This document shows positions 1 to 44,649 of a stretch of 44,649 nt of DNA, piece after piece. The DNA is from a virus (lineage: Duplodnaviria; Caudoviricetes), in IMG/VR virus record IMGVR_UViG_3300017754_003785, positions 1 to 44,649 of that record; one strand, given 5' to 3'. How positions within the stretch are numbered: position 1 is the first letter of the stretch; each line of letters opens with the position of its first letter. The notes under the pieces were generated by a model, which searched no databases, had not been told where the DNA came from, and saw nothing but the letters and a program-made list of their open reading frames with translations. The translations under genes were made by a program, and so were the position numbers.

Positions 1-13
1 AGGAGCCTCTTCC

Positions 14-646
14 ATGATCCTCTCAAGAGACGCGAAGAAAGGCGGCGTAGCGATCCTCACGCCGACGAAGACCGGAACGCGGTCGGCCGAAAGCTCACTC
101 TCTGCGAGTGGGCTCTTCGTCGTTGAGATGCCGCGTCACTCGCCGGTGGTTCCTCCGGAGTATCGGAAGGGCCGCGTGATCGTTACGATCCGCCACCCGC
201 ACGCTCGTCTCGTCTCGGCCTACTTCTTCGGGCGGAAGTTGGCGAACCAGCCGACGAGTTGGTTCAACGGGAAAGCGGACGGTGGTTTCGTTCGCTTCGT
301 CCGAGCGTGGGTAGCGGCTCGATCCTCGCAGAAGAGGAAGCATCACGACTGGACGGCGACCCAAAGCGAGTACGTCGCTTCCGCCGTCGAGACGAACGGA
401 GGGGCGAAGGTCTCGCTTCATCGGCTCGAAGACGAGGGAACGGCGGGTCTCGTTAAGAAGCTCCGCGAGTGGTATCCGAAGCTCGAAGCGGAAGCGAAGC
501 ACGTCAATAGGTCGATGCCGGAAGGCAATCGTTGGGAGGACTTCTGGACGGAAACCCTACTCGATGAGGTCGGGCCGTATCTCGATGTCGACCTTCAGCT
601 CGGGAACTACATCAAGCCGACTCCGGCGGTGCACGATGGCCGATAG
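14..646 (+). CDS. Sulfotransferase family 2-like protein
   Basis: TPTKTGTRS resembles the 5'-PSB loop and IRHPHARLVSAY the 3'-PB motif; AGGAG SD at 1-5. Confidence 0.7.
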   Translation: MILSRDAKKGGVAILTPTKTGTRSAESSLSASGLFVVEMPRHSPVVPPEYRKGRVIVTIRHPHARLVSAYFFGRKLANQPTSWFNGKADGGFVRFVRAWVAARSSQKRKHHDWTATQSEYVASAVETNGGAKVSLHRLEDEGTAGLVKKLREWYPKLEAEAKHVNRSMPEGNRWEDFWTETLLDEVGPYLDVDLQLGNYIKPTPAVHDGR

Positions 647-890
647 CATCTATGTTATGGACGTGGTCGTCGTCGAGAAACGCGAAGGGAGGAACATCGA
701 AGGGACATACGAATACGACGAGAAGGTCTACGAAAATACGTTCTACTTCGGATCGATCCGGCTCCGCAAGACGTGCGCGGATCGGATACGAGCGATGAAG
801 GGAGTGACGGTTACGTTCCGTCACTTCCCCGAACACGCTCCGCAGACGATCAAGCGTATGGTCGCGAAGCGTAAATACAAGCCGTTCTAA
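636..890 (+). CDS. Hypothetical protein
   Basis: ORF overlapping the previous stop; start moved to ATG 636. Confidence 0.6.
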   Translation: MADSIYVMDVVVVEKREGRNIEGTYEYDEKVYENTFYFGSIRLRKTCADRIRAMKGVTVTFRHFPEHAPQTIKRMVAKRKYKPF

Positions 891-909
891 TTCAACGAGG
901 AGAGGCCCT

Positions 910-1593
910 ATGAATATCGAAACAATGAGAGACGCCTTTCGTCTCTGCAATGTCGCTGCTAGCGGTCGTTCGCTAGGAAAGTCCGAGCGGTCGAAGATCG
1001 CGGACGGCTTCGCTTTCTTCGCCGCGTGGTGTCACGCGGCACAGGTCAAAGCCGGTTGGTGGACCGATCCTCAGACCGGGCTCCGGAAGGAGAGGAACCA
1101 AGGTCAGTTGATCGCCCTCATGCACTCCGAAGTCTCAGAGGCCGTCGAGGCTGACCGGAAGAACCTGATGGACGATAAACTCCCGCTCCGGAAAGGCGTC
1201 GAGGTCGAGATCGGCGATATGCTCATCCGCTTGGGTGACTTCGTCGGTAGCCTCCGGCCCGGCGAAACCGAACTGTTCGGTCGCCACGTCGCGTCCATCT
1301 TCTCCGATGCCGGGGGAGAACTCCCGAGCGGGCCGAACAGCGATCCGTTCGCGGAAATCCATCGACGGCTTTCGAACGCCTACAACTACGTCGTTGTTCC
1401 GTCCGGAACCCTTGGGACTTCGGACTCCATGATTGTTTTCTATCTCGCGAAGGCCGTTCGAACGGCGTTCGATCTTGCGGCCTCGCGCGGACTCGATCTG
1501 ATCGGCGCGGTCGAAGAGAAGGCGGCCTTCAACGCGAAGCGTCCAGATCATCGACTTGAGAACCGGAAACTCGAAGGCGGAAAGGCGTACTGA
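910..1593 (+). CDS. MazG-like nucleotide pyrophosphohydrolase
   Basis: ALMHSEVSEAVEADRK...EVEIGDMLIRLGD acidic motif and KAAFNAKRP...GGKAY C-terminus typical of phage MazG-like proteins; appears to carry an internal insertion. Confidence 0.8.
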   Translation: MNIETMRDAFRLCNVAASGRSLGKSERSKIADGFAFFAAWCHAAQVKAGWWTDPQTGLRKERNQGQLIALMHSEVSEAVEADRKNLMDDKLPLRKGVEVEIGDMLIRLGDFVGSLRPGETELFGRHVASIFSDAGGELPSGPNSDPFAEIHRRLSNAYNYVVVPSGTLGTSDSMIVFYLAKAVRTAFDLAASRGLDLIGAVEEKAAFNAKRPDHRLENRKLEGGKAY

Positions 1594-1595
1594 TC

Positions 1596-2189
1596 ATGTC
1601 CGATGCACCGAAGAAGAACGCGGCCGATTTCCTCGTCGAGATCGCCGACATCTATCGCGAACGTAAGCCGCTCTATGGCGATAATTACAAGCACGTCGGG
1701 AAGATCATGCAAGGTCTCTTCCCGGCCGGGCTCTCGCTCGAAACGGAGGAGGACTGGAACCGTCTTCATCTCGTCTTCCACCTCGTATCGAAGCTGACGC
1801 GCTACTCGCAGAACATCAAACGCGGCGGTCATCAGGACTCGCTCGATGACCTCGCCGTCTACGCGATGCTCTCGCGCGAATGCGACGCCGATTGGGCGGC
1901 CTCGCGGGACTTGATCGATGCCAGCCTTGACGGCGTCGGACCGGTCGCCGAAAAGACCAAGGGTGAGTGGGGAGTTTACGTTGAATTCGGCGACGGTATG
2001 TCGAGCATCTTCGGCGAAGAAGACCTTTCGAACGTGAACGTAGAACGCGCGAAAGAAGGGAGCGCTATGCTCTCGAAGGACGACGTTCAGGCGATCCTTC
2101 GCGGCCGTATCTTCGAAAGCCCGGTCGGCCCGTATCTGATGCTCATCGCGCACTCGAAAACGAAGAACGAAAAGGAGACCGAGAAATGA
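1596..2189 (+). CDS. Nmad1/DUF6378-like protein (nucleotide-modification associated)
   Basis: ERKPLYGDNY...SKLTRY...HQDSLDDLAVYA pattern in the N-terminal ~100 aa. Confidence 0.6.
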   Translation: MSDAPKKNAADFLVEIADIYRERKPLYGDNYKHVGKIMQGLFPAGLSLETEEDWNRLHLVFHLVSKLTRYSQNIKRGGHQDSLDDLAVYAMLSRECDADWAASRDLIDASLDGVGPVAEKTKGEWGVYVEFGDGMSSIFGEEDLSNVNVERAKEGSAMLSKDDVQAILRGRIFESPVGPYLMLIAHSKTKNEKETEK

Positions 2190-2881
2190 GAACCGAAGCC
2201 GAACTCGCGCAGCGTCATAGCCGGGCTGTAGTCCCCGGCCAGACGAGCATCATCGGGAACCCGAGGCTTCTCGACGAGCTGAAGGAGAAGCGGAAGTATC
2301 ACGGCGATATCGCTACGGCCGAACTCCGGAAGGACCCGCCCGACTACGGTATCGTCAATCCGAACCAAGCGCTCGCGACGCTCTATCACGACGCGATCAC
2401 GACGCTGGAGAAGCTCATCGATCAGAACGCGAAGCTGACCGAGACGCTCAAGAACCGGGTCATCGTCGCGCTCGACGAGGCGAAGGAGCCCGTATGGGCT
2501 CCGACCCATCGTCACTATAAAGGGACGCTCTATCGCGTCACCGGCGTTCGCTGGGACGCCGACCACGAAGAGCTTGCCGAGATGATCGAGTATGACGACG
2601 CCGATGGAACGCGCTTCGTCATCTCGAAGCGTCGCTGGGAGTCGACACTCGATAGCGGAAGACAGCGCTACGAATACATCTATGCCGGTGTTCCGGTCGA
2701 CACGTCGACGACGGCGAAGACGGCTCCGACGCTTTCGAGCATCGAGTCGGTCGCGAAGGCGAAGATCAAGAAGACCGGTCTCGACCGAACGGTCGCCTTC
2801 GATCAGGCCGCTGCTGCGGCCGGGTTTGCGAACTACGAAGATGCGAAGGCGAGGCTCGGAGAAGGCGACCATCGTGCCTAA
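2186..2881 (+). CDS. Hypothetical protein with DUF1653-like domain
   Basis: HRHYKGTLYRV...EMIEY motif; ATGA overlap and SD. Confidence 0.55.
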   Translation: MRTEAELAQRHSRAVVPGQTSIIGNPRLLDELKEKRKYHGDIATAELRKDPPDYGIVNPNQALATLYHDAITTLEKLIDQNAKLTETLKNRVIVALDEAKEPVWAPTHRHYKGTLYRVTGVRWDADHEELAEMIEYDDADGTRFVISKRRWESTLDSGRQRYEYIYAGVPVDTSTTAKTAPTLSSIESVAKAKIKKTGLDRTVAFDQAAAAAGFANYEDAKARLGEGDHRA

Positions 2882-3287
2882 CCTTGATCGTCGTCGCCTC
2901 GCGAAGATAATGGCGCGAACGCAATCCGATCAGTCGGGCGAAGTCTTCTCCGCTCTCGTGATTGCGAACCGTCTTCTTCGCGAGGCCAACGAGACGTGGG
3001 AGACCGTTCTAGTCGGTCGCGGCTCCGCTCCGGTTATCCGGGGCGGGGCTTCTTCCGCTCCCGGCTGGATGCGTGGAGCCCCGACGAAAACGATACCGGA
3101 AGCGGTCGCATTCCTTAAGGACGCGAAGATGCCTCCGGAGACACGGAACTGGCTCGACGGTATCGAGACGCGGCTTCGCAAAGCCTCGCCTCTTATGAAC
3201 CCTGCGGCGATCCTCACGCCTCGCGAACAAGGGACGCTGTTCGAGCTTGTCGACGAGGAAGAGAGAAGAAGAGGAGGCCGATCATGA
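2874..3287 (+). CDS. Hypothetical protein (DUF2786-like N-terminus)
   Basis: GTG start after GGAG; LAKIMARTQSDQSGEVFSAL..ANRLL pattern. Confidence 0.5.
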   Translation: MPNLDRRRLAKIMARTQSDQSGEVFSALVIANRLLREANETWETVLVGRGSAPVIRGGASSAPGWMRGAPTKTIPEAVAFLKDAKMPPETRNWLDGIETRLRKASPLMNPAAILTPREQGTLFELVDEEERRRGGRS

Positions 3288-3511
3288 GCCTTAGAGTTAC
3301 GATGCTACTCGACGATGTCGTACACGTGTCGCGGACCTTCAGCGAGTGCCCGGCGGTCGGCGATCACGTCGAGATCGGAGGCGACCCGCGCTTTCCGAGA
3401 ACCTGTGTCGTGGTTCGTCGTATTTGGAAGGCTCCGGTAGACGATATGTTCACGCCCGTTGACGTGATCCTCGAACGGCTCCCGGCACCGAAGAAGAAAG
3501 GAAAGGCGTGA
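3284..3511 (+). CDS. Hypothetical protein
   Basis: ATGA overlap, GGAGG SD. Confidence 0.6.
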   Translation: MSLRVTMLLDDVVHVSRTFSECPAVGDHVEIGGDPRFPRTCVVVRRIWKAPVDDMFTPVDVILERLPAPKKKGKA

Positions 3512-3711
3512 TGTGGCTCCTTCTAGTCGTCGGCTTCGCTATCGGCGGCGGTCCCGACTTCGCCTTCAGTGAGCCGATTGAAGAGGCCGTCGAGTCTCTA
3601 GACGCCTGCGAAAAGCGGGTCAAGGAGATGGCCGACGAGGCCGGAGATATGGCGAAGGCTCGCGTGGAGCTGATCTATTACTGCGTCGGACCATCGCTTA
3701 ACCAATCTTGA
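3508..3711 (+). CDS. Hypothetical protein with hydrophobic N-terminus
   Basis: Overlap-coupled ORF; signal-peptide-like start. Confidence 0.55.
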   Translation: MMWLLLVVGFAIGGGPDFAFSEPIEEAVESLDACEKRVKEMADEAGDMAKARVELIYYCVGPSLNQS

Positions 3712-3726
3712 CCGAAGGAGGTCGTT

Positions 3727-3831
3727 ATGAAAGCTGCCGCTATCGCGGCCATCGCCGTGTTCCTACTCGCTACGGCTTACGTCGCCGTCGTTATCGTTTT
3801 CAATCAACAGGAGGTCCGCCGTGAAAGATAA
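3727..3831 (+). CDS. Small membrane protein (34 aa, below the ORF-track cutoff)
   Basis: AAGGAGG SD; MKAAAIAAIAVFLLATAYVAVVIVFNQQEVRRER; fills the intergenic gap. Confidence 0.55.
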   Translation: MKAAAIAAIAVFLLATAYVAVVIVFNQQEVRRER

Positions 3832-4168
3832 ATCGTTCATCTTCAAAGACCCCGGAGCCGACCTCGCTGGCTTCATCGACGATAAGGCACTCTGGTCGCG
3901 GAGGGTCTTCGGAGACGAAATTACGACGACCGGGATCGTCAATCATATCCGGAAGGAACTCATCGAGATCGAAGAGAAGCCGAACGACATCGTCGAGTAC
4001 ATCGACGTGATCTTCCTCGCTCTCGACGGTGCGAGCCGAGCCGGGTACTCCGGAAAGGAGATCGTAGCGGCGTGGCGAGCGAAGCACGCGAAGAACCTCT
4101 CCCGTCGTTGGGAGAAGACGAAGGACGGCCATAGCGAGCACGTTCGCGACGGCGAAGAAAAGGAGTAA
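3821..4168 (+). CDS. DUF550 dATP/dGTP pyrophosphohydrolase
   Basis: WSRRVFG...HIRKELIEIEEKPNDIVEYIDVIFLALDGASRAG...KHAKNLSRRW matches the DUF550 pattern. Confidence 0.8.
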   Translation: MKDKSFIFKDPGADLAGFIDDKALWSRRVFGDEITTTGIVNHIRKELIEIEEKPNDIVEYIDVIFLALDGASRAGYSGKEIVAAWRAKHAKNLSRRWEKTKDGHSEHVRDGEEKE

Positions 4169-4173
4169 CGAAG

Positions 4174-4698
4174 ATGAATAAGCATAACGGACCGAAGATC
4201 GTTCTCGTCGATATCGACGATACGTTGGTCGACGCGAAGTGGCGCGAGCAGTTTATGCCAACGCGCATAGACGGCGGGGCCGCCAAGCCGGAGGAGTGGG
4301 ACCTCTACAACGCGAAGTCGGTCGATGACCGGCCGCTCGGCGCGATGCTCGATCTTATCGCCGCCCTTGAACTCGTCGCGTTCGAAATCTGGGGCGTGAC
4401 CTCCCGGCCGGAGAAATGGCGCGACCTGACCGAAGCTACCCTCGCGCGGATGGGGTCGATCCCTTTCGACCTCCTTCTCATGCGCCCCAACGACGAGGTC
4501 ACGGTTCCGTCGCCGATCCTCAAGCCGGCACTCGTGATCAAGGAACTCCGGAAGCGTTACGGCGCTTCCTATACGAAGGCGAGCGACTATATCGCGCTTG
4601 CGCTCGAAGATCGCGCCGACGTATGCGAAGCGTATCGCGGCATCGGTATCCTCTGCCTTCAGGTCCATTCGATACCGAAGGAGAACCCGAATGGGTAG
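4174..4698 (+). CDS. HAD-superfamily phosphatase (PNK 3'-phosphatase-like)
   Basis: DIDDTL, TSRPE, LLMRP and EDR motifs. Confidence 0.8.
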   Translation: MNKHNGPKIVLVDIDDTLVDAKWREQFMPTRIDGGAAKPEEWDLYNAKSVDDRPLGAMLDLIAALELVAFEIWGVTSRPEKWRDLTEATLARMGSIPFDLLLMRPNDEVTVPSPILKPALVIKELRKRYGASYTKASDYIALALEDRADVCEAYRGIGILCLQVHSIPKENPNG

Positions 4699-4936
4699 GA
4701 GAGCGATCCACTATCGAGGCGACTCGCTCTGTAAAGCCGGGGCTAGAAGCGGACAGACGACTTCCGAACTGACGGAGGTCTCCTGTATGAACTGCCTTAC
4801 GAGAGAATTGAAGGGGCTGAAGGAATATGAAAGCGACCTCAGGAGCAAGCTCATCGACGCGAGCGGCGAAGCCCGCGCGGTCCAGGTCCTCATCGACAAG
4901 CTCGAAGAAGAGCGGAACCCGCGCGGTCCCGGCTAA
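4691..4936 (+). CDS. Hypothetical protein (H/C metal-binding motif plus coiled coil)
   Basis: AAGGAG SD, ATG 4691; H...C...CMNC. Confidence 0.5.
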   Translation: MGRRAIHYRGDSLCKAGARSGQTTSELTEVSCMNCLTRELKGLKEYESDLRSKLIDASGEARAVQVLIDKLEEERNPRGPG

Positions 4937-5525
4937 GAAGAAGCCGGTGACGAGGAAGGTAGAACGCCTCGCCTTCGTTTACGATACGGAGACCACCGGC
5001 CTGATCGAGAACCGGTCCATGCCGCTCGACCGGCTCCCGGAAGTCATCGAGTTCTACGGCGAGACCATCGATCTGAACTCGGGTCGCAAGCTCGATGAGT
5101 ATCATACGCTGATCAAGCCCGCGAAGCCGCTCTCCCCGATGCCGGTCGACTTCAAGAGTAAGAAGACGATCACCGATATCACCGGGATAACGAACGAAAT
5201 GCTGAAGAACGCCCCGCTGTTCAAGGGCGTGTCCGAGAAAATCTTCTCCCTGATCGAGTCGGCCCCGCTCGTTATCGCGCAGAATGCTTCCTTCGACCGC
5301 GATATGCTCGATATCGAGGCCGAACGTCTTTCGCTTCGGATCGAATGGCCTCCGGTGATCTGCTCCATCGAGCAGACCGTTCACCTTAAGGGCTATCGCC
5401 TCGGCCTCGGTGCGCTCCACGAACTCCTCTTCGGGAAGACGTTCTCGGGAGCGCATAGGGCGAAGGCCGACGTTGAAGCCCTATCCCGTTGTTGTGTAGA
5501 ACTCGCGAAGAGGGGAGAACTCTGA
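4827..5525 (+). CDS. dnaQ: DEDDh 3'-5' exonuclease, DNA polymerase III epsilon-like
   Basis: YDTETTGL (ExoI), AQNASFD (ExoII), HRAKAD (ExoIII); coupled to dnaE by TGATG; start codon uncertain. Confidence 0.8.
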   Translation: MKATSGASSSTRAAKPARSRSSSTSSKKSGTRAVPAKKKPVTRKVERLAFVYDTETTGLIENRSMPLDRLPEVIEFYGETIDLNSGRKLDEYHTLIKPAKPLSPMPVDFKSKKTITDITGITNEMLKNAPLFKGVSEKIFSLIESAPLVIAQNASFDRDMLDIEAERLSLRIEWPPVICSIEQTVHLKGYRLGLGALHELLFGKTFSGAHRAKADVEALSRCCVELAKRGEL

Positions 5526-8422
5526 TGCGTATCCGTACCGGCTTTAGCTTCAAGACGGCCGTTGGTCATCTCGAAGAAGTCGCCGACCGTCTCGTCGAGA
5601 TCGGTTGGAAGGTCGCGCCCATATCGGACCGTATGTCGACGTTCGGCTTCGCTCGCTGGACGAAGCTCGTCGAGAAGAAGGGTCTTCGCCCCGTCTACGG
5701 TGTCGAGCTTCCGGTTGTCCCGGAACTCGGCGCGAAAAAGCCAATCGTCGATTATTGGACGTTCTTCGCGAAGGACGAACTGCGCGAGCTTCACGCCGTG
5801 GTGGAATTGGCGACCGCCCAAGGCGGCCTGACGTATCCGCAAGCGCTCGCGGTTCCGCTTCCGAAGATCACCGGAGAGCGGACGCTGATCGAGCACATCG
5901 GGAAGAAGAAGGCCCCGCTCCTTTACGTTAGCCTCGCTCCTTCGACCCCCATCGGCCTCTATCGTTCGGCGAAGAAGCTCGGGCTCCGCTTTATCGCTAC
6001 CGGCGATAACCTCTACACGCGCCGGGAAGATGTCGAGTTCTACCGGATCGCCATCGGGATGCGCGCTTCAACGCAGACGTATCCCCAACATATTCTCTCG
6101 GATGACGAATGGGCGAAGTCCGTCTGGTTCGCCGACGAAGAAGACCGAAAGAGCGCTCTTCGAAACCGGGACGCCGTTATGAAGGGATCGGTCGCGCGTC
6201 TCCGTCAGGCTACTCTGCTCACGCCGAAGAAGCCGAAGACCCTCCGCACGATGTGCGAAGAAGGCGCGAAGAAGCTCGGCATCGATCTGAACGACAAGGT
6301 CTATCGCGAACGACTCGATAAGGAACTCGCAATGATCGACGAGAAGAAGTTCGAGGACTACTTCTTCATCATCGCCGACCTGATGCAGTTCTCCCGAACG
6401 AAGATGGTCGTCGGCCCGGCGCGCGGTTCCTCCTGCGGATCGCTCGCGTGCTACCTGCTCGGCATCACGTCCGTGGACCCCATTCCATACGGGCTGATTT
6501 TCGAGCGCTTCATCGACCGGACTCGTTCCGATCTTCCCGACATCGATCTCGACTTCTCCGACGCTAACCGTCATATCGCAATCGAGTATATCTCGAAGAA
6601 GTACGGCGCGGATCACGTCGCTCGTCTCGGGTCCGTGTCGATGCATCAGAGTAAGTCGGCCCTCAAGACTATCGGGATGGCGCTTCGTATCCCGAGCTGG
6701 CAGATCAACGAGGTCTCGAACACGGTGATCAAACGGTCGATGGGCGACTCCCGCGCCTCGTCCACGATCATCGATACGCTTAACGATACCGACGTTGGTC
6801 AGCGACTCCTTCGCGACTTCCCTCACGCGGTTGTCGCGGGACGCCTAGAGGATCACCCGTCGAATGCCGGCCAGCACGCGGCGGGCGTCGTTCTTACTCA
6901 GGACGCGGTTGCCGACTTCGTTGCGGTCGATAAGCGTAATGGCGTAGCGATGTGCGATAAGTACGATGCCGAGACGCTCAATCTCCTCAAGATCGATATG
7001 CTCGGCCTTACTCAGCTATCGACGTTCGAACGGGTCCTTGAGCTCATCGGGAAGTCGAAAGAGCGGTCGGCGTTCTTCGAACGTATCCCGCTCGACGATC
7101 CCGATGCGTTCGAGATACTGAACAACCATCAGTTCTCGGGCGTCTTCCAGTTCGTGCCGGACTCCGCACTTGCCGGTCTCGTTCGCCGTCTCCGCAACGA
7201 CGTTGGCGGGAAGCTCGATCATATCGAAGACCTGATCGCCCTCACCGCGCTTGTCCGTCCCGGCCCGCTGGGATCGGGTATGACCGATCAGTGGATCAGA
7301 CGCCGCGCGGGAAAGGAGCGCGTCGAGTACGAGCACCCGATGCTAGAGCCCCACCTGAAGAGTACCCTCGGGCTCGTGGTCTATCAGGAACAGATCATGT
7401 CGATCGGTCGCGAGATCGGAGACCTCACTTGGGACGATGTGACCGCGCTCCGCAAGGCGATGTCGAAGTCTCTCGGAAAGGAATACTTCGACCAGTTCGG
7501 CGACCGTTGGAAGGCCGGAGCGATCAAGCGCGGTATGACCGAACGGCTCGCGAACTCGTTCTGGGATCGTATGTGTCAGTTCGGCATGTGGTCGTTTAAC
7601 CGAAGCCACTCCGTCGCCTACGGCCTTATATCGTACTGGTGCTGCTGGCTCAAGGTTCACTATCCGGTCGAGTTCGCCGCCGCTACGCTCGATGCGGAAG
7701 ACGATCAGATGCGTCAGGTCGCGGCTCTTCGCGAGATGAAGGAGATCGGCGTCAACTATGTCGCGTTCGATCCGGCCGTATCCACCGACCGCTGGGAGAT
7801 CGGCGAAGACTCCGGGAAGCCGGTACTCGTCGGGCCGCTTTCGAATATCCACGGGATCGGTCCGTCAACCGTTCGCGATATTCTCGACGCTCGCGTAGCG
7901 AAGAAGGAGCTTCGCCCATCGATCTTGAAGAAGCTCGCGAACGCTCAGACGAAACTGAACTCGCTCACGCCCATCGCCGATGCGGTCGAGAAGATCGTTC
8001 CCGACCTCCCGGCAGTCGGGATCGTTACGAAGCCGACCCCTATCGATCAGATCGGTGGCGGGGAATACGGCGTCGTTATCGTCGCTCGCGTCTCGAAGGT
8101 TCAACCGCTTAACGAAAACGTCCCGGCACGTCAGGCGCGTAGAAAGGCGAACGGACAGCAGGAGGTTCTTCCGGAACCGGCCGACGCGCTCAACCTCTTC
8201 TTCGAAGACGATACCGGGGAGATATTCTGCAAGATCACCTACAGGAACTTCCAACAGATCGGTCGTAACGTCGCCGCACAGGCGAAGGTCGGGAAGAGTA
8301 TCTTCGCGGTCAAGGGCGACGTTCCGAAGGACTTCCGGATGATCCGCATCACGGCGATCAAGTATCTAGGGGAGATGAGCCAAGCGGAGGAGCGCAATAG
8401 GGCCAAATCCTCGTCAACATAG
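5525..8422 (+). CDS. dnaE: DNA polymerase III alpha subunit (family C)
   Basis: GPARGSS.GSL, FERF, PDIDLDF, GQHAAGVV, KIDMLGL, RPGP, YQEQIM and FNRSHS motifs. Confidence 0.95.
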   Translation: MRIRTGFSFKTAVGHLEEVADRLVEIGWKVAPISDRMSTFGFARWTKLVEKKGLRPVYGVELPVVPELGAKKPIVDYWTFFAKDELRELHAVVELATAQGGLTYPQALAVPLPKITGERTLIEHIGKKKAPLLYVSLAPSTPIGLYRSAKKLGLRFIATGDNLYTRREDVEFYRIAIGMRASTQTYPQHILSDDEWAKSVWFADEEDRKSALRNRDAVMKGSVARLRQATLLTPKKPKTLRTMCEEGAKKLGIDLNDKVYRERLDKELAMIDEKKFEDYFFIIADLMQFSRTKMVVGPARGSSCGSLACYLLGITSVDPIPYGLIFERFIDRTRSDLPDIDLDFSDANRHIAIEYISKKYGADHVARLGSVSMHQSKSALKTIGMALRIPSWQINEVSNTVIKRSMGDSRASSTIIDTLNDTDVGQRLLRDFPHAVVAGRLEDHPSNAGQHAAGVVLTQDAVADFVAVDKRNGVAMCDKYDAETLNLLKIDMLGLTQLSTFERVLELIGKSKERSAFFERIPLDDPDAFEILNNHQFSGVFQFVPDSALAGLVRRLRNDVGGKLDHIEDLIALTALVRPGPLGSGMTDQWIRRRAGKERVEYEHPMLEPHLKSTLGLVVYQEQIMSIGREIGDLTWDDVTALRKAMSKSLGKEYFDQFGDRWKAGAIKRGMTERLANSFWDRMCQFGMWSFNRSHSVAYGLISYWCCWLKVHYPVEFAAATLDAEDDQMRQVAALREMKEIGVNYVAFDPAVSTDRWEIGEDSGKPVLVGPLSNIHGIGPSTVRDILDARVAKKELRPSILKKLANAQTKLNSLTPIADAVEKIVPDLPAVGIVTKPTPIDQIGGGEYGVVIVARVSKVQPLNENVPARQARRKANGQQEVLPEPADALNLFFEDDTGEIFCKITYRNFQQIGRNVAAQAKVGKSIFAVKGDVPKDFRMIRITAIKYLGEMSQAEERNRAKSSST

Positions 8423-8506
8423 GTCTTTCATCCGTGTAGTTCGTAGGTTAGCTAGGTGGGCTCTCCCGATTGTGGGAAAGAGAAAGAAAGTAAGGAAGGA
8501 CAGAAC

Positions 8507-8812
8507 ATGGCAGCGAAGAAGAAGGCCGCGAAGAAGAAGGTTGCGGCGAAGAAGAAGGCTCCGGCAAAGATGAAGTACGGCGCGGACATGCAGATCGTGT
8601 CGGTCGGCGAGAACCCGCGCCGGGAAGGAAGCGCGGCGCACGCGCGGTTCGCGGACATGGCCAAGTATGTCGGCAAGAACCCCGGCTGCACGGTCGCCGA
8701 CGTGATCAAGAACACGAGCGCGAAGCGCGGCCTGATCACGAAGAGCATCGACGCCGGCATCCTGAAGACCAAGAAGGTGAAGCCCGCAGCGCCGGCAGCC
8801 GCCGAAGCCTAG
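8507..8812 (+). CDS. Basic histone-like putative DNA-binding protein
   Basis: AAKKKAAKKKVAAKKKAPAK N-terminus; SD upstream of ATG 8507. Confidence 0.7.
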   Translation: MAAKKKAAKKKVAAKKKAPAKMKYGADMQIVSVGENPRREGSAAHARFADMAKYVGKNPGCTVADVIKNTSAKRGLITKSIDAGILKTKKVKPAAPAAAEA

Positions 8813-8827
8813 CCCGGTCCAGGCCAG

Positions 8828-9109
8828 ATGAAACTGACCAGCTCGGGTGCCGTCCCCTACTCAGCGGCAGAGAAGGCTATCTTCAAGTGCCTCTCGAAGC
8901 GAAAGCGGACGACGGCCGAGCTGGTTAGTCGCCGCTACACCGAAAGAGTCTTGGTGACCGAGCCTCTTTTCGATCCGGCTGGCTCCGTTCGCGGAGCCCT
9001 TCGGACCCTCGCTAAGAAAGTCGAGGCAAATCGCGAGCCCTTCCGAATTATGAAGGAAGGGAGGAGGGGGCCTAACTCAATCTCCTATTGGTTGGAGGAA
9101 CGAACGTGA
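8828..9109 (+). CDS. Putative winged-helix DNA-binding protein (paralog of 25826-26131)
   Basis: Colinear similarity to 25826-26131; fold is inferred. Confidence 0.55.
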   Translation: MKLTSSGAVPYSAAEKAIFKCLSKRKRTTAELVSRRYTERVLVTEPLFDPAGSVRGALRTLAKKVEANREPFRIMKEGRRGPNSISYWLEERT

Positions 9110-9828
9110 GCAGGAAGAAGTTGAAGACGCCCATCGTACCGACGATGACGGCGAAGGAACCGAAAGGACCGTCGGCGGCAGTCGTCGCGGCGGTGAAGGA
9201 AAAGCCGGTCGTTGCGAGCGAAGACAAACTCGACCGTCTTCGCGTACTCGTCGGCGCGGCCCGCGATATCCAGATGATGGTGACGCAGAAGGAAGAAGAG
9301 ATCGACGCGCTCAAGGCTCGTCTGACGAAGGCGCGGACGCTCGATATCCCTCAGTTCATGGAGGACAACGGCATCCCGGCGATCACGCTCGGGGCGGAAG
9401 GAAACGCCCCGGCCGTCGAGTGTGTTCGTGTTCCCTTCTATCAGGCGAATATCAAAACGGACTGGGAGCCGCAGCGCCGCGATGCGGCCTTCGCCTATCT
9501 CGAAAAGATCGGCGAGGGCGATCTGATCAAGACCACGATCACCTATTTCTTCCCGAAGGAGGATCAGGGGGCGACGGGCGACTTCATCGAGAAGGTCTCG
9601 AAACTCAAGATCGTCAAGAAGGTCGGCAAGGCGAAGAAGGGAGCGAAGCAGAAAGTCGAAGCCGTTCGCGTCCCGACTCCGGTCATCGAGCGCGGCGTGC
9701 CGTGGAACTCCCTCACGGCGTGGCTTAAGCGGAAGGTCGAGAACGACAAGTTTGTTCCCGACCTCGAAAAGATCGGCGCGTTCGTCGGTACGGTCGCCGA
9801 TATCAAGCCGCTGAAGGAGAAGAAATGA
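9106..9828 (+). CDS. Conserved phage replication-module protein
   Basis: GTG start after GGAGG; IPQFMEDNG...AAFAYLEKIGEGDLIK...NSLTAWLK pattern seen in phage genes near SSB; function unknown. Confidence 0.6.
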   Translation: MSRKKLKTPIVPTMTAKEPKGPSAAVVAAVKEKPVVASEDKLDRLRVLVGAARDIQMMVTQKEEEIDALKARLTKARTLDIPQFMEDNGIPAITLGAEGNAPAVECVRVPFYQANIKTDWEPQRRDAAFAYLEKIGEGDLIKTTITYFFPKEDQGATGDFIEKVSKLKIVKKVGKAKKGAKQKVEAVRVPTPVIERGVPWNSLTAWLKRKVENDKFVPDLEKIGAFVGTVADIKPLKEKK

Positions 9829-10265
9829 GACCGTCCATCGACGAGTTCGTTCACGGCCGAACCGGCTGGCGATCCGAGGCGAACGGCTTCTCCATTGAGG
9901 TTCGATGGGGAGGCTTCTCGACCGAGGAACCGGACGGACATTGGTGGTGGAGCGTCTGCCTCTGCGAAGATCAGCTTTCGAAGTTCGAATGGGACGCTCT
10001 TCAGAGTCAGACGTTCTACTGGGTCGGAGAGAAGGGCGTCGACTCTTTCGAGAACCATCGGATGAGGCGCGTACTCAAGACCTCCACCGAGGTCTCTATG
10101 ACGAGGGTCGAGTTCGTCAAGATGAGCAAGAGGGCACGCGGTCAGAGCGCCGCCCTCGCGGAGAAGGAGGCGAGAGAGTTTTGCCTCCTTCTTCTGAAGG
10201 AGTTCCCCGGCCGCAAGGTCTGGGACGATACGAAGAAGCGATATGTCGAAGAACAGGAGAAGTGA
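9825..10265 (+). CDS. Hypothetical protein
   Basis: ATGA overlap, AAGGAG SD. Confidence 0.6.
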   Translation: MRPSIDEFVHGRTGWRSEANGFSIEVRWGGFSTEEPDGHWWWSVCLCEDQLSKFEWDALQSQTFYWVGEKGVDSFENHRMRRVLKTSTEVSMTRVEFVKMSKRARGQSAALAEKEAREFCLLLLKEFPGRKVWDDTKKRYVEEQEK

Positions 10266-10267
10266 AA

Positions 10268-11161
10268 ATGGCGAAGCCCATCGATAAGAAGAACGCGAAG
10301 TCGCAGCCGTCCCGAACCGCCGCTCCGGCGCGCGGTCGTCAGGAGGTCGCGACGACACCGAAGCGCGAGGTCGCGTCGGCCGAGAACTCCGGACCGCCGA
10401 ACGATCTGCTCGCGACGATGCAGCAGCACGCGGGTCTCGGCGTCTCGACCGACGCTTCCGACAACCTGATCCCGATCATCACGATCCTTCAGGACGGCAG
10501 CCCGCAGGCCAAGCCGCGCGATCCGAAGTACATCGAAGGTGCCGAAGCCTCGATGATCTGGCTCAAGAACTCTGACGATCCGTTCGTCGTCGGCGAAGAA
10601 GGTATCCTCTTCCAGCCGTGCATCTTCGACAAGGACTTCGTCGAATGGGTCCCGCGCGACTCGGGCGGCGGCTTCGTGACCAAGCACAAGACGGTTCCGA
10701 AGGAGGCCGTGAAGCGCGAGGACCCGAAGAACAAGAACAAGGTCAAGTGGGTCATGCCGAACGGCAACGAGATCATCGAGACCCGCTACCACATCGGCCG
10801 CGTCTTCCGCGAAGACGGATCGAAGCCCGCGTATGTCATCCCGCTCGTTTCGTCCGGGCACCAGGTCTCGCGCGAGTGGATGTTCCGCATGAACAACGTC
10901 TTCCTCCCGGACGGCGTTACGAAGGCGGCGAGCTTCGCGAAGCTCTATCGTCTCACGACGAAGCTGAAGACGAACCCGGTCGGCCAGAGCTGGTTCCTCT
11001 TCAACGTCGAGGATGCCGGCTGGATCGAGACGCGCGAGGACTACGAAGCGGGCCTCGCACTCTATAACGCTTTCTCGAAGGGTGAAGTCGGCGTCGACAA
11101 CCGGACGATGGACAACGCGACCGGTGGCGGCGACGGCGAAGGCGGCGACGGTCCGATGTAG
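10268..11161 (+). CDS. Putative single-stranded DNA-binding protein
   Basis: IPIITILQDGSPQ motif, acidic Gly-rich C-terminal tail, replication context. Confidence 0.55.
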   Translation: MAKPIDKKNAKSQPSRTAAPARGRQEVATTPKREVASAENSGPPNDLLATMQQHAGLGVSTDASDNLIPIITILQDGSPQAKPRDPKYIEGAEASMIWLKNSDDPFVVGEEGILFQPCIFDKDFVEWVPRDSGGGFVTKHKTVPKEAVKREDPKNKNKVKWVMPNGNEIIETRYHIGRVFREDGSKPAYVIPLVSSGHQVSREWMFRMNNVFLPDGVTKAASFAKLYRLTTKLKTNPVGQSWFLFNVEDAGWIETREDYEAGLALYNAFSKGEVGVDNRTMDNATGGGDGEGGDGPM

Positions 11162-11227
11162 AAAAGGACAGAAGGACCGAAAGCTCAAGCCGGTTCCTGC
11201 CCGGCTCCGAGCCTGAAACTCTGTCCC

Positions 11228-11277
11228 GCCGCTCTCTTCCGCTTGACCCCCTCGCGGAAGGGAGCGGCACTTTTTTT
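11228..11277 (+). terminator. Rho-independent terminator
   Basis: GCCGCTCTCTTCCGC / GCGGAAGGGAGCGGC stem followed by ACTTTTTTT. Confidence 0.8.
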
Positions 11278-11288
11278 GGAGGACTCTT

Positions 11289-11522
11289 ATGTGCGACGAC
11301 AGCGATCAAGCCTGCGGACCTACGAAGGTATGTCAGATATTCTCCTGTCAGCAATGGATAGACGGCGAGCAGGTCAAACCGCCGCTCGTCAAGTCCGCTC
11401 CTCACGGCTTCTGGGTTTGCGATAAGTGCGGTTCGTCTTACGGCGTCGATCCGTTTCCGGGTGCCGGAGATAGCAGTATCGCGTTCGGGACGAAATCGAC
11501 CGATCTTGGAGAAACCAAATGA
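11289..11522 (+). CDS. Small Cys-rich hypothetical protein
   Basis: GGAGG SD; WVCDKCGSSYG. Confidence 0.55.
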   Translation: MCDDSDQACGPTKVCQIFSCQQWIDGEQVKPPLVKSAPHGFWVCDKCGSSYGVDPFPGAGDSSIAFGTKSTDLGETK

Positions 11523-11992
11523 TCATGGCAGCTACCGGACACCGCCCCGATAAGCTCGGCGGTTATGGCGACGAAGTAACCGCTCGCCTCATCGCGGTTG
11601 CGGAGAAAGGTCTACTGAGGCTAAAGCCAAGCGGGATGATCGTCGGTATGGCGCTCGGCTTCGACCTCGCCGTTGCGGCGGCCTGCGTTCGCCTCGATGT
11701 CCCGTTCAAGGCGGCGGTGCCGTTCCCCGGACAGGAGGCGCGTTGGCCCGAGGCCACGAAGGAGCGCTATCGACTCCTCCTAAGCCGAGCCGAGGAAGTC
11801 GTCTTCGTGAGCGATGGCGTCTATGCCGCTTGGAAGATGCACAAGCGAAACGAATGGATGGTCGACCGCTCATCCGCCGTCGTCGCCCTCTATGACGGAA
11901 GCCGTGAAGGCGGGACGTTCCGTTGCGTCGAGTACGCGAGGAAGAAGAAGCGCGAAGTTCACAACCTCTGGGGAGATTGGATCAATGGTTAG
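11519..11992 (+). CDS. SLOG family YspA/DUF1273-like protein
   Basis: TGHRP, GMALGFD, PFPGQ..RW, RNEWMVD, GGT..CVEYA motifs. Confidence 0.85.
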   Translation: MIMAATGHRPDKLGGYGDEVTARLIAVAEKGLLRLKPSGMIVGMALGFDLAVAAACVRLDVPFKAAVPFPGQEARWPEATKERYRLLLSRAEEVVFVSDGVYAAWKMHKRNEWMVDRSSAVVALYDGSREGGTFRCVEYARKKKREVHNLWGDWING

Positions 11993-12722
11993 TCTTATCC
12001 ACGTCGTCGATACCGAGACGACCGGACTCGGGCGCGAAGGCGAAGCGAAGCCACGCGTTGTCGAACTCGCTTCGGTCGCTCTCGCGCTCGGAAAGTCTCG
12101 TTGGGGGATCGTTCGCGGGATCGGTGGAGTCCGTTCGTCGCTTATCAATCCCGGAGTCCCTATTCCTCCGGAAGCTCGCGGCGTTCATCATATTTCGGAC
12201 GAAGACGTTTCCGATGCGCCTTCGTTCGAAGACGCGCTCAAGACGATGGCGAAGCCCGAGCCTCACGCGAGAGCCGCCCATAACTCGGAATACGACCGGC
12301 AGTTCTTCCCGGAAGGTTCGTGGATTTGCACGTATCGATGCTCTCGCCAAATCTGGCCTGACCTCGCCAGCCACGGAAATCAGACAATCCGCTACTCGAT
12401 CCCCGGTCTGAACGAAAAGATTATGAAGGACGTTCGGGCGACGCACGCCATGAGACTTCCTCCTCATCGCGCGCTTCCCGACGCTTGGGTAACGGCGCAT
12501 ATCCTTCTAGAGCTTCTAGCGGTTCGCTCCGCCGAAGAGCTGATCGAGCTTACGAAACAACCGATCCTCCTGAAGACCGTTCGCTTCGGTAAGCATCGAG
12601 GAGTTCTCTGGTCGGACGTTCCGCGAGACTACCTCTCTTGGCTACTCCGGAAGGAAGAAGGGAAGCCGGGAGACTTCGACGCCGATACGGTCTTCACGGC
12701 GAAGTACTGGTGGACGCGATGA
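11985..12722 (+). CDS. Exodeoxyribonuclease X-like DEDDh exonuclease
   Basis: VDTETTGL, AHNSEYD, HRALPDA, plus C-terminal FGKHRG...VPRDYLSWL (DUF3820-like). Confidence 0.85.
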   Translation: MVSLIHVVDTETTGLGREGEAKPRVVELASVALALGKSRWGIVRGIGGVRSSLINPGVPIPPEARGVHHISDEDVSDAPSFEDALKTMAKPEPHARAAHNSEYDRQFFPEGSWICTYRCSRQIWPDLASHGNQTIRYSIPGLNEKIMKDVRATHAMRLPPHRALPDAWVTAHILLELLAVRSAEELIELTKQPILLKTVRFGKHRGVLWSDVPRDYLSWLLRKEEGKPGDFDADTVFTAKYWWTR

Positions 12723-13270
12723 GCGGGACGGACGGCGGCCTACGGTCGATCTACAACGCGCATCTTCGCGGTATGCATCTTCTCCCTATCGAGACCGGGA
12801 TGACGGTCCAAGGCGTACCCGATACCAACGGGTGCGACGAGGGCGTCGAGTTCTGGATCGAGAACAAGCGGGTCTACGGTAAGACCATCCGGATGCGGCC
12901 CAAGCAGGTCGGCTGGCATACTCGTCGCGCCATCGCTGGCGGACGATCATTCATCGCCGCGAGACGAGAGACACGCGAAGGTCCACGGCTTGGCGAAGCG
13001 GTCGATGAGCTTTATCTCTTCTTCGGTGTTCAGGCGCGTGAGGTACTGGAGAGAGGCATCGATGTGAAGGCGATACTCATCGAGACTGGAGGACCTTCGC
13101 GATGGAACTGGAAGGCTATCCGCGAGGTCCTTCTCTTCGCTCCGCTCCCGAAATGGCGCGAGGTTATCGCCCCGGTCTCCGGGGGATCGATTAGACGCCT
13201 TCCGGGAGCCCCGGCCGGGAGCCCCGGCCCGGCCCCTACTAGGCCCCGATCCCCGGCCGGGAGTCGATAA
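12719..13270 (+). CDS. PD-(D/E)XK nuclease (VRR-NUC / resolvase-like)
   Basis: GVPD...WIENK...RPKQVGWH...GG. Confidence 0.7.
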   Translation: MSGTDGGLRSIYNAHLRGMHLLPIETGMTVQGVPDTNGCDEGVEFWIENKRVYGKTIRMRPKQVGWHTRRAIAGGRSFIAARRETREGPRLGEAVDELYLFFGVQAREVLERGIDVKAILIETGGPSRWNWKAIREVLLFAPLPKWREVIAPVSGGSIRRLPGAPAGSPGPAPTRPRSPAGSR

Positions 13271-13973
13271 AACGCCTGTTTTGGTCGTGGTTTCGTTTTA
13301 ATGCCGATGGCGTAAGGCTTTTAGCCTTGTCGTTTTTGGGCCTTTCCTGAGCTCCGGGAGGGCTCCCGGACCGGGGCGGCCCGGACCCCTACTATATATG
13401 GGGCCTAAAAAACCGGTTTCCGGGCCTTCCTTCCTTCCTCTTTCTTTCTATAATGGGCCTACCTCCGGCGGCAACGTCGGAGGGGCGGGGCCTCCGGGCC
13501 TCGCTGGTTCCCCTCCGAAACTTAGGGCCGCGTGGAGGCCGCTGGAGGGAACCGGGGAAAAATTAGAAGCGCCCTGCTAGGCTCTTCGAACCGCTTGCAG
13601 CCAAAACGGCGAGGTTCGATCAGCACTCTAGGCGGCCCCGGCTAAAGAACCCTAGACCCTATCGCCCCTTCTGGGCCGATGGCTCTGCTCTCCTTTCCTC
13701 GTCCTCCTCTGTAGGCCGAAAGGAGAAGCGGCCTCGGCGTTCGGATCGGGACGGGTCTAGCCTCTTCCTATCCCGCCCCAAGTCGCTGAATAGATAAGTC
13801 CTGAAATCGTTCCCCCGTCGCTCTAGTCGCCGGAACGATAGAGGCTCTTAAGCGCGGAGGCCGATCCCCGTCCGAGTGCGAGACGCGGAGTTTAGCGAAG
13901 AGAGATCGATGCATAACGAACCGATGCGCTCTATGAAGCCGTCGCGACTGAGGTTATGCTACTAACTTAAAAG

Positions 13974-14036
13974 AGGAAGCTCTAACGGTGAGAGCGTCGA
14001 TACTAACGACGCTCGATCCGCCAGCGCTTCCGCTGG
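13974..14036 (+). ncRNA. Intergenic pseudoknot RNA motif, copy 1
   Basis: AGGAAGCTCTAACGGTGA-GAGCGTCG ATACTAA CGACGCTC-GATCCG-CCAGCGCTTCCGCTGG. Confidence 0.8.
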
Positions 14037-14057
14037 GTAACGAAGAAGGAGAAGAAC

Positions 14058-14252
14058 ATGGCTTATCGGATTTCATCCAAGTCGTATCGTAATGCTCAGA
14101 AGGTTCTGCACACGCCGATGTGGTCGCTCTACTCGGCGAAGGCTCATAAGGAAGCCGAACAGCTCGTCGAGAACTACGATCAGGGCGCGACGTTCGAACG
14201 TAAGCCGAAGGAGTTCAACCCGCAGCCGAACATCGGCGGCAAGAAGCGCTAA
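14058..14252 (+). CDS. Hypothetical protein
   Basis: AAGGAG SD directly after motif copy 1. Confidence 0.7.
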   Translation: MAYRISSKSYRNAQKVLHTPMWSLYSAKAHKEAEQLVENYDQGATFERKPKEFNPQPNIGGKKR

Positions 14253-14257
14253 CGATC

Positions 14258-14319
14258 AGGAAGCTCTAACGGTAGCCGACACGATCCGTCGTGTCGGTCT
14301 CCGCCAGCGCTTCCGCTGG
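14258..14319 (+). ncRNA. Intergenic pseudoknot RNA motif, copy 2 (divergent hairpin)
   Basis: AGGAAGCTCTAACGGTA-GCCGACACGA TCCG TCGTGTCGGT-CTCCG-CCAGCGCTTCCGCTGG. Confidence 0.8.
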
Positions 14320-14338
14320 GTAACGAAGGAGAAAGACC

Positions 14339-14593
14339 ATGACGACGTTCGAAGAGTTCAAGGCATCGCGTAAGTACGTCTCGAACCTCGCGCCGTACAC
14401 GAGCGGCTTCGCGGAGTTCGCCGGATACCTCTACCTCGACGCCTTCTATATCGGCGTGCCGAACGAAGGGTCGACCAGCGCTCATTACGAAGTGAGCCTC
14501 GCCGGAGACGACCGGACATTCGGGACCATCGAGGAAGCCGAGCGCTTCCTCTGGGAAGAGTTCGCCGATAGCGAGCTTAACGACGAGAACTAG
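14339..14593 (+). CDS. Hypothetical acidic protein
   Basis: SD after copy 2; its TAG overlaps copy 3. Confidence 0.7.
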   Translation: MTTFEEFKASRKYVSNLAPYTSGFAEFAGYLYLDAFYIGVPNEGSTSAHYEVSLAGDDRTFGTIEEAERFLWEEFADSELNDEN

Positions 14594-14649
14594 GAAGCTC
14601 TAACGGTGAGAGCGGCTGCGGCCGCTCGATCCGCCAGCGCTTCCGCTGG
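14592..14649 (+). ncRNA. Intergenic pseudoknot RNA motif, copy 3
   Basis: Variable hairpin GAGCGGC TGCG GCCGCTC. Confidence 0.8.
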
Positions 14650-14669
14650 ATAACGAAGGAGAGACGACG

Positions 14670-14960
14670 ATGGCTAAGGATTATTCGAAGCGGTCCGAAG
14701 AAGAAGCGAAGACGTTCGAACTGCTCGACGGCTTCTTAGAGGTAAAGGCGAACTGGTCGCCGTCGACCGCGCTCGCGGCTCGGGTCTTCCGGGTTATGTA
14801 TTACGCGATGATCGACATCGATCAGATCAACCGGATCGGAGCGGCACTTAACAACGTCGAGACGGTCGACCTCACCGAAGCGGTCAAAGCACTCCACCAA
14901 GCGAAGGTCCTTCGTTCTCTCGGTCGCGATGGTCGTCGCTACTACGAAGTCAACTACTAG
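14670..14960 (+). CDS. Hypothetical protein
   Basis: SD after copy 3; its TAG overlaps copy 4. Confidence 0.7.
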   Translation: MAKDYSKRSEEEAKTFELLDGFLEVKANWSPSTALAARVFRVMYYAMIDIDQINRIGAALNNVETVDLTEAVKALHQAKVLRSLGRDGRRYYEVNY

Positions 14961-15020
14961 GAAGTTCTAACGGTGAGAGCGGCGCTTCGGTGCCGCTCGA
15001 TCCGCCAGCGCTTCCGCTGG
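14959..15020 (+). ncRNA. Intergenic pseudoknot RNA motif, copy 4
   Basis: 5' strand GGAAGT; hairpin GAGCGGCGC TTCG GTGCCGCTC. Confidence 0.8.
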
Positions 15021-15038
15021 GTAACGAAGGAGACGACG

Positions 15039-15266
15039 ATGGCGAAGACGTATTACACGCTCGTGACGCGAGACGACGATAAGAGCCCGTGGGCGATCCA
15101 CTTCGGCGACTACGACCGCGCGACCGTCGCGGACGAAGCAGACGACCTCTACGACGAAGGGCTCGGCGTTCGCCGGAAGAACCTCAAGATCGTTAAGAGC
15201 GGCGACCGACAGGCCGATATCGACGCGGTGGTTCGTCGCCTTAACGAAGAGGAGAGCGCGCGATGA
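15039..15266 (+). CDS. Hypothetical protein
   Basis: AAGGAG SD; ATG 15039 (MAKTYY...). Confidence 0.7.
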   Translation: MAKTYYTLVTRDDDKSPWAIHFGDYDRATVADEADDLYDEGLGVRRKNLKIVKSGDRQADIDAVVRRLNEEESAR

Positions 15267-15400
15267 CGTTCGATCTGAAAGCGCTATGTGACGCGATACG
15301 GCTCGAATGTGAATTCGCCGCGTCTCGAAAAGGAACCCGGAGCCGACCGATCAAGACGAGACGAGGCTGGTACAATCGGTACGGATATCTGATCGCTTAG
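15263..15400 (+). CDS. Small hypothetical protein (45 aa)
   Basis: ATGA overlap, GAGGAG SD; fills the gap. Confidence 0.45.
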   Translation: MTFDLKALCDAIRLECEFAASRKGTRSRPIKTRRGWYNRYGYLIA

Positions 15401-15404
15401 GAGG

Positions 15405-15605
15405 ATGAACATTATGAACGAACTGTCTCAGGCCATCTACCTTCAGGTCATCTACGTCTTCACCAACGTCTTTCTGGCTCGCTTCAGCAAGAGCGAGATC
15501 GTCAGAGAGTTGAATGTCAGTGACGGCATCGTACGTGAGTTTCATCGCGTGATGAACAAGCGCCACCCCAACAATCCGTGGCTCTACTACGGCACCCGGT
15601 ACTAG
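15405..15605 (+). CDS. Hypothetical protein
   Basis: AGGAGG SD; start could be 15405 or 15414. Confidence 0.6.
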   Translation: MNIMNELSQAIYLQVIYVFTNVFLARFSKSEIVRELNVSDGIVREFHRVMNKRHPNNPWLYYGTRY

Positions 15606-15617
15606 GAGGACCGTCTG

Positions 15618-15713
15618 ATGTGGCTCGCTGTTCAACTACTCTCGCCGTGGATCGCGGCAGCTCTCGTCCTCTGGCTTATCGGAGACCCGGAGAACGACGA
15701 GCGGAACTACTAG
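15618..15713 (+). CDS. Small membrane protein (31 aa)
   Basis: AGGAGG SD; MWLAVQLLSPWIAAALVLWLIGDPENDERNY; its TAG overlaps copy 5. Confidence 0.55.
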   Translation: MWLAVQLLSPWIAAALVLWLIGDPENDERNY

Positions 15714-15769
15714 GAAGCTCTAACGGTGAGAGCGGCTACGGCCGCTCGATCCGCCAGCGCTTCCGCTGG
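15712..15769 (+). ncRNA. Intergenic pseudoknot RNA motif, copy 5
   Basis: Hairpin GAGCGGC TACG GCCGCTC; an extra CGCTC...GAGCG hairpin lies before the SD. Confidence 0.8.
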
Positions 15770-15819
15770 ACGCTCCGATCCCGAGAGGACGAGCGGGTAC
15801 TTCGAAATAGGAGACTACT

Positions 15820-16161
15820 ATGAACGCCAAGAAGAACAACGTCGCCGTCGTCGCCAACGTCGTCAAGGCTTCGGCCGAGAACACGAAGAAGGTCGCGGTC
15901 AAGAAGGTCGCGGTCAAGAAGGTCGCGAAGAAGACGGCGAAGAAGGCCGCGTCGGACAAGGTTATGAAGGCGCGGGCCACCCGCCACGCCGTTAAGGTCG
16001 GCGGCAAGAAGTACGATAGCGCCTGGAGCGCCTTCAAGTCGCTGAAGCTCGGGACCGCCGCCCAGTGTGCCCGGTTTCGCAAGTCGTTGAAGGCGAGCGG
16101 TCGGGCCGTGTTCGAGAACGGCAAGCGTTCCGTTACCTTTCAGATCGTTAAGGAGGCTTAG
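15820..16161 (+). CDS. Histone-like basic protein
   Basis: KKVAVKKVAVKKVAKKTAKK repeats plus a small C-terminal domain. Confidence 0.7.
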   Translation: MNAKKNNVAVVANVVKASAENTKKVAVKKVAVKKVAKKTAKKAASDKVMKARATRHAVKVGGKKYDSAWSAFKSLKLGTAAQCARFRKSLKASGRAVFENGKRSVTFQIVKEA

Positions 16162-16164
16162 TCA

Positions 16165-16677
16165 ATGAAGGAAGTTCGCTTTCAAGACATGTTTCGCTGG
16201 GGGATGAGCCGGGACGTTCCGGCCATCCTTTCTTTTCCATCCGGGCCGATAATCAACCTCGGCTCCGGTCGAAAGGCCCTTCCCTACGAAACGACCAACC
16301 TCGATCTTCCCGATTGGGATGCTCGACGAGATACGATCCCGTTCGGAGACGAAGAAGTGGCGGGAGTGGTCGCTTATCACTTCTTCGAACATCTCGACGG
16401 CTCGACCGCTACGAAAGTCGTCGAGGAAATAAATCGAGTTCTGAAGCCGGGCGGTTCCGCGCTTATCGTGGTGCCGTACTATAATTCGCAACTACAGCAT
16501 CAGAACCTCGATCACAAATCGTCGTGGACGGAAGAGACGTTCAAGAACCTCTTCACCGACACTACATATGATCGGGAAGGCGGACGCATCGACTGGCGCC
16601 TTAAGATCGGTTTCCAATTGATCTGCGGGATCGTCGAGAGAAACATCTGTCTCGCTACGCAACTCGTGAAGCTCTAA
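16165..16677 (+). CDS. Class I SAM-dependent methyltransferase (Methyltransf_11-like)
   Basis: INLGSG, IPFGDE, HFFEHL, RVLKPGG motifs. Confidence 0.8.
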   Translation: MKEVRFQDMFRWGMSRDVPAILSFPSGPIINLGSGRKALPYETTNLDLPDWDARRDTIPFGDEEVAGVVAYHFFEHLDGSTATKVVEEINRVLKPGGSALIVVPYYNSQLQHQNLDHKSSWTEETFKNLFTDTTYDREGGRIDWRLKIGFQLICGIVERNICLATQLVKL

Positions 16678-16729
16678 CGGTGAGAGCCCCGACGCGATCC
16701 GGGGCTCGATCCGCCAGCGCTTCCGCTGG
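16668..16729 (+). ncRNA. Intergenic pseudoknot RNA motif, copy 6
   Basis: Begins GAAGCTCTAA inside the methyltransferase gene end; hairpin GAGCCCCG ACGCGATC CGGGGCTC. Confidence 0.8.
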
Positions 16730-16743
16730 GATAGGAGAGACGA

Positions 16744-17091
16744 ATGTATGAACGCTATAAGACGACGAGCGGTTCGATCACGGTCAAGAACGGCGACGAG
16801 GGACCGCGCCACGACCCGTACTCCTTCGTCGAGTACACGGTAGAGAGGAAAGGAAAGAGGAAGACGACGATCCATCTCGGCCTCGTCGTCTGGTGCAAGG
16901 TCGAAGGACGGCCGGTCAAGAAGACGATGAACGAGGCGAAGGCGCGCGAGCGGTTCGCTCGATACGTCGGATGGCCTCTCGAAGAAGTCGAGCGTGCCGT
17001 CGGCCTTGCCGACCGGAGGCGCGAGCGGTCATACGACCTTTCCGGTATCCGCGCGGCCGAACGCGCTGCCGGATGGGACGCTTCGCCGTAG
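16744..17091 (+). CDS. Hypothetical protein
   Basis: AGGAG SD after copy 6. Confidence 0.7.
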   Translation: MYERYKTTSGSITVKNGDEGPRHDPYSFVEYTVERKGKRKTTIHLGLVVWCKVEGRPVKKTMNEAKARERFARYVGWPLEEVERAVGLADRRRERSYDLSGIRAAERAAGWDASP

Positions 17092-17151
17092 GAAGCTCTA
17101 ACGGTGAGAGCCTCGATGGTACGAGGCTCGATCCGCCAGCGCTTCCGCTGG
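17090..17151 (+). ncRNA. Intergenic pseudoknot RNA motif, copy 7
   Basis: Hairpin GAGCCTCG ATGGTA CGAGGCTC. Confidence 0.8.
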
Positions 17152-17166
17152 GATAAGGAGAGATAG

Positions 17167-18138
17167 ATGACGAACCAACAGCAGATGCCGACCGAGAAAG
17201 TGATCGAGCGTATCAAGAAGCTCCTCGCCCTCGCCGATAAGAACAAGAACTCGTCGGCCGCCGAAGCCGAGAGCGCTGCGGCGAAGGTACAGGAACTCCT
17301 TCAGGACTACGGCCTGTCGCTCGCGCAGGTCACGGCTTCGGAGCGGAACGCCGACGCGATGACCGACCGCGAGAAGGCCGAGACGGATCGGCGCGCGATG
17401 TACAAGTGGCAGCGCGAGCTTATGGCCGCTCTCGCGAAGGGGAACTTCTGCATCCACTTCGTGCAGGAGAAGCTCGTCGAGCGGACGCTCAAGAGCCGCC
17501 GACATCTCGGGCTCAAGAAGTCGACCTTCCACGTTCTGATCGGGCGGACGATCAACATCCAAGGAACGATTGCCCTTTACGACTATCTCGTCAAGTCGAT
17601 TGGGCGCGAGGCCGCGCGTCACGGATACGACCACGGGACCTCCGACAACGCGCTCTTCTTTGACGGCGCGGTCTCGCGTCTCTCTGAACGTCTTTTCGCC
17701 CAGCGCGCGAAGCGGGAGCGCGAAGAAGCCGAAGCGGAGGCCGCTCGTCGGAAGGCGACCGCCGCGACGGGTAGCGCTACTCCCGGCACGGGCCTTGTCC
17801 TCCTCTCGGATGTCTACGGCTCGGAAGAAGACCTCAACGCCGATCTTCGCTATGGCCTCCCGGCCGGAACGACGGCGGCCCGGAGGAAAGGCCGCGAGGC
17901 GTCTGAGCGCGAGCGTCGCCTCGTCGCTGAACGCCTCGAAAGCGAAGGCGTCGATTGGGTCGAAGCGTTCTATCGGAGCCACGGCTATAGCGAAGAGGAC
18001 GCGAAGAAGGCCGCTCGCGAATACTACAAGAAGAACGCTCGCGAGAACGCGAAGAACGCGAAGAAGGGAGAAGCGTTCAGCGTCGGACGGGTTGCCGGCG
18101 ACAAGATCGGCCTCGACCTCCAAGTCGAGAAGAAGTGA
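17167..18138 (+). CDS. DUF2786 domain-containing protein
   Basis: IERIKKLLALA...EAESAAAKVQELLQDYGLS N-terminal motif. Confidence 0.75.
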   Translation: MTNQQQMPTEKVIERIKKLLALADKNKNSSAAEAESAAAKVQELLQDYGLSLAQVTASERNADAMTDREKAETDRRAMYKWQRELMAALAKGNFCIHFVQEKLVERTLKSRRHLGLKKSTFHVLIGRTINIQGTIALYDYLVKSIGREAARHGYDHGTSDNALFFDGAVSRLSERLFAQRAKREREEAEAEAARRKATAATGSATPGTGLVLLSDVYGSEEDLNADLRYGLPAGTTAARRKGREASERERRLVAERLESEGVDWVEAFYRSHGYSEEDAKKAAREYYKKNARENAKNAKKGEAFSVGRVAGDKIGLDLQVEKK

Positions 18139-18199
18139 GGAAGCTCTAACGGTGAGAGCCCCGACGATCCGGGGCTCGATCCGCCAGCGCTTCCGCTGG
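18138..18199 (+). ncRNA. Intergenic pseudoknot RNA motif, copy 8
   Basis: Hairpin GAGCCCCG ACGATC CGGGGCTC. Confidence 0.8.
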
Positions 18200-18218
18200 A
18201 ATAGAAAGGACGTAGTCA

Positions 18219-18467
18219 ATGGCCATCCAGTTGTACGATCTGTCGGTCGCCCCGAAGATCGATAAGAACGACCTCTCGTTTGTGATGCGCGCTCCGCTGC
18301 CGGTGATCGCGCGCTACCTTCGCTTACACATCGACGCGGTTCGTCGCATCGAACGGGAGACGGAGAACACGACACTCCCCTGCGTCCTCTACGGCCCGAG
18401 CGGGACGGACGAAGTACACGTCGTCTGGCGGCCGATCTATTCGCTTTCGACCACCGCCGTTCGATAG
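18219..18467 (+). CDS. Hypothetical protein
   Basis: AAGGA SD after copy 8. Confidence 0.65.
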   Translation: MAIQLYDLSVAPKIDKNDLSFVMRAPLPVIARYLRLHIDAVRRIERETENTTLPCVLYGPSGTDEVHVVWRPIYSLSTTAVR

Positions 18468-18479
18468 GAGGACACGATT

Positions 18480-19106
18480 ATGGGAAAGCGTTTTTCGTTC
18501 GACATCGCCAAGGCGATCCCCGCCGCGTGGGACTTCCTCTGGGCCGATAACCTTAAGGATCGCGCGAAGCAGGAGAAGGACCACCCGGATGGCGACTTCG
18601 GAAAGTACGGTCGCCGCTGGTACACGCGGACGTTCTATCTCTGCGCCGCCGACATCGTTCGGCAGGTTCGCTCCTTCGCTTACGAGACCTCGCACGGCCT
18701 TGAGTGGGGGACCAACGGCGTGCGCGGCCCCGACTACGGCATCCGGATTTCCGGCGACCTCGAAAGTGCCGTCAGAGATTGGCTCCTTCGGACGAAGGAC
18801 GGTCATAACTTCAGTCGCGGCCATATCTCCGGTATGCGCTTCCGACCGAAGGGAGCGCCGCTCGGGCCTTCGGAGGAGGATACGATAGAGAAGAAGGCGA
18901 AGCCGAAGCGGCCAGCGCCGATCCACTTCAGCCGTAGTGGTTTCGGTCGTCCGCTCTGCACGGCAGTATCGAGCGGGAACCGGTTCTCGTTCCGGCAGTC
19001 GAAGGCGCGCGTCCGGTCTAAGTGGGAGGAGGTCAACTGCAAGCGGTGTCTCGGGCTCAAGGCTCACGCCCTCGCTCAGCCTCGCGCTAACGAAAAAGCT
19101 CTCTAG
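18480..19106 (+). CDS. Hypothetical protein (C-terminal H/C metal-binding motif)
   Basis: AGGAGG SD; H...LC...VNCKRC. Confidence 0.7.
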   Translation: MGKRFSFDIAKAIPAAWDFLWADNLKDRAKQEKDHPDGDFGKYGRRWYTRTFYLCAADIVRQVRSFAYETSHGLEWGTNGVRGPDYGIRISGDLESAVRDWLLRTKDGHNFSRGHISGMRFRPKGAPLGPSEEDTIEKKAKPKRPAPIHFSRSGFGRPLCTAVSSGNRFSFRQSKARVRSKWEEVNCKRCLGLKAHALAQPRANEKAL

Positions 19107-19166
19107 GAAGCTCTAACGGTGAGAGCGGCGCTTCGGTGCCGCTCGATCCGCCAGCGCTTCCGCTGG
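19105..19166 (+). ncRNA. Intergenic pseudoknot RNA motif, copy 9
   Basis: Hairpin identical to that of copy 4. Confidence 0.8.
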
Positions 19167-19182
19167 TATAGGAGAGAACTCG

Positions 19183-19593
19183 ATGACGAAATTCAAGATA
19201 GGCGATAAGGTCCGCGTCAAGCTCGCTGGCGGGAAAGGCGTCGGAGAAACGCTCTGGGAAATCGTTCGCATCGTTCCCGGACGGAACCAGACGGCGTGTT
19301 ATATACGAGAGGCCGGGACCAATCACGCATCGCAACGGTTCGACACGTCGCTACTCGTTATCGAACCGCCGAGCGATCTTCGGTTGCTCGTCGCGAAGTT
19401 CTTGGCGACGTACTGGGAAGAGGGCGATGGACATCCGCCGCCGGCATTCATTCGTGAAGCCGAGGAAGCGGTCAAAGACCTCACTCCCGAAGAACTCGCG
19501 AAGGCGCAGGTCAGGCGCCATTTCCGAACCACCGAAGAGGTAGAAGGCATCAGCCCGATCTATTATCGCCTCGCGGTCTATACGAAGAACTAG
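19183..19593 (+). CDS. Hypothetical protein (KOW/SH3-like N-terminus)
   Basis: KFKIGDKVRVK start; SD after copy 9. Confidence 0.65.
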   Translation: MTKFKIGDKVRVKLAGGKGVGETLWEIVRIVPGRNQTACYIREAGTNHASQRFDTSLLVIEPPSDLRLLVAKFLATYWEEGDGHPPPAFIREAEEAVKDLTPEELAKAQVRRHFRTTEEVEGISPIYYRLAVYTKN

Positions 19594-19653
19594 AAAGCCC
19601 TAACGGTGAGAGCGGCGCTCCGGCTCCGCTCGATCCGCCAGCGCTTTCGCTGG
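19592..19653 (+). ncRNA. Intergenic pseudoknot RNA motif, copy 10 (compensatory variant)
   Basis: AGAAAGCCCTAACGGTGA-GAGCGG CGCTCCGGCT CCGCTC-GATCCG-CCAGCGCTTTCGCTGG. Confidence 0.8.
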
Positions 19654-19666
19654 AGCAGGAGAAGAG

Positions 19667-19942
19667 ATGAATACCCTACAGAAGAAAGTCGAAAAACTCC
19701 GCAAGCAGATGCGGCTCCGTCCTCTCACGAGTCACGGCGTTCGCTTCGAGATCGGACGGAAGGCGATCCAGCTTCGCGAAGAAAAGCGCGAGGAAGAGGC
19801 TCGGGCTCTTGAGAACCTCCTGACGGACGACGACTACATTCGTCTTCGTCTTCGGAGGAATATGGCCATCCAGATCGCCGACGAGGCGGCCATCCAACTG
19901 ATGACCTCGTTCCCCGAGGCGTACCCGGAAAGGATCGCATAG
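19667..19942 (+). CDS. Hypothetical protein
   Basis: AGGAG SD after copy 10. Confidence 0.65.
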   Translation: MNTLQKKVEKLRKQMRLRPLTSHGVRFEIGRKAIQLREEKREEEARALENLLTDDDYIRLRLRRNMAIQIADEAAIQLMTSFPEAYPERIA

Positions 19943-20012
19943 ATGCGGTGGATCGTCGCCGTCCTCATCGTCCTTCTCGTCTCGTCTTCCTTCACCGATG
20001 GAGAGTCCTCCG

Positions 20013-21101
20013 ATGGTCGCCAAGAAGAAATCGTCATCGACACCTAAGAAGACGGCGGCTCCGGTCGTCGCTTCCGAACCGACTTTGTCCGATACTCCCG
20101 TTGGCCTCAGGGCTTGCGAAGAGTGCGGAGCCCCGGCCGGTTCCTACCATCACCCGGATTGCGTCTGGGTCATACCGAAGTTCCTCCGGTCGAACAGACC
20201 GAAGAAGAGCCCCGAAGAACTGAAGCGTCTGCTCAATACCGAGCGCGAATGGATTATGCCGAAAGCGAAGGAGTTTCAAATGCCTATCGATAAGATCACG
20301 CCGCAGGACCCGATGAAGCCAGTCCAAGTCAATCTCGTTACCGAAGCCGGTACGAGGTCGCAGTTATTCGATAACCTCGAAGCGTTCAACGACTGGTACA
20401 CGCCCGAACTCTACGTCCTTAGCGGGCAGATCGCCGACGCGAGCATCACGATCGTGACCGCCGAGACCATCGAGGTCAGGAAGAAGGCGGCTCCCGAGTC
20501 GGCCGAGGTCCGGAAGAAGGCGGCGCAGGTTGTTCGCGAGCGCGAGAGACAAGCGAAACGAGACGCGAAGGCGAAGAGGAAAGCCGAGCGCGAGGCGAAT
20601 AAGACCGCGCGAGCGAACGGCGAGACGACGCCGCGAGCGAAGAAGGAAGGCGGTGGGATTTCCGGGAGCATCGCCGTGACGGTCGGCGGGAAGTCTTACG
20701 GGACGATCAAGACCGCGCTGAAGGCTCTCGGCATCGCGGACTCCGAACGTAAGGCGCTTCGCGCTCTTCTCATCAAGGATGGGAAGGCGACCCTGAAGGG
20801 ACACGCCTTTACGCTCCGCGACGGTCTCCCGGAGAAGGCCGCCCCGGCTGCTACTCCTCCGGCCGCGACGAAGACGGAGCCGGAGAAGAAGACGCCGCGA
20901 CCGCAGATCGTGACGAACGTCGGCATCAAGAAGGCCGAACCGAAGAAGGCGAGTCCGAAGGCGACACCGAAGAAGGTAGCGGCGAAGAAGGCGAGTCCGA
21001 AGGCGAGCCCGAAGGCGGCCCCAAAGAAGGCCGCTCCGAAGGCCGCTCCGAAGGCCGCTCCGAAGAAGGTAGCGGCGAAGAAGAAGGCGGCCAAGAAGTG
21101 A
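20013..21101 (+). CDS. Basic protein with histone H1-like C-terminal tail
   Basis: PKKAAPKAAPKAAPKK repeats; N-terminal CEEC...HHPDC. Confidence 0.7.
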   Translation: MVAKKKSSSTPKKTAAPVVASEPTLSDTPVGLRACEECGAPAGSYHHPDCVWVIPKFLRSNRPKKSPEELKRLLNTEREWIMPKAKEFQMPIDKITPQDPMKPVQVNLVTEAGTRSQLFDNLEAFNDWYTPELYVLSGQIADASITIVTAETIEVRKKAAPESAEVRKKAAQVVRERERQAKRDAKAKRKAEREANKTARANGETTPRAKKEGGGISGSIAVTVGGKSYGTIKTALKALGIADSERKALRALLIKDGKATLKGHAFTLRDGLPEKAAPAATPPAATKTEPEKKTPRPQIVTNVGIKKAEPKKASPKATPKKVAAKKASPKASPKAAPKKAAPKAAPKAAPKKVAAKKKAAKK

Positions 21102-21361
21102 GCCGCAAGATCATCGGTATCCATAGCCCCACGGTCCCCTATCTCGGTAGGGGATCGAAGCGGCGGATACTCCTAGCCGTTCTCGTCGAAGACGATGGGA
21201 CGAATACTCAGGTTGCCTATCAAGGGATAGTCGACCACGAAGATGGAGAGGAGGTTGGCAGCGCTGCTGTAGCCGTATCGCTCCGGGGCTCGAAACTGAA
21301 GTACGAAGAAGCCCAGCGGCATTGGCCGTCCATCGAACGGAAGAGGTATCAGCACCAATGA
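21098..21361 (+). CDS. Hypothetical protein
   Basis: GTGA overlap. Confidence 0.55.
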   Translation: MSRKIIGIHSPTVPYLGRGSKRRILLAVLVEDDGTNTQVAYQGIVDHEDGEEVGSAAVAVSLRGSKLKYEEAQRHWPSIERKRYQHQ

Positions 21362-21609
21362 ACCTCCGAAGACTTGACCGGCTATCGGTCCCGGCCGTTC
21401 GCTACGAGTTCGTAGTGAGCGGAGCCGGCACGTTCCCTTTCGATATGCTCTCTCACGACCGGGCTTACCCGGCGAATATCGAAGAGGCGTCGAAGCTGAA
21501 CGAATACGGACCAGAGCGCCGATACGTCAAGCTCGTATCGGCGTCTTCGGTCCGCGAGTGGACTCCGCATCAAGCGGGATGGAAGACGTTCGGATGGAGG
21601 GTTGAATGA
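21358..21609 (+). CDS. Hypothetical protein
   Basis: ATGA overlap; GAGTFPFDMLSHDRAYP...WKTFGWRV. Confidence 0.6.
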   Translation: MNLRRLDRLSVPAVRYEFVVSGAGTFPFDMLSHDRAYPANIEEASKLNEYGPERRYVKLVSASSVREWTPHQAGWKTFGWRVE

Positions 21610-21968
21610 ACGACGCTGGCGTCGTCAAGGCGTACCGATCCGAAATCTTCGGCCGGATATACTGGAGGATCGTTCGAACTCCGGTCGGTCCGTATCGGTT
21701 CACTCTCGAAGAGAACGAAGACCGCGTTTGGTCTTCGAAGAAGGAACCGGCTTTCTTCAACGACATCGATATGGCGAAGAAGGAAGTCGAGAAACGGATC
21801 ATCGTCCAAGTCGCTTCGGCTTGTGACGGTATGGAGGTCCATCGAGACCAGTGGGACCTCATTCGCGAGCTTCTATCGGAGAAGCGCATCGCCGATATCG
21901 GATCGCCGCGCGGTCCCGATCAGGCTTGGAAGCGGATCGAACCGCTCCCGAGCGACGAAGAAGGATAA
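21606..21968 (+). CDS. Hypothetical protein
   Basis: ATGA overlap, GGAGG SD. Confidence 0.6.
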   Translation: MNDAGVVKAYRSEIFGRIYWRIVRTPVGPYRFTLEENEDRVWSSKKEPAFFNDIDMAKKEVEKRIIVQVASACDGMEVHRDQWDLIRELLSEKRIADIGSPRGPDQAWKRIEPLPSDEEG

Positions 21969-22032
21969 TCGAAACGCTCCTCCGGGAGCGTCCGCCGGAT
22001 ACGGCCACCCGGCGCTGACGAGATAGGCCATA
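21968..22032 (+). ncRNA. Hammerhead ribozyme, type II
   Basis: ATC-GAAA-CGCTCC TCCG GGAGCG-TC^-CGCCGG ATACGGCCAC CCGGCG-CTGACGA-GAT: complete core, all three stems, GUC triplet (cut after 21992), and a GGCC pseudoknot between loop I and the 3' tail. Confidence 0.9.
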
Positions 22033-22051
22033 GGAAGAGCAGGAGAACGAA

Positions 22052-23185
22052 ATGCAAAAGGGAATTAGCCTCGCCGACTTCGCGCGCAAGATCGAGTTCA
22101 ACCGCGATGCCCGGAAGGATTTCATCGTCGAGACCCGCAAGGGCCTCGCTATGCAGATCGACGACTATGAAGAGCCGCCCATCGGGAACGCGAAGACGCC
22201 GATCAAGAAGCGTCGGCCGGTTCTCGAACTCTACGGGACGCGGGATGCCGAGCGCTTCCCGATGCTCGATCTCGTCCACAACCAGCTCGGAACCTACGTC
22301 GGCATCCCGGCGAAGTATTACGACCGGATGCTGGAGAAGCAGCCCGACCTGTTGGCGATGAACGTCAACTCGTGGCTCAAGCACGACCTCGAACGCGAGG
22401 CCGACAAGCGGATGCTCCGCACCCTCCACGGGAACGCTCGCGGCTTCCTCTCGAACCGCTACAGCCGGATCGATAACCACGAGATCGCCGACGTTGCGCT
22501 TCCGATCCTCGCGGAGCTTCCGAACGTCAAGATCGTTTCGTGCGAGGTCACGGACAAGCGGATGTACATCCAAGCCGTCACGCCCGCTATCGAGGGCGAG
22601 ATCAAGAAGGGTGACGTGGTCCAGGCCGGAGTCCTGATCACGAACTCCGAAGTCGGCTGCGGCTCGGTCTCGGTCTCGTCGGTGATCTGGCGACTGATCT
22701 GCCTCAACGGGATGAAGGGCATGGACCGCTTCCGCGCGAACCACGTCGGCCGGAAGATCGACGACAACGAAGACCTCTGGTCGGACTCGACCCGGAAGCT
22801 CGACGATAAGCTCGTTCTCTCGAAGGTCCGCGACATGGTCAAGTCGGCGGTCGACGAGAACCGCTTCCGGAAGCAGATTGAGCACGCCCAGATGTTGACC
22901 GGCATCAAGGTCGAGAAGGACCCGCAGGCCGCCGTCGTCGTTCTCTCGCAGAAGGTCGGCGTGTCGGACGAAGAGTCGTCCGGCATCCTCAAGTCGCTGA
23001 TCGAAGGCGGTGACCTCTCCGCTTGGGGTCTCCTGAACGCCGTTACGCATCAGGCTCATACGGCGAAGAACTACGACCGCGCGGTCGAGTTCGAGGAAGC
23101 CGGTGGTCAGATGATGAACTGGGGCAAGGCCGACTGGAAGCAGGTCCTCGAAGCGACCGCGCTCGACGTTAAGAAGGCCGCCTGA
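22052..23185 (+). CDS. DUF932 domain-containing protein
   Basis: RGFLSNRYSRIDN, ITNSEVG.GS, RLICLNGM and HVG motifs. Confidence 0.8.
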   Translation: MQKGISLADFARKIEFNRDARKDFIVETRKGLAMQIDDYEEPPIGNAKTPIKKRRPVLELYGTRDAERFPMLDLVHNQLGTYVGIPAKYYDRMLEKQPDLLAMNVNSWLKHDLEREADKRMLRTLHGNARGFLSNRYSRIDNHEIADVALPILAELPNVKIVSCEVTDKRMYIQAVTPAIEGEIKKGDVVQAGVLITNSEVGCGSVSVSSVIWRLICLNGMKGMDRFRANHVGRKIDDNEDLWSDSTRKLDDKLVLSKVRDMVKSAVDENRFRKQIEHAQMLTGIKVEKDPQAAVVVLSQKVGVSDEESSGILKSLIEGGDLSAWGLLNAVTHQAHTAKNYDRAVEFEEAGGQMMNWGKADWKQVLEATALDVKKAA

Positions 23186-23246
23186 TCGTCGAACTCTAGA
23201 AGCGCGGGTGGTCGAGTACCGATCACCCGCAGGGAAAGGAAAGCGT

Positions 23247-23459
23247 ATGAAGTTTCATCCAATCACGGAACTCGTTATCCAATCAGATAAACTCGCGTCG
23301 GCTATCCTCATCGTCGAAAGGAGTCAACCGGAAGGGATACGGAAGGAAGCGCTTCTTCGAGTCCTATATTCCGATGCGACCTCGCTTGGCGAGGAAGTCG
23401 ATAGGCTCCTCGTCCCATACGTCGGCGCGATCCAGCGCGAACGGAAGAACGGAGCCTGA
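23247..23459 (+). CDS. Hypothetical protein
   Basis: AAGGA SD, ATG 23247. Confidence 0.55.
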   Translation: MKFHPITELVIQSDKLASAILIVERSQPEGIRKEALLRVLYSDATSLGEEVDRLLVPYVGAIQRERKNGA

Positions 23460-23462
23460 CCG

Positions 23463-23675
23463 ATGACACAAGAGCGAAACCTGTATCCCGTAACAATTCG
23501 AAAGGCCGATAGCGGCGTGGAGTTGACGACATTCTACTTGCTATCGAAAGAGGATCGCGGCGCGTTCATTCTGAACCTTCCTTCTGTTTTTCGCGTTACG
23601 GAGCAGAACGCTCCTATCGTTGGGCAGTCGGCCGAAGAGGCTATGGCTGACCTGTTCTCGCTGTGGGGGACCTGA
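23463..23675 (+). CDS. Hypothetical protein
   Basis: Tightly packed ORF with GGAG SD. Confidence 0.55.
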   Translation: MTQERNLYPVTIRKADSGVELTTFYLLSKEDRGAFILNLPSVFRVTEQNAPIVGQSAEEAMADLFSLWGT

Positions 23676-23678
23676 CCG

Positions 23679-23897
23679 ATGGCGCAAGACGTTTCTAGAA
23701 TGACGCTCGAACCTCATCGCTCCGGGAGGTTCGAGGAAATCAAAATCGGAGAAGCCTTCTATATGAGGGGCGACTTCTGGGTTAAGACCGGGGCGAACTC
23801 CGGTCACGAACTCGTCGGGCTCTTCGATGTCGATCAGGAGAAGTGCCTCATCGATCCGAAGGCTCGGATCAACACGGTTATCATCGGGAGGAGTTAG
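23679..23897 (+). CDS. Hypothetical protein
   Basis: Tightly packed ORF. Confidence 0.55.
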   Translation: MAQDVSRMTLEPHRSGRFEEIKIGEAFYMRGDFWVKTGANSGHELVGLFDVDQEKCLIDPKARINTVIIGRS

Positions 23898-24323
23898 ATG
23901 ACGCGGATCAACGCCGGCATCCATCCGAAGCGTCTTCATCGAAGACATCTGATAGCGGAGTACCGGGAACTCCCGATGGTTCCCGCCGCGCTTCGGCGTT
24001 CTCTTCGAACGGCTACTCCGGCCGAGGTCGTCGCGCGGATACCGAAGACCTTCACGCTAGGGAAGGGGCACGTCCTCTTCTTCTTCGACAAGCTCCGTTA
24101 TCTCCAGCGGAGGTATGCCGCGCTTCAGCGCGAGATGATCAGGCGCGGATACCAACCGGACGAAAGCCGCGATCCCGGCTTCGGCGGTCGTATCCCGCCA
24201 CGCTTCTTCGGTGACTGGAAGGAGACGGTTTCCGCAGAGGAGATCGTTCGAAAGCGTATCGCCGCGAGGATCGCGGAGAAGCCGCATCTGTATAAGGAGG
24301 GAAGAGTGATATGGAAGACCTAG
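23898..24323 (+). CDS. denV: Pyrimidine-dimer DNA glycosylase / endonuclease V
   Basis: MTRIN, HLIAEYRELP, FTLGKGHVLFF.DKL.YL..RY..L..EM..RG match the T4 DenV pattern. Confidence 0.92.
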   Translation: MTRINAGIHPKRLHRRHLIAEYRELPMVPAALRRSLRTATPAEVVARIPKTFTLGKGHVLFFFDKLRYLQRRYAALQREMIRRGYQPDESRDPGFGGRIPPRFFGDWKETVSAEEIVRKRIAARIAEKPHLYKEGRVIWKT

Positions 24324-25570
24324 CAGAACGCTTCGTCTCATCGACATACGGCTTCGCGAAAGCACTCGACGTAACCGGGTCGACGAAGAAGACGCTCGAA
24401 GCCTCGATGGCCGAGTACCGGGTCCTGATGATGAAGGCGAAGAAGTTCCGTCTCGACGACGACTTCGTTGAGCTCTCGGCTCGCGCCTCCGTCGTTACTC
24501 CGGAAGACGCTCTCGCTCGCGTCCAAGGAACGATCCTTCCGTATGACGTCGTATGGATGGAGTATAACCCGAGGGTGAAGGTCGCCGCTTCCATAGCGAT
24601 GAGCGAGGCCCCGGATCGTCCCGTATCGGATCGCGTTCGGGATATCGCCGCGCTCCTCCTAGTCCGCGATAGGAAGAACGCGAACGCCTTCTCTATTCAG
24701 CTCATCGGACAGGCCGAGATCAGGAACTCTCGCGGGATCGACACGACGCTATATGTCGTCCACCCGATGGCGATTGTCTTCGACGCCGATGGACAGGGCG
24801 ATATCAACCGGTCGGTGATCGGCGGTATCGAGTCGTGGCGTATGACCCACGGCGGGCAAGTAGACGTTACCGGAAAGGAAGGGCTATCGGCCGAAGACCT
24901 CTCCGCAAGCGTCTGGGGATACGTTCGCGGCAACGGACCGAGAGGCTTTAGCGGTCCGAAAGACTTCGTCGGCCTCTCGTACTCCGTCCCGTCTTATCTT
25001 ACGAGGCACGCGGCTATCGCCTATAGCGATGCGTTCCGAAGACTGATGGTCAAGGTAAACGAGGCTCCCGGAGTTCGGGGCGTTAGTCGCGATAGTATCC
25101 TCGATCAGTTCGCGACCGACGTTGCGGAGAACGCCGGGATGACGCGCTGGATTTCGACCGTCCTCTGTATGCTCTCGGAGGTCCCTATCGTCGTAAGCGA
25201 ACCGCGAACCGCGACCGGCTCCCGGATACGTTCGGCGAACGGGACCGGGAGGCCGGGCTTCGAAAAGCACGTCGTGACCCTGAACCTCCCAAGGGTCAAG
25301 AGCCGCGTTCGCTACGTCGCGAGGAAGATCGCTGGCGGCGGGAGGAAGAAACGTCACGAGGTCCAATCGCACTGGCGTACTTACCTCACCGACGTAGGAC
25401 CGATGTGCATCCATCGGTGGACTTATTCCGAAGACCTCGATCACCGGACGTGCGAGACGTGCGGTAGTTTCTCGACGAAGATCAAGAACCACCTTCGCGG
25501 CGACGAGTCGCTAGGCTGGGCGACGAGAGAAGTACGGATAACCGCTAGGAAGAAGGAGAACGCGCTATGA
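24311..25570 (+). CDS. Hypothetical protein
   Basis: 419-aa ORF; C-terminal RHEVQSHWR...HLRGD motif. Confidence 0.7.
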   Translation: MEDLAERFVSSTYGFAKALDVTGSTKKTLEASMAEYRVLMMKAKKFRLDDDFVELSARASVVTPEDALARVQGTILPYDVVWMEYNPRVKVAASIAMSEAPDRPVSDRVRDIAALLLVRDRKNANAFSIQLIGQAEIRNSRGIDTTLYVVHPMAIVFDADGQGDINRSVIGGIESWRMTHGGQVDVTGKEGLSAEDLSASVWGYVRGNGPRGFSGPKDFVGLSYSVPSYLTRHAAIAYSDAFRRLMVKVNEAPGVRGVSRDSILDQFATDVAENAGMTRWISTVLCMLSEVPIVVSEPRTATGSRIRSANGTGRPGFEKHVVTLNLPRVKSRVRYVARKIAGGGRKKRHEVQSHWRTYLTDVGPMCIHRWTYSEDLDHRTCETCGSFSTKIKNHLRGDESLGWATREVRITARKKENAL

Positions 25571-25842
25571 GTATGGCAGACGCGATGCTAAAGACACTCG
25601 CCGTCGTTTCGGAAAACCCGAAGGCCGATCTATCGAAGTTCCGCGAGGTCGCGACGAGGCTTCGCGTTGGCGGCTTCATCGTCGAGAACGAAGACGGATC
25701 GACGACGGTCACGGAAGAAGGGATCGCGGTATGTCTAGCGAACGACATCCCGACCCCCGAGCAGTTCGAGTTCAGGCGTCGTAAGGCGCGCGCAATCGAA
25801 ATCCTTTCATCGAAGGAGAACGGCAATGCCGACCGCAGCTAA
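25567..25842 (+). CDS. Hypothetical protein
   Basis: ATGA overlap, SD. Confidence 0.6.
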   Translation: MSMADAMLKTLAVVSENPKADLSKFREVATRLRVGGFIVENEDGSTTVTEEGIAVCLANDIPTPEQFEFRRRKARAIEILSSKENGNADRS

Positions 25843-26131
25843 GAAGAAGACGGCGACGAAGACGAAGGCCCCGGTCATCCCGTACTCGCCGGGAGAGGCT
25901 AAGGCACTCGACGCGCTAAAGGCCGAAACGGATCGTCGCCTATCGTCGGTTCAGCTTATCGCGAAGGTCTACGGGGAAGCTCCTCCGTTCCACGCTAGAC
26001 AGTCGATCATGGGGACTATGCGGTCGCTCTCCCGTAAGATCGACGAGAACGGCGAGCCGTTCGTTCTTCGGAAGTCGGAAAGGGCCGGTCCCGTTCCGAC
26101 GCAATTCTGGTTGGAGGATCGTATCGGATGA
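25826..26131 (+). CDS. Putative winged-helix DNA-binding protein (paralog of 8828-9109)
   Basis: PYS..E...R.L..K...N.EPF...K..R.GP....WLE.R shared with 8828-9109. Confidence 0.6.
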   Translation: MPTAAKKKTATKTKAPVIPYSPGEAKALDALKAETDRRLSSVQLIAKVYGEAPPFHARQSIMGTMRSLSRKIDENGEPFVLRKSERAGPVPTQFWLEDRIG

Positions 26132-26352
26132 GCATCGGATTGACCCACGACGAGATCGTCGAGCTGACGAGGATCATCGAGGCCCACGTGAAAGGGAGCG
26201 ATTGGGTATTGATCGTTCAAGCGGATACCCATATAGCAACAATCGCGAACATCGAAGAAGAGAGCGCAAACGAACTCATCGCCGACGCGCTCGAACTTCG
26301 TCTCAACGAGGAAGCCGAGGAAGTGATCGAGATCGATAGGAAGGATAACTGA
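26128..26352 (+). CDS. Hypothetical acidic protein
   Basis: ATGA overlap, GGAGG SD. Confidence 0.55.
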   Translation: MSIGLTHDEIVELTRIIEAHVKGSDWVLIVQADTHIATIANIEEESANELIADALELRLNEEAEEVIEIDRKDN

Positions 26353-26353
26353 C

Positions 26354-26722
26354 ATGGCCGACGTAATAGGCCCGACGAGTACGATGCCGGGACATCGACA
26401 TAATCTCCCCGAAGGCGCGACCTGCGACATTCACCCGGATAGACCGGCCGTCGCTCGCGTTCAGGGAGAGACGGACTCGATGGGAGCCGAGCTGAACGAC
26501 CTCTGCTCCGAATGCCTTGCGGCGGAACGCGAAGCACGACTCGAAGGACGGAAGGGAAACTGCGACTGGTGTAATCTCCCGTTCGACGATCTTTGCGAGA
26601 CCCGCGATTATGAAGAGGGAGTACGAGGTCCGATTTATCTCGTCTGCCGGCCCTGTAGAAAGCGCGCCAACGACGCGGCCATAGAAGAGCTTGAGCGTCA
26701 CGACGAAGAAAGGGGACTCTGA
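26354..26722 (+). CDS. Cys-rich putative zinc-binding protein
   Basis: CDIH, CSEC, CDWC and CRPC motifs. Confidence 0.65.
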   Translation: MADVIGPTSTMPGHRHNLPEGATCDIHPDRPAVARVQGETDSMGAELNDLCSECLAAEREARLEGRKGNCDWCNLPFDDLCETRDYEEGVRGPIYLVCRPCRKRANDAAIEELERHDEERGL

Positions 26723-26723
26723 T

Positions 26724-28208
26724 ATGGCGGTTTATGTTCCGAAGGTCCCGCTCTGGTCTCACCAGAAGGAAGGACTCAAGAAGATGCGAGGTAGAGCGTC
26801 CTTCGCTCTCCTCATGGCGATGAGAACCGGGAAGACGCCGCTCTCGCTCGCCGACTTCGGTCAGATCGAACTCGATGGAGACGCTAACGACTTCTTCGGT
26901 ATCGCTCCGGCTGGCGTCTATCATACGTGGAACACGGCCTTCGACGATCATCTATCCGACGATCTTCGAAGGAGGCTCCTCACCTACACGTGGTCGGCCT
27001 CCGACCGTGGGAAGAAGACGAGGGCTCGCGAACTCGATGACTTCATGTACGAGACGAACCGACCGCGCGCTCTTCTTATGAACGTCGAAGCGATGTCCGG
27101 TGTCGACCGGGCTCGCGAACTCGCTCTGAAGTTCGCCTATCAACGGAAGTCGTATGGGCTCATCGACGAGTCGACGAAGATCAAAGGACCGGACGCGGAT
27201 CGGGCGAAGTTCATCGTTGACGAACTCGGGCCGCGTTTCGACTATCGCCGTATTCTCTCCGGCCTTCCGACACCGCGCTCGCCTCTCGACGCCTATATGC
27301 AGTTCCGCTTTCTCGACGAGTCGATACTCGGCTTCAAATCCTTCCACGGGATGAAGGCGCGCTACGCGATCATGGGGAAGATGAGCGTCAACCGAGGCTT
27401 CTGGGATCACGCTTCGGGTCGAGTCAGACAGATGGAGCGTCCAAGGATCGTCAGTTATCGCGACGTTGAAGAGGTCCACGAGAAGATCGCCCCTCATTCC
27501 CATCGCGTTCTTCTCGAAGACTGCTACGACCTACCGGCGAAGATGTATTCCTTCCGCGATGTCGAGTGGCATCCGGAACAGAAGCGCATCTATCAGGAGC
27601 TGAAGGACTTCGCTATCGCGCGTCTCGACGAGATGAACTTCGTGACGGTCTCTCAGGTCCTGACGGAAATGCTTCGTCTCCATCAGGTTCTCTGTGGCCA
27701 TACGAAATCGGACGACGGCGCTATATACGAGGTCCCCGAGTACCGGACCCGCGAACTGCTCGACATCCTCGAAGAGTATGACGGGAAGGCCGTGATTTGG
27801 GTAGCCTACGACTTCAACGTCCATAGCGTGGTCAAGGCGATATCCAATCGCTTCGGAACTCCGGTCGCCCGCTTCTGGGGTGGGAACCGGAAGACGCGCG
27901 AAGCGGAAGAGCGGATGTTTCAGAACGATCCGGCCTGCCGGCATATGGTCGCGACGGCTGCGGCCGGAGGTATGGGAAGAATGTGGGCGGTCGCCGATCT
28001 AACGATCTATTTCGGGAATACGCAGAAGCTCGAAGATCGCGTTCAGAGCGAAGAGCGTCCGCAAGCGGTGAACAAGACGCGAAGCGTCGGCTACGTCGAC
28101 CTCCGAGTTCCGGGAACCGTTGACGATAAGCTGATCAAGACGCTTCGCAATCGTCTCGACCTCGCCTCTATCGTAACCGGAGACAGCTATAGGGAGTGGC
28201 TTGTATGA
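26724..28208 (+). CDS. SNF2-family helicase/ATPase
   Basis: MRTGKT (Walker A), IDEST (Walker B variant), LSGLP, RLHQV and QSEER motifs. Confidence 0.85.
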   Translation: MAVYVPKVPLWSHQKEGLKKMRGRASFALLMAMRTGKTPLSLADFGQIELDGDANDFFGIAPAGVYHTWNTAFDDHLSDDLRRRLLTYTWSASDRGKKTRARELDDFMYETNRPRALLMNVEAMSGVDRARELALKFAYQRKSYGLIDESTKIKGPDADRAKFIVDELGPRFDYRRILSGLPTPRSPLDAYMQFRFLDESILGFKSFHGMKARYAIMGKMSVNRGFWDHASGRVRQMERPRIVSYRDVEEVHEKIAPHSHRVLLEDCYDLPAKMYSFRDVEWHPEQKRIYQELKDFAIARLDEMNFVTVSQVLTEMLRLHQVLCGHTKSDDGAIYEVPEYRTRELLDILEEYDGKAVIWVAYDFNVHSVVKAISNRFGTPVARFWGGNRKTREAEERMFQNDPACRHMVATAAAGGMGRMWAVADLTIYFGNTQKLEDRVQSEERPQAVNKTRSVGYVDLRVPGTVDDKLIKTLRNRLDLASIVTGDSYREWLV

Positions 28209-28387
28209 AGACCTGTAGAACGTGCGAACGTCCTCTCGATGACCCGAAGGACCCGACGACGAACGACTGCGGCTCGGACTGTCTTCGCTGCGCCGCTCTC
28301 CTTGGGGATCGCGAGGCCCGCGAAGCTCTCGCGAAGATCGTCGAGGAATGGCCGGAGGCCCCGACGTGGGTAGGGTATCCGAAATGA
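28205..28387 (+). CDS. Small Cys-rich protein
   Basis: CRTC...CGSDCLRC. Confidence 0.55.
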   Translation: MKTCRTCERPLDDPKDPTTNDCGSDCLRCAALLGDREAREALAKIVEEWPEAPTWVGYPK

Positions 28388-28692
28388 GCCGCCGCGATTT
28401 CCTGACCGGGCCGGAACTCGGTATGGCCTATCACCGGTTTGAGAAGATCGTCTCGGGCGATCCGTTCTGGGATCGCGCCGACTATAAGCGCGCCGTCCTC
28501 TTCTGGTGCTCGGACCTTCGCATCGTAAGGAACGAATATCGGTTCGTTACCGGGCACGTGATTTATGAAATCCGAACGCCGGGTGATCGCCGGGTAGCGT
28601 TCGGCGAAAGTCAAGAGGCCGCGTGGAAGCTTGCGGCCGCCGTCATACTCGATCATCTGACCAAGACGACGAAGGAGAGAGCAAATGGCTAA
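28384..28692 (+). CDS. Hypothetical protein
   Basis: ATGA overlap. Confidence 0.55.
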   Translation: MSRRDFLTGPELGMAYHRFEKIVSGDPFWDRADYKRAVLFWCSDLRIVRNEYRFVTGHVIYEIRTPGDRRVAFGESQEAAWKLAAAVILDHLTKTTKERANG

Positions 28693-28936
28693 GGATACGA
28701 ACAAGCTCGACGTGGGCGTAACGGTCTGGTCGTCAACGACGAAGACCTTCCGGATCGCGGCGGAAGATATCGAGACCATCGTTAAGGATCGTCTCGGATA
28801 CGGCGACCGGTCGACGTTCGACGTTACCTTCGATTGGAAGGAGACACAGGGAATGACCTCCGCCCTGATCATGACCGTCAAGGAGCCGACGAAAACCGAA
28901 GAACTCGTCGTCAAGCTCGAAGGGAAAACGAAATGA
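28685..28936 (+). CDS. Hypothetical protein
   Basis: AAGGAG SD. Confidence 0.6.
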   Translation: MAKDTNKLDVGVTVWSSTTKTFRIAAEDIETIVKDRLGYGDRSTFDVTFDWKETQGMTSALIMTVKEPTKTEELVVKLEGKTK

Positions 28937-29151
28937 GCGTCAGGGCCGCCGTCTACATCGGAGACATCGAAGAGCTTCGCGGGAAGACCGCGCTGATCCG
29001 GAACGACGTAGGAGTCCCGACGGGTCGGGTAGAAGCGATGTTCGACGATGAAGACCTCGTCGATACGCGAGGCGCAAAGACGAAGTGGCTCGGTCTCGAA
29101 TGGCATCGTTTCCCGGAGAGCGACTTTGAACCAATCCGAAACGCCGAATGA
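28933..29151 (+). CDS. Hypothetical protein
   Basis: ATGA overlap. Confidence 0.55.
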   Translation: MSVRAAVYIGDIEELRGKTALIRNDVGVPTGRVEAMFDDEDLVDTRGAKTKWLGLEWHRFPESDFEPIRNAE

Positions 29152-29512
29152 GGTCAGGCTCTATCTCGATAAGAACGGCGACGAATACGCGACGGTCGAT
29201 GCAAGCCTATACGCGAAGATCGTCGCGCTCGGCCCGTGGTACATCCACGCGGCAAGGAAGTGTCTTTACGTCCGCTCTTGGAGGAGCGGTCATAGGCGCG
29301 AGTATCTTCACCACGTCGTTCAGCGACTGCTAGGCCGAAGACGACCTAGCGAAGAACACGTCGTGAGACACCTCAACGGGGATACGTTCGTCAACACGGG
29401 CGGCAATCTCCGTTGGGGAACGAAGAGTAAGAACAGGAAGGACGTACCCTATGTCGAAAGGAACAGGAAAAATGGCGAAGAAAAAGGCGACCCCGAAGGC
29501 GAGCGTTCGTAG
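29048..29512 (+). CDS. HNH endonuclease
   Basis: YLHHVV...VVRHLNGD..VN...NLRWGT..KN; start uncertain. Confidence 0.75.
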   Translation: MKTSSIREAQRRSGSVSNGIVSRRATLNQSETPNEVRLYLDKNGDEYATVDASLYAKIVALGPWYIHAARKCLYVRSWRSGHRREYLHHVVQRLLGRRRPSEEHVVRHLNGDTFVNTGGNLRWGTKSKNRKDVPYVERNRKNGEEKGDPEGERS

Positions 29513-31097
29513 CGAACCGGTCCACGACCACGAAGCGGACTACGCCGCGCTTCTCAAGTCCGTGAAGGATCGCTTCGCGGAGGTATCGAAGCGTCCGCTA
29601 TTCGAGACCGATGCGGGCGACTTCAATCTGAACGGCCTGTACCTCTCGAACATCCCGCAGGAAGGAGGAGAGCGGGCGGTTCATAATTGCTCGGCCTGCC
29701 GAAACTTCCTTCATCGCTTCGGCGGTCTCGTTGTGATCGGCGAGGAAGGGAACATCGAGTCGGCCGTATGGGAACCGGCTACCGTTCCGCCGTTCTATCT
29801 CGATGCGGTCGCATCGCTGAAGTTCCGCGTCGAGTCGTCTCCGATCAAGGGGCCGTTCTATACGAGCGAAGCGGTTCTCGGGACGCCGACGACGGGAATG
29901 TGGTCGCACTTCTCCGTCGTCGCTCACTCGATCTTTCGAAGCCCGCTCCTGACCGCTCGTCAGAAGATGGCCGAGAAGCGCGAGAGCTTCCGGACGCTAG
30001 AGCGTGCGCTAGGCGAGTTCGATCCGAAGAAGATCAAGCTCGTTCTCGACATCCTCGAAGGCGGCTATCTCGACAGGTCGGAAAAGTTCGTTGCGCCGAT
30101 CCGCTGGCTCTACGATCTTCAGAGCCGGTATCTCGCGACGAAGAACCGAAGGCTCCGCTCCAACTTCGTCTGGGCCGCTCTCTCCGTCGCTCCGGAAGGT
30201 TATCTTCATCCGAGAGCATCGGTCACGGGATCGCTGATCGAGGACATCGAACGCGGCCTCTCCGTCGAAGAGGCACGGAAGCGGTTCAACGCGAAGGTCG
30301 GAGGTCTCGACTATCAGAGGCCGAAGGCCGCGCCGACGGCCGGGAACATCGAGGCGGCGGAGAAGATCGCCGAACGCCTCGGGATCGCGCGTTCACTCGA
30401 AAGGCGTTTCGCGCGGATCGAAGAGGTTCCCAAGCTCTGGGAGCCCAAGGCGAAGGAGACGAAGAAAGAAGGCGGCATCTTCTCTCACCTGTCGAAGAGC
30501 GAAGAACCGACAGTCGCGAGCATCGGGTCCGTACCGATCACGTGGGAGAAGTTCGCTCGCGAGGTTCTTCCGAAGACCGAGACGATCTCTGTTCTTATCC
30601 CGAATGCGCGATGCAACTTCATCGGTATGACGACGGCGCTATACCCGGACGCGCCTCCGCTCATCCGATGGGATCGCGAGGAAGAGAGGAACCCGTTCTC
30701 GTGGTACGTCTACAACAGTGGATCACGACCGCAGTATTGGAACCTTTCGCCGGGCTGGGCATCGGTCAGCGCGGTCGTCGCTCTACCGAACCTCTGGGGG
30801 AACTCGCCTCAGCCGCAACACGGCGAAGGCGCTATCCTCGTTATCGATGGAGCGCGCGATGTCGTGAAACGGGAAGGGAGCGGCAACGTGATCTTCCCCG
30901 AGCACGTTCGAAGCGAACTCCATCCGGTTCGCTCGACCATCGAAGCGTTTTCTTCGAAGGCTACGCTTCACGGAGCGAAGGAGGCGACCGCCTGCGGGAT
31001 CGATCTTCGTAAGCAACGTCAGTCGGCGATTAATCTCGTCATCGCCGTCCGGATCGGAGACCTCCGCGTGACGTACCGTCTCGACCGCTGGGACTGA
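29472..31097 (+). CDS. Large hypothetical phage protein
   Basis: 541-aa ORF with HNCSACRNF motif; followed by a terminator. Confidence 0.75.
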   Translation: MAKKKATPKASVRSEPVHDHEADYAALLKSVKDRFAEVSKRPLFETDAGDFNLNGLYLSNIPQEGGERAVHNCSACRNFLHRFGGLVVIGEEGNIESAVWEPATVPPFYLDAVASLKFRVESSPIKGPFYTSEAVLGTPTTGMWSHFSVVAHSIFRSPLLTARQKMAEKRESFRTLERALGEFDPKKIKLVLDILEGGYLDRSEKFVAPIRWLYDLQSRYLATKNRRLRSNFVWAALSVAPEGYLHPRASVTGSLIEDIERGLSVEEARKRFNAKVGGLDYQRPKAAPTAGNIEAAEKIAERLGIARSLERRFARIEEVPKLWEPKAKETKKEGGIFSHLSKSEEPTVASIGSVPITWEKFAREVLPKTETISVLIPNARCNFIGMTTALYPDAPPLIRWDREEERNPFSWYVYNSGSRPQYWNLSPGWASVSAVVALPNLWGNSPQPQHGEGAILVIDGARDVVKREGSGNVIFPEHVRSELHPVRSTIEAFSSKATLHGAKEATACGIDLRKQRQSAINLVIAVRIGDLRVTYRLDRWD

Positions 31098-31121
31098 TCC
31101 GACCCGGCCGAACCGCTAAAA

Positions 31122-31175
31122 GAAAAGGCCCCTCCGGGGCTCCCGTTCTGGGAGCTTCGGTAGGGGCCTTTTTTC
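31122..31175. terminator. Likely bidirectional intrinsic terminator
   Basis: GAAAAGGCCCCT CCGGGGCTCCC GTTCT GGGAGCTTCGG T AGGGGCCTTTTTTC, between convergent gene blocks. Confidence 0.8.
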
Positions 31176-31236
31176 GTTCCTACGGGGCGACGGGCCGGGG
31201 AAGGTCCGGGAGTAGCGGACGGGTCCGGGAAAGGCC

Positions 31237-31260
31237 CCTAGCGGCCTCCCTAGCGGCCTC
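31237..31260. repeat. 12-bp tandem duplication
   Basis: CCTAGCGGCCTC x2. Confidence 0.8.
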
Positions 31261-31662
31261 TCCGGGGCGACTCGAATAGGCCCGGCCGGGGCGGCCCACT
31301 TTTCCGGGGCGATTTCGGCCCGTTTCCGGGCTTTTTCCGGGAGGGGCCTTTTAAGGGCTCTAGGAGCCCCGCCAGAGGGCTTCCCGGCCGGGAGGGCTCT
31401 CCGTAGCTCCCGGAACGGGGAAGGCCCCTCAGCGTCAGGATTTACCTACCCAGCGCACGGGCCTCCGGGAGCCCCGGAACGGGGAACCGGGGCGGGGCCG
31501 GGACGGTCCGGGAGCCCGGAACCACCTAACCGGTTAGACAGAAAGTGGGGCTCCTCTCCCCGGACCCGGAACAGGGGACGGGAGGGGGAAAGGAGCCCCG
31601 AGCGTAAGGAGGCTCTGCCGGGAGGAGCGGTGCCGTTTTCCCTACGCTCTAACTCGCGTCGA

Positions 31663-31860
31663 TCAGATATCGCGAGACGTGTCGTGAAGCGCGGCCTTGT
31701 CGCTCTTGATCTGAGCTTCAAGGGTGTCCCACTCAGGCTCGCTGGGCTTCCTGTTCTCGTCGATGATCGTCTGGACCTTCGTGTACGTCTCGTAAGTCGC
31801 GAGGCCGGTCTTAATCAGCTCCGGGATGAGCGGAACGAAGTCGGTTAGAAGCTTGAGCAT
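31663..31860 (-). CDS. Small hypothetical protein at the end of the lysis cassette
   Basis: AAGGAG SD on the - strand. Confidence 0.65.
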   Translation of the reverse strand: MLKLLTDFVPLIPELIKTGLATYETYTKVQTIIDENRKPSEPEWDTLEAQIKSDKAALHDTSRDI

Positions 31861-31893
31861 TGATTGACTCCTTCAGGGGTTTGATCGTCGCGC

Positions 31894-32325
31894 TTACTTC
31901 GGCGCGTTCGGATTGAGGACCTCAACGACGGCGCGGAAACCCGCCACGGCTCGCTGGGCATCGGCCACGGCGTTCGCGAGAGCCAACGACGTTCGCGTCG
32001 GACTCCGCGCGATATCGGCCGCGCTCTTCGTCGCGATATCGGCCGCCGTATCGTACTTGCGGAGCGTTACCACCGCCGCCTGATCGGAACACGGCAGTTT
32101 CTGCGCCGCCGAGCAGCGCGGAAGCGCCGCATACTGAGCGGCGAAGCGAAGGAGACCCGAGTACGTCGAGCGGGTCGCGAACGCGGCTTGCTCCATCGCC
32201 GTCTGATCGACCGTTCCGACAACCGGGTATGTCGGCCCCTTCGTCTGATCACCCGAGCAGGCCCCGAGAAAGAAGAACGCGCCGAGAAGTACCGCCGCCG
32301 CGAGACCGGAGAAATAGTTTTTCAT
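31894..32325 (-). CDS. Lipoprotein (possible o-spanin / lysis accessory)
   Basis: Signal peptide with LGAC lipobox; downstream of the endolysin. Confidence 0.6.
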   Translation of the reverse strand: MKNYFSGLAAAVLLGAFFFLGACSGDQTKGPTYPVVGTVDQTAMEQAAFATRSTYSGLLRFAAQYAALPRCSAAQKLPCSDQAAVVTLRKYDTAADIATKSAADIARSPTRTSLALANAVADAQRAVAGFRAVVEVLNPNAPK

Positions 32326-32342
32326 CGTTTCGTTTCCTTCGT

Positions 32343-32879
32343 TCAGACCGGGAAGACGCCCGGCACGCTGTCGTCCATCGCGGCTGACTTCGCACTGTCC
32401 GAAGCGCCGTGACCTACTTTGACTTCGACTCCCGGCATAGCTCCGGCAGCCGTAACGACCGCCGCGTCCGGTAGGGACGCGACGATGTTCGCTTGATCCT
32501 GAAGCGATAGGTTCGCTACCGCCGCCGCCGTCGCTTCGGGAGGCATCGCGAGGATCGCTTCGACCTTCGCTTCATTCGGAAGGGCTTCCGCGATCTGAGC
32601 GAACGCCTTCGGAGGAATGTTCGCGATGGCCTTGACCTTCTCTTCGACCGGCATGTTCGCGACGTTCTTGACCTGCTCCGAACTCGTCTGCCCGGCCGCG
32701 AGCCATACGGTTGCGAGGACCGGAGTAATCACGACGAGGGCGTCGAGATACATCTTCGTTTCCTCGTCGGAAAGGCCGAGCTTCTTCGTCAAGAACCAAG
32801 CGATGAGTCCGGTGCTTCCGAAGATAGCCTTGCCGATGATCTTCCACTGCTGCTCATTGAGCCCAAACGTCTTCTGCAT
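32343..32879 (-). CDS. Membrane protein (holin- or spanin-like)
   Basis: Two N-terminal hydrophobic segments followed by short imperfect helical repeats; next to the endolysin. Confidence 0.5.
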   Translation of the reverse strand: MQKTFGLNEQQWKIIGKAIFGSTGLIAWFLTKKLGLSDEETKMYLDALVVITPVLATVWLAAGQTSSEQVKNVANMPVEEKVKAIANIPPKAFAQIAEALPNEAKVEAILAMPPEATAAAVANLSLQDQANIVASLPDAAVVTAAGAMPGVEVKVGHGASDSAKSAAMDDSVPGVFPV

Positions 32880-32894
32880 TTCTTCGTTCCCCTT

Positions 32895-33692
32895 CTACGC
32901 CGCGAGATAGCGACGGGTTGTGTCGCCGACGACGCCGTCATCGCCGATGCCGACCGAACGCTGGAAAGCCTTGACCGCTTCCTTCGTACCGTTTCCGAAG
33001 TCGCCGTCAACGCCTTTCGGGTTGAAGCCCTTCGCGATAAGAGCGCGCTGAAGGTCCTTAACGTCCTCGCCTTTGAGGCCGTAGTAGAGAAGCCGCGCCG
33101 GAAGCTCTTCCTTCCCATCGAGTGCCGCGAAGAACGCTCGCGAAATATCGGCGATCTCTTCGGCTCGATCCGTTCCGTTGACGACGTATCGAGCGGCGAC
33201 CCAGCTCGATGAGGTCGGCGTGAAGTAGTCTTCGAGCGCTTTCCCCGTATAGTCGCCGCGCATGCTTTCGCCCCTGAGCATACCTTCGAACATGACCGCG
33301 ATGGCGACCTCCGGGATCAACGCCTGCTCCGGATGCTTTACGAGGTCGAAGTCCGGGATATGGCGGAACTTATGACGAAGAAGCTCCGTCATCTTTCGAT
33401 AGTTCCGTTCCCACGTGAGCTGGGGAAGTCCGCGCCCATAGTACGGATAGTAGCGAAGGTTGTCCCGACGCCATTCCTCGCTCAGCCAGTACGCCTCGAT
33501 CACCGGCTGCATCGTCGAAGCCGTTTCGTGCTTCGTCGTTCCGAGCATGTACGCGAGAAGCCGCTTGTCGGTCAGCTTCTGACGTTCCCACTCGTCGATG
33601 ATCCGGATCATCCCTTCCTTCTGGGAAGCGTTCATCTTCCCGTTGAAGAGCGTCCGGTTGACGATACGAAAGAACTTTTCCCTGTCGATCAT
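32895..33692 (-). CDS. Endolysin (GH19/lysozyme-like plus C-terminal peptidoglycan-binding domain)
   Basis: AYMLGT.KHET, YYGRG..QLTWERNY, AARYVVNG.DRA; DGDFGNGTKEAVKAFQ...DGVVG..T. Confidence 0.9.
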   Translation of the reverse strand: MIDREKFFRIVNRTLFNGKMNASQKEGMIRIIDEWERQKLTDKRLLAYMLGTTKHETASTMQPVIEAYWLSEEWRRDNLRYYPYYGRGLPQLTWERNYRKMTELLRHKFRHIPDFDLVKHPEQALIPEVAIAVMFEGMLRGESMRGDYTGKALEDYFTPTSSSWVAARYVVNGTDRAEEIADISRAFFAALDGKEELPARLLYYGLKGEDVKDLQRALIAKGFNPKGVDGDFGNGTKEAVKAFQRSVGIGDDGVVGDTTRRYLAA

Positions 33693-33713
33693 CGATCTTC
33701 CTCCAAGGCCGCG

Positions 33714-34106
33714 TCAGGCGGCCAAAATCAAAAGCCCGGATAGGGCGGATACCAAACCGAAGACGATCAGGACGCTATTCCCGAAGGACGCCATCGTGAT
33801 CACCTTGACCGAGGCGAGACTCGAAAGAAGTATCAGGGTGTTCGCCGCGATCAGCGATATGTCGATCATCGGATCGCCCCACGAACTCTTCCCCGTCTTA
33901 ATCGAAACGATCATAGAGAAGAGTACGAAGAGGGCAGACCACGCTATTGCCCGGTTCAGGGTTATTCGACGAGCGTAGCTATGAGCCGGAACCCTCGCTT
34001 CAAAAACCCGATACCAAGCGACTAGCATGGCGAGAAAATAAACGGCTGCCGTCATACCTGCGGTAGCCGCCACGAGCTTATCGATCACGCCCCCTTCTAT
34101 CGTCAT
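33714..34106 (-). CDS. Multi-pass membrane protein (holin candidate)
   Basis: About 4 hydrophobic segments; directly upstream of the endolysin. Confidence 0.55.
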   Translation of the reverse strand: MTIEGGVIDKLVAATAGMTAAVYFLAMLVAWYRVFEARVPAHSYARRITLNRAIAWSALFVLFSMIVSIKTGKSSWGDPMIDISLIAANTLILLSSLASVKVITMASFGNSVLIVFGLVSALSGLLILAA

Positions 34107-34347
34107 CGGATGTTCCTCCCGTCAGATCGCTCGCCAGCATAAGGACACTCTCGTCGAGGTCAACCGAGACCTCTTCGATGACCTTCTTCGCGGCGTTAGC
34201 CAATACGGCCGCCGTCCCGAGGGTCTGTTTGAGCGAGTCCCTCATCAGATTGGCTGCTATCTGATTAGGAATGGCTTCCGTCTGGAGCTTGGCGAGTTCA
34301 CGCTCCATCCTGACTATTCTCATCTCGCCTTCGTTAAGAGCGAGCAT
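34078..34347 (-). CDS. Hypothetical protein
   Basis: Overlap-coupled ORF with GGAG SD. Confidence 0.5.
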   Translation of the reverse strand: MLALNEGEMRIVRMERELAKLQTEAIPNQIAANLMRDSLKQTLGTAAVLANAAKKVIEEVSVDLDESVLMLASDLTGGTSDDDRRGRDR

Positions 34348-34678
34348 CGTTCTTCTCCCGGCCGGCAAGAGCTACGGCGCTTTCCTTCAGCGCCGTCGTG
34401 GCGGCGGAAAGGATTTCGTGGAGCTTTTCGTCCATCTGCATACGATCCGTCATTTGGATGTTGCTCTCTTTCTCTCGGGCTATGGCGTCCATAAGAAGGG
34501 CCTCCACTTTGGATTGGAGTTTTTCGACATTGTCCTTCAACGCTTTCTTTTCGGCCTCTTGCCGGTTCCTCTCGTCTATCCGGTCTTCTCGTTTCGATTT
34601 GAAGTACCAGCCGACACCGGCCGCAATCGAGGCCGAGCCCATAATGGTCAGTACGATTTCTTTGATCCATTCGGGCAC
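34334..34678 (-). CDS. Single-pass membrane coiled-coil protein (lysis cassette)
   Basis: N-terminal TM segment followed by a charged coiled coil. Confidence 0.6.
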   Translation of the reverse strand: MPEWIKEIVLTIMGSASIAAGVGWYFKSKREDRIDERNRQEAEKKALKDNVEKLQSKVEALLMDAIAREKESNIQMTDRMQMDEKLHEILSAATTALKESAVALAGREKNDARS

Positions 34679-34696
34679 GGCCTCGTTCTCCTTTTT

Positions 34697-37153
34697 TTAG
34701 ACTCCCGGACCGGTCGTCATGCCGAGCGATCCGGTTATCGTCATACCTCCTCCGGAACCTCGATTGGTCACGAACGGAACTGCGTTCGCGTCCTCCGGCT
34801 TGATCGCCAGATAGACGAGCGGAAGAGCCCCGGTCGGGAGGTCTCCGCTCGGTCCAAGGTACTTCGGGTTGTCGTCGATGTTGATGAACTTCCTTCGGTT
34901 CGCCGTCGTCCCGAACGGGATGTATGGAACGTCGAACCAAAGGTCGGTGACGTAGGCGTTCAGCTTATCGGCTCCTCCGCTATCGGAGCCGACGAACCAG
35001 TCGCCGGTCGTATAGTCGATAGTGTCGTTCGTCAACGTCGTCGGAACCGCCGTGAAGTTGGTATCGTCGAGATATATTCGAACGTCCGACGTAGAGAGGT
35101 CGAACGATACGAGCAGATGATGGAAGAGACCGTCAGCCGTCAGCGTCGTCGTACTGTTGACGCTCAGGATCACGGTTCCGGCGGCGTTACGAGCCCGAAC
35201 ACTGATCAGGTCGGAAGAGTTTCGATAGATCGAGAAACGCGGAGAAGAGGTCGGGTTGTTCGTAGAGAAGATGACTTGATCGGTTCCGTCACCGCCGAGC
35301 ATCCTGATCCACACGCTGAACGTCCCGGTCTTCGCGTCTCCCATCCCGGTGAAGTCGGCCGATCTCTGAAGGTACGTCGTCGACCCATCGAAAACGGCCG
35401 CCTTGTTGTAGAAGTTCGGAGCGATCTCGTTCGTGACGTAATCGGTCCACTCGGAAGGAGCGCCGTTTGACCAAGTACGAAGACGAAAGCGATACTCCTC
35501 ATCGTTCGCGAGATAGAGACTCTGAACGGTGAGCTCGCCGGTCTTCGAGACCGTCGATTGAGGAGGCTCCCTTGCGTCCGCATACTGCCACTCGAACTCA
35601 TAGATCAGCGAGGTCGAAACGAAGTCCCACTCGGCGACCGCGTAGACTTGCGGCTGTCCGTTCACGTTTGCTCTCGCGATACTCACGACGAAGTCTTCCG
35701 GGACCGGAATACCTTCCGGAACTATAGGAAGCGATGCGCCTGAGTATTCGCCTTCCTCCGTCTCCCCGTCGAAGTCATAGAGGTCTTCGGGGATGAGGAT
35801 ACCTTCGAGCGTTATCGTTTGCTCGACCAAACTCCTTTTCGGTCTGCCGGTTATCTCGATCACGGCCTCGTCGAGTTCGAGTTCGGGATAATGAACCCTC
35901 ACGAAGCGCTCGCGGACAATCTCTCGGATCGAAGTCGTCGGATTGTAGGCGATCTTCAGCGCTATCCTCGGCGCGTTCGCCCTGATCATCGCCAGCTTCT
36001 GGAGTCGCTGGATATGATTGTGAGTCTGAACCGCCGTATTATCGACACTCTTCGTTCGTTCCGTACCGTCTCCGATATATGGGTCTCCCCAAATCGCGGC
36101 GTCGGCTTCGTTGTAGACCGTACCGGGATCGGTCCAGCGGCCACGAACGGCTAGGATGTTCGTCGATGAGCGCGCGTTCGCGTCGTAGTTGACCTCCTTC
36201 AAGTCCTTCGCCGTGACGCGAACCGTCGGATCGTAAAACTCTCCGGCGTGAACGCCGATCAGGCCGTCGGATCGTTCGTATAGAACCAACTCGGCGGCCT
36301 GATCGAGCTTGCGGCCTACTTCCACCGGATCGTTTTCGTAACGATACTCCATACCACCATGATAGCGGTATTCGGGATCGCCTTCGCGGTTGAGAACCGT
36401 CTCGTCGCATACGTTCGCCGCATGTATCCAATCGGGAAGGTACATATCGGATATCGACCGCCGCCCGCCCGAAGGATGAGTGATATGATGGAAGCGAAGA
36501 AGCGCGAGGTTCCGGGAGAACGTCCAAGTCGAGCGGTCTTCCGGATCGTGGGACTCTTCGCGAGGATCGAAGACGAGCGCGCCACGAACGACGTTCGTAT
36601 GTATCGGCATCTGTTGCGGGAAAATCGTCATATACTTTTCCTGCGGACAGGAAACGTATGCGATGTTGACCGTCGCGAGGCCGTCTCCGCGATGATCGTC
36701 AGTCCAGTACGGAGCGAACAGATCGACCAGCTGTGGGTAGGCGGTCTCGGCATCTTCGCCGAGACGAAAGTACATCGCGACGTAGTTCTCGAAATGAGCC
36801 GGGGACGTAATCGTTCCCCCGCCCGGAGGAAAGGTAGCGAGTTCGTCGTGGAGGTAGTGGGCGTCGATGCCGTCGATCTTATGCGAGCAGTTCACTAGTA
36901 CGTGGAACGCGATCCCCTGACGCTCCATAAGAGCGAGATAATCTCCGGCGACTTTCGCCGTTCCGAGGATAACGCGCCGTGACGGTACGGCTTGCTTGAG
37001 GTTGTGCTTCCCGTCAGCCTGCTTCGGAACCGCCGACGTATTCCTGATAGGAGCCGGAGCCGGTTGGGCGAAGAGAAGCTTGACGACCATCATCGCCGCC
37101 GAGATGGCGAGCGAGATCGCCATTGTGATCAGGGTCGACGTTGCAATCGGCAT
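34697..37153 (-). CDS. Tail tip / host-specificity protein with FN3-like and C-terminal LamG/ConA-like domains
   Basis: Position after the NlpC-like gene; YRFRLRTW...SEW; FDGSTTYL...FSVWIR...HHLLVSFD. Confidence 0.75.
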   Translation of the reverse strand: MPIATSTLITMAISLAISAAMMVVKLLFAQPAPAPIRNTSAVPKQADGKHNLKQAVPSRRVILGTAKVAGDYLALMERQGIAFHVLVNCSHKIDGIDAHYLHDELATFPPGGGTITSPAHFENYVAMYFRLGEDAETAYPQLVDLFAPYWTDDHRGDGLATVNIAYVSCPQEKYMTIFPQQMPIHTNVVRGALVFDPREESHDPEDRSTWTFSRNLALLRFHHITHPSGGRRSISDMYLPDWIHAANVCDETVLNREGDPEYRYHGGMEYRYENDPVEVGRKLDQAAELVLYERSDGLIGVHAGEFYDPTVRVTAKDLKEVNYDANARSSTNILAVRGRWTDPGTVYNEADAAIWGDPYIGDGTERTKSVDNTAVQTHNHIQRLQKLAMIRANAPRIALKIAYNPTTSIREIVRERFVRVHYPELELDEAVIEITGRPKRSLVEQTITLEGILIPEDLYDFDGETEEGEYSGASLPIVPEGIPVPEDFVVSIARANVNGQPQVYAVAEWDFVSTSLIYEFEWQYADAREPPQSTVSKTGELTVQSLYLANDEEYRFRLRTWSNGAPSEWTDYVTNEIAPNFYNKAAVFDGSTTYLQRSADFTGMGDAKTGTFSVWIRMLGGDGTDQVIFSTNNPTSSPRFSIYRNSSDLISVRARNAAGTVILSVNSTTTLTADGLFHHLLVSFDLSTSDVRIYLDDTNFTAVPTTLTNDTIDYTTGDWFVGSDSGGADKLNAYVTDLWFDVPYIPFGTTANRRKFINIDDNPKYLGPSGDLPTGALPLVYLAIKPEDANAVPFVTNRGSGGGMTITGSLGMTTGPGV

Positions 37154-37160
37154 GAGGTCC

Positions 37161-37580
37161 CTATCCTATCTTCCATCCGAGCGACCATCGTTCGCGGTCG
37201 ATTGTCATCAGTCCGTTGTCGCCGGGAGTCAGCGCCGAGTCTCCGGCGCGAACCGCTAGATGAAGCTCTGCGTTCGAACGAAAGGCGACGAGATCGCCTA
37301 TGACCGTTTCCTTTGGATCAACCGGTTCGAGTATCGAGTCCATCATTTCGTCGATACCGGACCAGCCGCGCGACATCATAAACTTTGCCGCCCCTATCCA
37401 ATTCCGCGGTCGCTCTACTCCGTCGAAATGTCGAACCCCCGTGATCGTCTCGATGGCGTCGAGAGCGAAGCAAGCGCAATCGGTCTCGCCGTATTGGTAA
37501 GGCCGGTCGCGGCGATCTTCGACGAGCGCTATGAGTCGCGGTCGCCAGTCGTTCAATCGATGAAGCCTGTCTTCGGTCAT
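37161..37580 (-). CDS. NlpC/P60-like tail assembly protein
   Basis: YQYGETDCACFA...ITG...GDLV...HL. Confidence 0.75.
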   Translation of the reverse strand: MTEDRLHRLNDWRPRLIALVEDRRDRPYQYGETDCACFALDAIETITGVRHFDGVERPRNWIGAAKFMMSRGWSGIDEMMDSILEPVDPKETVIGDLVAFRSNAELHLAVRAGDSALTPGDNGLMTIDRERWSLGWKIG

Positions 37581-37582
37581 AG

Positions 37583-38161
37583 CTAGTTCCACCTCGGCCA
37601 AGTAACCGTTACGTCTTCGACTGTATGAACACGATTACAGATGAGGTCGGGATCGGCGGTCGGGTTAAGGACCCGAGAGACCGCGATTTGATCGGTGTTC
37701 GAATAGACGCCGCCGTGAACGAGTCGCCGCATCGCAAACCGGTTTACGATCTCGACCATCACCGTTGCCTCTTGGGTATCGTCTTCCGTTACGACGTGCC
37801 GGAAGATGACGTTGTCGATAGTCCCTCGGAAGATCGTCTCCGGGTCGCCTACGGGTCGATGCATGTTGTCGTCGCAGGCTTGGATCAGGAACTGGACGTC
37901 GGCCCCTATCATCTGGTCGTTGCTGTAGAGTAGCCAGACCGGCTGGGAGTCCGCCGCGCTTACTCCCGATAGCGTGAAGTTCAGAGTCGAAGCCTCTCCG
38001 TTCATCGCGGCTTCGAGCATATCGAGACCTTGGATGATACCGACGCCTTTGAAGACGTTCAAGTTCGCGTCGAGGATCGGCCCCGATCCATTCCACAGTC
38101 TCGTGACCAAGTCGGTGTTCGGCCAGTCTATCTGGACGAGTATCCTGTAGGAAGTCGCCAT
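37583..38161 (-). CDS. Minor tail / hub protein
   Basis: TRLWNGSG...FKGVG...FTLSGV; tail module synteny. Confidence 0.65.
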   Translation of the reverse strand: MATSYRILVQIDWPNTDLVTRLWNGSGPILDANLNVFKGVGIIQGLDMLEAAMNGEASTLNFTLSGVSAADSQPVWLLYSNDQMIGADVQFLIQACDDNMHRPVGDPETIFRGTIDNVIFRHVVTEDDTQEATVMVEIVNRFAMRRLVHGGVYSNTDQIAVSRVLNPTADPDLICNRVHTVEDVTVTWPRWN

Positions 38162-38176
38162 TTGAGCGGCTCTCCT

Positions 38177-38875
38177 TTAAGCGATGTTGCTCCAGTAATC
38201 GTGAGCCTCCACGAACGAAACGGTCTTCGTGTCGTAGTGACCCGAGCTAAACGATCCATCCATCTCTCGATCCGAAGCGAGATGAACGAGACAAGTCGGG
38301 ACGCTCGTTTCAAGATCGGCCCCGGCCGGGATAGGAGCCCTGATCGCCGGGAAGATCGGAAGCGTCCAAACGTCGTCTTCGACAAGCGTCGGTAGACCGT
38401 TCTCGTAAAGCGCGCTGTTGTAGCTCCATCGAACTCCGGCGAGTTCTTCCGGACCGATACCGACGCGGAGCTTCACGACCGTGTCGCCTATCGCTGCGGC
38501 TTCGGCCATTACGATACCGAGCGCCGGTTGCGAATAACGCGACGAGTCGGAGAACGGACTGCCATCCGAATGGGTCGTGAAGTAACGGCCGAACGTCGAG
38601 TCGCTTGGCCATTCGGCCGAGTCGTGCGACCAGACCGGGATGGAGAGAACGCCTCGCCGACCTCCGGTCGTTACCCTGATGGCGTTGAACATTCGGCGGG
38701 TGGCGGTATCGTACAACCCGAGTCCGTTATACGATATCGACCACCAACCAACGTCCGTCATGACGCTCTCTTGGATGCCCGCGAGAGTAGGCCCACCGGA
38801 TCGGGTCATAGGAACCGGGCTGACCTCGATCCGGTTGGGGCAAAGGATTTCCGGCCACGAGATTATGTTAACCAT
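38177..38875 (-). CDS. Distal tail protein-like
   Basis: Directly downstream of the tape measure gene. Confidence 0.6.
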   Translation of the reverse strand: MVNIISWPEILCPNRIEVSPVPMTRSGGPTLAGIQESVMTDVGWWSISYNGLGLYDTATRRMFNAIRVTTGGRRGVLSIPVWSHDSAEWPSDSTFGRYFTTHSDGSPFSDSSRYSQPALGIVMAEAAAIGDTVVKLRVGIGPEELAGVRWSYNSALYENGLPTLVEDDVWTLPIFPAIRAPIPAGADLETSVPTCLVHLASDREMDGSFSSGHYDTKTVSFVEAHDYWSNIA

Positions 38876-41484
38876 TACTGCGTTCTCCAGTCTCCGTGGC
38901 CTTCTTCCTTATCTCGGCTCATGATCGGGATCACTTGCTCGCCCGATCTCTCTACGGCGCGCGCCTCTATCCCCGGCGCTGCCTTCTTAACGATAGCCGT
39001 GCTTCGGTTATCGATCTTGGAAGTCAGAACGTCGTTGTTCAGCTCGACCCTAACGACGATCTCGCCGCCCGCCTTGCCGTTCCCCGCGCTTCCGTTTGAG
39101 ACGACTCCAAGGGCTCCGTTACGACCACGCCGAAGAGGCATGATCGCTTCCGGTCCGGCTTCGCCCATGACGCCAGTCCCTTTAGCGAACGGGAAGAGCG
39201 TCGGCTTATCGATGATACCGCCGTGGGCGAATGGAACGATACGGCTTCGGTCAAAGACGCCGCCTTTAGCGAACGTCGGGAAGAAGTTCATCATCCCCAT
39301 GATACCGTCCATGATGCCGGAAGACGTTCCGCCCATTCCGCCGCCGCCGAAGAGGCCGCCGACGATATCCATGATGCCGCCTCCCATTCCGCCGCCTCCC
39401 TTACTCGGGAACGCCGCTTCGAAAAGTTCGTTCGCGGCCATCTCCATCAGCTTATCGCTTATCTTCCCGAGGACGTTCATCGCGGCGTTCCCGAGGATAT
39501 TCCAAACTCCGGCTCCTTCCCGGACGCCTTGGTTGATGTCGGACATCATCCCCTTAAACGTGCCCTTTGCGAACTCGTACATCTCCTTCGCCTGACGAGT
39601 CTTCTCCTGCGCCGAGGCCATCTCACCGGCCATACGACCGATCTCTTCCCTCTGCGCCTGAGTCAAGACGATGTTCGCGGACTGAGCCTGATTAAGCATC
39701 TCCTGCTCGAACCGCATACGAGCAGCGGCTTCGGCCGACATACCGATGGCCTGACGCTCAAGCTCCTGCTCCTTCACGAACTCCTGCGACTTGGTCGCCG
39801 AGTTCTTCATGAACTCGGACGACTTGAAGGCGGTATCGGCTTCCGCCATCTTCGCCGCGAGTTGTTCGAGCTGGGCGCGTTGACCGGCGGTCAACTTAAT
39901 CCCGCCCTCCATGGCCTTATTCAGGAGTTCCTGAGTGTGGATCAGGAGCGCCGCCGCTTGGCCGTTCATGCCGAGAGCTTGAGTCTCGGCGTTCTTCTGA
40001 GCGATATACGCTTGCGCTCCGGAGATCAGCTTCGCATACGGGTCTTCCTTTCCGCCGCTCGACTTCGGGATCGCCTGCGTCGGAGGAGGAACCATAGCCG
40101 GGAGTTTCACCGAACGGGCTGCCTCTTCGTCGGCTTGCATGACGACCTGACGCTCTTGCGCCTTCGCTTCGGCAACGCGAGCCTTCGCCGCTTCGATCTG
40201 AGCGGTTAGAGCCTTACGAGAGTTCGCAACACCGAACTGACTCGGGTTCGAGTCGAGAGCCTTCAGGCGTTCTTCGAGGACCGTCACGTCAGACTCGGCG
40301 GCTCTCGAAGAAGTAGTCGCTTCGAACTTCTTCAGACGATCAAGGTTCGAGATGATCGACTTGAGGATCGACTCGACCTTCTCCAAAGCCCAAGTCGCGA
40401 TAGGCGCACCGAGCTTCGCGAAAGCGGTGTCCGTAACGGCTCCCGCTCGCGTCATCGCATCGCTCAGATCGTCCCACGCCTTGATGACCTCCTTATCGAG
40501 TACCGCTCCGGCCTTCTTCGCCGAAGCGATGACCGCCTCGTTTCCGGTTGCCCATGCGTCGAGCATGGTCGCCATACGCGCACCGGAACGTCCGAAGAGT
40601 TCCGTCAGGATCGCGTTCCGCTGAGTCTCTGAGCCGACGTTCTTCAGACCGGCGGCAAGTTCCGGCAGGATGTCCTGTGTCGAACGCAGTTCGCCGTTCG
40701 CGTCGAGGACCTTGACGCCGAGCTTATCGAACATCTTGATCTGCTCTTCGCCGCCCTTGTAGGCCGCTCCGAGAGAAGCGGTCAGACGGATGAGAGCCTG
40801 ATCGAGTTGGCCATCGGCGATCCCCGCCTGAGCCGCTTCGTATCGATACGCCTGAAGAGCTTCGGTCGATACGTTGAGCTGCTCCGCCTGTTCGCCGAGG
40901 TCGGCCGCCTTCATACCGGCACGCCAGACGGCCATAGCGGCTCCGGCAAGCGTGAAGGCTGCCGCGAGCGGGCCTAGAAGACCAAGAAGGCCACGGATCG
41001 ATCCGCCTAGACCTCGCCCCGCATCTTCGGCGATCTTCGTAACGCCGCCGAAGCGAACGGTACTAGCGGTCGTCGAAGTAGCGAGTTCTGCGAACGAAGC
41101 TCCGACTGACTTATTGTCGTTCGCGAGCTTCGAAGCCATAAGCGCTACGATTGAGGAATAGTCGACGGCTCCTTTCGACATCCCAGCGTAGGTCGCCATC
41201 GAGGCGCGGTTCATACCGGCCATGGTCGCGGCGGAGGCGCGAGCGACGTTCGCGCTTCCGTCCGAAACGGTCTTCACGAAGCGGCCGAACTCGTCGCGCG
41301 TGCGAGCAGTAGCCGCTACCGAAGTCGATACCTGACGCGCGGCCGCAGACGTAGTCATCCCCCACGCCTGAGCCGCGCGCTCGGCAGCACTCGCTCCCTT
41401 GACGAAACGACCGAACTCATCGCGAGCGCGGACCATCGGGGAGGTATCTACTTCAAGCCCCAGCGATGCGATATCGTTGCTCAT
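38875..41484 (-). CDS. Tail tape measure protein
   Basis: 869 aa, Ala-rich and helical; DIASLGLEVD start; FAKGG...MGEAGPEAIMPL C-terminus. Confidence 0.92.
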   Translation of the reverse strand: MSNDIASLGLEVDTSPMVRARDEFGRFVKGASAAERAAQAWGMTTSAAARQVSTSVAATARTRDEFGRFVKTVSDGSANVARASAATMAGMNRASMATYAGMSKGAVDYSSIVALMASKLANDNKSVGASFAELATSTTASTVRFGGVTKIAEDAGRGLGGSIRGLLGLLGPLAAAFTLAGAAMAVWRAGMKAADLGEQAEQLNVSTEALQAYRYEAAQAGIADGQLDQALIRLTASLGAAYKGGEEQIKMFDKLGVKVLDANGELRSTQDILPELAAGLKNVGSETQRNAILTELFGRSGARMATMLDAWATGNEAVIASAKKAGAVLDKEVIKAWDDLSDAMTRAGAVTDTAFAKLGAPIATWALEKVESILKSIISNLDRLKKFEATTSSRAAESDVTVLEERLKALDSNPSQFGVANSRKALTAQIEAAKARVAEAKAQERQVVMQADEEAARSVKLPAMVPPPTQAIPKSSGGKEDPYAKLISGAQAYIAQKNAETQALGMNGQAAALLIHTQELLNKAMEGGIKLTAGQRAQLEQLAAKMAEADTAFKSSEFMKNSATKSQEFVKEQELERQAIGMSAEAAARMRFEQEMLNQAQSANIVLTQAQREEIGRMAGEMASAQEKTRQAKEMYEFAKGTFKGMMSDINQGVREGAGVWNILGNAAMNVLGKISDKLMEMAANELFEAAFPSKGGGGMGGGIMDIVGGLFGGGGMGGTSSGIMDGIMGMMNFFPTFAKGGVFDRSRIVPFAHGGIIDKPTLFPFAKGTGVMGEAGPEAIMPLRRGRNGALGVVSNGSAGNGKAGGEIVVRVELNNDVLTSKIDNRSTAIVKKAAPGIEARAVERSGEQVIPIMSRDKEEGHGDWRTQ

Positions 41485-41996
41485 GTCGTTCCGACCTTTC
41501 CAGTTCTTACGACGACTCGACGAGTGCCGACCGATCCGAGGATGCTCTTGACGCCCTCTCCGTCGAGAGCCGACGAGACCGCTCGCACTTTCTTGTCGCC
41601 GCTATCGGGGATCGTTACGGGAGGTTCCGGCTTCAGGAAGGCGTCATCGATCTCCTCCAGAAGCGATATCTCCCAAGCGGAGAACCGCATACCGGTGACT
41701 TCCGAAAACGCCTTGAAGTCGTCCCAGCCCAAAGGATTATGGGAAGCGAACCCCGGACTCTTTCGCCTCCGCATCCTTATGTAAGACGACCAGATGTAAT
41801 CCAAAGCCGTAGGGAACGATGGCAAACGAAGCTCTTCGGCTATATCGGCCGCCTTCGTTCCTTCGTTCCTTTTCTCGGCTTTCGACAGTCTGGCGATGAG
41901 ACGATCACGCCGGGTCTTACCGGCGTCATCGTACTCGTTGAGATAGAACCAGCGCTCAGCGTATTCGATCAGGGCTTCGCCGAGCGCTTCGTAAAA
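41481..41996 (-). CDS. Tail assembly chaperone, frameshifted extension (gpGT-like)
   Basis: -1 frame overlapping the end of 41969-42421; located just before the tape measure gene. Confidence 0.65.
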   Translation of the reverse strand, partial: FYEALGEALIEYAERWFYLNEYDDAGKTRRDRLIARLSKAEKRNEGTKAADIAEELRLPSFPTALDYIWSSYIRMRRRKSPGFASHNPLGWDDFKAFSEVTGMRFSAWEISLLEEIDDAFLKPEPPVTIPDSGDKKVRAVSSALDGEGVKSILGSVGTRRVVVRTGKVGTT

Positions 41997-42421
41997 GAGT
42001 TGTCGTTGAGGATGAACTCGATGCACTGATTGAGGATCGTCGCCTTCCGCTTATCCTTCAGGATCGAGCGCGCGTTCTCTCGCGAGAACGGGAACGGCTT
42101 GCCGTTCATATTGACGTCGGACCATCCGAGGAGACGTTCGAGGATGAAGTTGACGTTCTCTTCGAGCAGATCGTCGGGGCTCTTTTCTTCGGCCTTGTAC
42201 TTCTTGTTGTTGACGCGAGCCTGCTCCTGCGAACGCTGACGGGAAAGCTCTTCGCGAGCGATCCGGTTCGTCTGGGCGATCCCCATCGGATGACCCGGCC
42301 CGGCAAAGGTCCATTCCCATCCGGTCGGCCGGTCCCCGGCGAGGACCATCATCTTTCCTTCGTCGACGGAGTTCAGATCGTCGATGTCGAAGGTCGCAAC
42401 CGTTCCCGTGTTCTCTTCCAT
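41969..42421 (-). CDS. Tail assembly chaperone (gpG-like)
   Basis: LLGWS...PFSRENA motif; between the tail tube and tape measure genes. Confidence 0.75.
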   Translation of the reverse strand: MEENTGTVATFDIDDLNSVDEGKMMVLAGDRPTGWEWTFAGPGHPMGIAQTNRIAREELSRQRSQEQARVNNKKYKAEEKSPDDLLEENVNFILERLLGWSDVNMNGKPFPFSRENARSILKDKRKATILNQCIEFILNDNSFTKRSAKP

Positions 42422-42535
42422 AACTGCGGTTCCCTGTATCGATAGAGCCTCGTTGAAAGACGAAGGAGGAAGTCACCCGGCTCAATCGGTGACCTCCTCC
42501 TTTTAGTTCTCCCTTATCCGATCTCGGACCGCGTA

Positions 42536-43342
42536 CTAGGCGGCGAGGATCGGACCAACGGCGACGGTCTTCGCAATCGAAGACGTACCGGCCGAGTTGA
42601 CGGCGCGAACCTCGCACTGGAGGGCATCGCCGATGTCGCCCACGACGGGCGTGTAGAGCTTCGACGTACCACCGGCCGAGACGTTGCTGAACGTCCCGTT
42701 GCCGCTAACGTCGTGCTTCCACTGATAGAGGAACGACGTGGGCGAACCGGTCCACGTGCCTTCGAGCACTTCGAGTTCGACGCCCACCTGGACAGAAGCG
42801 CCGATGATCGAGGGCAGTTCGAGGATCGTCGGAGCGATGGACGACTCGGAAGCGACGACATAGATCGCGGAGTTGACGGCGAGGTTGAATGTCCGCTTCG
42901 TGATGTCCTGATTGCCGCCGAGGTTGACCGGTCGCGAGAGGACGACGCCGCCGAAGTATTCAACGGAGTCGGTGTGGTCTTCGTCGCGACGGTCGGCATA
43001 GATGATCTTGAAGGCGTAATTCAGATCGGTCTTTTCCGCATCCTCCATCGCGATCTGACCCGGATCGAGCGGGTCGCGACCGACGACGATGGCCATCGTG
43101 CCGGCATCGCGCGTCGTCTTGAACTTGCGAACGCGGCGATCCTTGACGTTCGAGAACGTCGCGACCTCCGTATTATCGCCCAGCTCGCCGAAGCTCTCGA
43201 TCTCTTCGACCTCGACCCAGTCGCCGGAGTCGATGGCTTCGAAGAAATCGACGGCGTTGCTGTCCGACATCGCTCGAATGGTATCCGGGTTCACGTCCGG
43301 TCCGATGAAGAACCGGGTTCCGCTGGTCTTTGAAACGGCCAT
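42536..43342 (-). CDS. Major tail tube protein with C-terminal Ig-like domain
   Basis: GELGD...RKFKTTRDAG....RDPLDPGQ; GTWTGSPTSFLYQW...CEVRAVNSAG. Confidence 0.85.
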   Translation of the reverse strand: MAVSKTSGTRFFIGPDVNPDTIRAMSDSNAVDFFEAIDSGDWVEVEEIESFGELGDNTEVATFSNVKDRRVRKFKTTRDAGTMAIVVGRDPLDPGQIAMEDAEKTDLNYAFKIIYADRRDEDHTDSVEYFGGVVLSRPVNLGGNQDITKRTFNLAVNSAIYVVASESSIAPTILELPSIIGASVQVGVELEVLEGTWTGSPTSFLYQWKHDVSGNGTFSNVSAGGTSKLYTPVVGDIGDALQCEVRAVNSAGTSSIAKTVAVGPILAA

Positions 43343-43412
43343 ATGGGGTCTCCTTCTAATGGCTTGGAAGCCCCGAACGGGGCGGATGATCCCGGCTATT
43401 CCGGGGAACTAC

Positions 43413-43835
43413 TTACGCGAAGGCGTCGTATTTGATCGACACCGGAACGTCCCACGAAACGTCGTCGGACTTGAAACCCGGAGCTATGCTGGGCCGGTCC
43501 ATGATCGTGACCTTGACCCCCTCGCTATAGAGCGCGAGACCGGAGGAGAAGTGATCAGCTATCGCTCCCGCGATCCTGACCGCAAGCGCTTCGCCTTTGC
43601 CGAGCGGAGTGACTACCGTCAACTGAAGGATGCCGAGGAAGCGGTTCGTTCCGCCGTTCTTCGCCGCGAAGCGCTGATTGTCGTTCGGAAGGTGGTTCAC
43701 GCGGATGTACGTTTCGGGGACCTCGCCGGAAGAAGGGAAGTCGATGTTCGGCATCGACACCGGTACGGAAGGCGATATCGAAAGCGACTCGACCCGAGTG
43801 AAGAGCGCTGTCTGGATGTTCTCTTCGAAGGTCAT
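43413..43835 (-). CDS. Tail terminator-like protein
   Basis: PNIDF...GILQLTVV.P.GKG...A.AIADHF...VPVSI.Y; synteny. Confidence 0.7.
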   Translation of the reverse strand: MTFEENIQTALFTRVESLSISPSVPVSMPNIDFPSSGEVPETYIRVNHLPNDNQRFAAKNGGTNRFLGILQLTVVTPLGKGEALAVRIAGAIADHFSSGLALYSEGVKVTIMDRPSIAPGFKSDDVSWDVPVSIKYDAFA

Positions 43836-44266
43836 TTTCTCTTCCTCGTATTTCGAGCGACGGCGGCTTTCGCGGTAGCGATAGCGTTCGCGACGTGACG
43901 CGGCCACGCCTGAGCGGCCAGTCTAACCATTCCAGCGCCTTTCATATTTCGCGTCCCGTACTCGACAAACCCGGCGTAGTTAGCGGCGAACGCCGCATAG
44001 ATCGTTTGACCGGCGCGAAGTTCGTTGATGACGAGCGCATAAGGCGGCGCAACGTATCCGTCTCCCTTCCTTCGGCTCGCGGGAGTCGGCTCTTCCGTCG
44101 TCACCGTTAGCGAAGCGCGAAGGAAGCCGGTATCGACCGGAGTTCGATCCGATATGTCCTCAACTACGTTCGCAACGGCCGTCTTCATAACGGCTTCGTA
44201 CCGAGCTTGGGTCTTGAGGACGAACTCGTCAACCTGAGCGGCAAAGCTCCGTCGTTTACCGGCCAT
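43832..44266 (-). CDS. HK97 gp10-like tail completion protein
   Basis: TPVDTGFLRAS and YAGFVEYGT motifs. Confidence 0.8.
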   Translation of the reverse strand: MAGKRRSFAAQVDEFVLKTQARYEAVMKTAVANVVEDISDRTPVDTGFLRASLTVTTEEPTPASRRKGDGYVAPPYALVINELRAGQTIYAAFAANYAGFVEYGTRNMKGAGMVRLAAQAWPRHVANAIATAKAAVARNTRKRK

Positions 44267-44275
44267 GTACTCCTC

Positions 44276-44649
44276 CTAAGTGAGACCGGCTGTATAATCG
44301 ATCTTCGTGATCATCGTGCAACGGCAGTTAGCCGTCTCGCCAATCGGGCCGCTCGGATCACCGGGGAACTTCAAGCCGTTGCTGAACGTCTCGTTGATCC
44401 CAACCGTCTCTCCTCTCATCGCCTGATGGTTATCGCGCGAGCCTTTCATCCGAGGGCTCGGCTTCCATACCTTGACGACGTTCTCTTTCGCGACGGCTCC
44501 CGTATCGATAGCTTGCTTCATCGCCTCTTCCTGAGAGGCGTTAAGCGCGGCCATCGTTTCCGTTCTCGCTACCGTTTCGCCGCGAAGCTGAAGGAGTCTG
44601 TCGGAATATCGGTCGACCATTTTCTCAACGGTCTTTCGATCTATCTTCC
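44276..44649 (-). CDS. Head morphogenesis protein (Mu gpF / SPP1 gp7-like), C-terminal part, truncated by the window edge
   Basis: VARTE, KVW, R..H, FPGDP and NCRC motifs. Confidence 0.8.
   Translation of the reverse strand, partial: KIDRKTVEKMVDRYSDRLLQLRGETVARTETMAALNASQEEAMKQAIDTGAVAKENVVKVWKPSPRMKGSRDNHQAMRGETVGINETFSNGLKFPGDPSGPIGETANCRCTMITKIDYTAGLT

Follow-up and report, generated by a model that had tools for sequence, protein, structure and literature searches.

The small genes of an uncultured freshwater phage are separated by ten copies of an RNA hairpin that can take two shapes, and each copy is probably the site of a single cut by host RNase III, predicted at CCG^CCAG, that would leave a hairpin on both mRNA pieces. 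In this model, the copies are likely not a new self-cutting RNA but predicted RNase III sites. A nuclease processing site was the first alternative listed in the initial annotation, and an mRNA processing device is now the most likely reading. The analysed stretch of DNA (44,649 nt, hereafter the window) represents about 64% of the phage genome.

All ten copies are located on the plus strand and are 58–64 nt long. Their number was as previously proposed: the 3' half of the element (19 nt, up to three mismatches, both strands searched) was found 10 times versus 0.05 expected, and 0 of 100 shuffled sequences reached 10 matches. Nine of the proposed start positions were also retained, whereas copy 6 is in register at 16666 rather than 16668. 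Each copy lies between a stop codon and the next ribosome-binding site (RBS), and together they divide an array of small co-oriented ORFs (14058–19942, plus strand), mostly without family matches, into units of one to three genes. Copy 1 (13974–14036) is the first element of the array, with no convincing gene upstream; its long hairpin has its base at 13975, the middle hairpin (P2) spans 13986–14020, the 3' hairpin (P3) spans 14021–14036, and the cut is predicted after 14020. For the remaining copies, the cut is predicted after 14303 (copy 2, 14258–14319), 14633 (copy 3, 14592–14649), 15004 (copy 4, 14959–15020), 15753 (copy 5, 15712–15769), 16713 (copy 6, 16666–16729), 17135 (copy 7, 17090–17151), 18183 (copy 8, 18138–18199), 19150 (copy 9, 19105–19166), and 19637 (copy 10, 19592–19653). 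The upstream stop codon overlaps or adjoins the lower arm of the long hairpin in eight of the ten copies. It ends at 14252 for copy 2, on the first paired base (14593) for copy 3, and at 14960, 15713 (a 31-aa ORF), 18138, 19106 and 19593 for copies 4, 5, 8, 9 and 10, respectively, while a methyltransferase ORF crosses the lower arm of copy 6 and stops at 16677. Copy 7 is upstream of a DUF2786/DUF7168 gene (17167–18138), and an extra leader hairpin (15771–15795) stands between copy 5 and the RBS.

Seventeen further copies were identified in 11 other phage records, and a total of 27 copies were analysed. The homologs were retrieved with patterns fixing the core, and the copies are mutually related; L361 and L340 were left out as doubtful, and L156–L160, L295, L310, L363, L357, and L359 as near-duplicates. 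In the wider search suggested in the initial annotation, 118 of the 123 loci from the metagenome scan (33 of 64 parts) were chance matches and five came from one close strain, and 0 of 38 matches in the genome scan looked real. A viral scan (20 of 64 parts) gave three real loci out of 120, and a further one gave 119 loci with no new copy. No matches were obtained by an exact or near-pattern search of viral contigs or by blastn of the array against cultured phages, and a model of the element detected no copy in nine polymerase- or DUF932-related records or in the cultured Rhizobium phage RHph_Y60 (tail tube 36% identical). None of the sequencing runs listed for the sequence was of RNA. The proposal that the element belongs to no Rfam family was borne out, as a covariance search gave no match on the ten copies or their homologs; for the 11 homolog loci, the Rfam search (E ≤ 1) returned only hammerheads and one weak unrelated match. 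The element was undescribed in the mostly open-access literature searched.

Most sequence features reported for the ten copies proved accurate, including structured plus-strand RNA at stop/RBS junctions. The middle hairpin is variable, with a different P2 stem and a 2 × 2 loop in place of UGA/GAU in copy 2 and one C·U mismatch in the stem of copy 10. UNCG loops are present in copies 2, 3, 4, 5, 9, and 10; base 19620 is T, giving a UUCG loop, in contigs from all three sequencing runs compared. CGG/CCG surrounds UGA/GAU in nine of ten copies, and the UCUAA linker is likewise present in nine. GGAAGC is complementary to GCUUCC, with a compensatory change in copy 10 and a U·G wobble in copy 4; the first pair of this helix is broken in copy 6, and copy 8 of a close strain carries a mismatch without compensation. 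The minus strand folds to a lower energy in nine of ten copies, while UNCG loops and G·U pairs favour plus-strand RNA.

These complementarities are real; their simultaneous formation as a pseudoknot is an interpretation. Every copy folds better than its shuffles (z −1.8 to −5.4). The linker, previously described as unpaired, has a partner for its U in 27 of 27 copies. Because it can pair with the 5' strand of P3, the minimum-energy fold of each isolated copy is a single nested long hairpin (the programs used predict nested folds only). The GGAAGC/GCUUCC helix covaries across the 27 copies, for which a pseudoknot is not needed: the helix is the base of a long irregular hairpin that competes with P3. 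It is in ungapped register with the linker/CCAGC pairing and persists where P3 is lost. At least four of its six pairs are formed in 26 of 27 copies (21, 26, 25, 25, 22, and 26 by position), compared to 5, 24, 27, 13, and 2 for the linker/CCAGC pairs. In a cross-record shuffle, 92 of 108 lower-helix pairs were observed versus 57.8 expected (0 of 20,000 shuffles as good), and the linker/CCAGC pairing was weakly above chance (53 of 90 versus 46.5; 426 of 20,000). The lower helix, P2 and P3 all covary: P3 shows compensatory changes in L326, L317a, and L362a, and the new P3 sequence of L345 still matches both partners. With flanks of 60–70 nt, the probability of the long hairpin was 0.02–1.00 and fell below 0.5 in six of the ten window copies. 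Blocking the upstream strand of the lower arm brought the probability of P3 to 0.97–1.00 in all ten, and the cut products fold as P2 and P3 in all ten.

At the level of sequence, the invariant letters of the element fit RNase III determinants. Half-sites were scored with in vivo pair counts from E. coli, which need not be the host (PMC6212723 Table S4; re-implemented, log base assumed); the register and the scan filter were chosen after seeing the copies. The lower half-site scored best at the first base of P3 (CCG^CCAG) in 22 of 27 copies, with scores of −11.1 to −14.9 compared to −12.1 ± 1.5 for the half-sites in Table S4 itself; L362a and L317b scored poorly (−14.9 and −14.2). Against a threaded null, P was ≤ 0.05 for 18 of 27 copies, including eight of the 17 outside the window. 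The lower arm comprises 6 + 5 helical positions, and the length rule for RNase III substrates sets the minimum at 11 or more on one side of the cut (PMC1540722). The same study requires an A-U or U-A key pair and no G-C or C-G beside the scissile bond. The pair at proximal-box position 2 (D') is A-U or U-A in 27 of 27 copies (65 of 86 in the Table S4 counts), and the pair next to the cut is A·C (24), A-U (2) or C·C (1), with G-C and C-G absent from all 27. The central pairs are G-C or C-G in 25 and 26 of 27 copies. By the full 24-position score, 19 of the 27 copies did best in a register one base earlier; with the cut at CCG^CCAG, 23 copies passed the lenient and none the strict PMC6212723 threshold. 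Two adjacent A·C mismatches leave the window copies only two proximal-box pairs, and the third proximal-box position is paired in 13 of 27. A cut within the loop of P3 and one on the 5' strand were rejected in view of the bond that is cleaved in the minimal substrate.

The coincidence of predicted cut and hairpin start extends to junction elements of other phages that are unrelated in sequence to the copies. Across 42 scanned loci, the predicted cut coincides exactly with the start of a hairpin in eight of 36 non-family junction-like sites, compared to 0–2 at six other offsets and one of 120 other sites. All four L026/L027 elements, which fall outside the family, score best where their own 3' hairpin has its first base; they have C-G beside the cut, an antideterminant in vitro. 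The same scan of the window gave 16 sites, ten of which were the copies, with 10 of 11 on the plus strand.

The mechanism we propose begins with the element folded as one long irregular hairpin. Its lower arm, with 11 positions (six pairs and, facing CCAGC, the 5-nt linker), would act as one RNase III half-site, in which the two central pairs would be G-C/C-G, the invariant U-A pair proximal-box position 2, and the A·C mismatch the position beside the cut. Above it, the G-C pair and the U·U/G·A/A·G loop would spoil the second half-site, from which we infer that only the 3' strand is cut. Following one cut by host RNase III at CCG^CCAG, the upstream message would end in P2, while the 3' GCUGG strand would form P3 at the start of the downstream message and displace the upstream piece. 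Both hairpins would likely protect the products from decay; single cuts leaving stabilising 3' hairpins have been documented (PMC3867540). Translation termination at the overlapping stop codon would also shift the RNA towards P3, possibly gating the cut. Type II hammerheads, which occupy neighbouring junctions in the window, G003, and G006, likely do the same job (protected ends) at junctions of this kind.

A possible, though unlikely, alternative is an uncut two-state switch, in which the terminating ribosome melts the lower arm to give P2 and P3 and thereby tunes downstream initiation or blocks 3' exonucleases. The position of the stop codon in eight of ten window copies and the rise of P3 upon blocking the lower-arm strand would both suit a switch, as would the P3-less L290 and L362c, where the long hairpin reaches the Shine–Dalgarno region. 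However, the RBS is outside both folds in copies with P3, the distance from P3 to the Shine–Dalgarno sequence varies from 0 to 36 nt, with extra hairpins in some copies, and the stop-codon overlap may be mere economy, since hammerheads overlap stops likewise. A switch would also leave the invariant U-A, the A·C and the cut/P3 coincidence unexplained. We consider distinctly unlikely a new class of small self-cleaving ribozymes, interchangeable with hammerheads, where P3 displaces the linker, the upstream helix is kept, and P2 packs on a compact pseudoknot. Both pseudoknot helices do covary, CCA and U-N-A are kept in sequence, and new ribozyme classes came from just such gene contexts (PMC6765202). 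Copy 1 may also sit close to the beginning of a transcript, a place where a 5'-OH would be an advantage, and the phage encodes a PNKP-type phosphatase. The slot itself is shared: a type II hammerhead (21967–22032, plus strand; RF02276, 46.7 bits, gathering threshold 37) occupies a later stop/RBS junction, before a DUF932 gene (22052–23185). Its GUC ends at 21992, where a cut would leave a hairpin on each product. Hammerheads take the slot of the element in three of the 14 records that have it. The copies themselves, however, gave no RF02276 or clan match at E ≤ 10, versus 46.7 bits for the true hammerhead, their bases after P3 vary, and no other Rfam ribozyme matched at E ≤ 10. The initial annotation's compact pseudoknot with conserved unpaired catalytic bases was not supported by the comparison of 27 copies: P3 is lost or broken in four and UGA/GAU is replaced in three. 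No unpaired G or C is invariant; only a linker A (26 of 27) and a loop U (27 of 27), both partly fixed by the search patterns, stay unpaired and nearly invariant, and variant copies could be non-functional. Further arguments against the ribozyme are that any extra loop bases are found on the 3' side of the loop strand that pairs, in keeping with a nested fold, that the lower helix runs on into the 3' strand of P3 in L285a, L287a, and L292, and that a straight stacked pseudoknot would have strained loops (5 nt over ~40 Å or 0 nt over >20 Å, by a rough geometry estimate).

Cutting and capping by another nuclease, namely RNase P (with RCCA behind P2 as an acceptor-like stem), Mini-III or a phage enzyme, appears improbable. 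CCA follows P2 in 24 of 27 copies, including copies that have lost P3, and long phage hairpins with RCCA are cut by RNase P (PMC10731613), but here the leader pairs with or faces RCCA, a strong antideterminant according to the same source, and CCA lies hidden inside P3 when the alternative fold forms and is missing from three copies. For a phage enzyme, the ~64% of the genome covered by the window leaves room, while no RNase III domain was found in the five phage records searched and no nuclease match among the array ORFs. Highly improbable is a pseudoknot roadblock to a 5'-to-3' exonuclease, similar to xrRNAs, that creates stable 5' ends without endonucleolytic cutting. The upstream strand would enter mid-pseudoknot stack, and viral xrRNAs remodelling from hairpin to pseudoknot have been reported (10.1101/262683); against this, the four copies without intact P3 are unable to form the required pseudoknot, no Rfam xrRNA matched, and the upstream stop region is paired within the lower helix instead of being encircled. 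Candidates of other kinds were also rejected. A sigma-70 scan gave no promoters, with terminators at chance level, and a weak extended −10-like motif (15368–15376, plus strand) in a junction region without the element was not above chance (two matches versus 1.1 expected). The linker was dropped as a −35 box because the hairpin length varies, and an integron attC site was dismissed with no integrase among the 74 ORFs scanned and with UNCG loops and G·U pairs pointing to plus-strand RNA. For L287a, an outer helix was discounted, since its small hairpin also follows promoter-like junctions.

The purpose of phage hammerhead clusters is still open in PMC6765202. If the RNase III reading is true, these phages punctuate an early operon in two interchangeable ways, with hammerheads or with an RNase III site with built-in hairpins, and the shared slot and the same kind of ends would imply that hammerhead clusters serve to produce mRNAs of gene size whose ends are protected. 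The element, with a cut predicted to a single base, could serve as a compact insulator part of 60 nt. The underlying sequence rule, by which the predicted RNase III cut falls on base 1 of the alternative hairpin, could sort two-state junction hairpins and apparent pseudoknots of phages from true ribozyme candidates. Were the element to cut without protein, it would represent a new ribozyme class.

Among known systems, twister, twister-sister, pistol, hatchet, and HDV-like ribozymes resemble the element in small size and phage gene-junction context, and pistol has a 6-nt hairpin loop that pairs. None of them had an Rfam match (E ≤ 10) at 13400–22200, and the helix order of the element presumably differs from those of their cores. 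The non-tRNA substrates of RNase P (pre-SRP RNA, phage C4 RNA, the hisCD hairpin; PMC10731613) similarly have a long hairpin followed by RCCA, with G at the possible +1; in the element, however, the leader pairs with RCCA, non-canonical pairs occupy +3 to +5, and CCA is absent in three of 27 copies. Clustered phage type II hammerheads (RF02276; PMC3088659) share the position between stop and RBS, flanking single genes or short blocks, and occur in the same arrays, with predicted products bearing a hairpin on each new end. In contrast to them, the element lacks the hammerhead core, NUH site and Rfam score, and its predicted cut would depend on protein and leave a 5' phosphate rather than a 5'-OH. 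The likeness of its UGA/GA, beside a G-C pair, to hammerhead domain II is superficial. The predicted cut itself compares with RNase III processing at the R sites, which come from phage T7. In early phage mRNA, sites of this type (R1.1, with its minimal substrate; PMC1540722) are also irregular two-turn hairpins between early genes, with an 11-position half-site, A-U/U-A at proximal-box position 2, no G-C beside the cut, and an internal loop expected to limit cutting to one strand. RNase III sites in SP82 early mRNA are cited in PMC4838370. As at other RNase III sites (PMC3867540), the upstream product would keep a 3' hairpin. Unlike R1.1-type sites, the element has its half-site in the lower arm, with the cut predicted from sequence, and its 3' strand has a second partner, which would place a hairpin at base 1 of the downstream product and release the upstream piece. 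It is also near-identical in ten copies and would be interchangeable with hammerheads.

The virus record is 44.6 kb long, about 64% complete, and encodes a DnaE-type polymerase and long-tail genes, with the nearest cultured tail tubes being those of Rhizobium and Pseudomonas phages (28–37% identity). The element copies sit within a + strand array of small ORFs, mostly of no known family, and most of this array was recovered in two runs, both freshwater metagenomes and one of them perhaps the source. Genes for a PNKP-type phosphatase, a nucleotide pyrophosphohydrolase and SLOG lie upstream of the array. Two separate polymerase exonuclease-subunit genes were located at 4827–5525 and 11814–12722. 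Three ORFs (8456–8812, 15820–16161 and 19998–21101) carry Lys/Ala-rich repeats, which we take to recall histone-like DNA-binding tails. No convincing gene covers some 700 nt within 13180–13970; this stretch has short GC-rich repeats and, in run X2, numerous strain differences, and it may be the end of the genome, an origin or a region of early promoters.

All ten copies reported in the initial annotation (13974–19653, + strand) were confirmed together with their sequence details; they are far above chance and fold better than shuffled sequences. The upstream stop codon overlaps or abuts the element in eight of the ten, and the distance from its 3' end to the next start codon was 13–21 nt (50 nt for copy 5). 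An Rfam search of the ten copies gave no match at E ≤ 10, and the element is a real, uncatalogued RNA family. At position 19620, contigs of all three runs have T versus C in the window; T makes the copy 10 loop UUCG, and the C may be erroneous or represent a minor variant. A weak extended −10-like motif, no better than chance, occurs at 15368–15376 in a junction region without the element, and a similarly weak look-alike at 13957–13965 just before copy 1.

Seventeen further copies were found in 11 other viral records by pattern scans and a covariance model, with one (L362c) picked up by reading junctions by eye; four (L290, L345, L353 and L362c) are divergent, and their inclusion was our judgement. 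Conservation of the core of P2, the variable middle hairpin, is inflated because the search patterns fixed it. A run X2 contig holds an apparent further variant, outside the count of 27, in which the 7-pair lower helix is wholly changed. Additional divergent junction elements share arrays with true copies in two of the records: L326 at 3165–3252 (with the three-pair helix swapped and a UGA/AAU loop kept) and 5290–5350 (both +), and L362 near 3110 and at 1625–1688 (−).

Each copy consists of A (6 nt), a linker (5 nt), P2 (three pairs, a small loop and a variable stem), B (CCAGC), A' and B'. Covariation was strong in the A/A' helix and was also seen in P2, whose first pair is changed too in L285b, L317b and L362c, and in the small 3' hairpin B/B' (P3) in L326, L317a and L362a. 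The initial annotation had combined A/A' and P3 into a pseudoknot; both helices covary, but the A/A' covariation can be accounted for without one. A and the linker lie opposite B and A' without a gap, A' starts immediately 3' of B in every copy, and spare loop bases are located 3' of A'. The linker U is paired with the A of B in all 27 copies; in L345 this pair is swapped, and the new B retains both partners. A five-pair P3 is present in only 23 of 27 copies, and the UGA/GAU loop is substituted in three. Rough geometry suggests that a pseudoknot would be possible only with P2 folded back beside the stack. The predicted minimum-energy fold of isolated copies was a long nested hairpin, 0.4–14 kcal/mol below P2 + P3, and with flanks the two folds were mixed, which on these predictions makes the element a two-state RNA.

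The element is probably cut once by host RNase III. According to PMC1540722, an E. coli half-site extends over 11 pairs past the cut, with A-U/U-A in position 2 of the proximal box and no G-C adjoining the cut, and a single half-site is sufficient. Setting the invariant U-A at that position (D') places the predicted 3'-strand cut at CCG^CCAG, on the P2/P3 boundary, and gives a lower arm of exactly 11 positions. In vivo pair counts come from PMC6212723. With these E. coli counts symmetrised (the host's enzyme may differ), the lower half-site scored highest at this register in 22 of 27 copies, on a par with the sites of the table itself; the upper half-site scored lower. With random pairs threaded onto an identical pattern as the null, P was ≤ 0.05 in 18 of 27 copies, a result that is no more than suggestive, since the copies are non-independent and 14 registers were examined. 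The full 24-position score favoured a neighbouring register in 19 of 27 copies, none reached the strict score threshold at CCG^CCAG, and window copies have two A·C mismatches in the proximal box. In length, in the D' pair, and in the pairs beside the predicted cut and between the two half-sites, the element agrees with bacterial RNase III substrates. No RNase III of phage origin was found in the five phage records searched. In flanking context, the long fold had a probability below 0.5 in six of ten window copies, so cutting would need co-transcriptional action or a subpopulation.

A stronger test than scoring within the family came from outside it. The polymerase relative L026/L027 carries a sequence-unrelated family of two-state junctions (L026 14930–14990, 17320–17383 and 17780–17846; L027 17100–17165 and 17500–17561), where the predicted cut likewise falls on base 1 of the 3' hairpin. 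This base was the best of nine registers in all four elements scored, which amount to about two independent sequences; the C-G adjoining the predicted cut counts against these sites. A 42-locus scan, whose hairpin filter was modelled on element copies, covered 36 junction-like sites outside the family; in eight of these a hairpin began precisely at the predicted cut, compared to 0–2 of the 36 at other offsets and 1 of 120 other sites. The eight span four lineages (L013, L026/L027, L326 and L362). Applied to the window, the scan picked up every copy plus six further sites. Long, nearly perfect hairpins of unrelated sequence, at least ten of them, also occur in L013 (2700–20100) and L014; they score as RNase III-like on either strand, and many seem to lie within genes, for example that of the polymerase.

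After the predicted cut, the upstream piece folds as P2 in each window copy, and the downstream piece opens with a 6-pair P3 and a free RBS. At standard state the nicked duplex is favoured over the free pieces by 0–3.7 kcal/mol; the pieces may come apart at cellular concentration. A type II hammerhead (Rfam match) occupies 21967–22032 in the window, at a later junction that precedes a DUF932 gene; pairing is possible between the loop of the ribozyme's stem I and the 3' tail. Such matches occur in 3 of 14 records with the element, each a few junctions off, and also in three of seven polymerase relatives without it. One downstream leader recurs after promoter-like sites, hammerheads and the element in these arrays, and this common leader suggests that all three create a new 5' end.

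Other junction features were seen in these records. At junctions without the element, L287 (10916–12833) and L363 repeatedly show an extended −10-like motif, with a leader hairpin and RBS coming after it. L285 (11822–11888, +) and L292 (about 4750–4815, −) have in common a 14–15-pair junction hairpin with an identical CGGGAA loop, adjoining element copies and a hammerhead. Among polymerase relatives, hammerheads cluster at small-gene junctions in L031 (9309–11830, +; all four there score under the Rfam gathering threshold), L019 (16479–19262, +) and G020 (30205–31240), and further short words of a junction or promoter-like kind recur in L025 (14346–19235), L029 (2266–5363, in both orientations), L020 (1419–3804) and L035 (15305–19197).

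Among the alternatives, an uncut switch driven by ribosomes would draw on the same two folds and the adjacent stop codons; set beside the hairpins that begin at the predicted cut in unrelated junctions, it is unlikely. A new self-cleaving ribozyme, a candidate in the initial annotation, is slightly less probable still: P3 is lost or broken in four of the 27 copies, the UGA/GAU loop is replaced in three, and the Rfam search placed the element in no ribozyme family. Cutting by another nuclease would leave the same products and is doubtful, with RNase P disfavoured by PMC10731613. An exonuclease roadblock, which would depend on the pseudoknot, is the least credible, since four of the 27 copies cannot form that fold.

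RNase III cutting remains our preferred reading, and judged from sequence the element is most likely a variant on known RNase III-type junction processing. What is new is the family itself, the base-level cut prediction and the out-of-family test of that prediction. Among the sources compared, which also included PMC6765202 and PMC7509114, the element would be alike in action to RNase III sites in phage early mRNA (PMC3867540, PMC4838370), the cut here being predicted only, and its predicted products resemble those of clustered hammerheads (PMC3088659).

Follow-up and report, generated by a model that had tools for sequence, protein, structure and literature searches.

The junction and its setting

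The short interval between a small gene and a gene of the DUF932 family raises the question of whether a self-cleaving RNA is encoded there, what such an RNA would do to the message that carries it, and whether its presence bears on a different element that occurs in ten copies at gene junctions of the same region. The window, meaning the whole stretch of DNA that was analysed, is a 44.6-kb phage record (44,649 nt; Caudoviricetes; IMGVR_UViG_3300017754_003785) encoding a DnaE-type polymerase, genes similar to Pam3 gp33/gp34 and long-tail genes. From its layout, the run of + strand genes at 14058-31097, mostly small and without assigned function, looks like the early region. No close cultured relative of the phage was found, the nearest being distant (DnaE about 35%, DUF932 at most 40%), and a blastn comparison of the early region with cultured phages returned short chance matches only. 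A far closer relative is the locus L082, 99.4% identical over 21 kb and carrying the same hammerhead letter for letter. Early genes are shuffled within this group of related phages.

The + strand region is flanked by two G+C-rich, ORF-poor stretches with many short inverted repeats (13200-13970 and 31100-31620), and a 29-nt inverted pair connects 13360-13388 with 31489-31517. These stretches may possibly represent a genome end, an origin or terminators. Histone-like repeats rich in Lys and Ala were observed in the proteins of 8456-8812, 15820-16161 and 19998-21101, and genes similar to these come after junction elements in the relatives.

A type II hammerhead before the DUF932 gene

The features of the junction are as follows.

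21606-21968, + strand: upstream ORF of 120 aa, its UAA stop overlapping the first base of the ribozyme
21968-22032, + strand: type II hammerhead, whole element (RF02276 at 21967-22032)
21968-21970, + strand: 5' strand of stem II, pairing with 22022-22024 (3 bp)
21971-21974, + strand: core G12 A13 A14 A15.1 (GAAA)
21975-21990, + strand: stem III hairpin, 6 bp (21975-21980 with 21985-21990), UCCG loop
21990-21992, + strand: GUC triplet, with the cut predicted between 21992 and 21993 from the hammerhead consensus
21993-22014, + strand: stem I hairpin, six G-C pairs (21993-21998 with 22009-22014), with competing local folds
22015-22021, + strand: core C3 U4 G5 A6 C7 G8 A9 (CUGACGA)
22026-22032, + strand: 3' tail, forming a pseudoknot with loop I at 22000-22006 (6/7 pairs)
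22041-22045, + strand: Shine-Dalgarno-like AGGAG, by sequence, outside the ribozyme fold
22052-23185, + strand: DUF932-family gene, 377 aa (PF06067, 29.8 bits, cut-off 23; phrog_1362)

The element was confirmed, by sequence and structure, as a complete type II hammerhead ribozyme with predicted cleavage. The original prediction, which had been made from the letters of the DNA, proposed a search with the Rfam hammerhead models, and this search agreed with it: cmscan placed RF02276 (Hammerhead_II) on the + strand with 46.7 bits (E 1.4e-6) against a gathering score of 37, and it was the sole Rfam match in the window at E<=1. A descriptor of the core plus three stems matched once in the window and once in total over 200 dinucleotide shuffles. 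The core proposed originally (CUGACGA, GAAA and GUC) proved to be canonical at every base when compared with RF02276 (C3 U4 G5 A6 N7 G8 A9 at 22015-22021, G12 A13 A14 A15.1 at 21971-21974, U16.1 H17 at 21991-21992), and the pairs flanking it are intact, namely G22022-C21970 (10.1-11.1), C21993-G22014 (1.1-2.1) and A21974-U21991 (15.1-16.1). The UCCG-capped stem III, the 6-bp stem I and the 3-bp open stem II can likewise be read from the sequence as first described, with stems I and III closed and stem II open, as type II requires. The element does begin on the last base of the upstream stop codon, and the distance of about 20 nt given to the DUF932 start agrees with an ATG 19 nt beyond the tail. 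Only the pairing between loop I and the tail had to be amended: the pseudoknot is present, but a C-A mismatch (C22002-A22030) had been missed, so that four contiguous pairs are followed by the mismatch and then by two pairs, not by seven in a row, and loop I is 10 nt long (21999-22008). This complementarity supplies the at least four loop I-tail pairs of a type II hammerhead.

Folding with ViennaRNA gave -21.0 kcal/mol for the nested hammerhead fold and -25.6 kcal/mol for another, preferred fold, the energies of the pseudoknot and core lying outside the model. Pair probabilities of stem III were 0.96-1.0 in three of four contexts and 0.08 in one, and those of stem I ranged from 0.07 to 0.94 by context, reaching 0.94 when just transcribed.

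Upstream of the hammerhead, four ORFs at 19998-21968 overlap one another by 4 nt, and the terminator scan found no + strand terminator-like site between 19845 and 23983, so the hammerhead is probably transcribed within a longer message. The scan as a whole (23 sites against 18.6 expected) is informative solely as the absence of a + site near the junction, and a promoter scan (1 site against 4.1 expected) holds little information. Searches of Pfam and PHROG with the 120-aa upstream ORF gave no match.

Hammerheads in related phages

A relaxed type II descriptor applied to 2.1 Mb of related loci gave 26 distinct matches, all on the DUF932 strand, and 0 matches in three block shuffles of the same 2.1 Mb. 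The set of DUF932 relatives consisted of 160 rows of loci, some duplicated, with 112 distinct 5' regions. A hammerhead core was found in nine of these (L082 and eight others) and was absent in 103, so the gene does not need one. When L082 is set aside, 8/111 other 5' regions have a hammerhead; L090 alone among the eight reaches the Rfam cut-off, the rest being descriptor or pattern matches. The L018 hammerhead scored 31.3 bits. In L147 (104-2920), six near-identical type II hammerheads occupy six junctions, one at each, and span about the distance from stop codon to ribosome-binding site, and none of them reaches the cut-off. The Rfam model misses many phage type II hammerheads that look real. 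A hammerhead in L214 (38.5 bits) lies before a much more distant DUF932 gene and has an almost identical pseudoknot.

The pseudoknot itself is supported across the relatives. At least four Watson-Crick pairs between loop I and tail were found in 17/28 type II matches, against 8.4 +/- 2.0 with tails swapped (0/2000), in a sample whose rows are not independent, six coming from one phage and one match being doubtful; the sequence of the pseudoknot varies among these matches while the 17 keep their pairs.

The 103 hammerhead-free DUF932 5' regions were compared with positions inside genes. Perfect stems of at least 9 bp were present in 14/103 of them and in 0/309 in-gene controls. This measure was used in place of a looser one, an arm of 17 pairs or more, which gave no separation (upstream 46/103, in-gene 130/336). 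Some hammerhead-free regions resemble promoters by eye. Hammerheads, long hairpins and promoter-like sequences in the relatives thus indicate that the slot 5' of DUF932 is filled in several ways.

Several further elements were observed in these loci. Long irregular hairpins lie 5' of DUF932 in L003, L085, L131, L027, L014, L009, L016, L092 and others, some with an internal loop like that of the ten-copy motif described below. Type II hammerheads with an extra base between core and stem II were seen in L083 (6674, 7535, 7875), L141 (5288) and L151 (618), and can be repeated within one phage. L052 has two type I hammerheads (9269 and 11071), one of them directly 3' of DUF932.

Predicted action of the hammerhead

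To judge from its sequence and position, the type II hammerhead quite likely cuts the early polycistronic mRNA after C21992, which would put DUF932 on its own message. The mRNA would be severed between C21992 and 21993, freeing the DUF932 part. Hammerhead chemistry leaves a 2',3'-cyclic phosphate on the upstream product and a 5'-OH on the downstream product. The upstream product would keep its stop codon and 24 further bases and end in the stem III hairpin with the cyclic phosphate, and the DUF932 product would have a 59-nt leader before the ATG, opening with the 5'-OH and stem I. In bacterial decay, such ends resist 5'-end-dependent attack. With structure expected at both new ends, the most likely effect of the cut is to give the upstream and DUF932 parts stabilities of their own rather than to destroy them. 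The general mechanism of hammerhead cleavage is described in a 2019 review (PMC6765202).

It is unlikely, though not negligible, that the hammerhead is genuine but slow or conditional, being mostly misfolded or held open by ribosomes at the stop codon and cutting only when translation of the upstream gene is low. The nested hammerhead fold is less stable than its competitor by 4.6 kcal/mol, stem II shares a base with the stop codon, where a terminating ribosome would be expected to cover its 5' strand, and the pseudoknot has its one mismatch, in an area where small changes cost orders of magnitude in rate (PMC3088659). The energy model, however, holds neither pseudoknot nor core, stem I is highly probable at the moment of transcription, and many related hammerheads likewise overlap a stop codon, an arrangement that is therefore evidently tolerated. 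A present-day role would be absent altogether if the hammerhead were the leftover of a mobile DUF932 cassette, as its patchy occurrence before DUF932 (9/112) and the shuffled early genes of the group might suggest. This is very improbable: core, stems and pseudoknot have all stayed intact, two distant DUF932 subfamilies both have hammerheads before them, and the L082 copy has 0 differences against 20 in the adjoining DUF932 gene, 65 nt being too short for significance. Cleavage of the early message by an active hammerhead remains the preferred reading and, as far as the sequences of the relatives indicate, the hammerhead is one of several interchangeable junction elements in this phage group, alongside long hairpins and the ten-copy motif.

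The ten-copy junction motif

The ten-copy junction motif was confirmed as real in the window, at the following positions.

13975-14036, + strand: copy 1, in the leader that precedes the first gene of the early region
14259-14319, + strand: copy 2
14593-14649, + strand: copy 3; in L024 a hammerhead precedes the ortholog of the following gene
14960-15020, + strand: copy 4
15713-15769, + strand: copy 5
16667-16729, + strand: copy 6, containing the upstream stop codon
17091-17151, + strand: copy 7, before a DUF2786 gene
18139-18199, + strand: copy 8; in L202 a hammerhead precedes the ortholog of the following gene
19106-19166, + strand: copy 9; in L202 a hammerhead follows the ortholog of the previous gene
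19593-19653, + strand: copy 10, whose 5' helix shows a compensatory change from G-C to A-U

The first base of the motif is the last base of a UAG stop in 6/10 window copies, and a purine-rich ribosome-binding site comes after the motif, as in the hammerhead slot. Between copy 5 and its ribosome-binding site there is an extra hairpin-like stretch (15770-15800), unlike the other nine copies.

The motif is roughly 60 nt long. Its 5' strand, about 6 nt in length, is joined by a 5-nt linker to a 3-bp stem that carries a variable inner hairpin; a 5-bp hairpin follows directly, and its loop can pair with the 5' strand to form a pseudoknot. This loop is 6 nt long in 27/35 copies from 9 groups, and its six positions pair with the 5' strand in 33, 31, 33, 33, 32 and 26 of the 35, while the next two positions beyond the loop edge pair in 9 and 11. 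Of the cells in 26 distinct strand-loop combinations, 87% pair, compared with 71% after shuffling (0/5000). A pair-count tool found 12 pairs with two-sided changes against 6.3 in shuffles for 26 copies, which are related and whose alignment was fitted to nested stems. Four of the five pairs of the last hairpin are invariant in this 26-copy alignment, the search patterns having partly required that hairpin. A pattern leaving it free gave 13 stretches representing 8 distinct copies, all with the hairpin, and two new copies among them show compensatory changes in it. In the L337 motif, the conserved linker U is changed to C together with a change of an A-U pair to G-C. Many G-U pairs favour an RNA of the + strand.

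In 34/35 copies, the second and third positions of the linker could pair with the A-G of the 3' hairpin. The predicted minimum is a long-hairpin state of 13-22 pairs with several internal loops, which is more stable than the two-hairpin state in 28/35 copies, typically by about 2 kcal/mol. With this pairing option and two nested states close in energy, a pseudoknot with triples and a two-state switch are both possible. Outside the helices, only a U and an A are near-conserved, each with an exception, and there is no conserved unpaired G.

A comparison with L082 showed that 30/64 differences of the interval 13.9-23.3 kb fall between or in copies 8 and 9 (18143-19144), and that the copy 9 hairpin of L082 resembles a chimera of the copy 7 and copy 8 hairpins. 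These observations suggest that copies have recombined with one another and that gene cassettes have been exchanged.

Hammerheads and motifs at orthologous junctions

The original prediction had held that the hammerhead raises the odds of a similar job for the ten-copy motif, and this is supported by swaps at orthologous junctions in related phages. The gene at 18219 is preceded by motif copy 8 in the window and, for its L202 ortholog (58.5%, E 3e-35), by a hammerhead that has its full core but scores below cut-off (26.5 bits). The family of the gene at 18480 is flanked by two hammerheads in L202 (63.9%) and by a pair of motifs in L095 (39.9%), while in the window there is a motif only behind the gene. 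The gene at 14670 follows copy 3, and its L024 ortholog (38.5%, E 8e-15) follows a 43.4-bit hammerhead. A gene behind a motif in L095 has orthologs behind hammerheads in L147 (42%) and L029 (33%), and the position directly 3' of DUF932 holds a hammerhead in L090, L151 and L052 and a motif in L095. Motif and hammerhead co-occur in the window, L095, G003 and G005; RF02276 gave no match in nine other motif-bearing records (G001, G006, G007, G008, G022-G026), several of which are fragments. No motif was found in the DUF932 5' slot of the relatives, so that the swap is not seen at this junction.

Related phages thus place hammerheads at junctions where the window phage has the motif, and the motif may do a similar job. 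The step from same position to similar job is strengthened by this replacement, but the further step to self-cleavage is weakened, because long perfect hairpins fill the same kind of slot (the 14/103 against 0/309 above) and sharing a position therefore does not prove the same chemistry.

Possible functions of the motif

We suggest only tentatively that the motif is a small self-cleaving ribozyme of a new class, and that at least 13 phage groups use it and hammerheads interchangeably. Early mRNA would then be cut into single-gene messages by an RNA of roughly 60 nt with a single pseudoknot, a 6-bp loop helix and a fixed 5-nt linker holding a conserved U and A, and the window phage would have eleven self-cutting sites in 8 kb. 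Such a class is favoured by the swaps and the small size, by a linker of fixed length and an outer hairpin that varies, and by occurrence over a wide range of base composition; the small number of conserved unpaired bases, with no G among them, speaks against it, as do the long hairpins in the same kind of slot and the failure of tests for pistol, twister and HDV-like ribozymes. Instead of cutting itself, the motif might be the substrate of a host nuclease such as RNase III, with the long irregular hairpin forming first and the 3' hairpin then refolding to cap the new message. Sites of RNase III comprise about two turns of mostly paired helix. Such a role is conceivable, at less than even chances, and would agree with the long-hairpin state as predicted minimum and the more stable one in most copies, with the complementarity of linker and 3' hairpin, and with the perfect stems of the DUF932 5' slot. 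The 5' helix, however, stops at the loop edge as if it coexisted with the 3' hairpin (26-33/35 copies paired inside, 9 and 11/35 just outside), the linker length is fixed, and the motif persists from 34% to 67% G+C and is more constrained than is usual for RNase III sites.

A compact pseudoknot with strong covariation and few conserved unpaired bases might also act uncut, by blocking exonucleases and so protecting the 5' end of a gene or the 3' end of the gene upstream, with the same outcome as a ribozyme. Copy 1, before the first early gene, would fit protection of a 5' end, but the pairing option between linker and 3' hairpin is left unexplained; we view exonuclease blocking as possible rather than probable. 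Other roles for the motif seem doubtful.

Membership of known classes was considered separately. The 6-bp loop pseudoknot of pistol is present in the motif, and the conserved G40, G42 and A32/G33, P2 and the G-U cut site are absent. For twister, P4/L4, two pseudoknots and the conserved loop bases, at least ten in number, were not found. HDV-like ribozymes have a P1 stem and an invariant catalytic C in J4/2; the motif has no P1 equivalent, and the C before its conserved U is replaced by U in six copies and by G in one of the 35. Comparison with integron attC sites, kink-turns, permuted HDV and type III antitoxin repeats showed the defining bases or layout to be absent.

Self-cleavage would make the motif a new ribozyme class. 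Without it, the motif still stands as a phage RNA family that is supported by covariation and unmatched in Rfam, and possibly one that blocks bacterial exonucleases. As a hammerhead, a long hairpin or an uncatalogued pseudoknot can stand before the same gene in different phages, these elements could be swapped in one reporter, which could show whether the junction needs a cut, a protected end, or both.

Distribution and novelty of the motif

Rfam gave no match for the motif, whether in the window (E<=1), in L095 and L100 (at cut-off) or in two further sets of 7 and 8 loci (E<=2). With a descriptor and with models derived from the motif, 10 copies were identified in L095 and 4 in L100, and pattern scans added G001, G003, G004/G008, G005, G006, G007, L337, L340 and L381, as well as an A+T-rich group around L355. 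By flanking sequence the motif spans about 13 phage groups, on contigs of 34% to 67% G+C. Strict patterns gave 0 stretches in viral_contigs. The pattern scan of cellular genome_contigs gave 53 matches (best 29.4 bits) and no convincing copy, since in the six alignments examined either the inner hairpin or the 5' part was not intact. Weak elements resembling the motif begin at the DUF932 stop in L022 (11045-11114), L120 (1259-1308) and L131 (1885-1943). They are possibly distant or reduced members and were not counted; the L022 element scored 20.9 bits with model R2 and was missed by model R3.

Among the papers searched, none was found to describe the motif, which may already be listed in the Weinberg 2017 supplement (PMC5737381) or in Fremin 2023; searching with motif strings returned unrelated papers only among the matches listed. 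No literature linking DUF932 to ribozymes was found and, judged by title and start of abstract, no DUF932 paper dealt with RNA. Fremin 2023 gives 7 candidate structures within 25 bp of DUF932 genes (PMC10690425).

Comparison with known systems

The early region of phage T7 offers a parallel for the motif: RNase III processing at repeated hairpins, including before the first gene, splits its polycistronic mRNA. Both these sites and the motif lie at early-gene junctions, the motif adding a conserved second hairpin and a pseudoknot. Pistol (PMC6154101) is similar in having a short hairpin whose loop takes part in a six-base-pair pseudoknot, and in lying near phage genes, but as described there it has P2 and G40/G42, whereas the motif lacks P2 and has U, G, C or A as the base after the pseudoknot strand. 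Twister resembles the long-hairpin view of the motif, one strand of an internal loop being in a pseudoknot and the other carrying a conserved U and A (PMC5408937); unlike twister as set out in that paper, the motif is without P4/L4, a second pseudoknot, ten conserved loop bases or a conserved unpaired G. Twister itself was recognised through shared neighbouring genes (PMC6765202).

The original prediction had placed the hammerhead among the pseudoknotted type II hammerheads known in phages, and it does match the kind reported by Perreault et al. (2011; RF02276; PMC3088659), sharing with them the open stem II, closed stems I and III, the canonical core and the loop I-tail pseudoknot. The setting is also shared, as their prophage examples lie between phage genes, with clusters flanking single genes; hammerheads from prophage clusters were shown to cleave both in vitro and in E. 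coli, and processing into single-gene mRNAs was proposed (PMC3088659). The 2019 review treats such a role in mRNA processing as still unproven and the purpose of bacterial and phage ribozymes as open (PMC6765202). There is no difference of kind from the cases in PMC3088659; here one hammerhead shares an operon with ten copies of a different element. The hammerhead of the window is therefore an ordinary one, of a known kind in a known setting, because type II hammerheads between phage genes are known (PMC3088659) and eight of the 111 other DUF932 5' regions have one; its value is as a built-in positive control for the motif.
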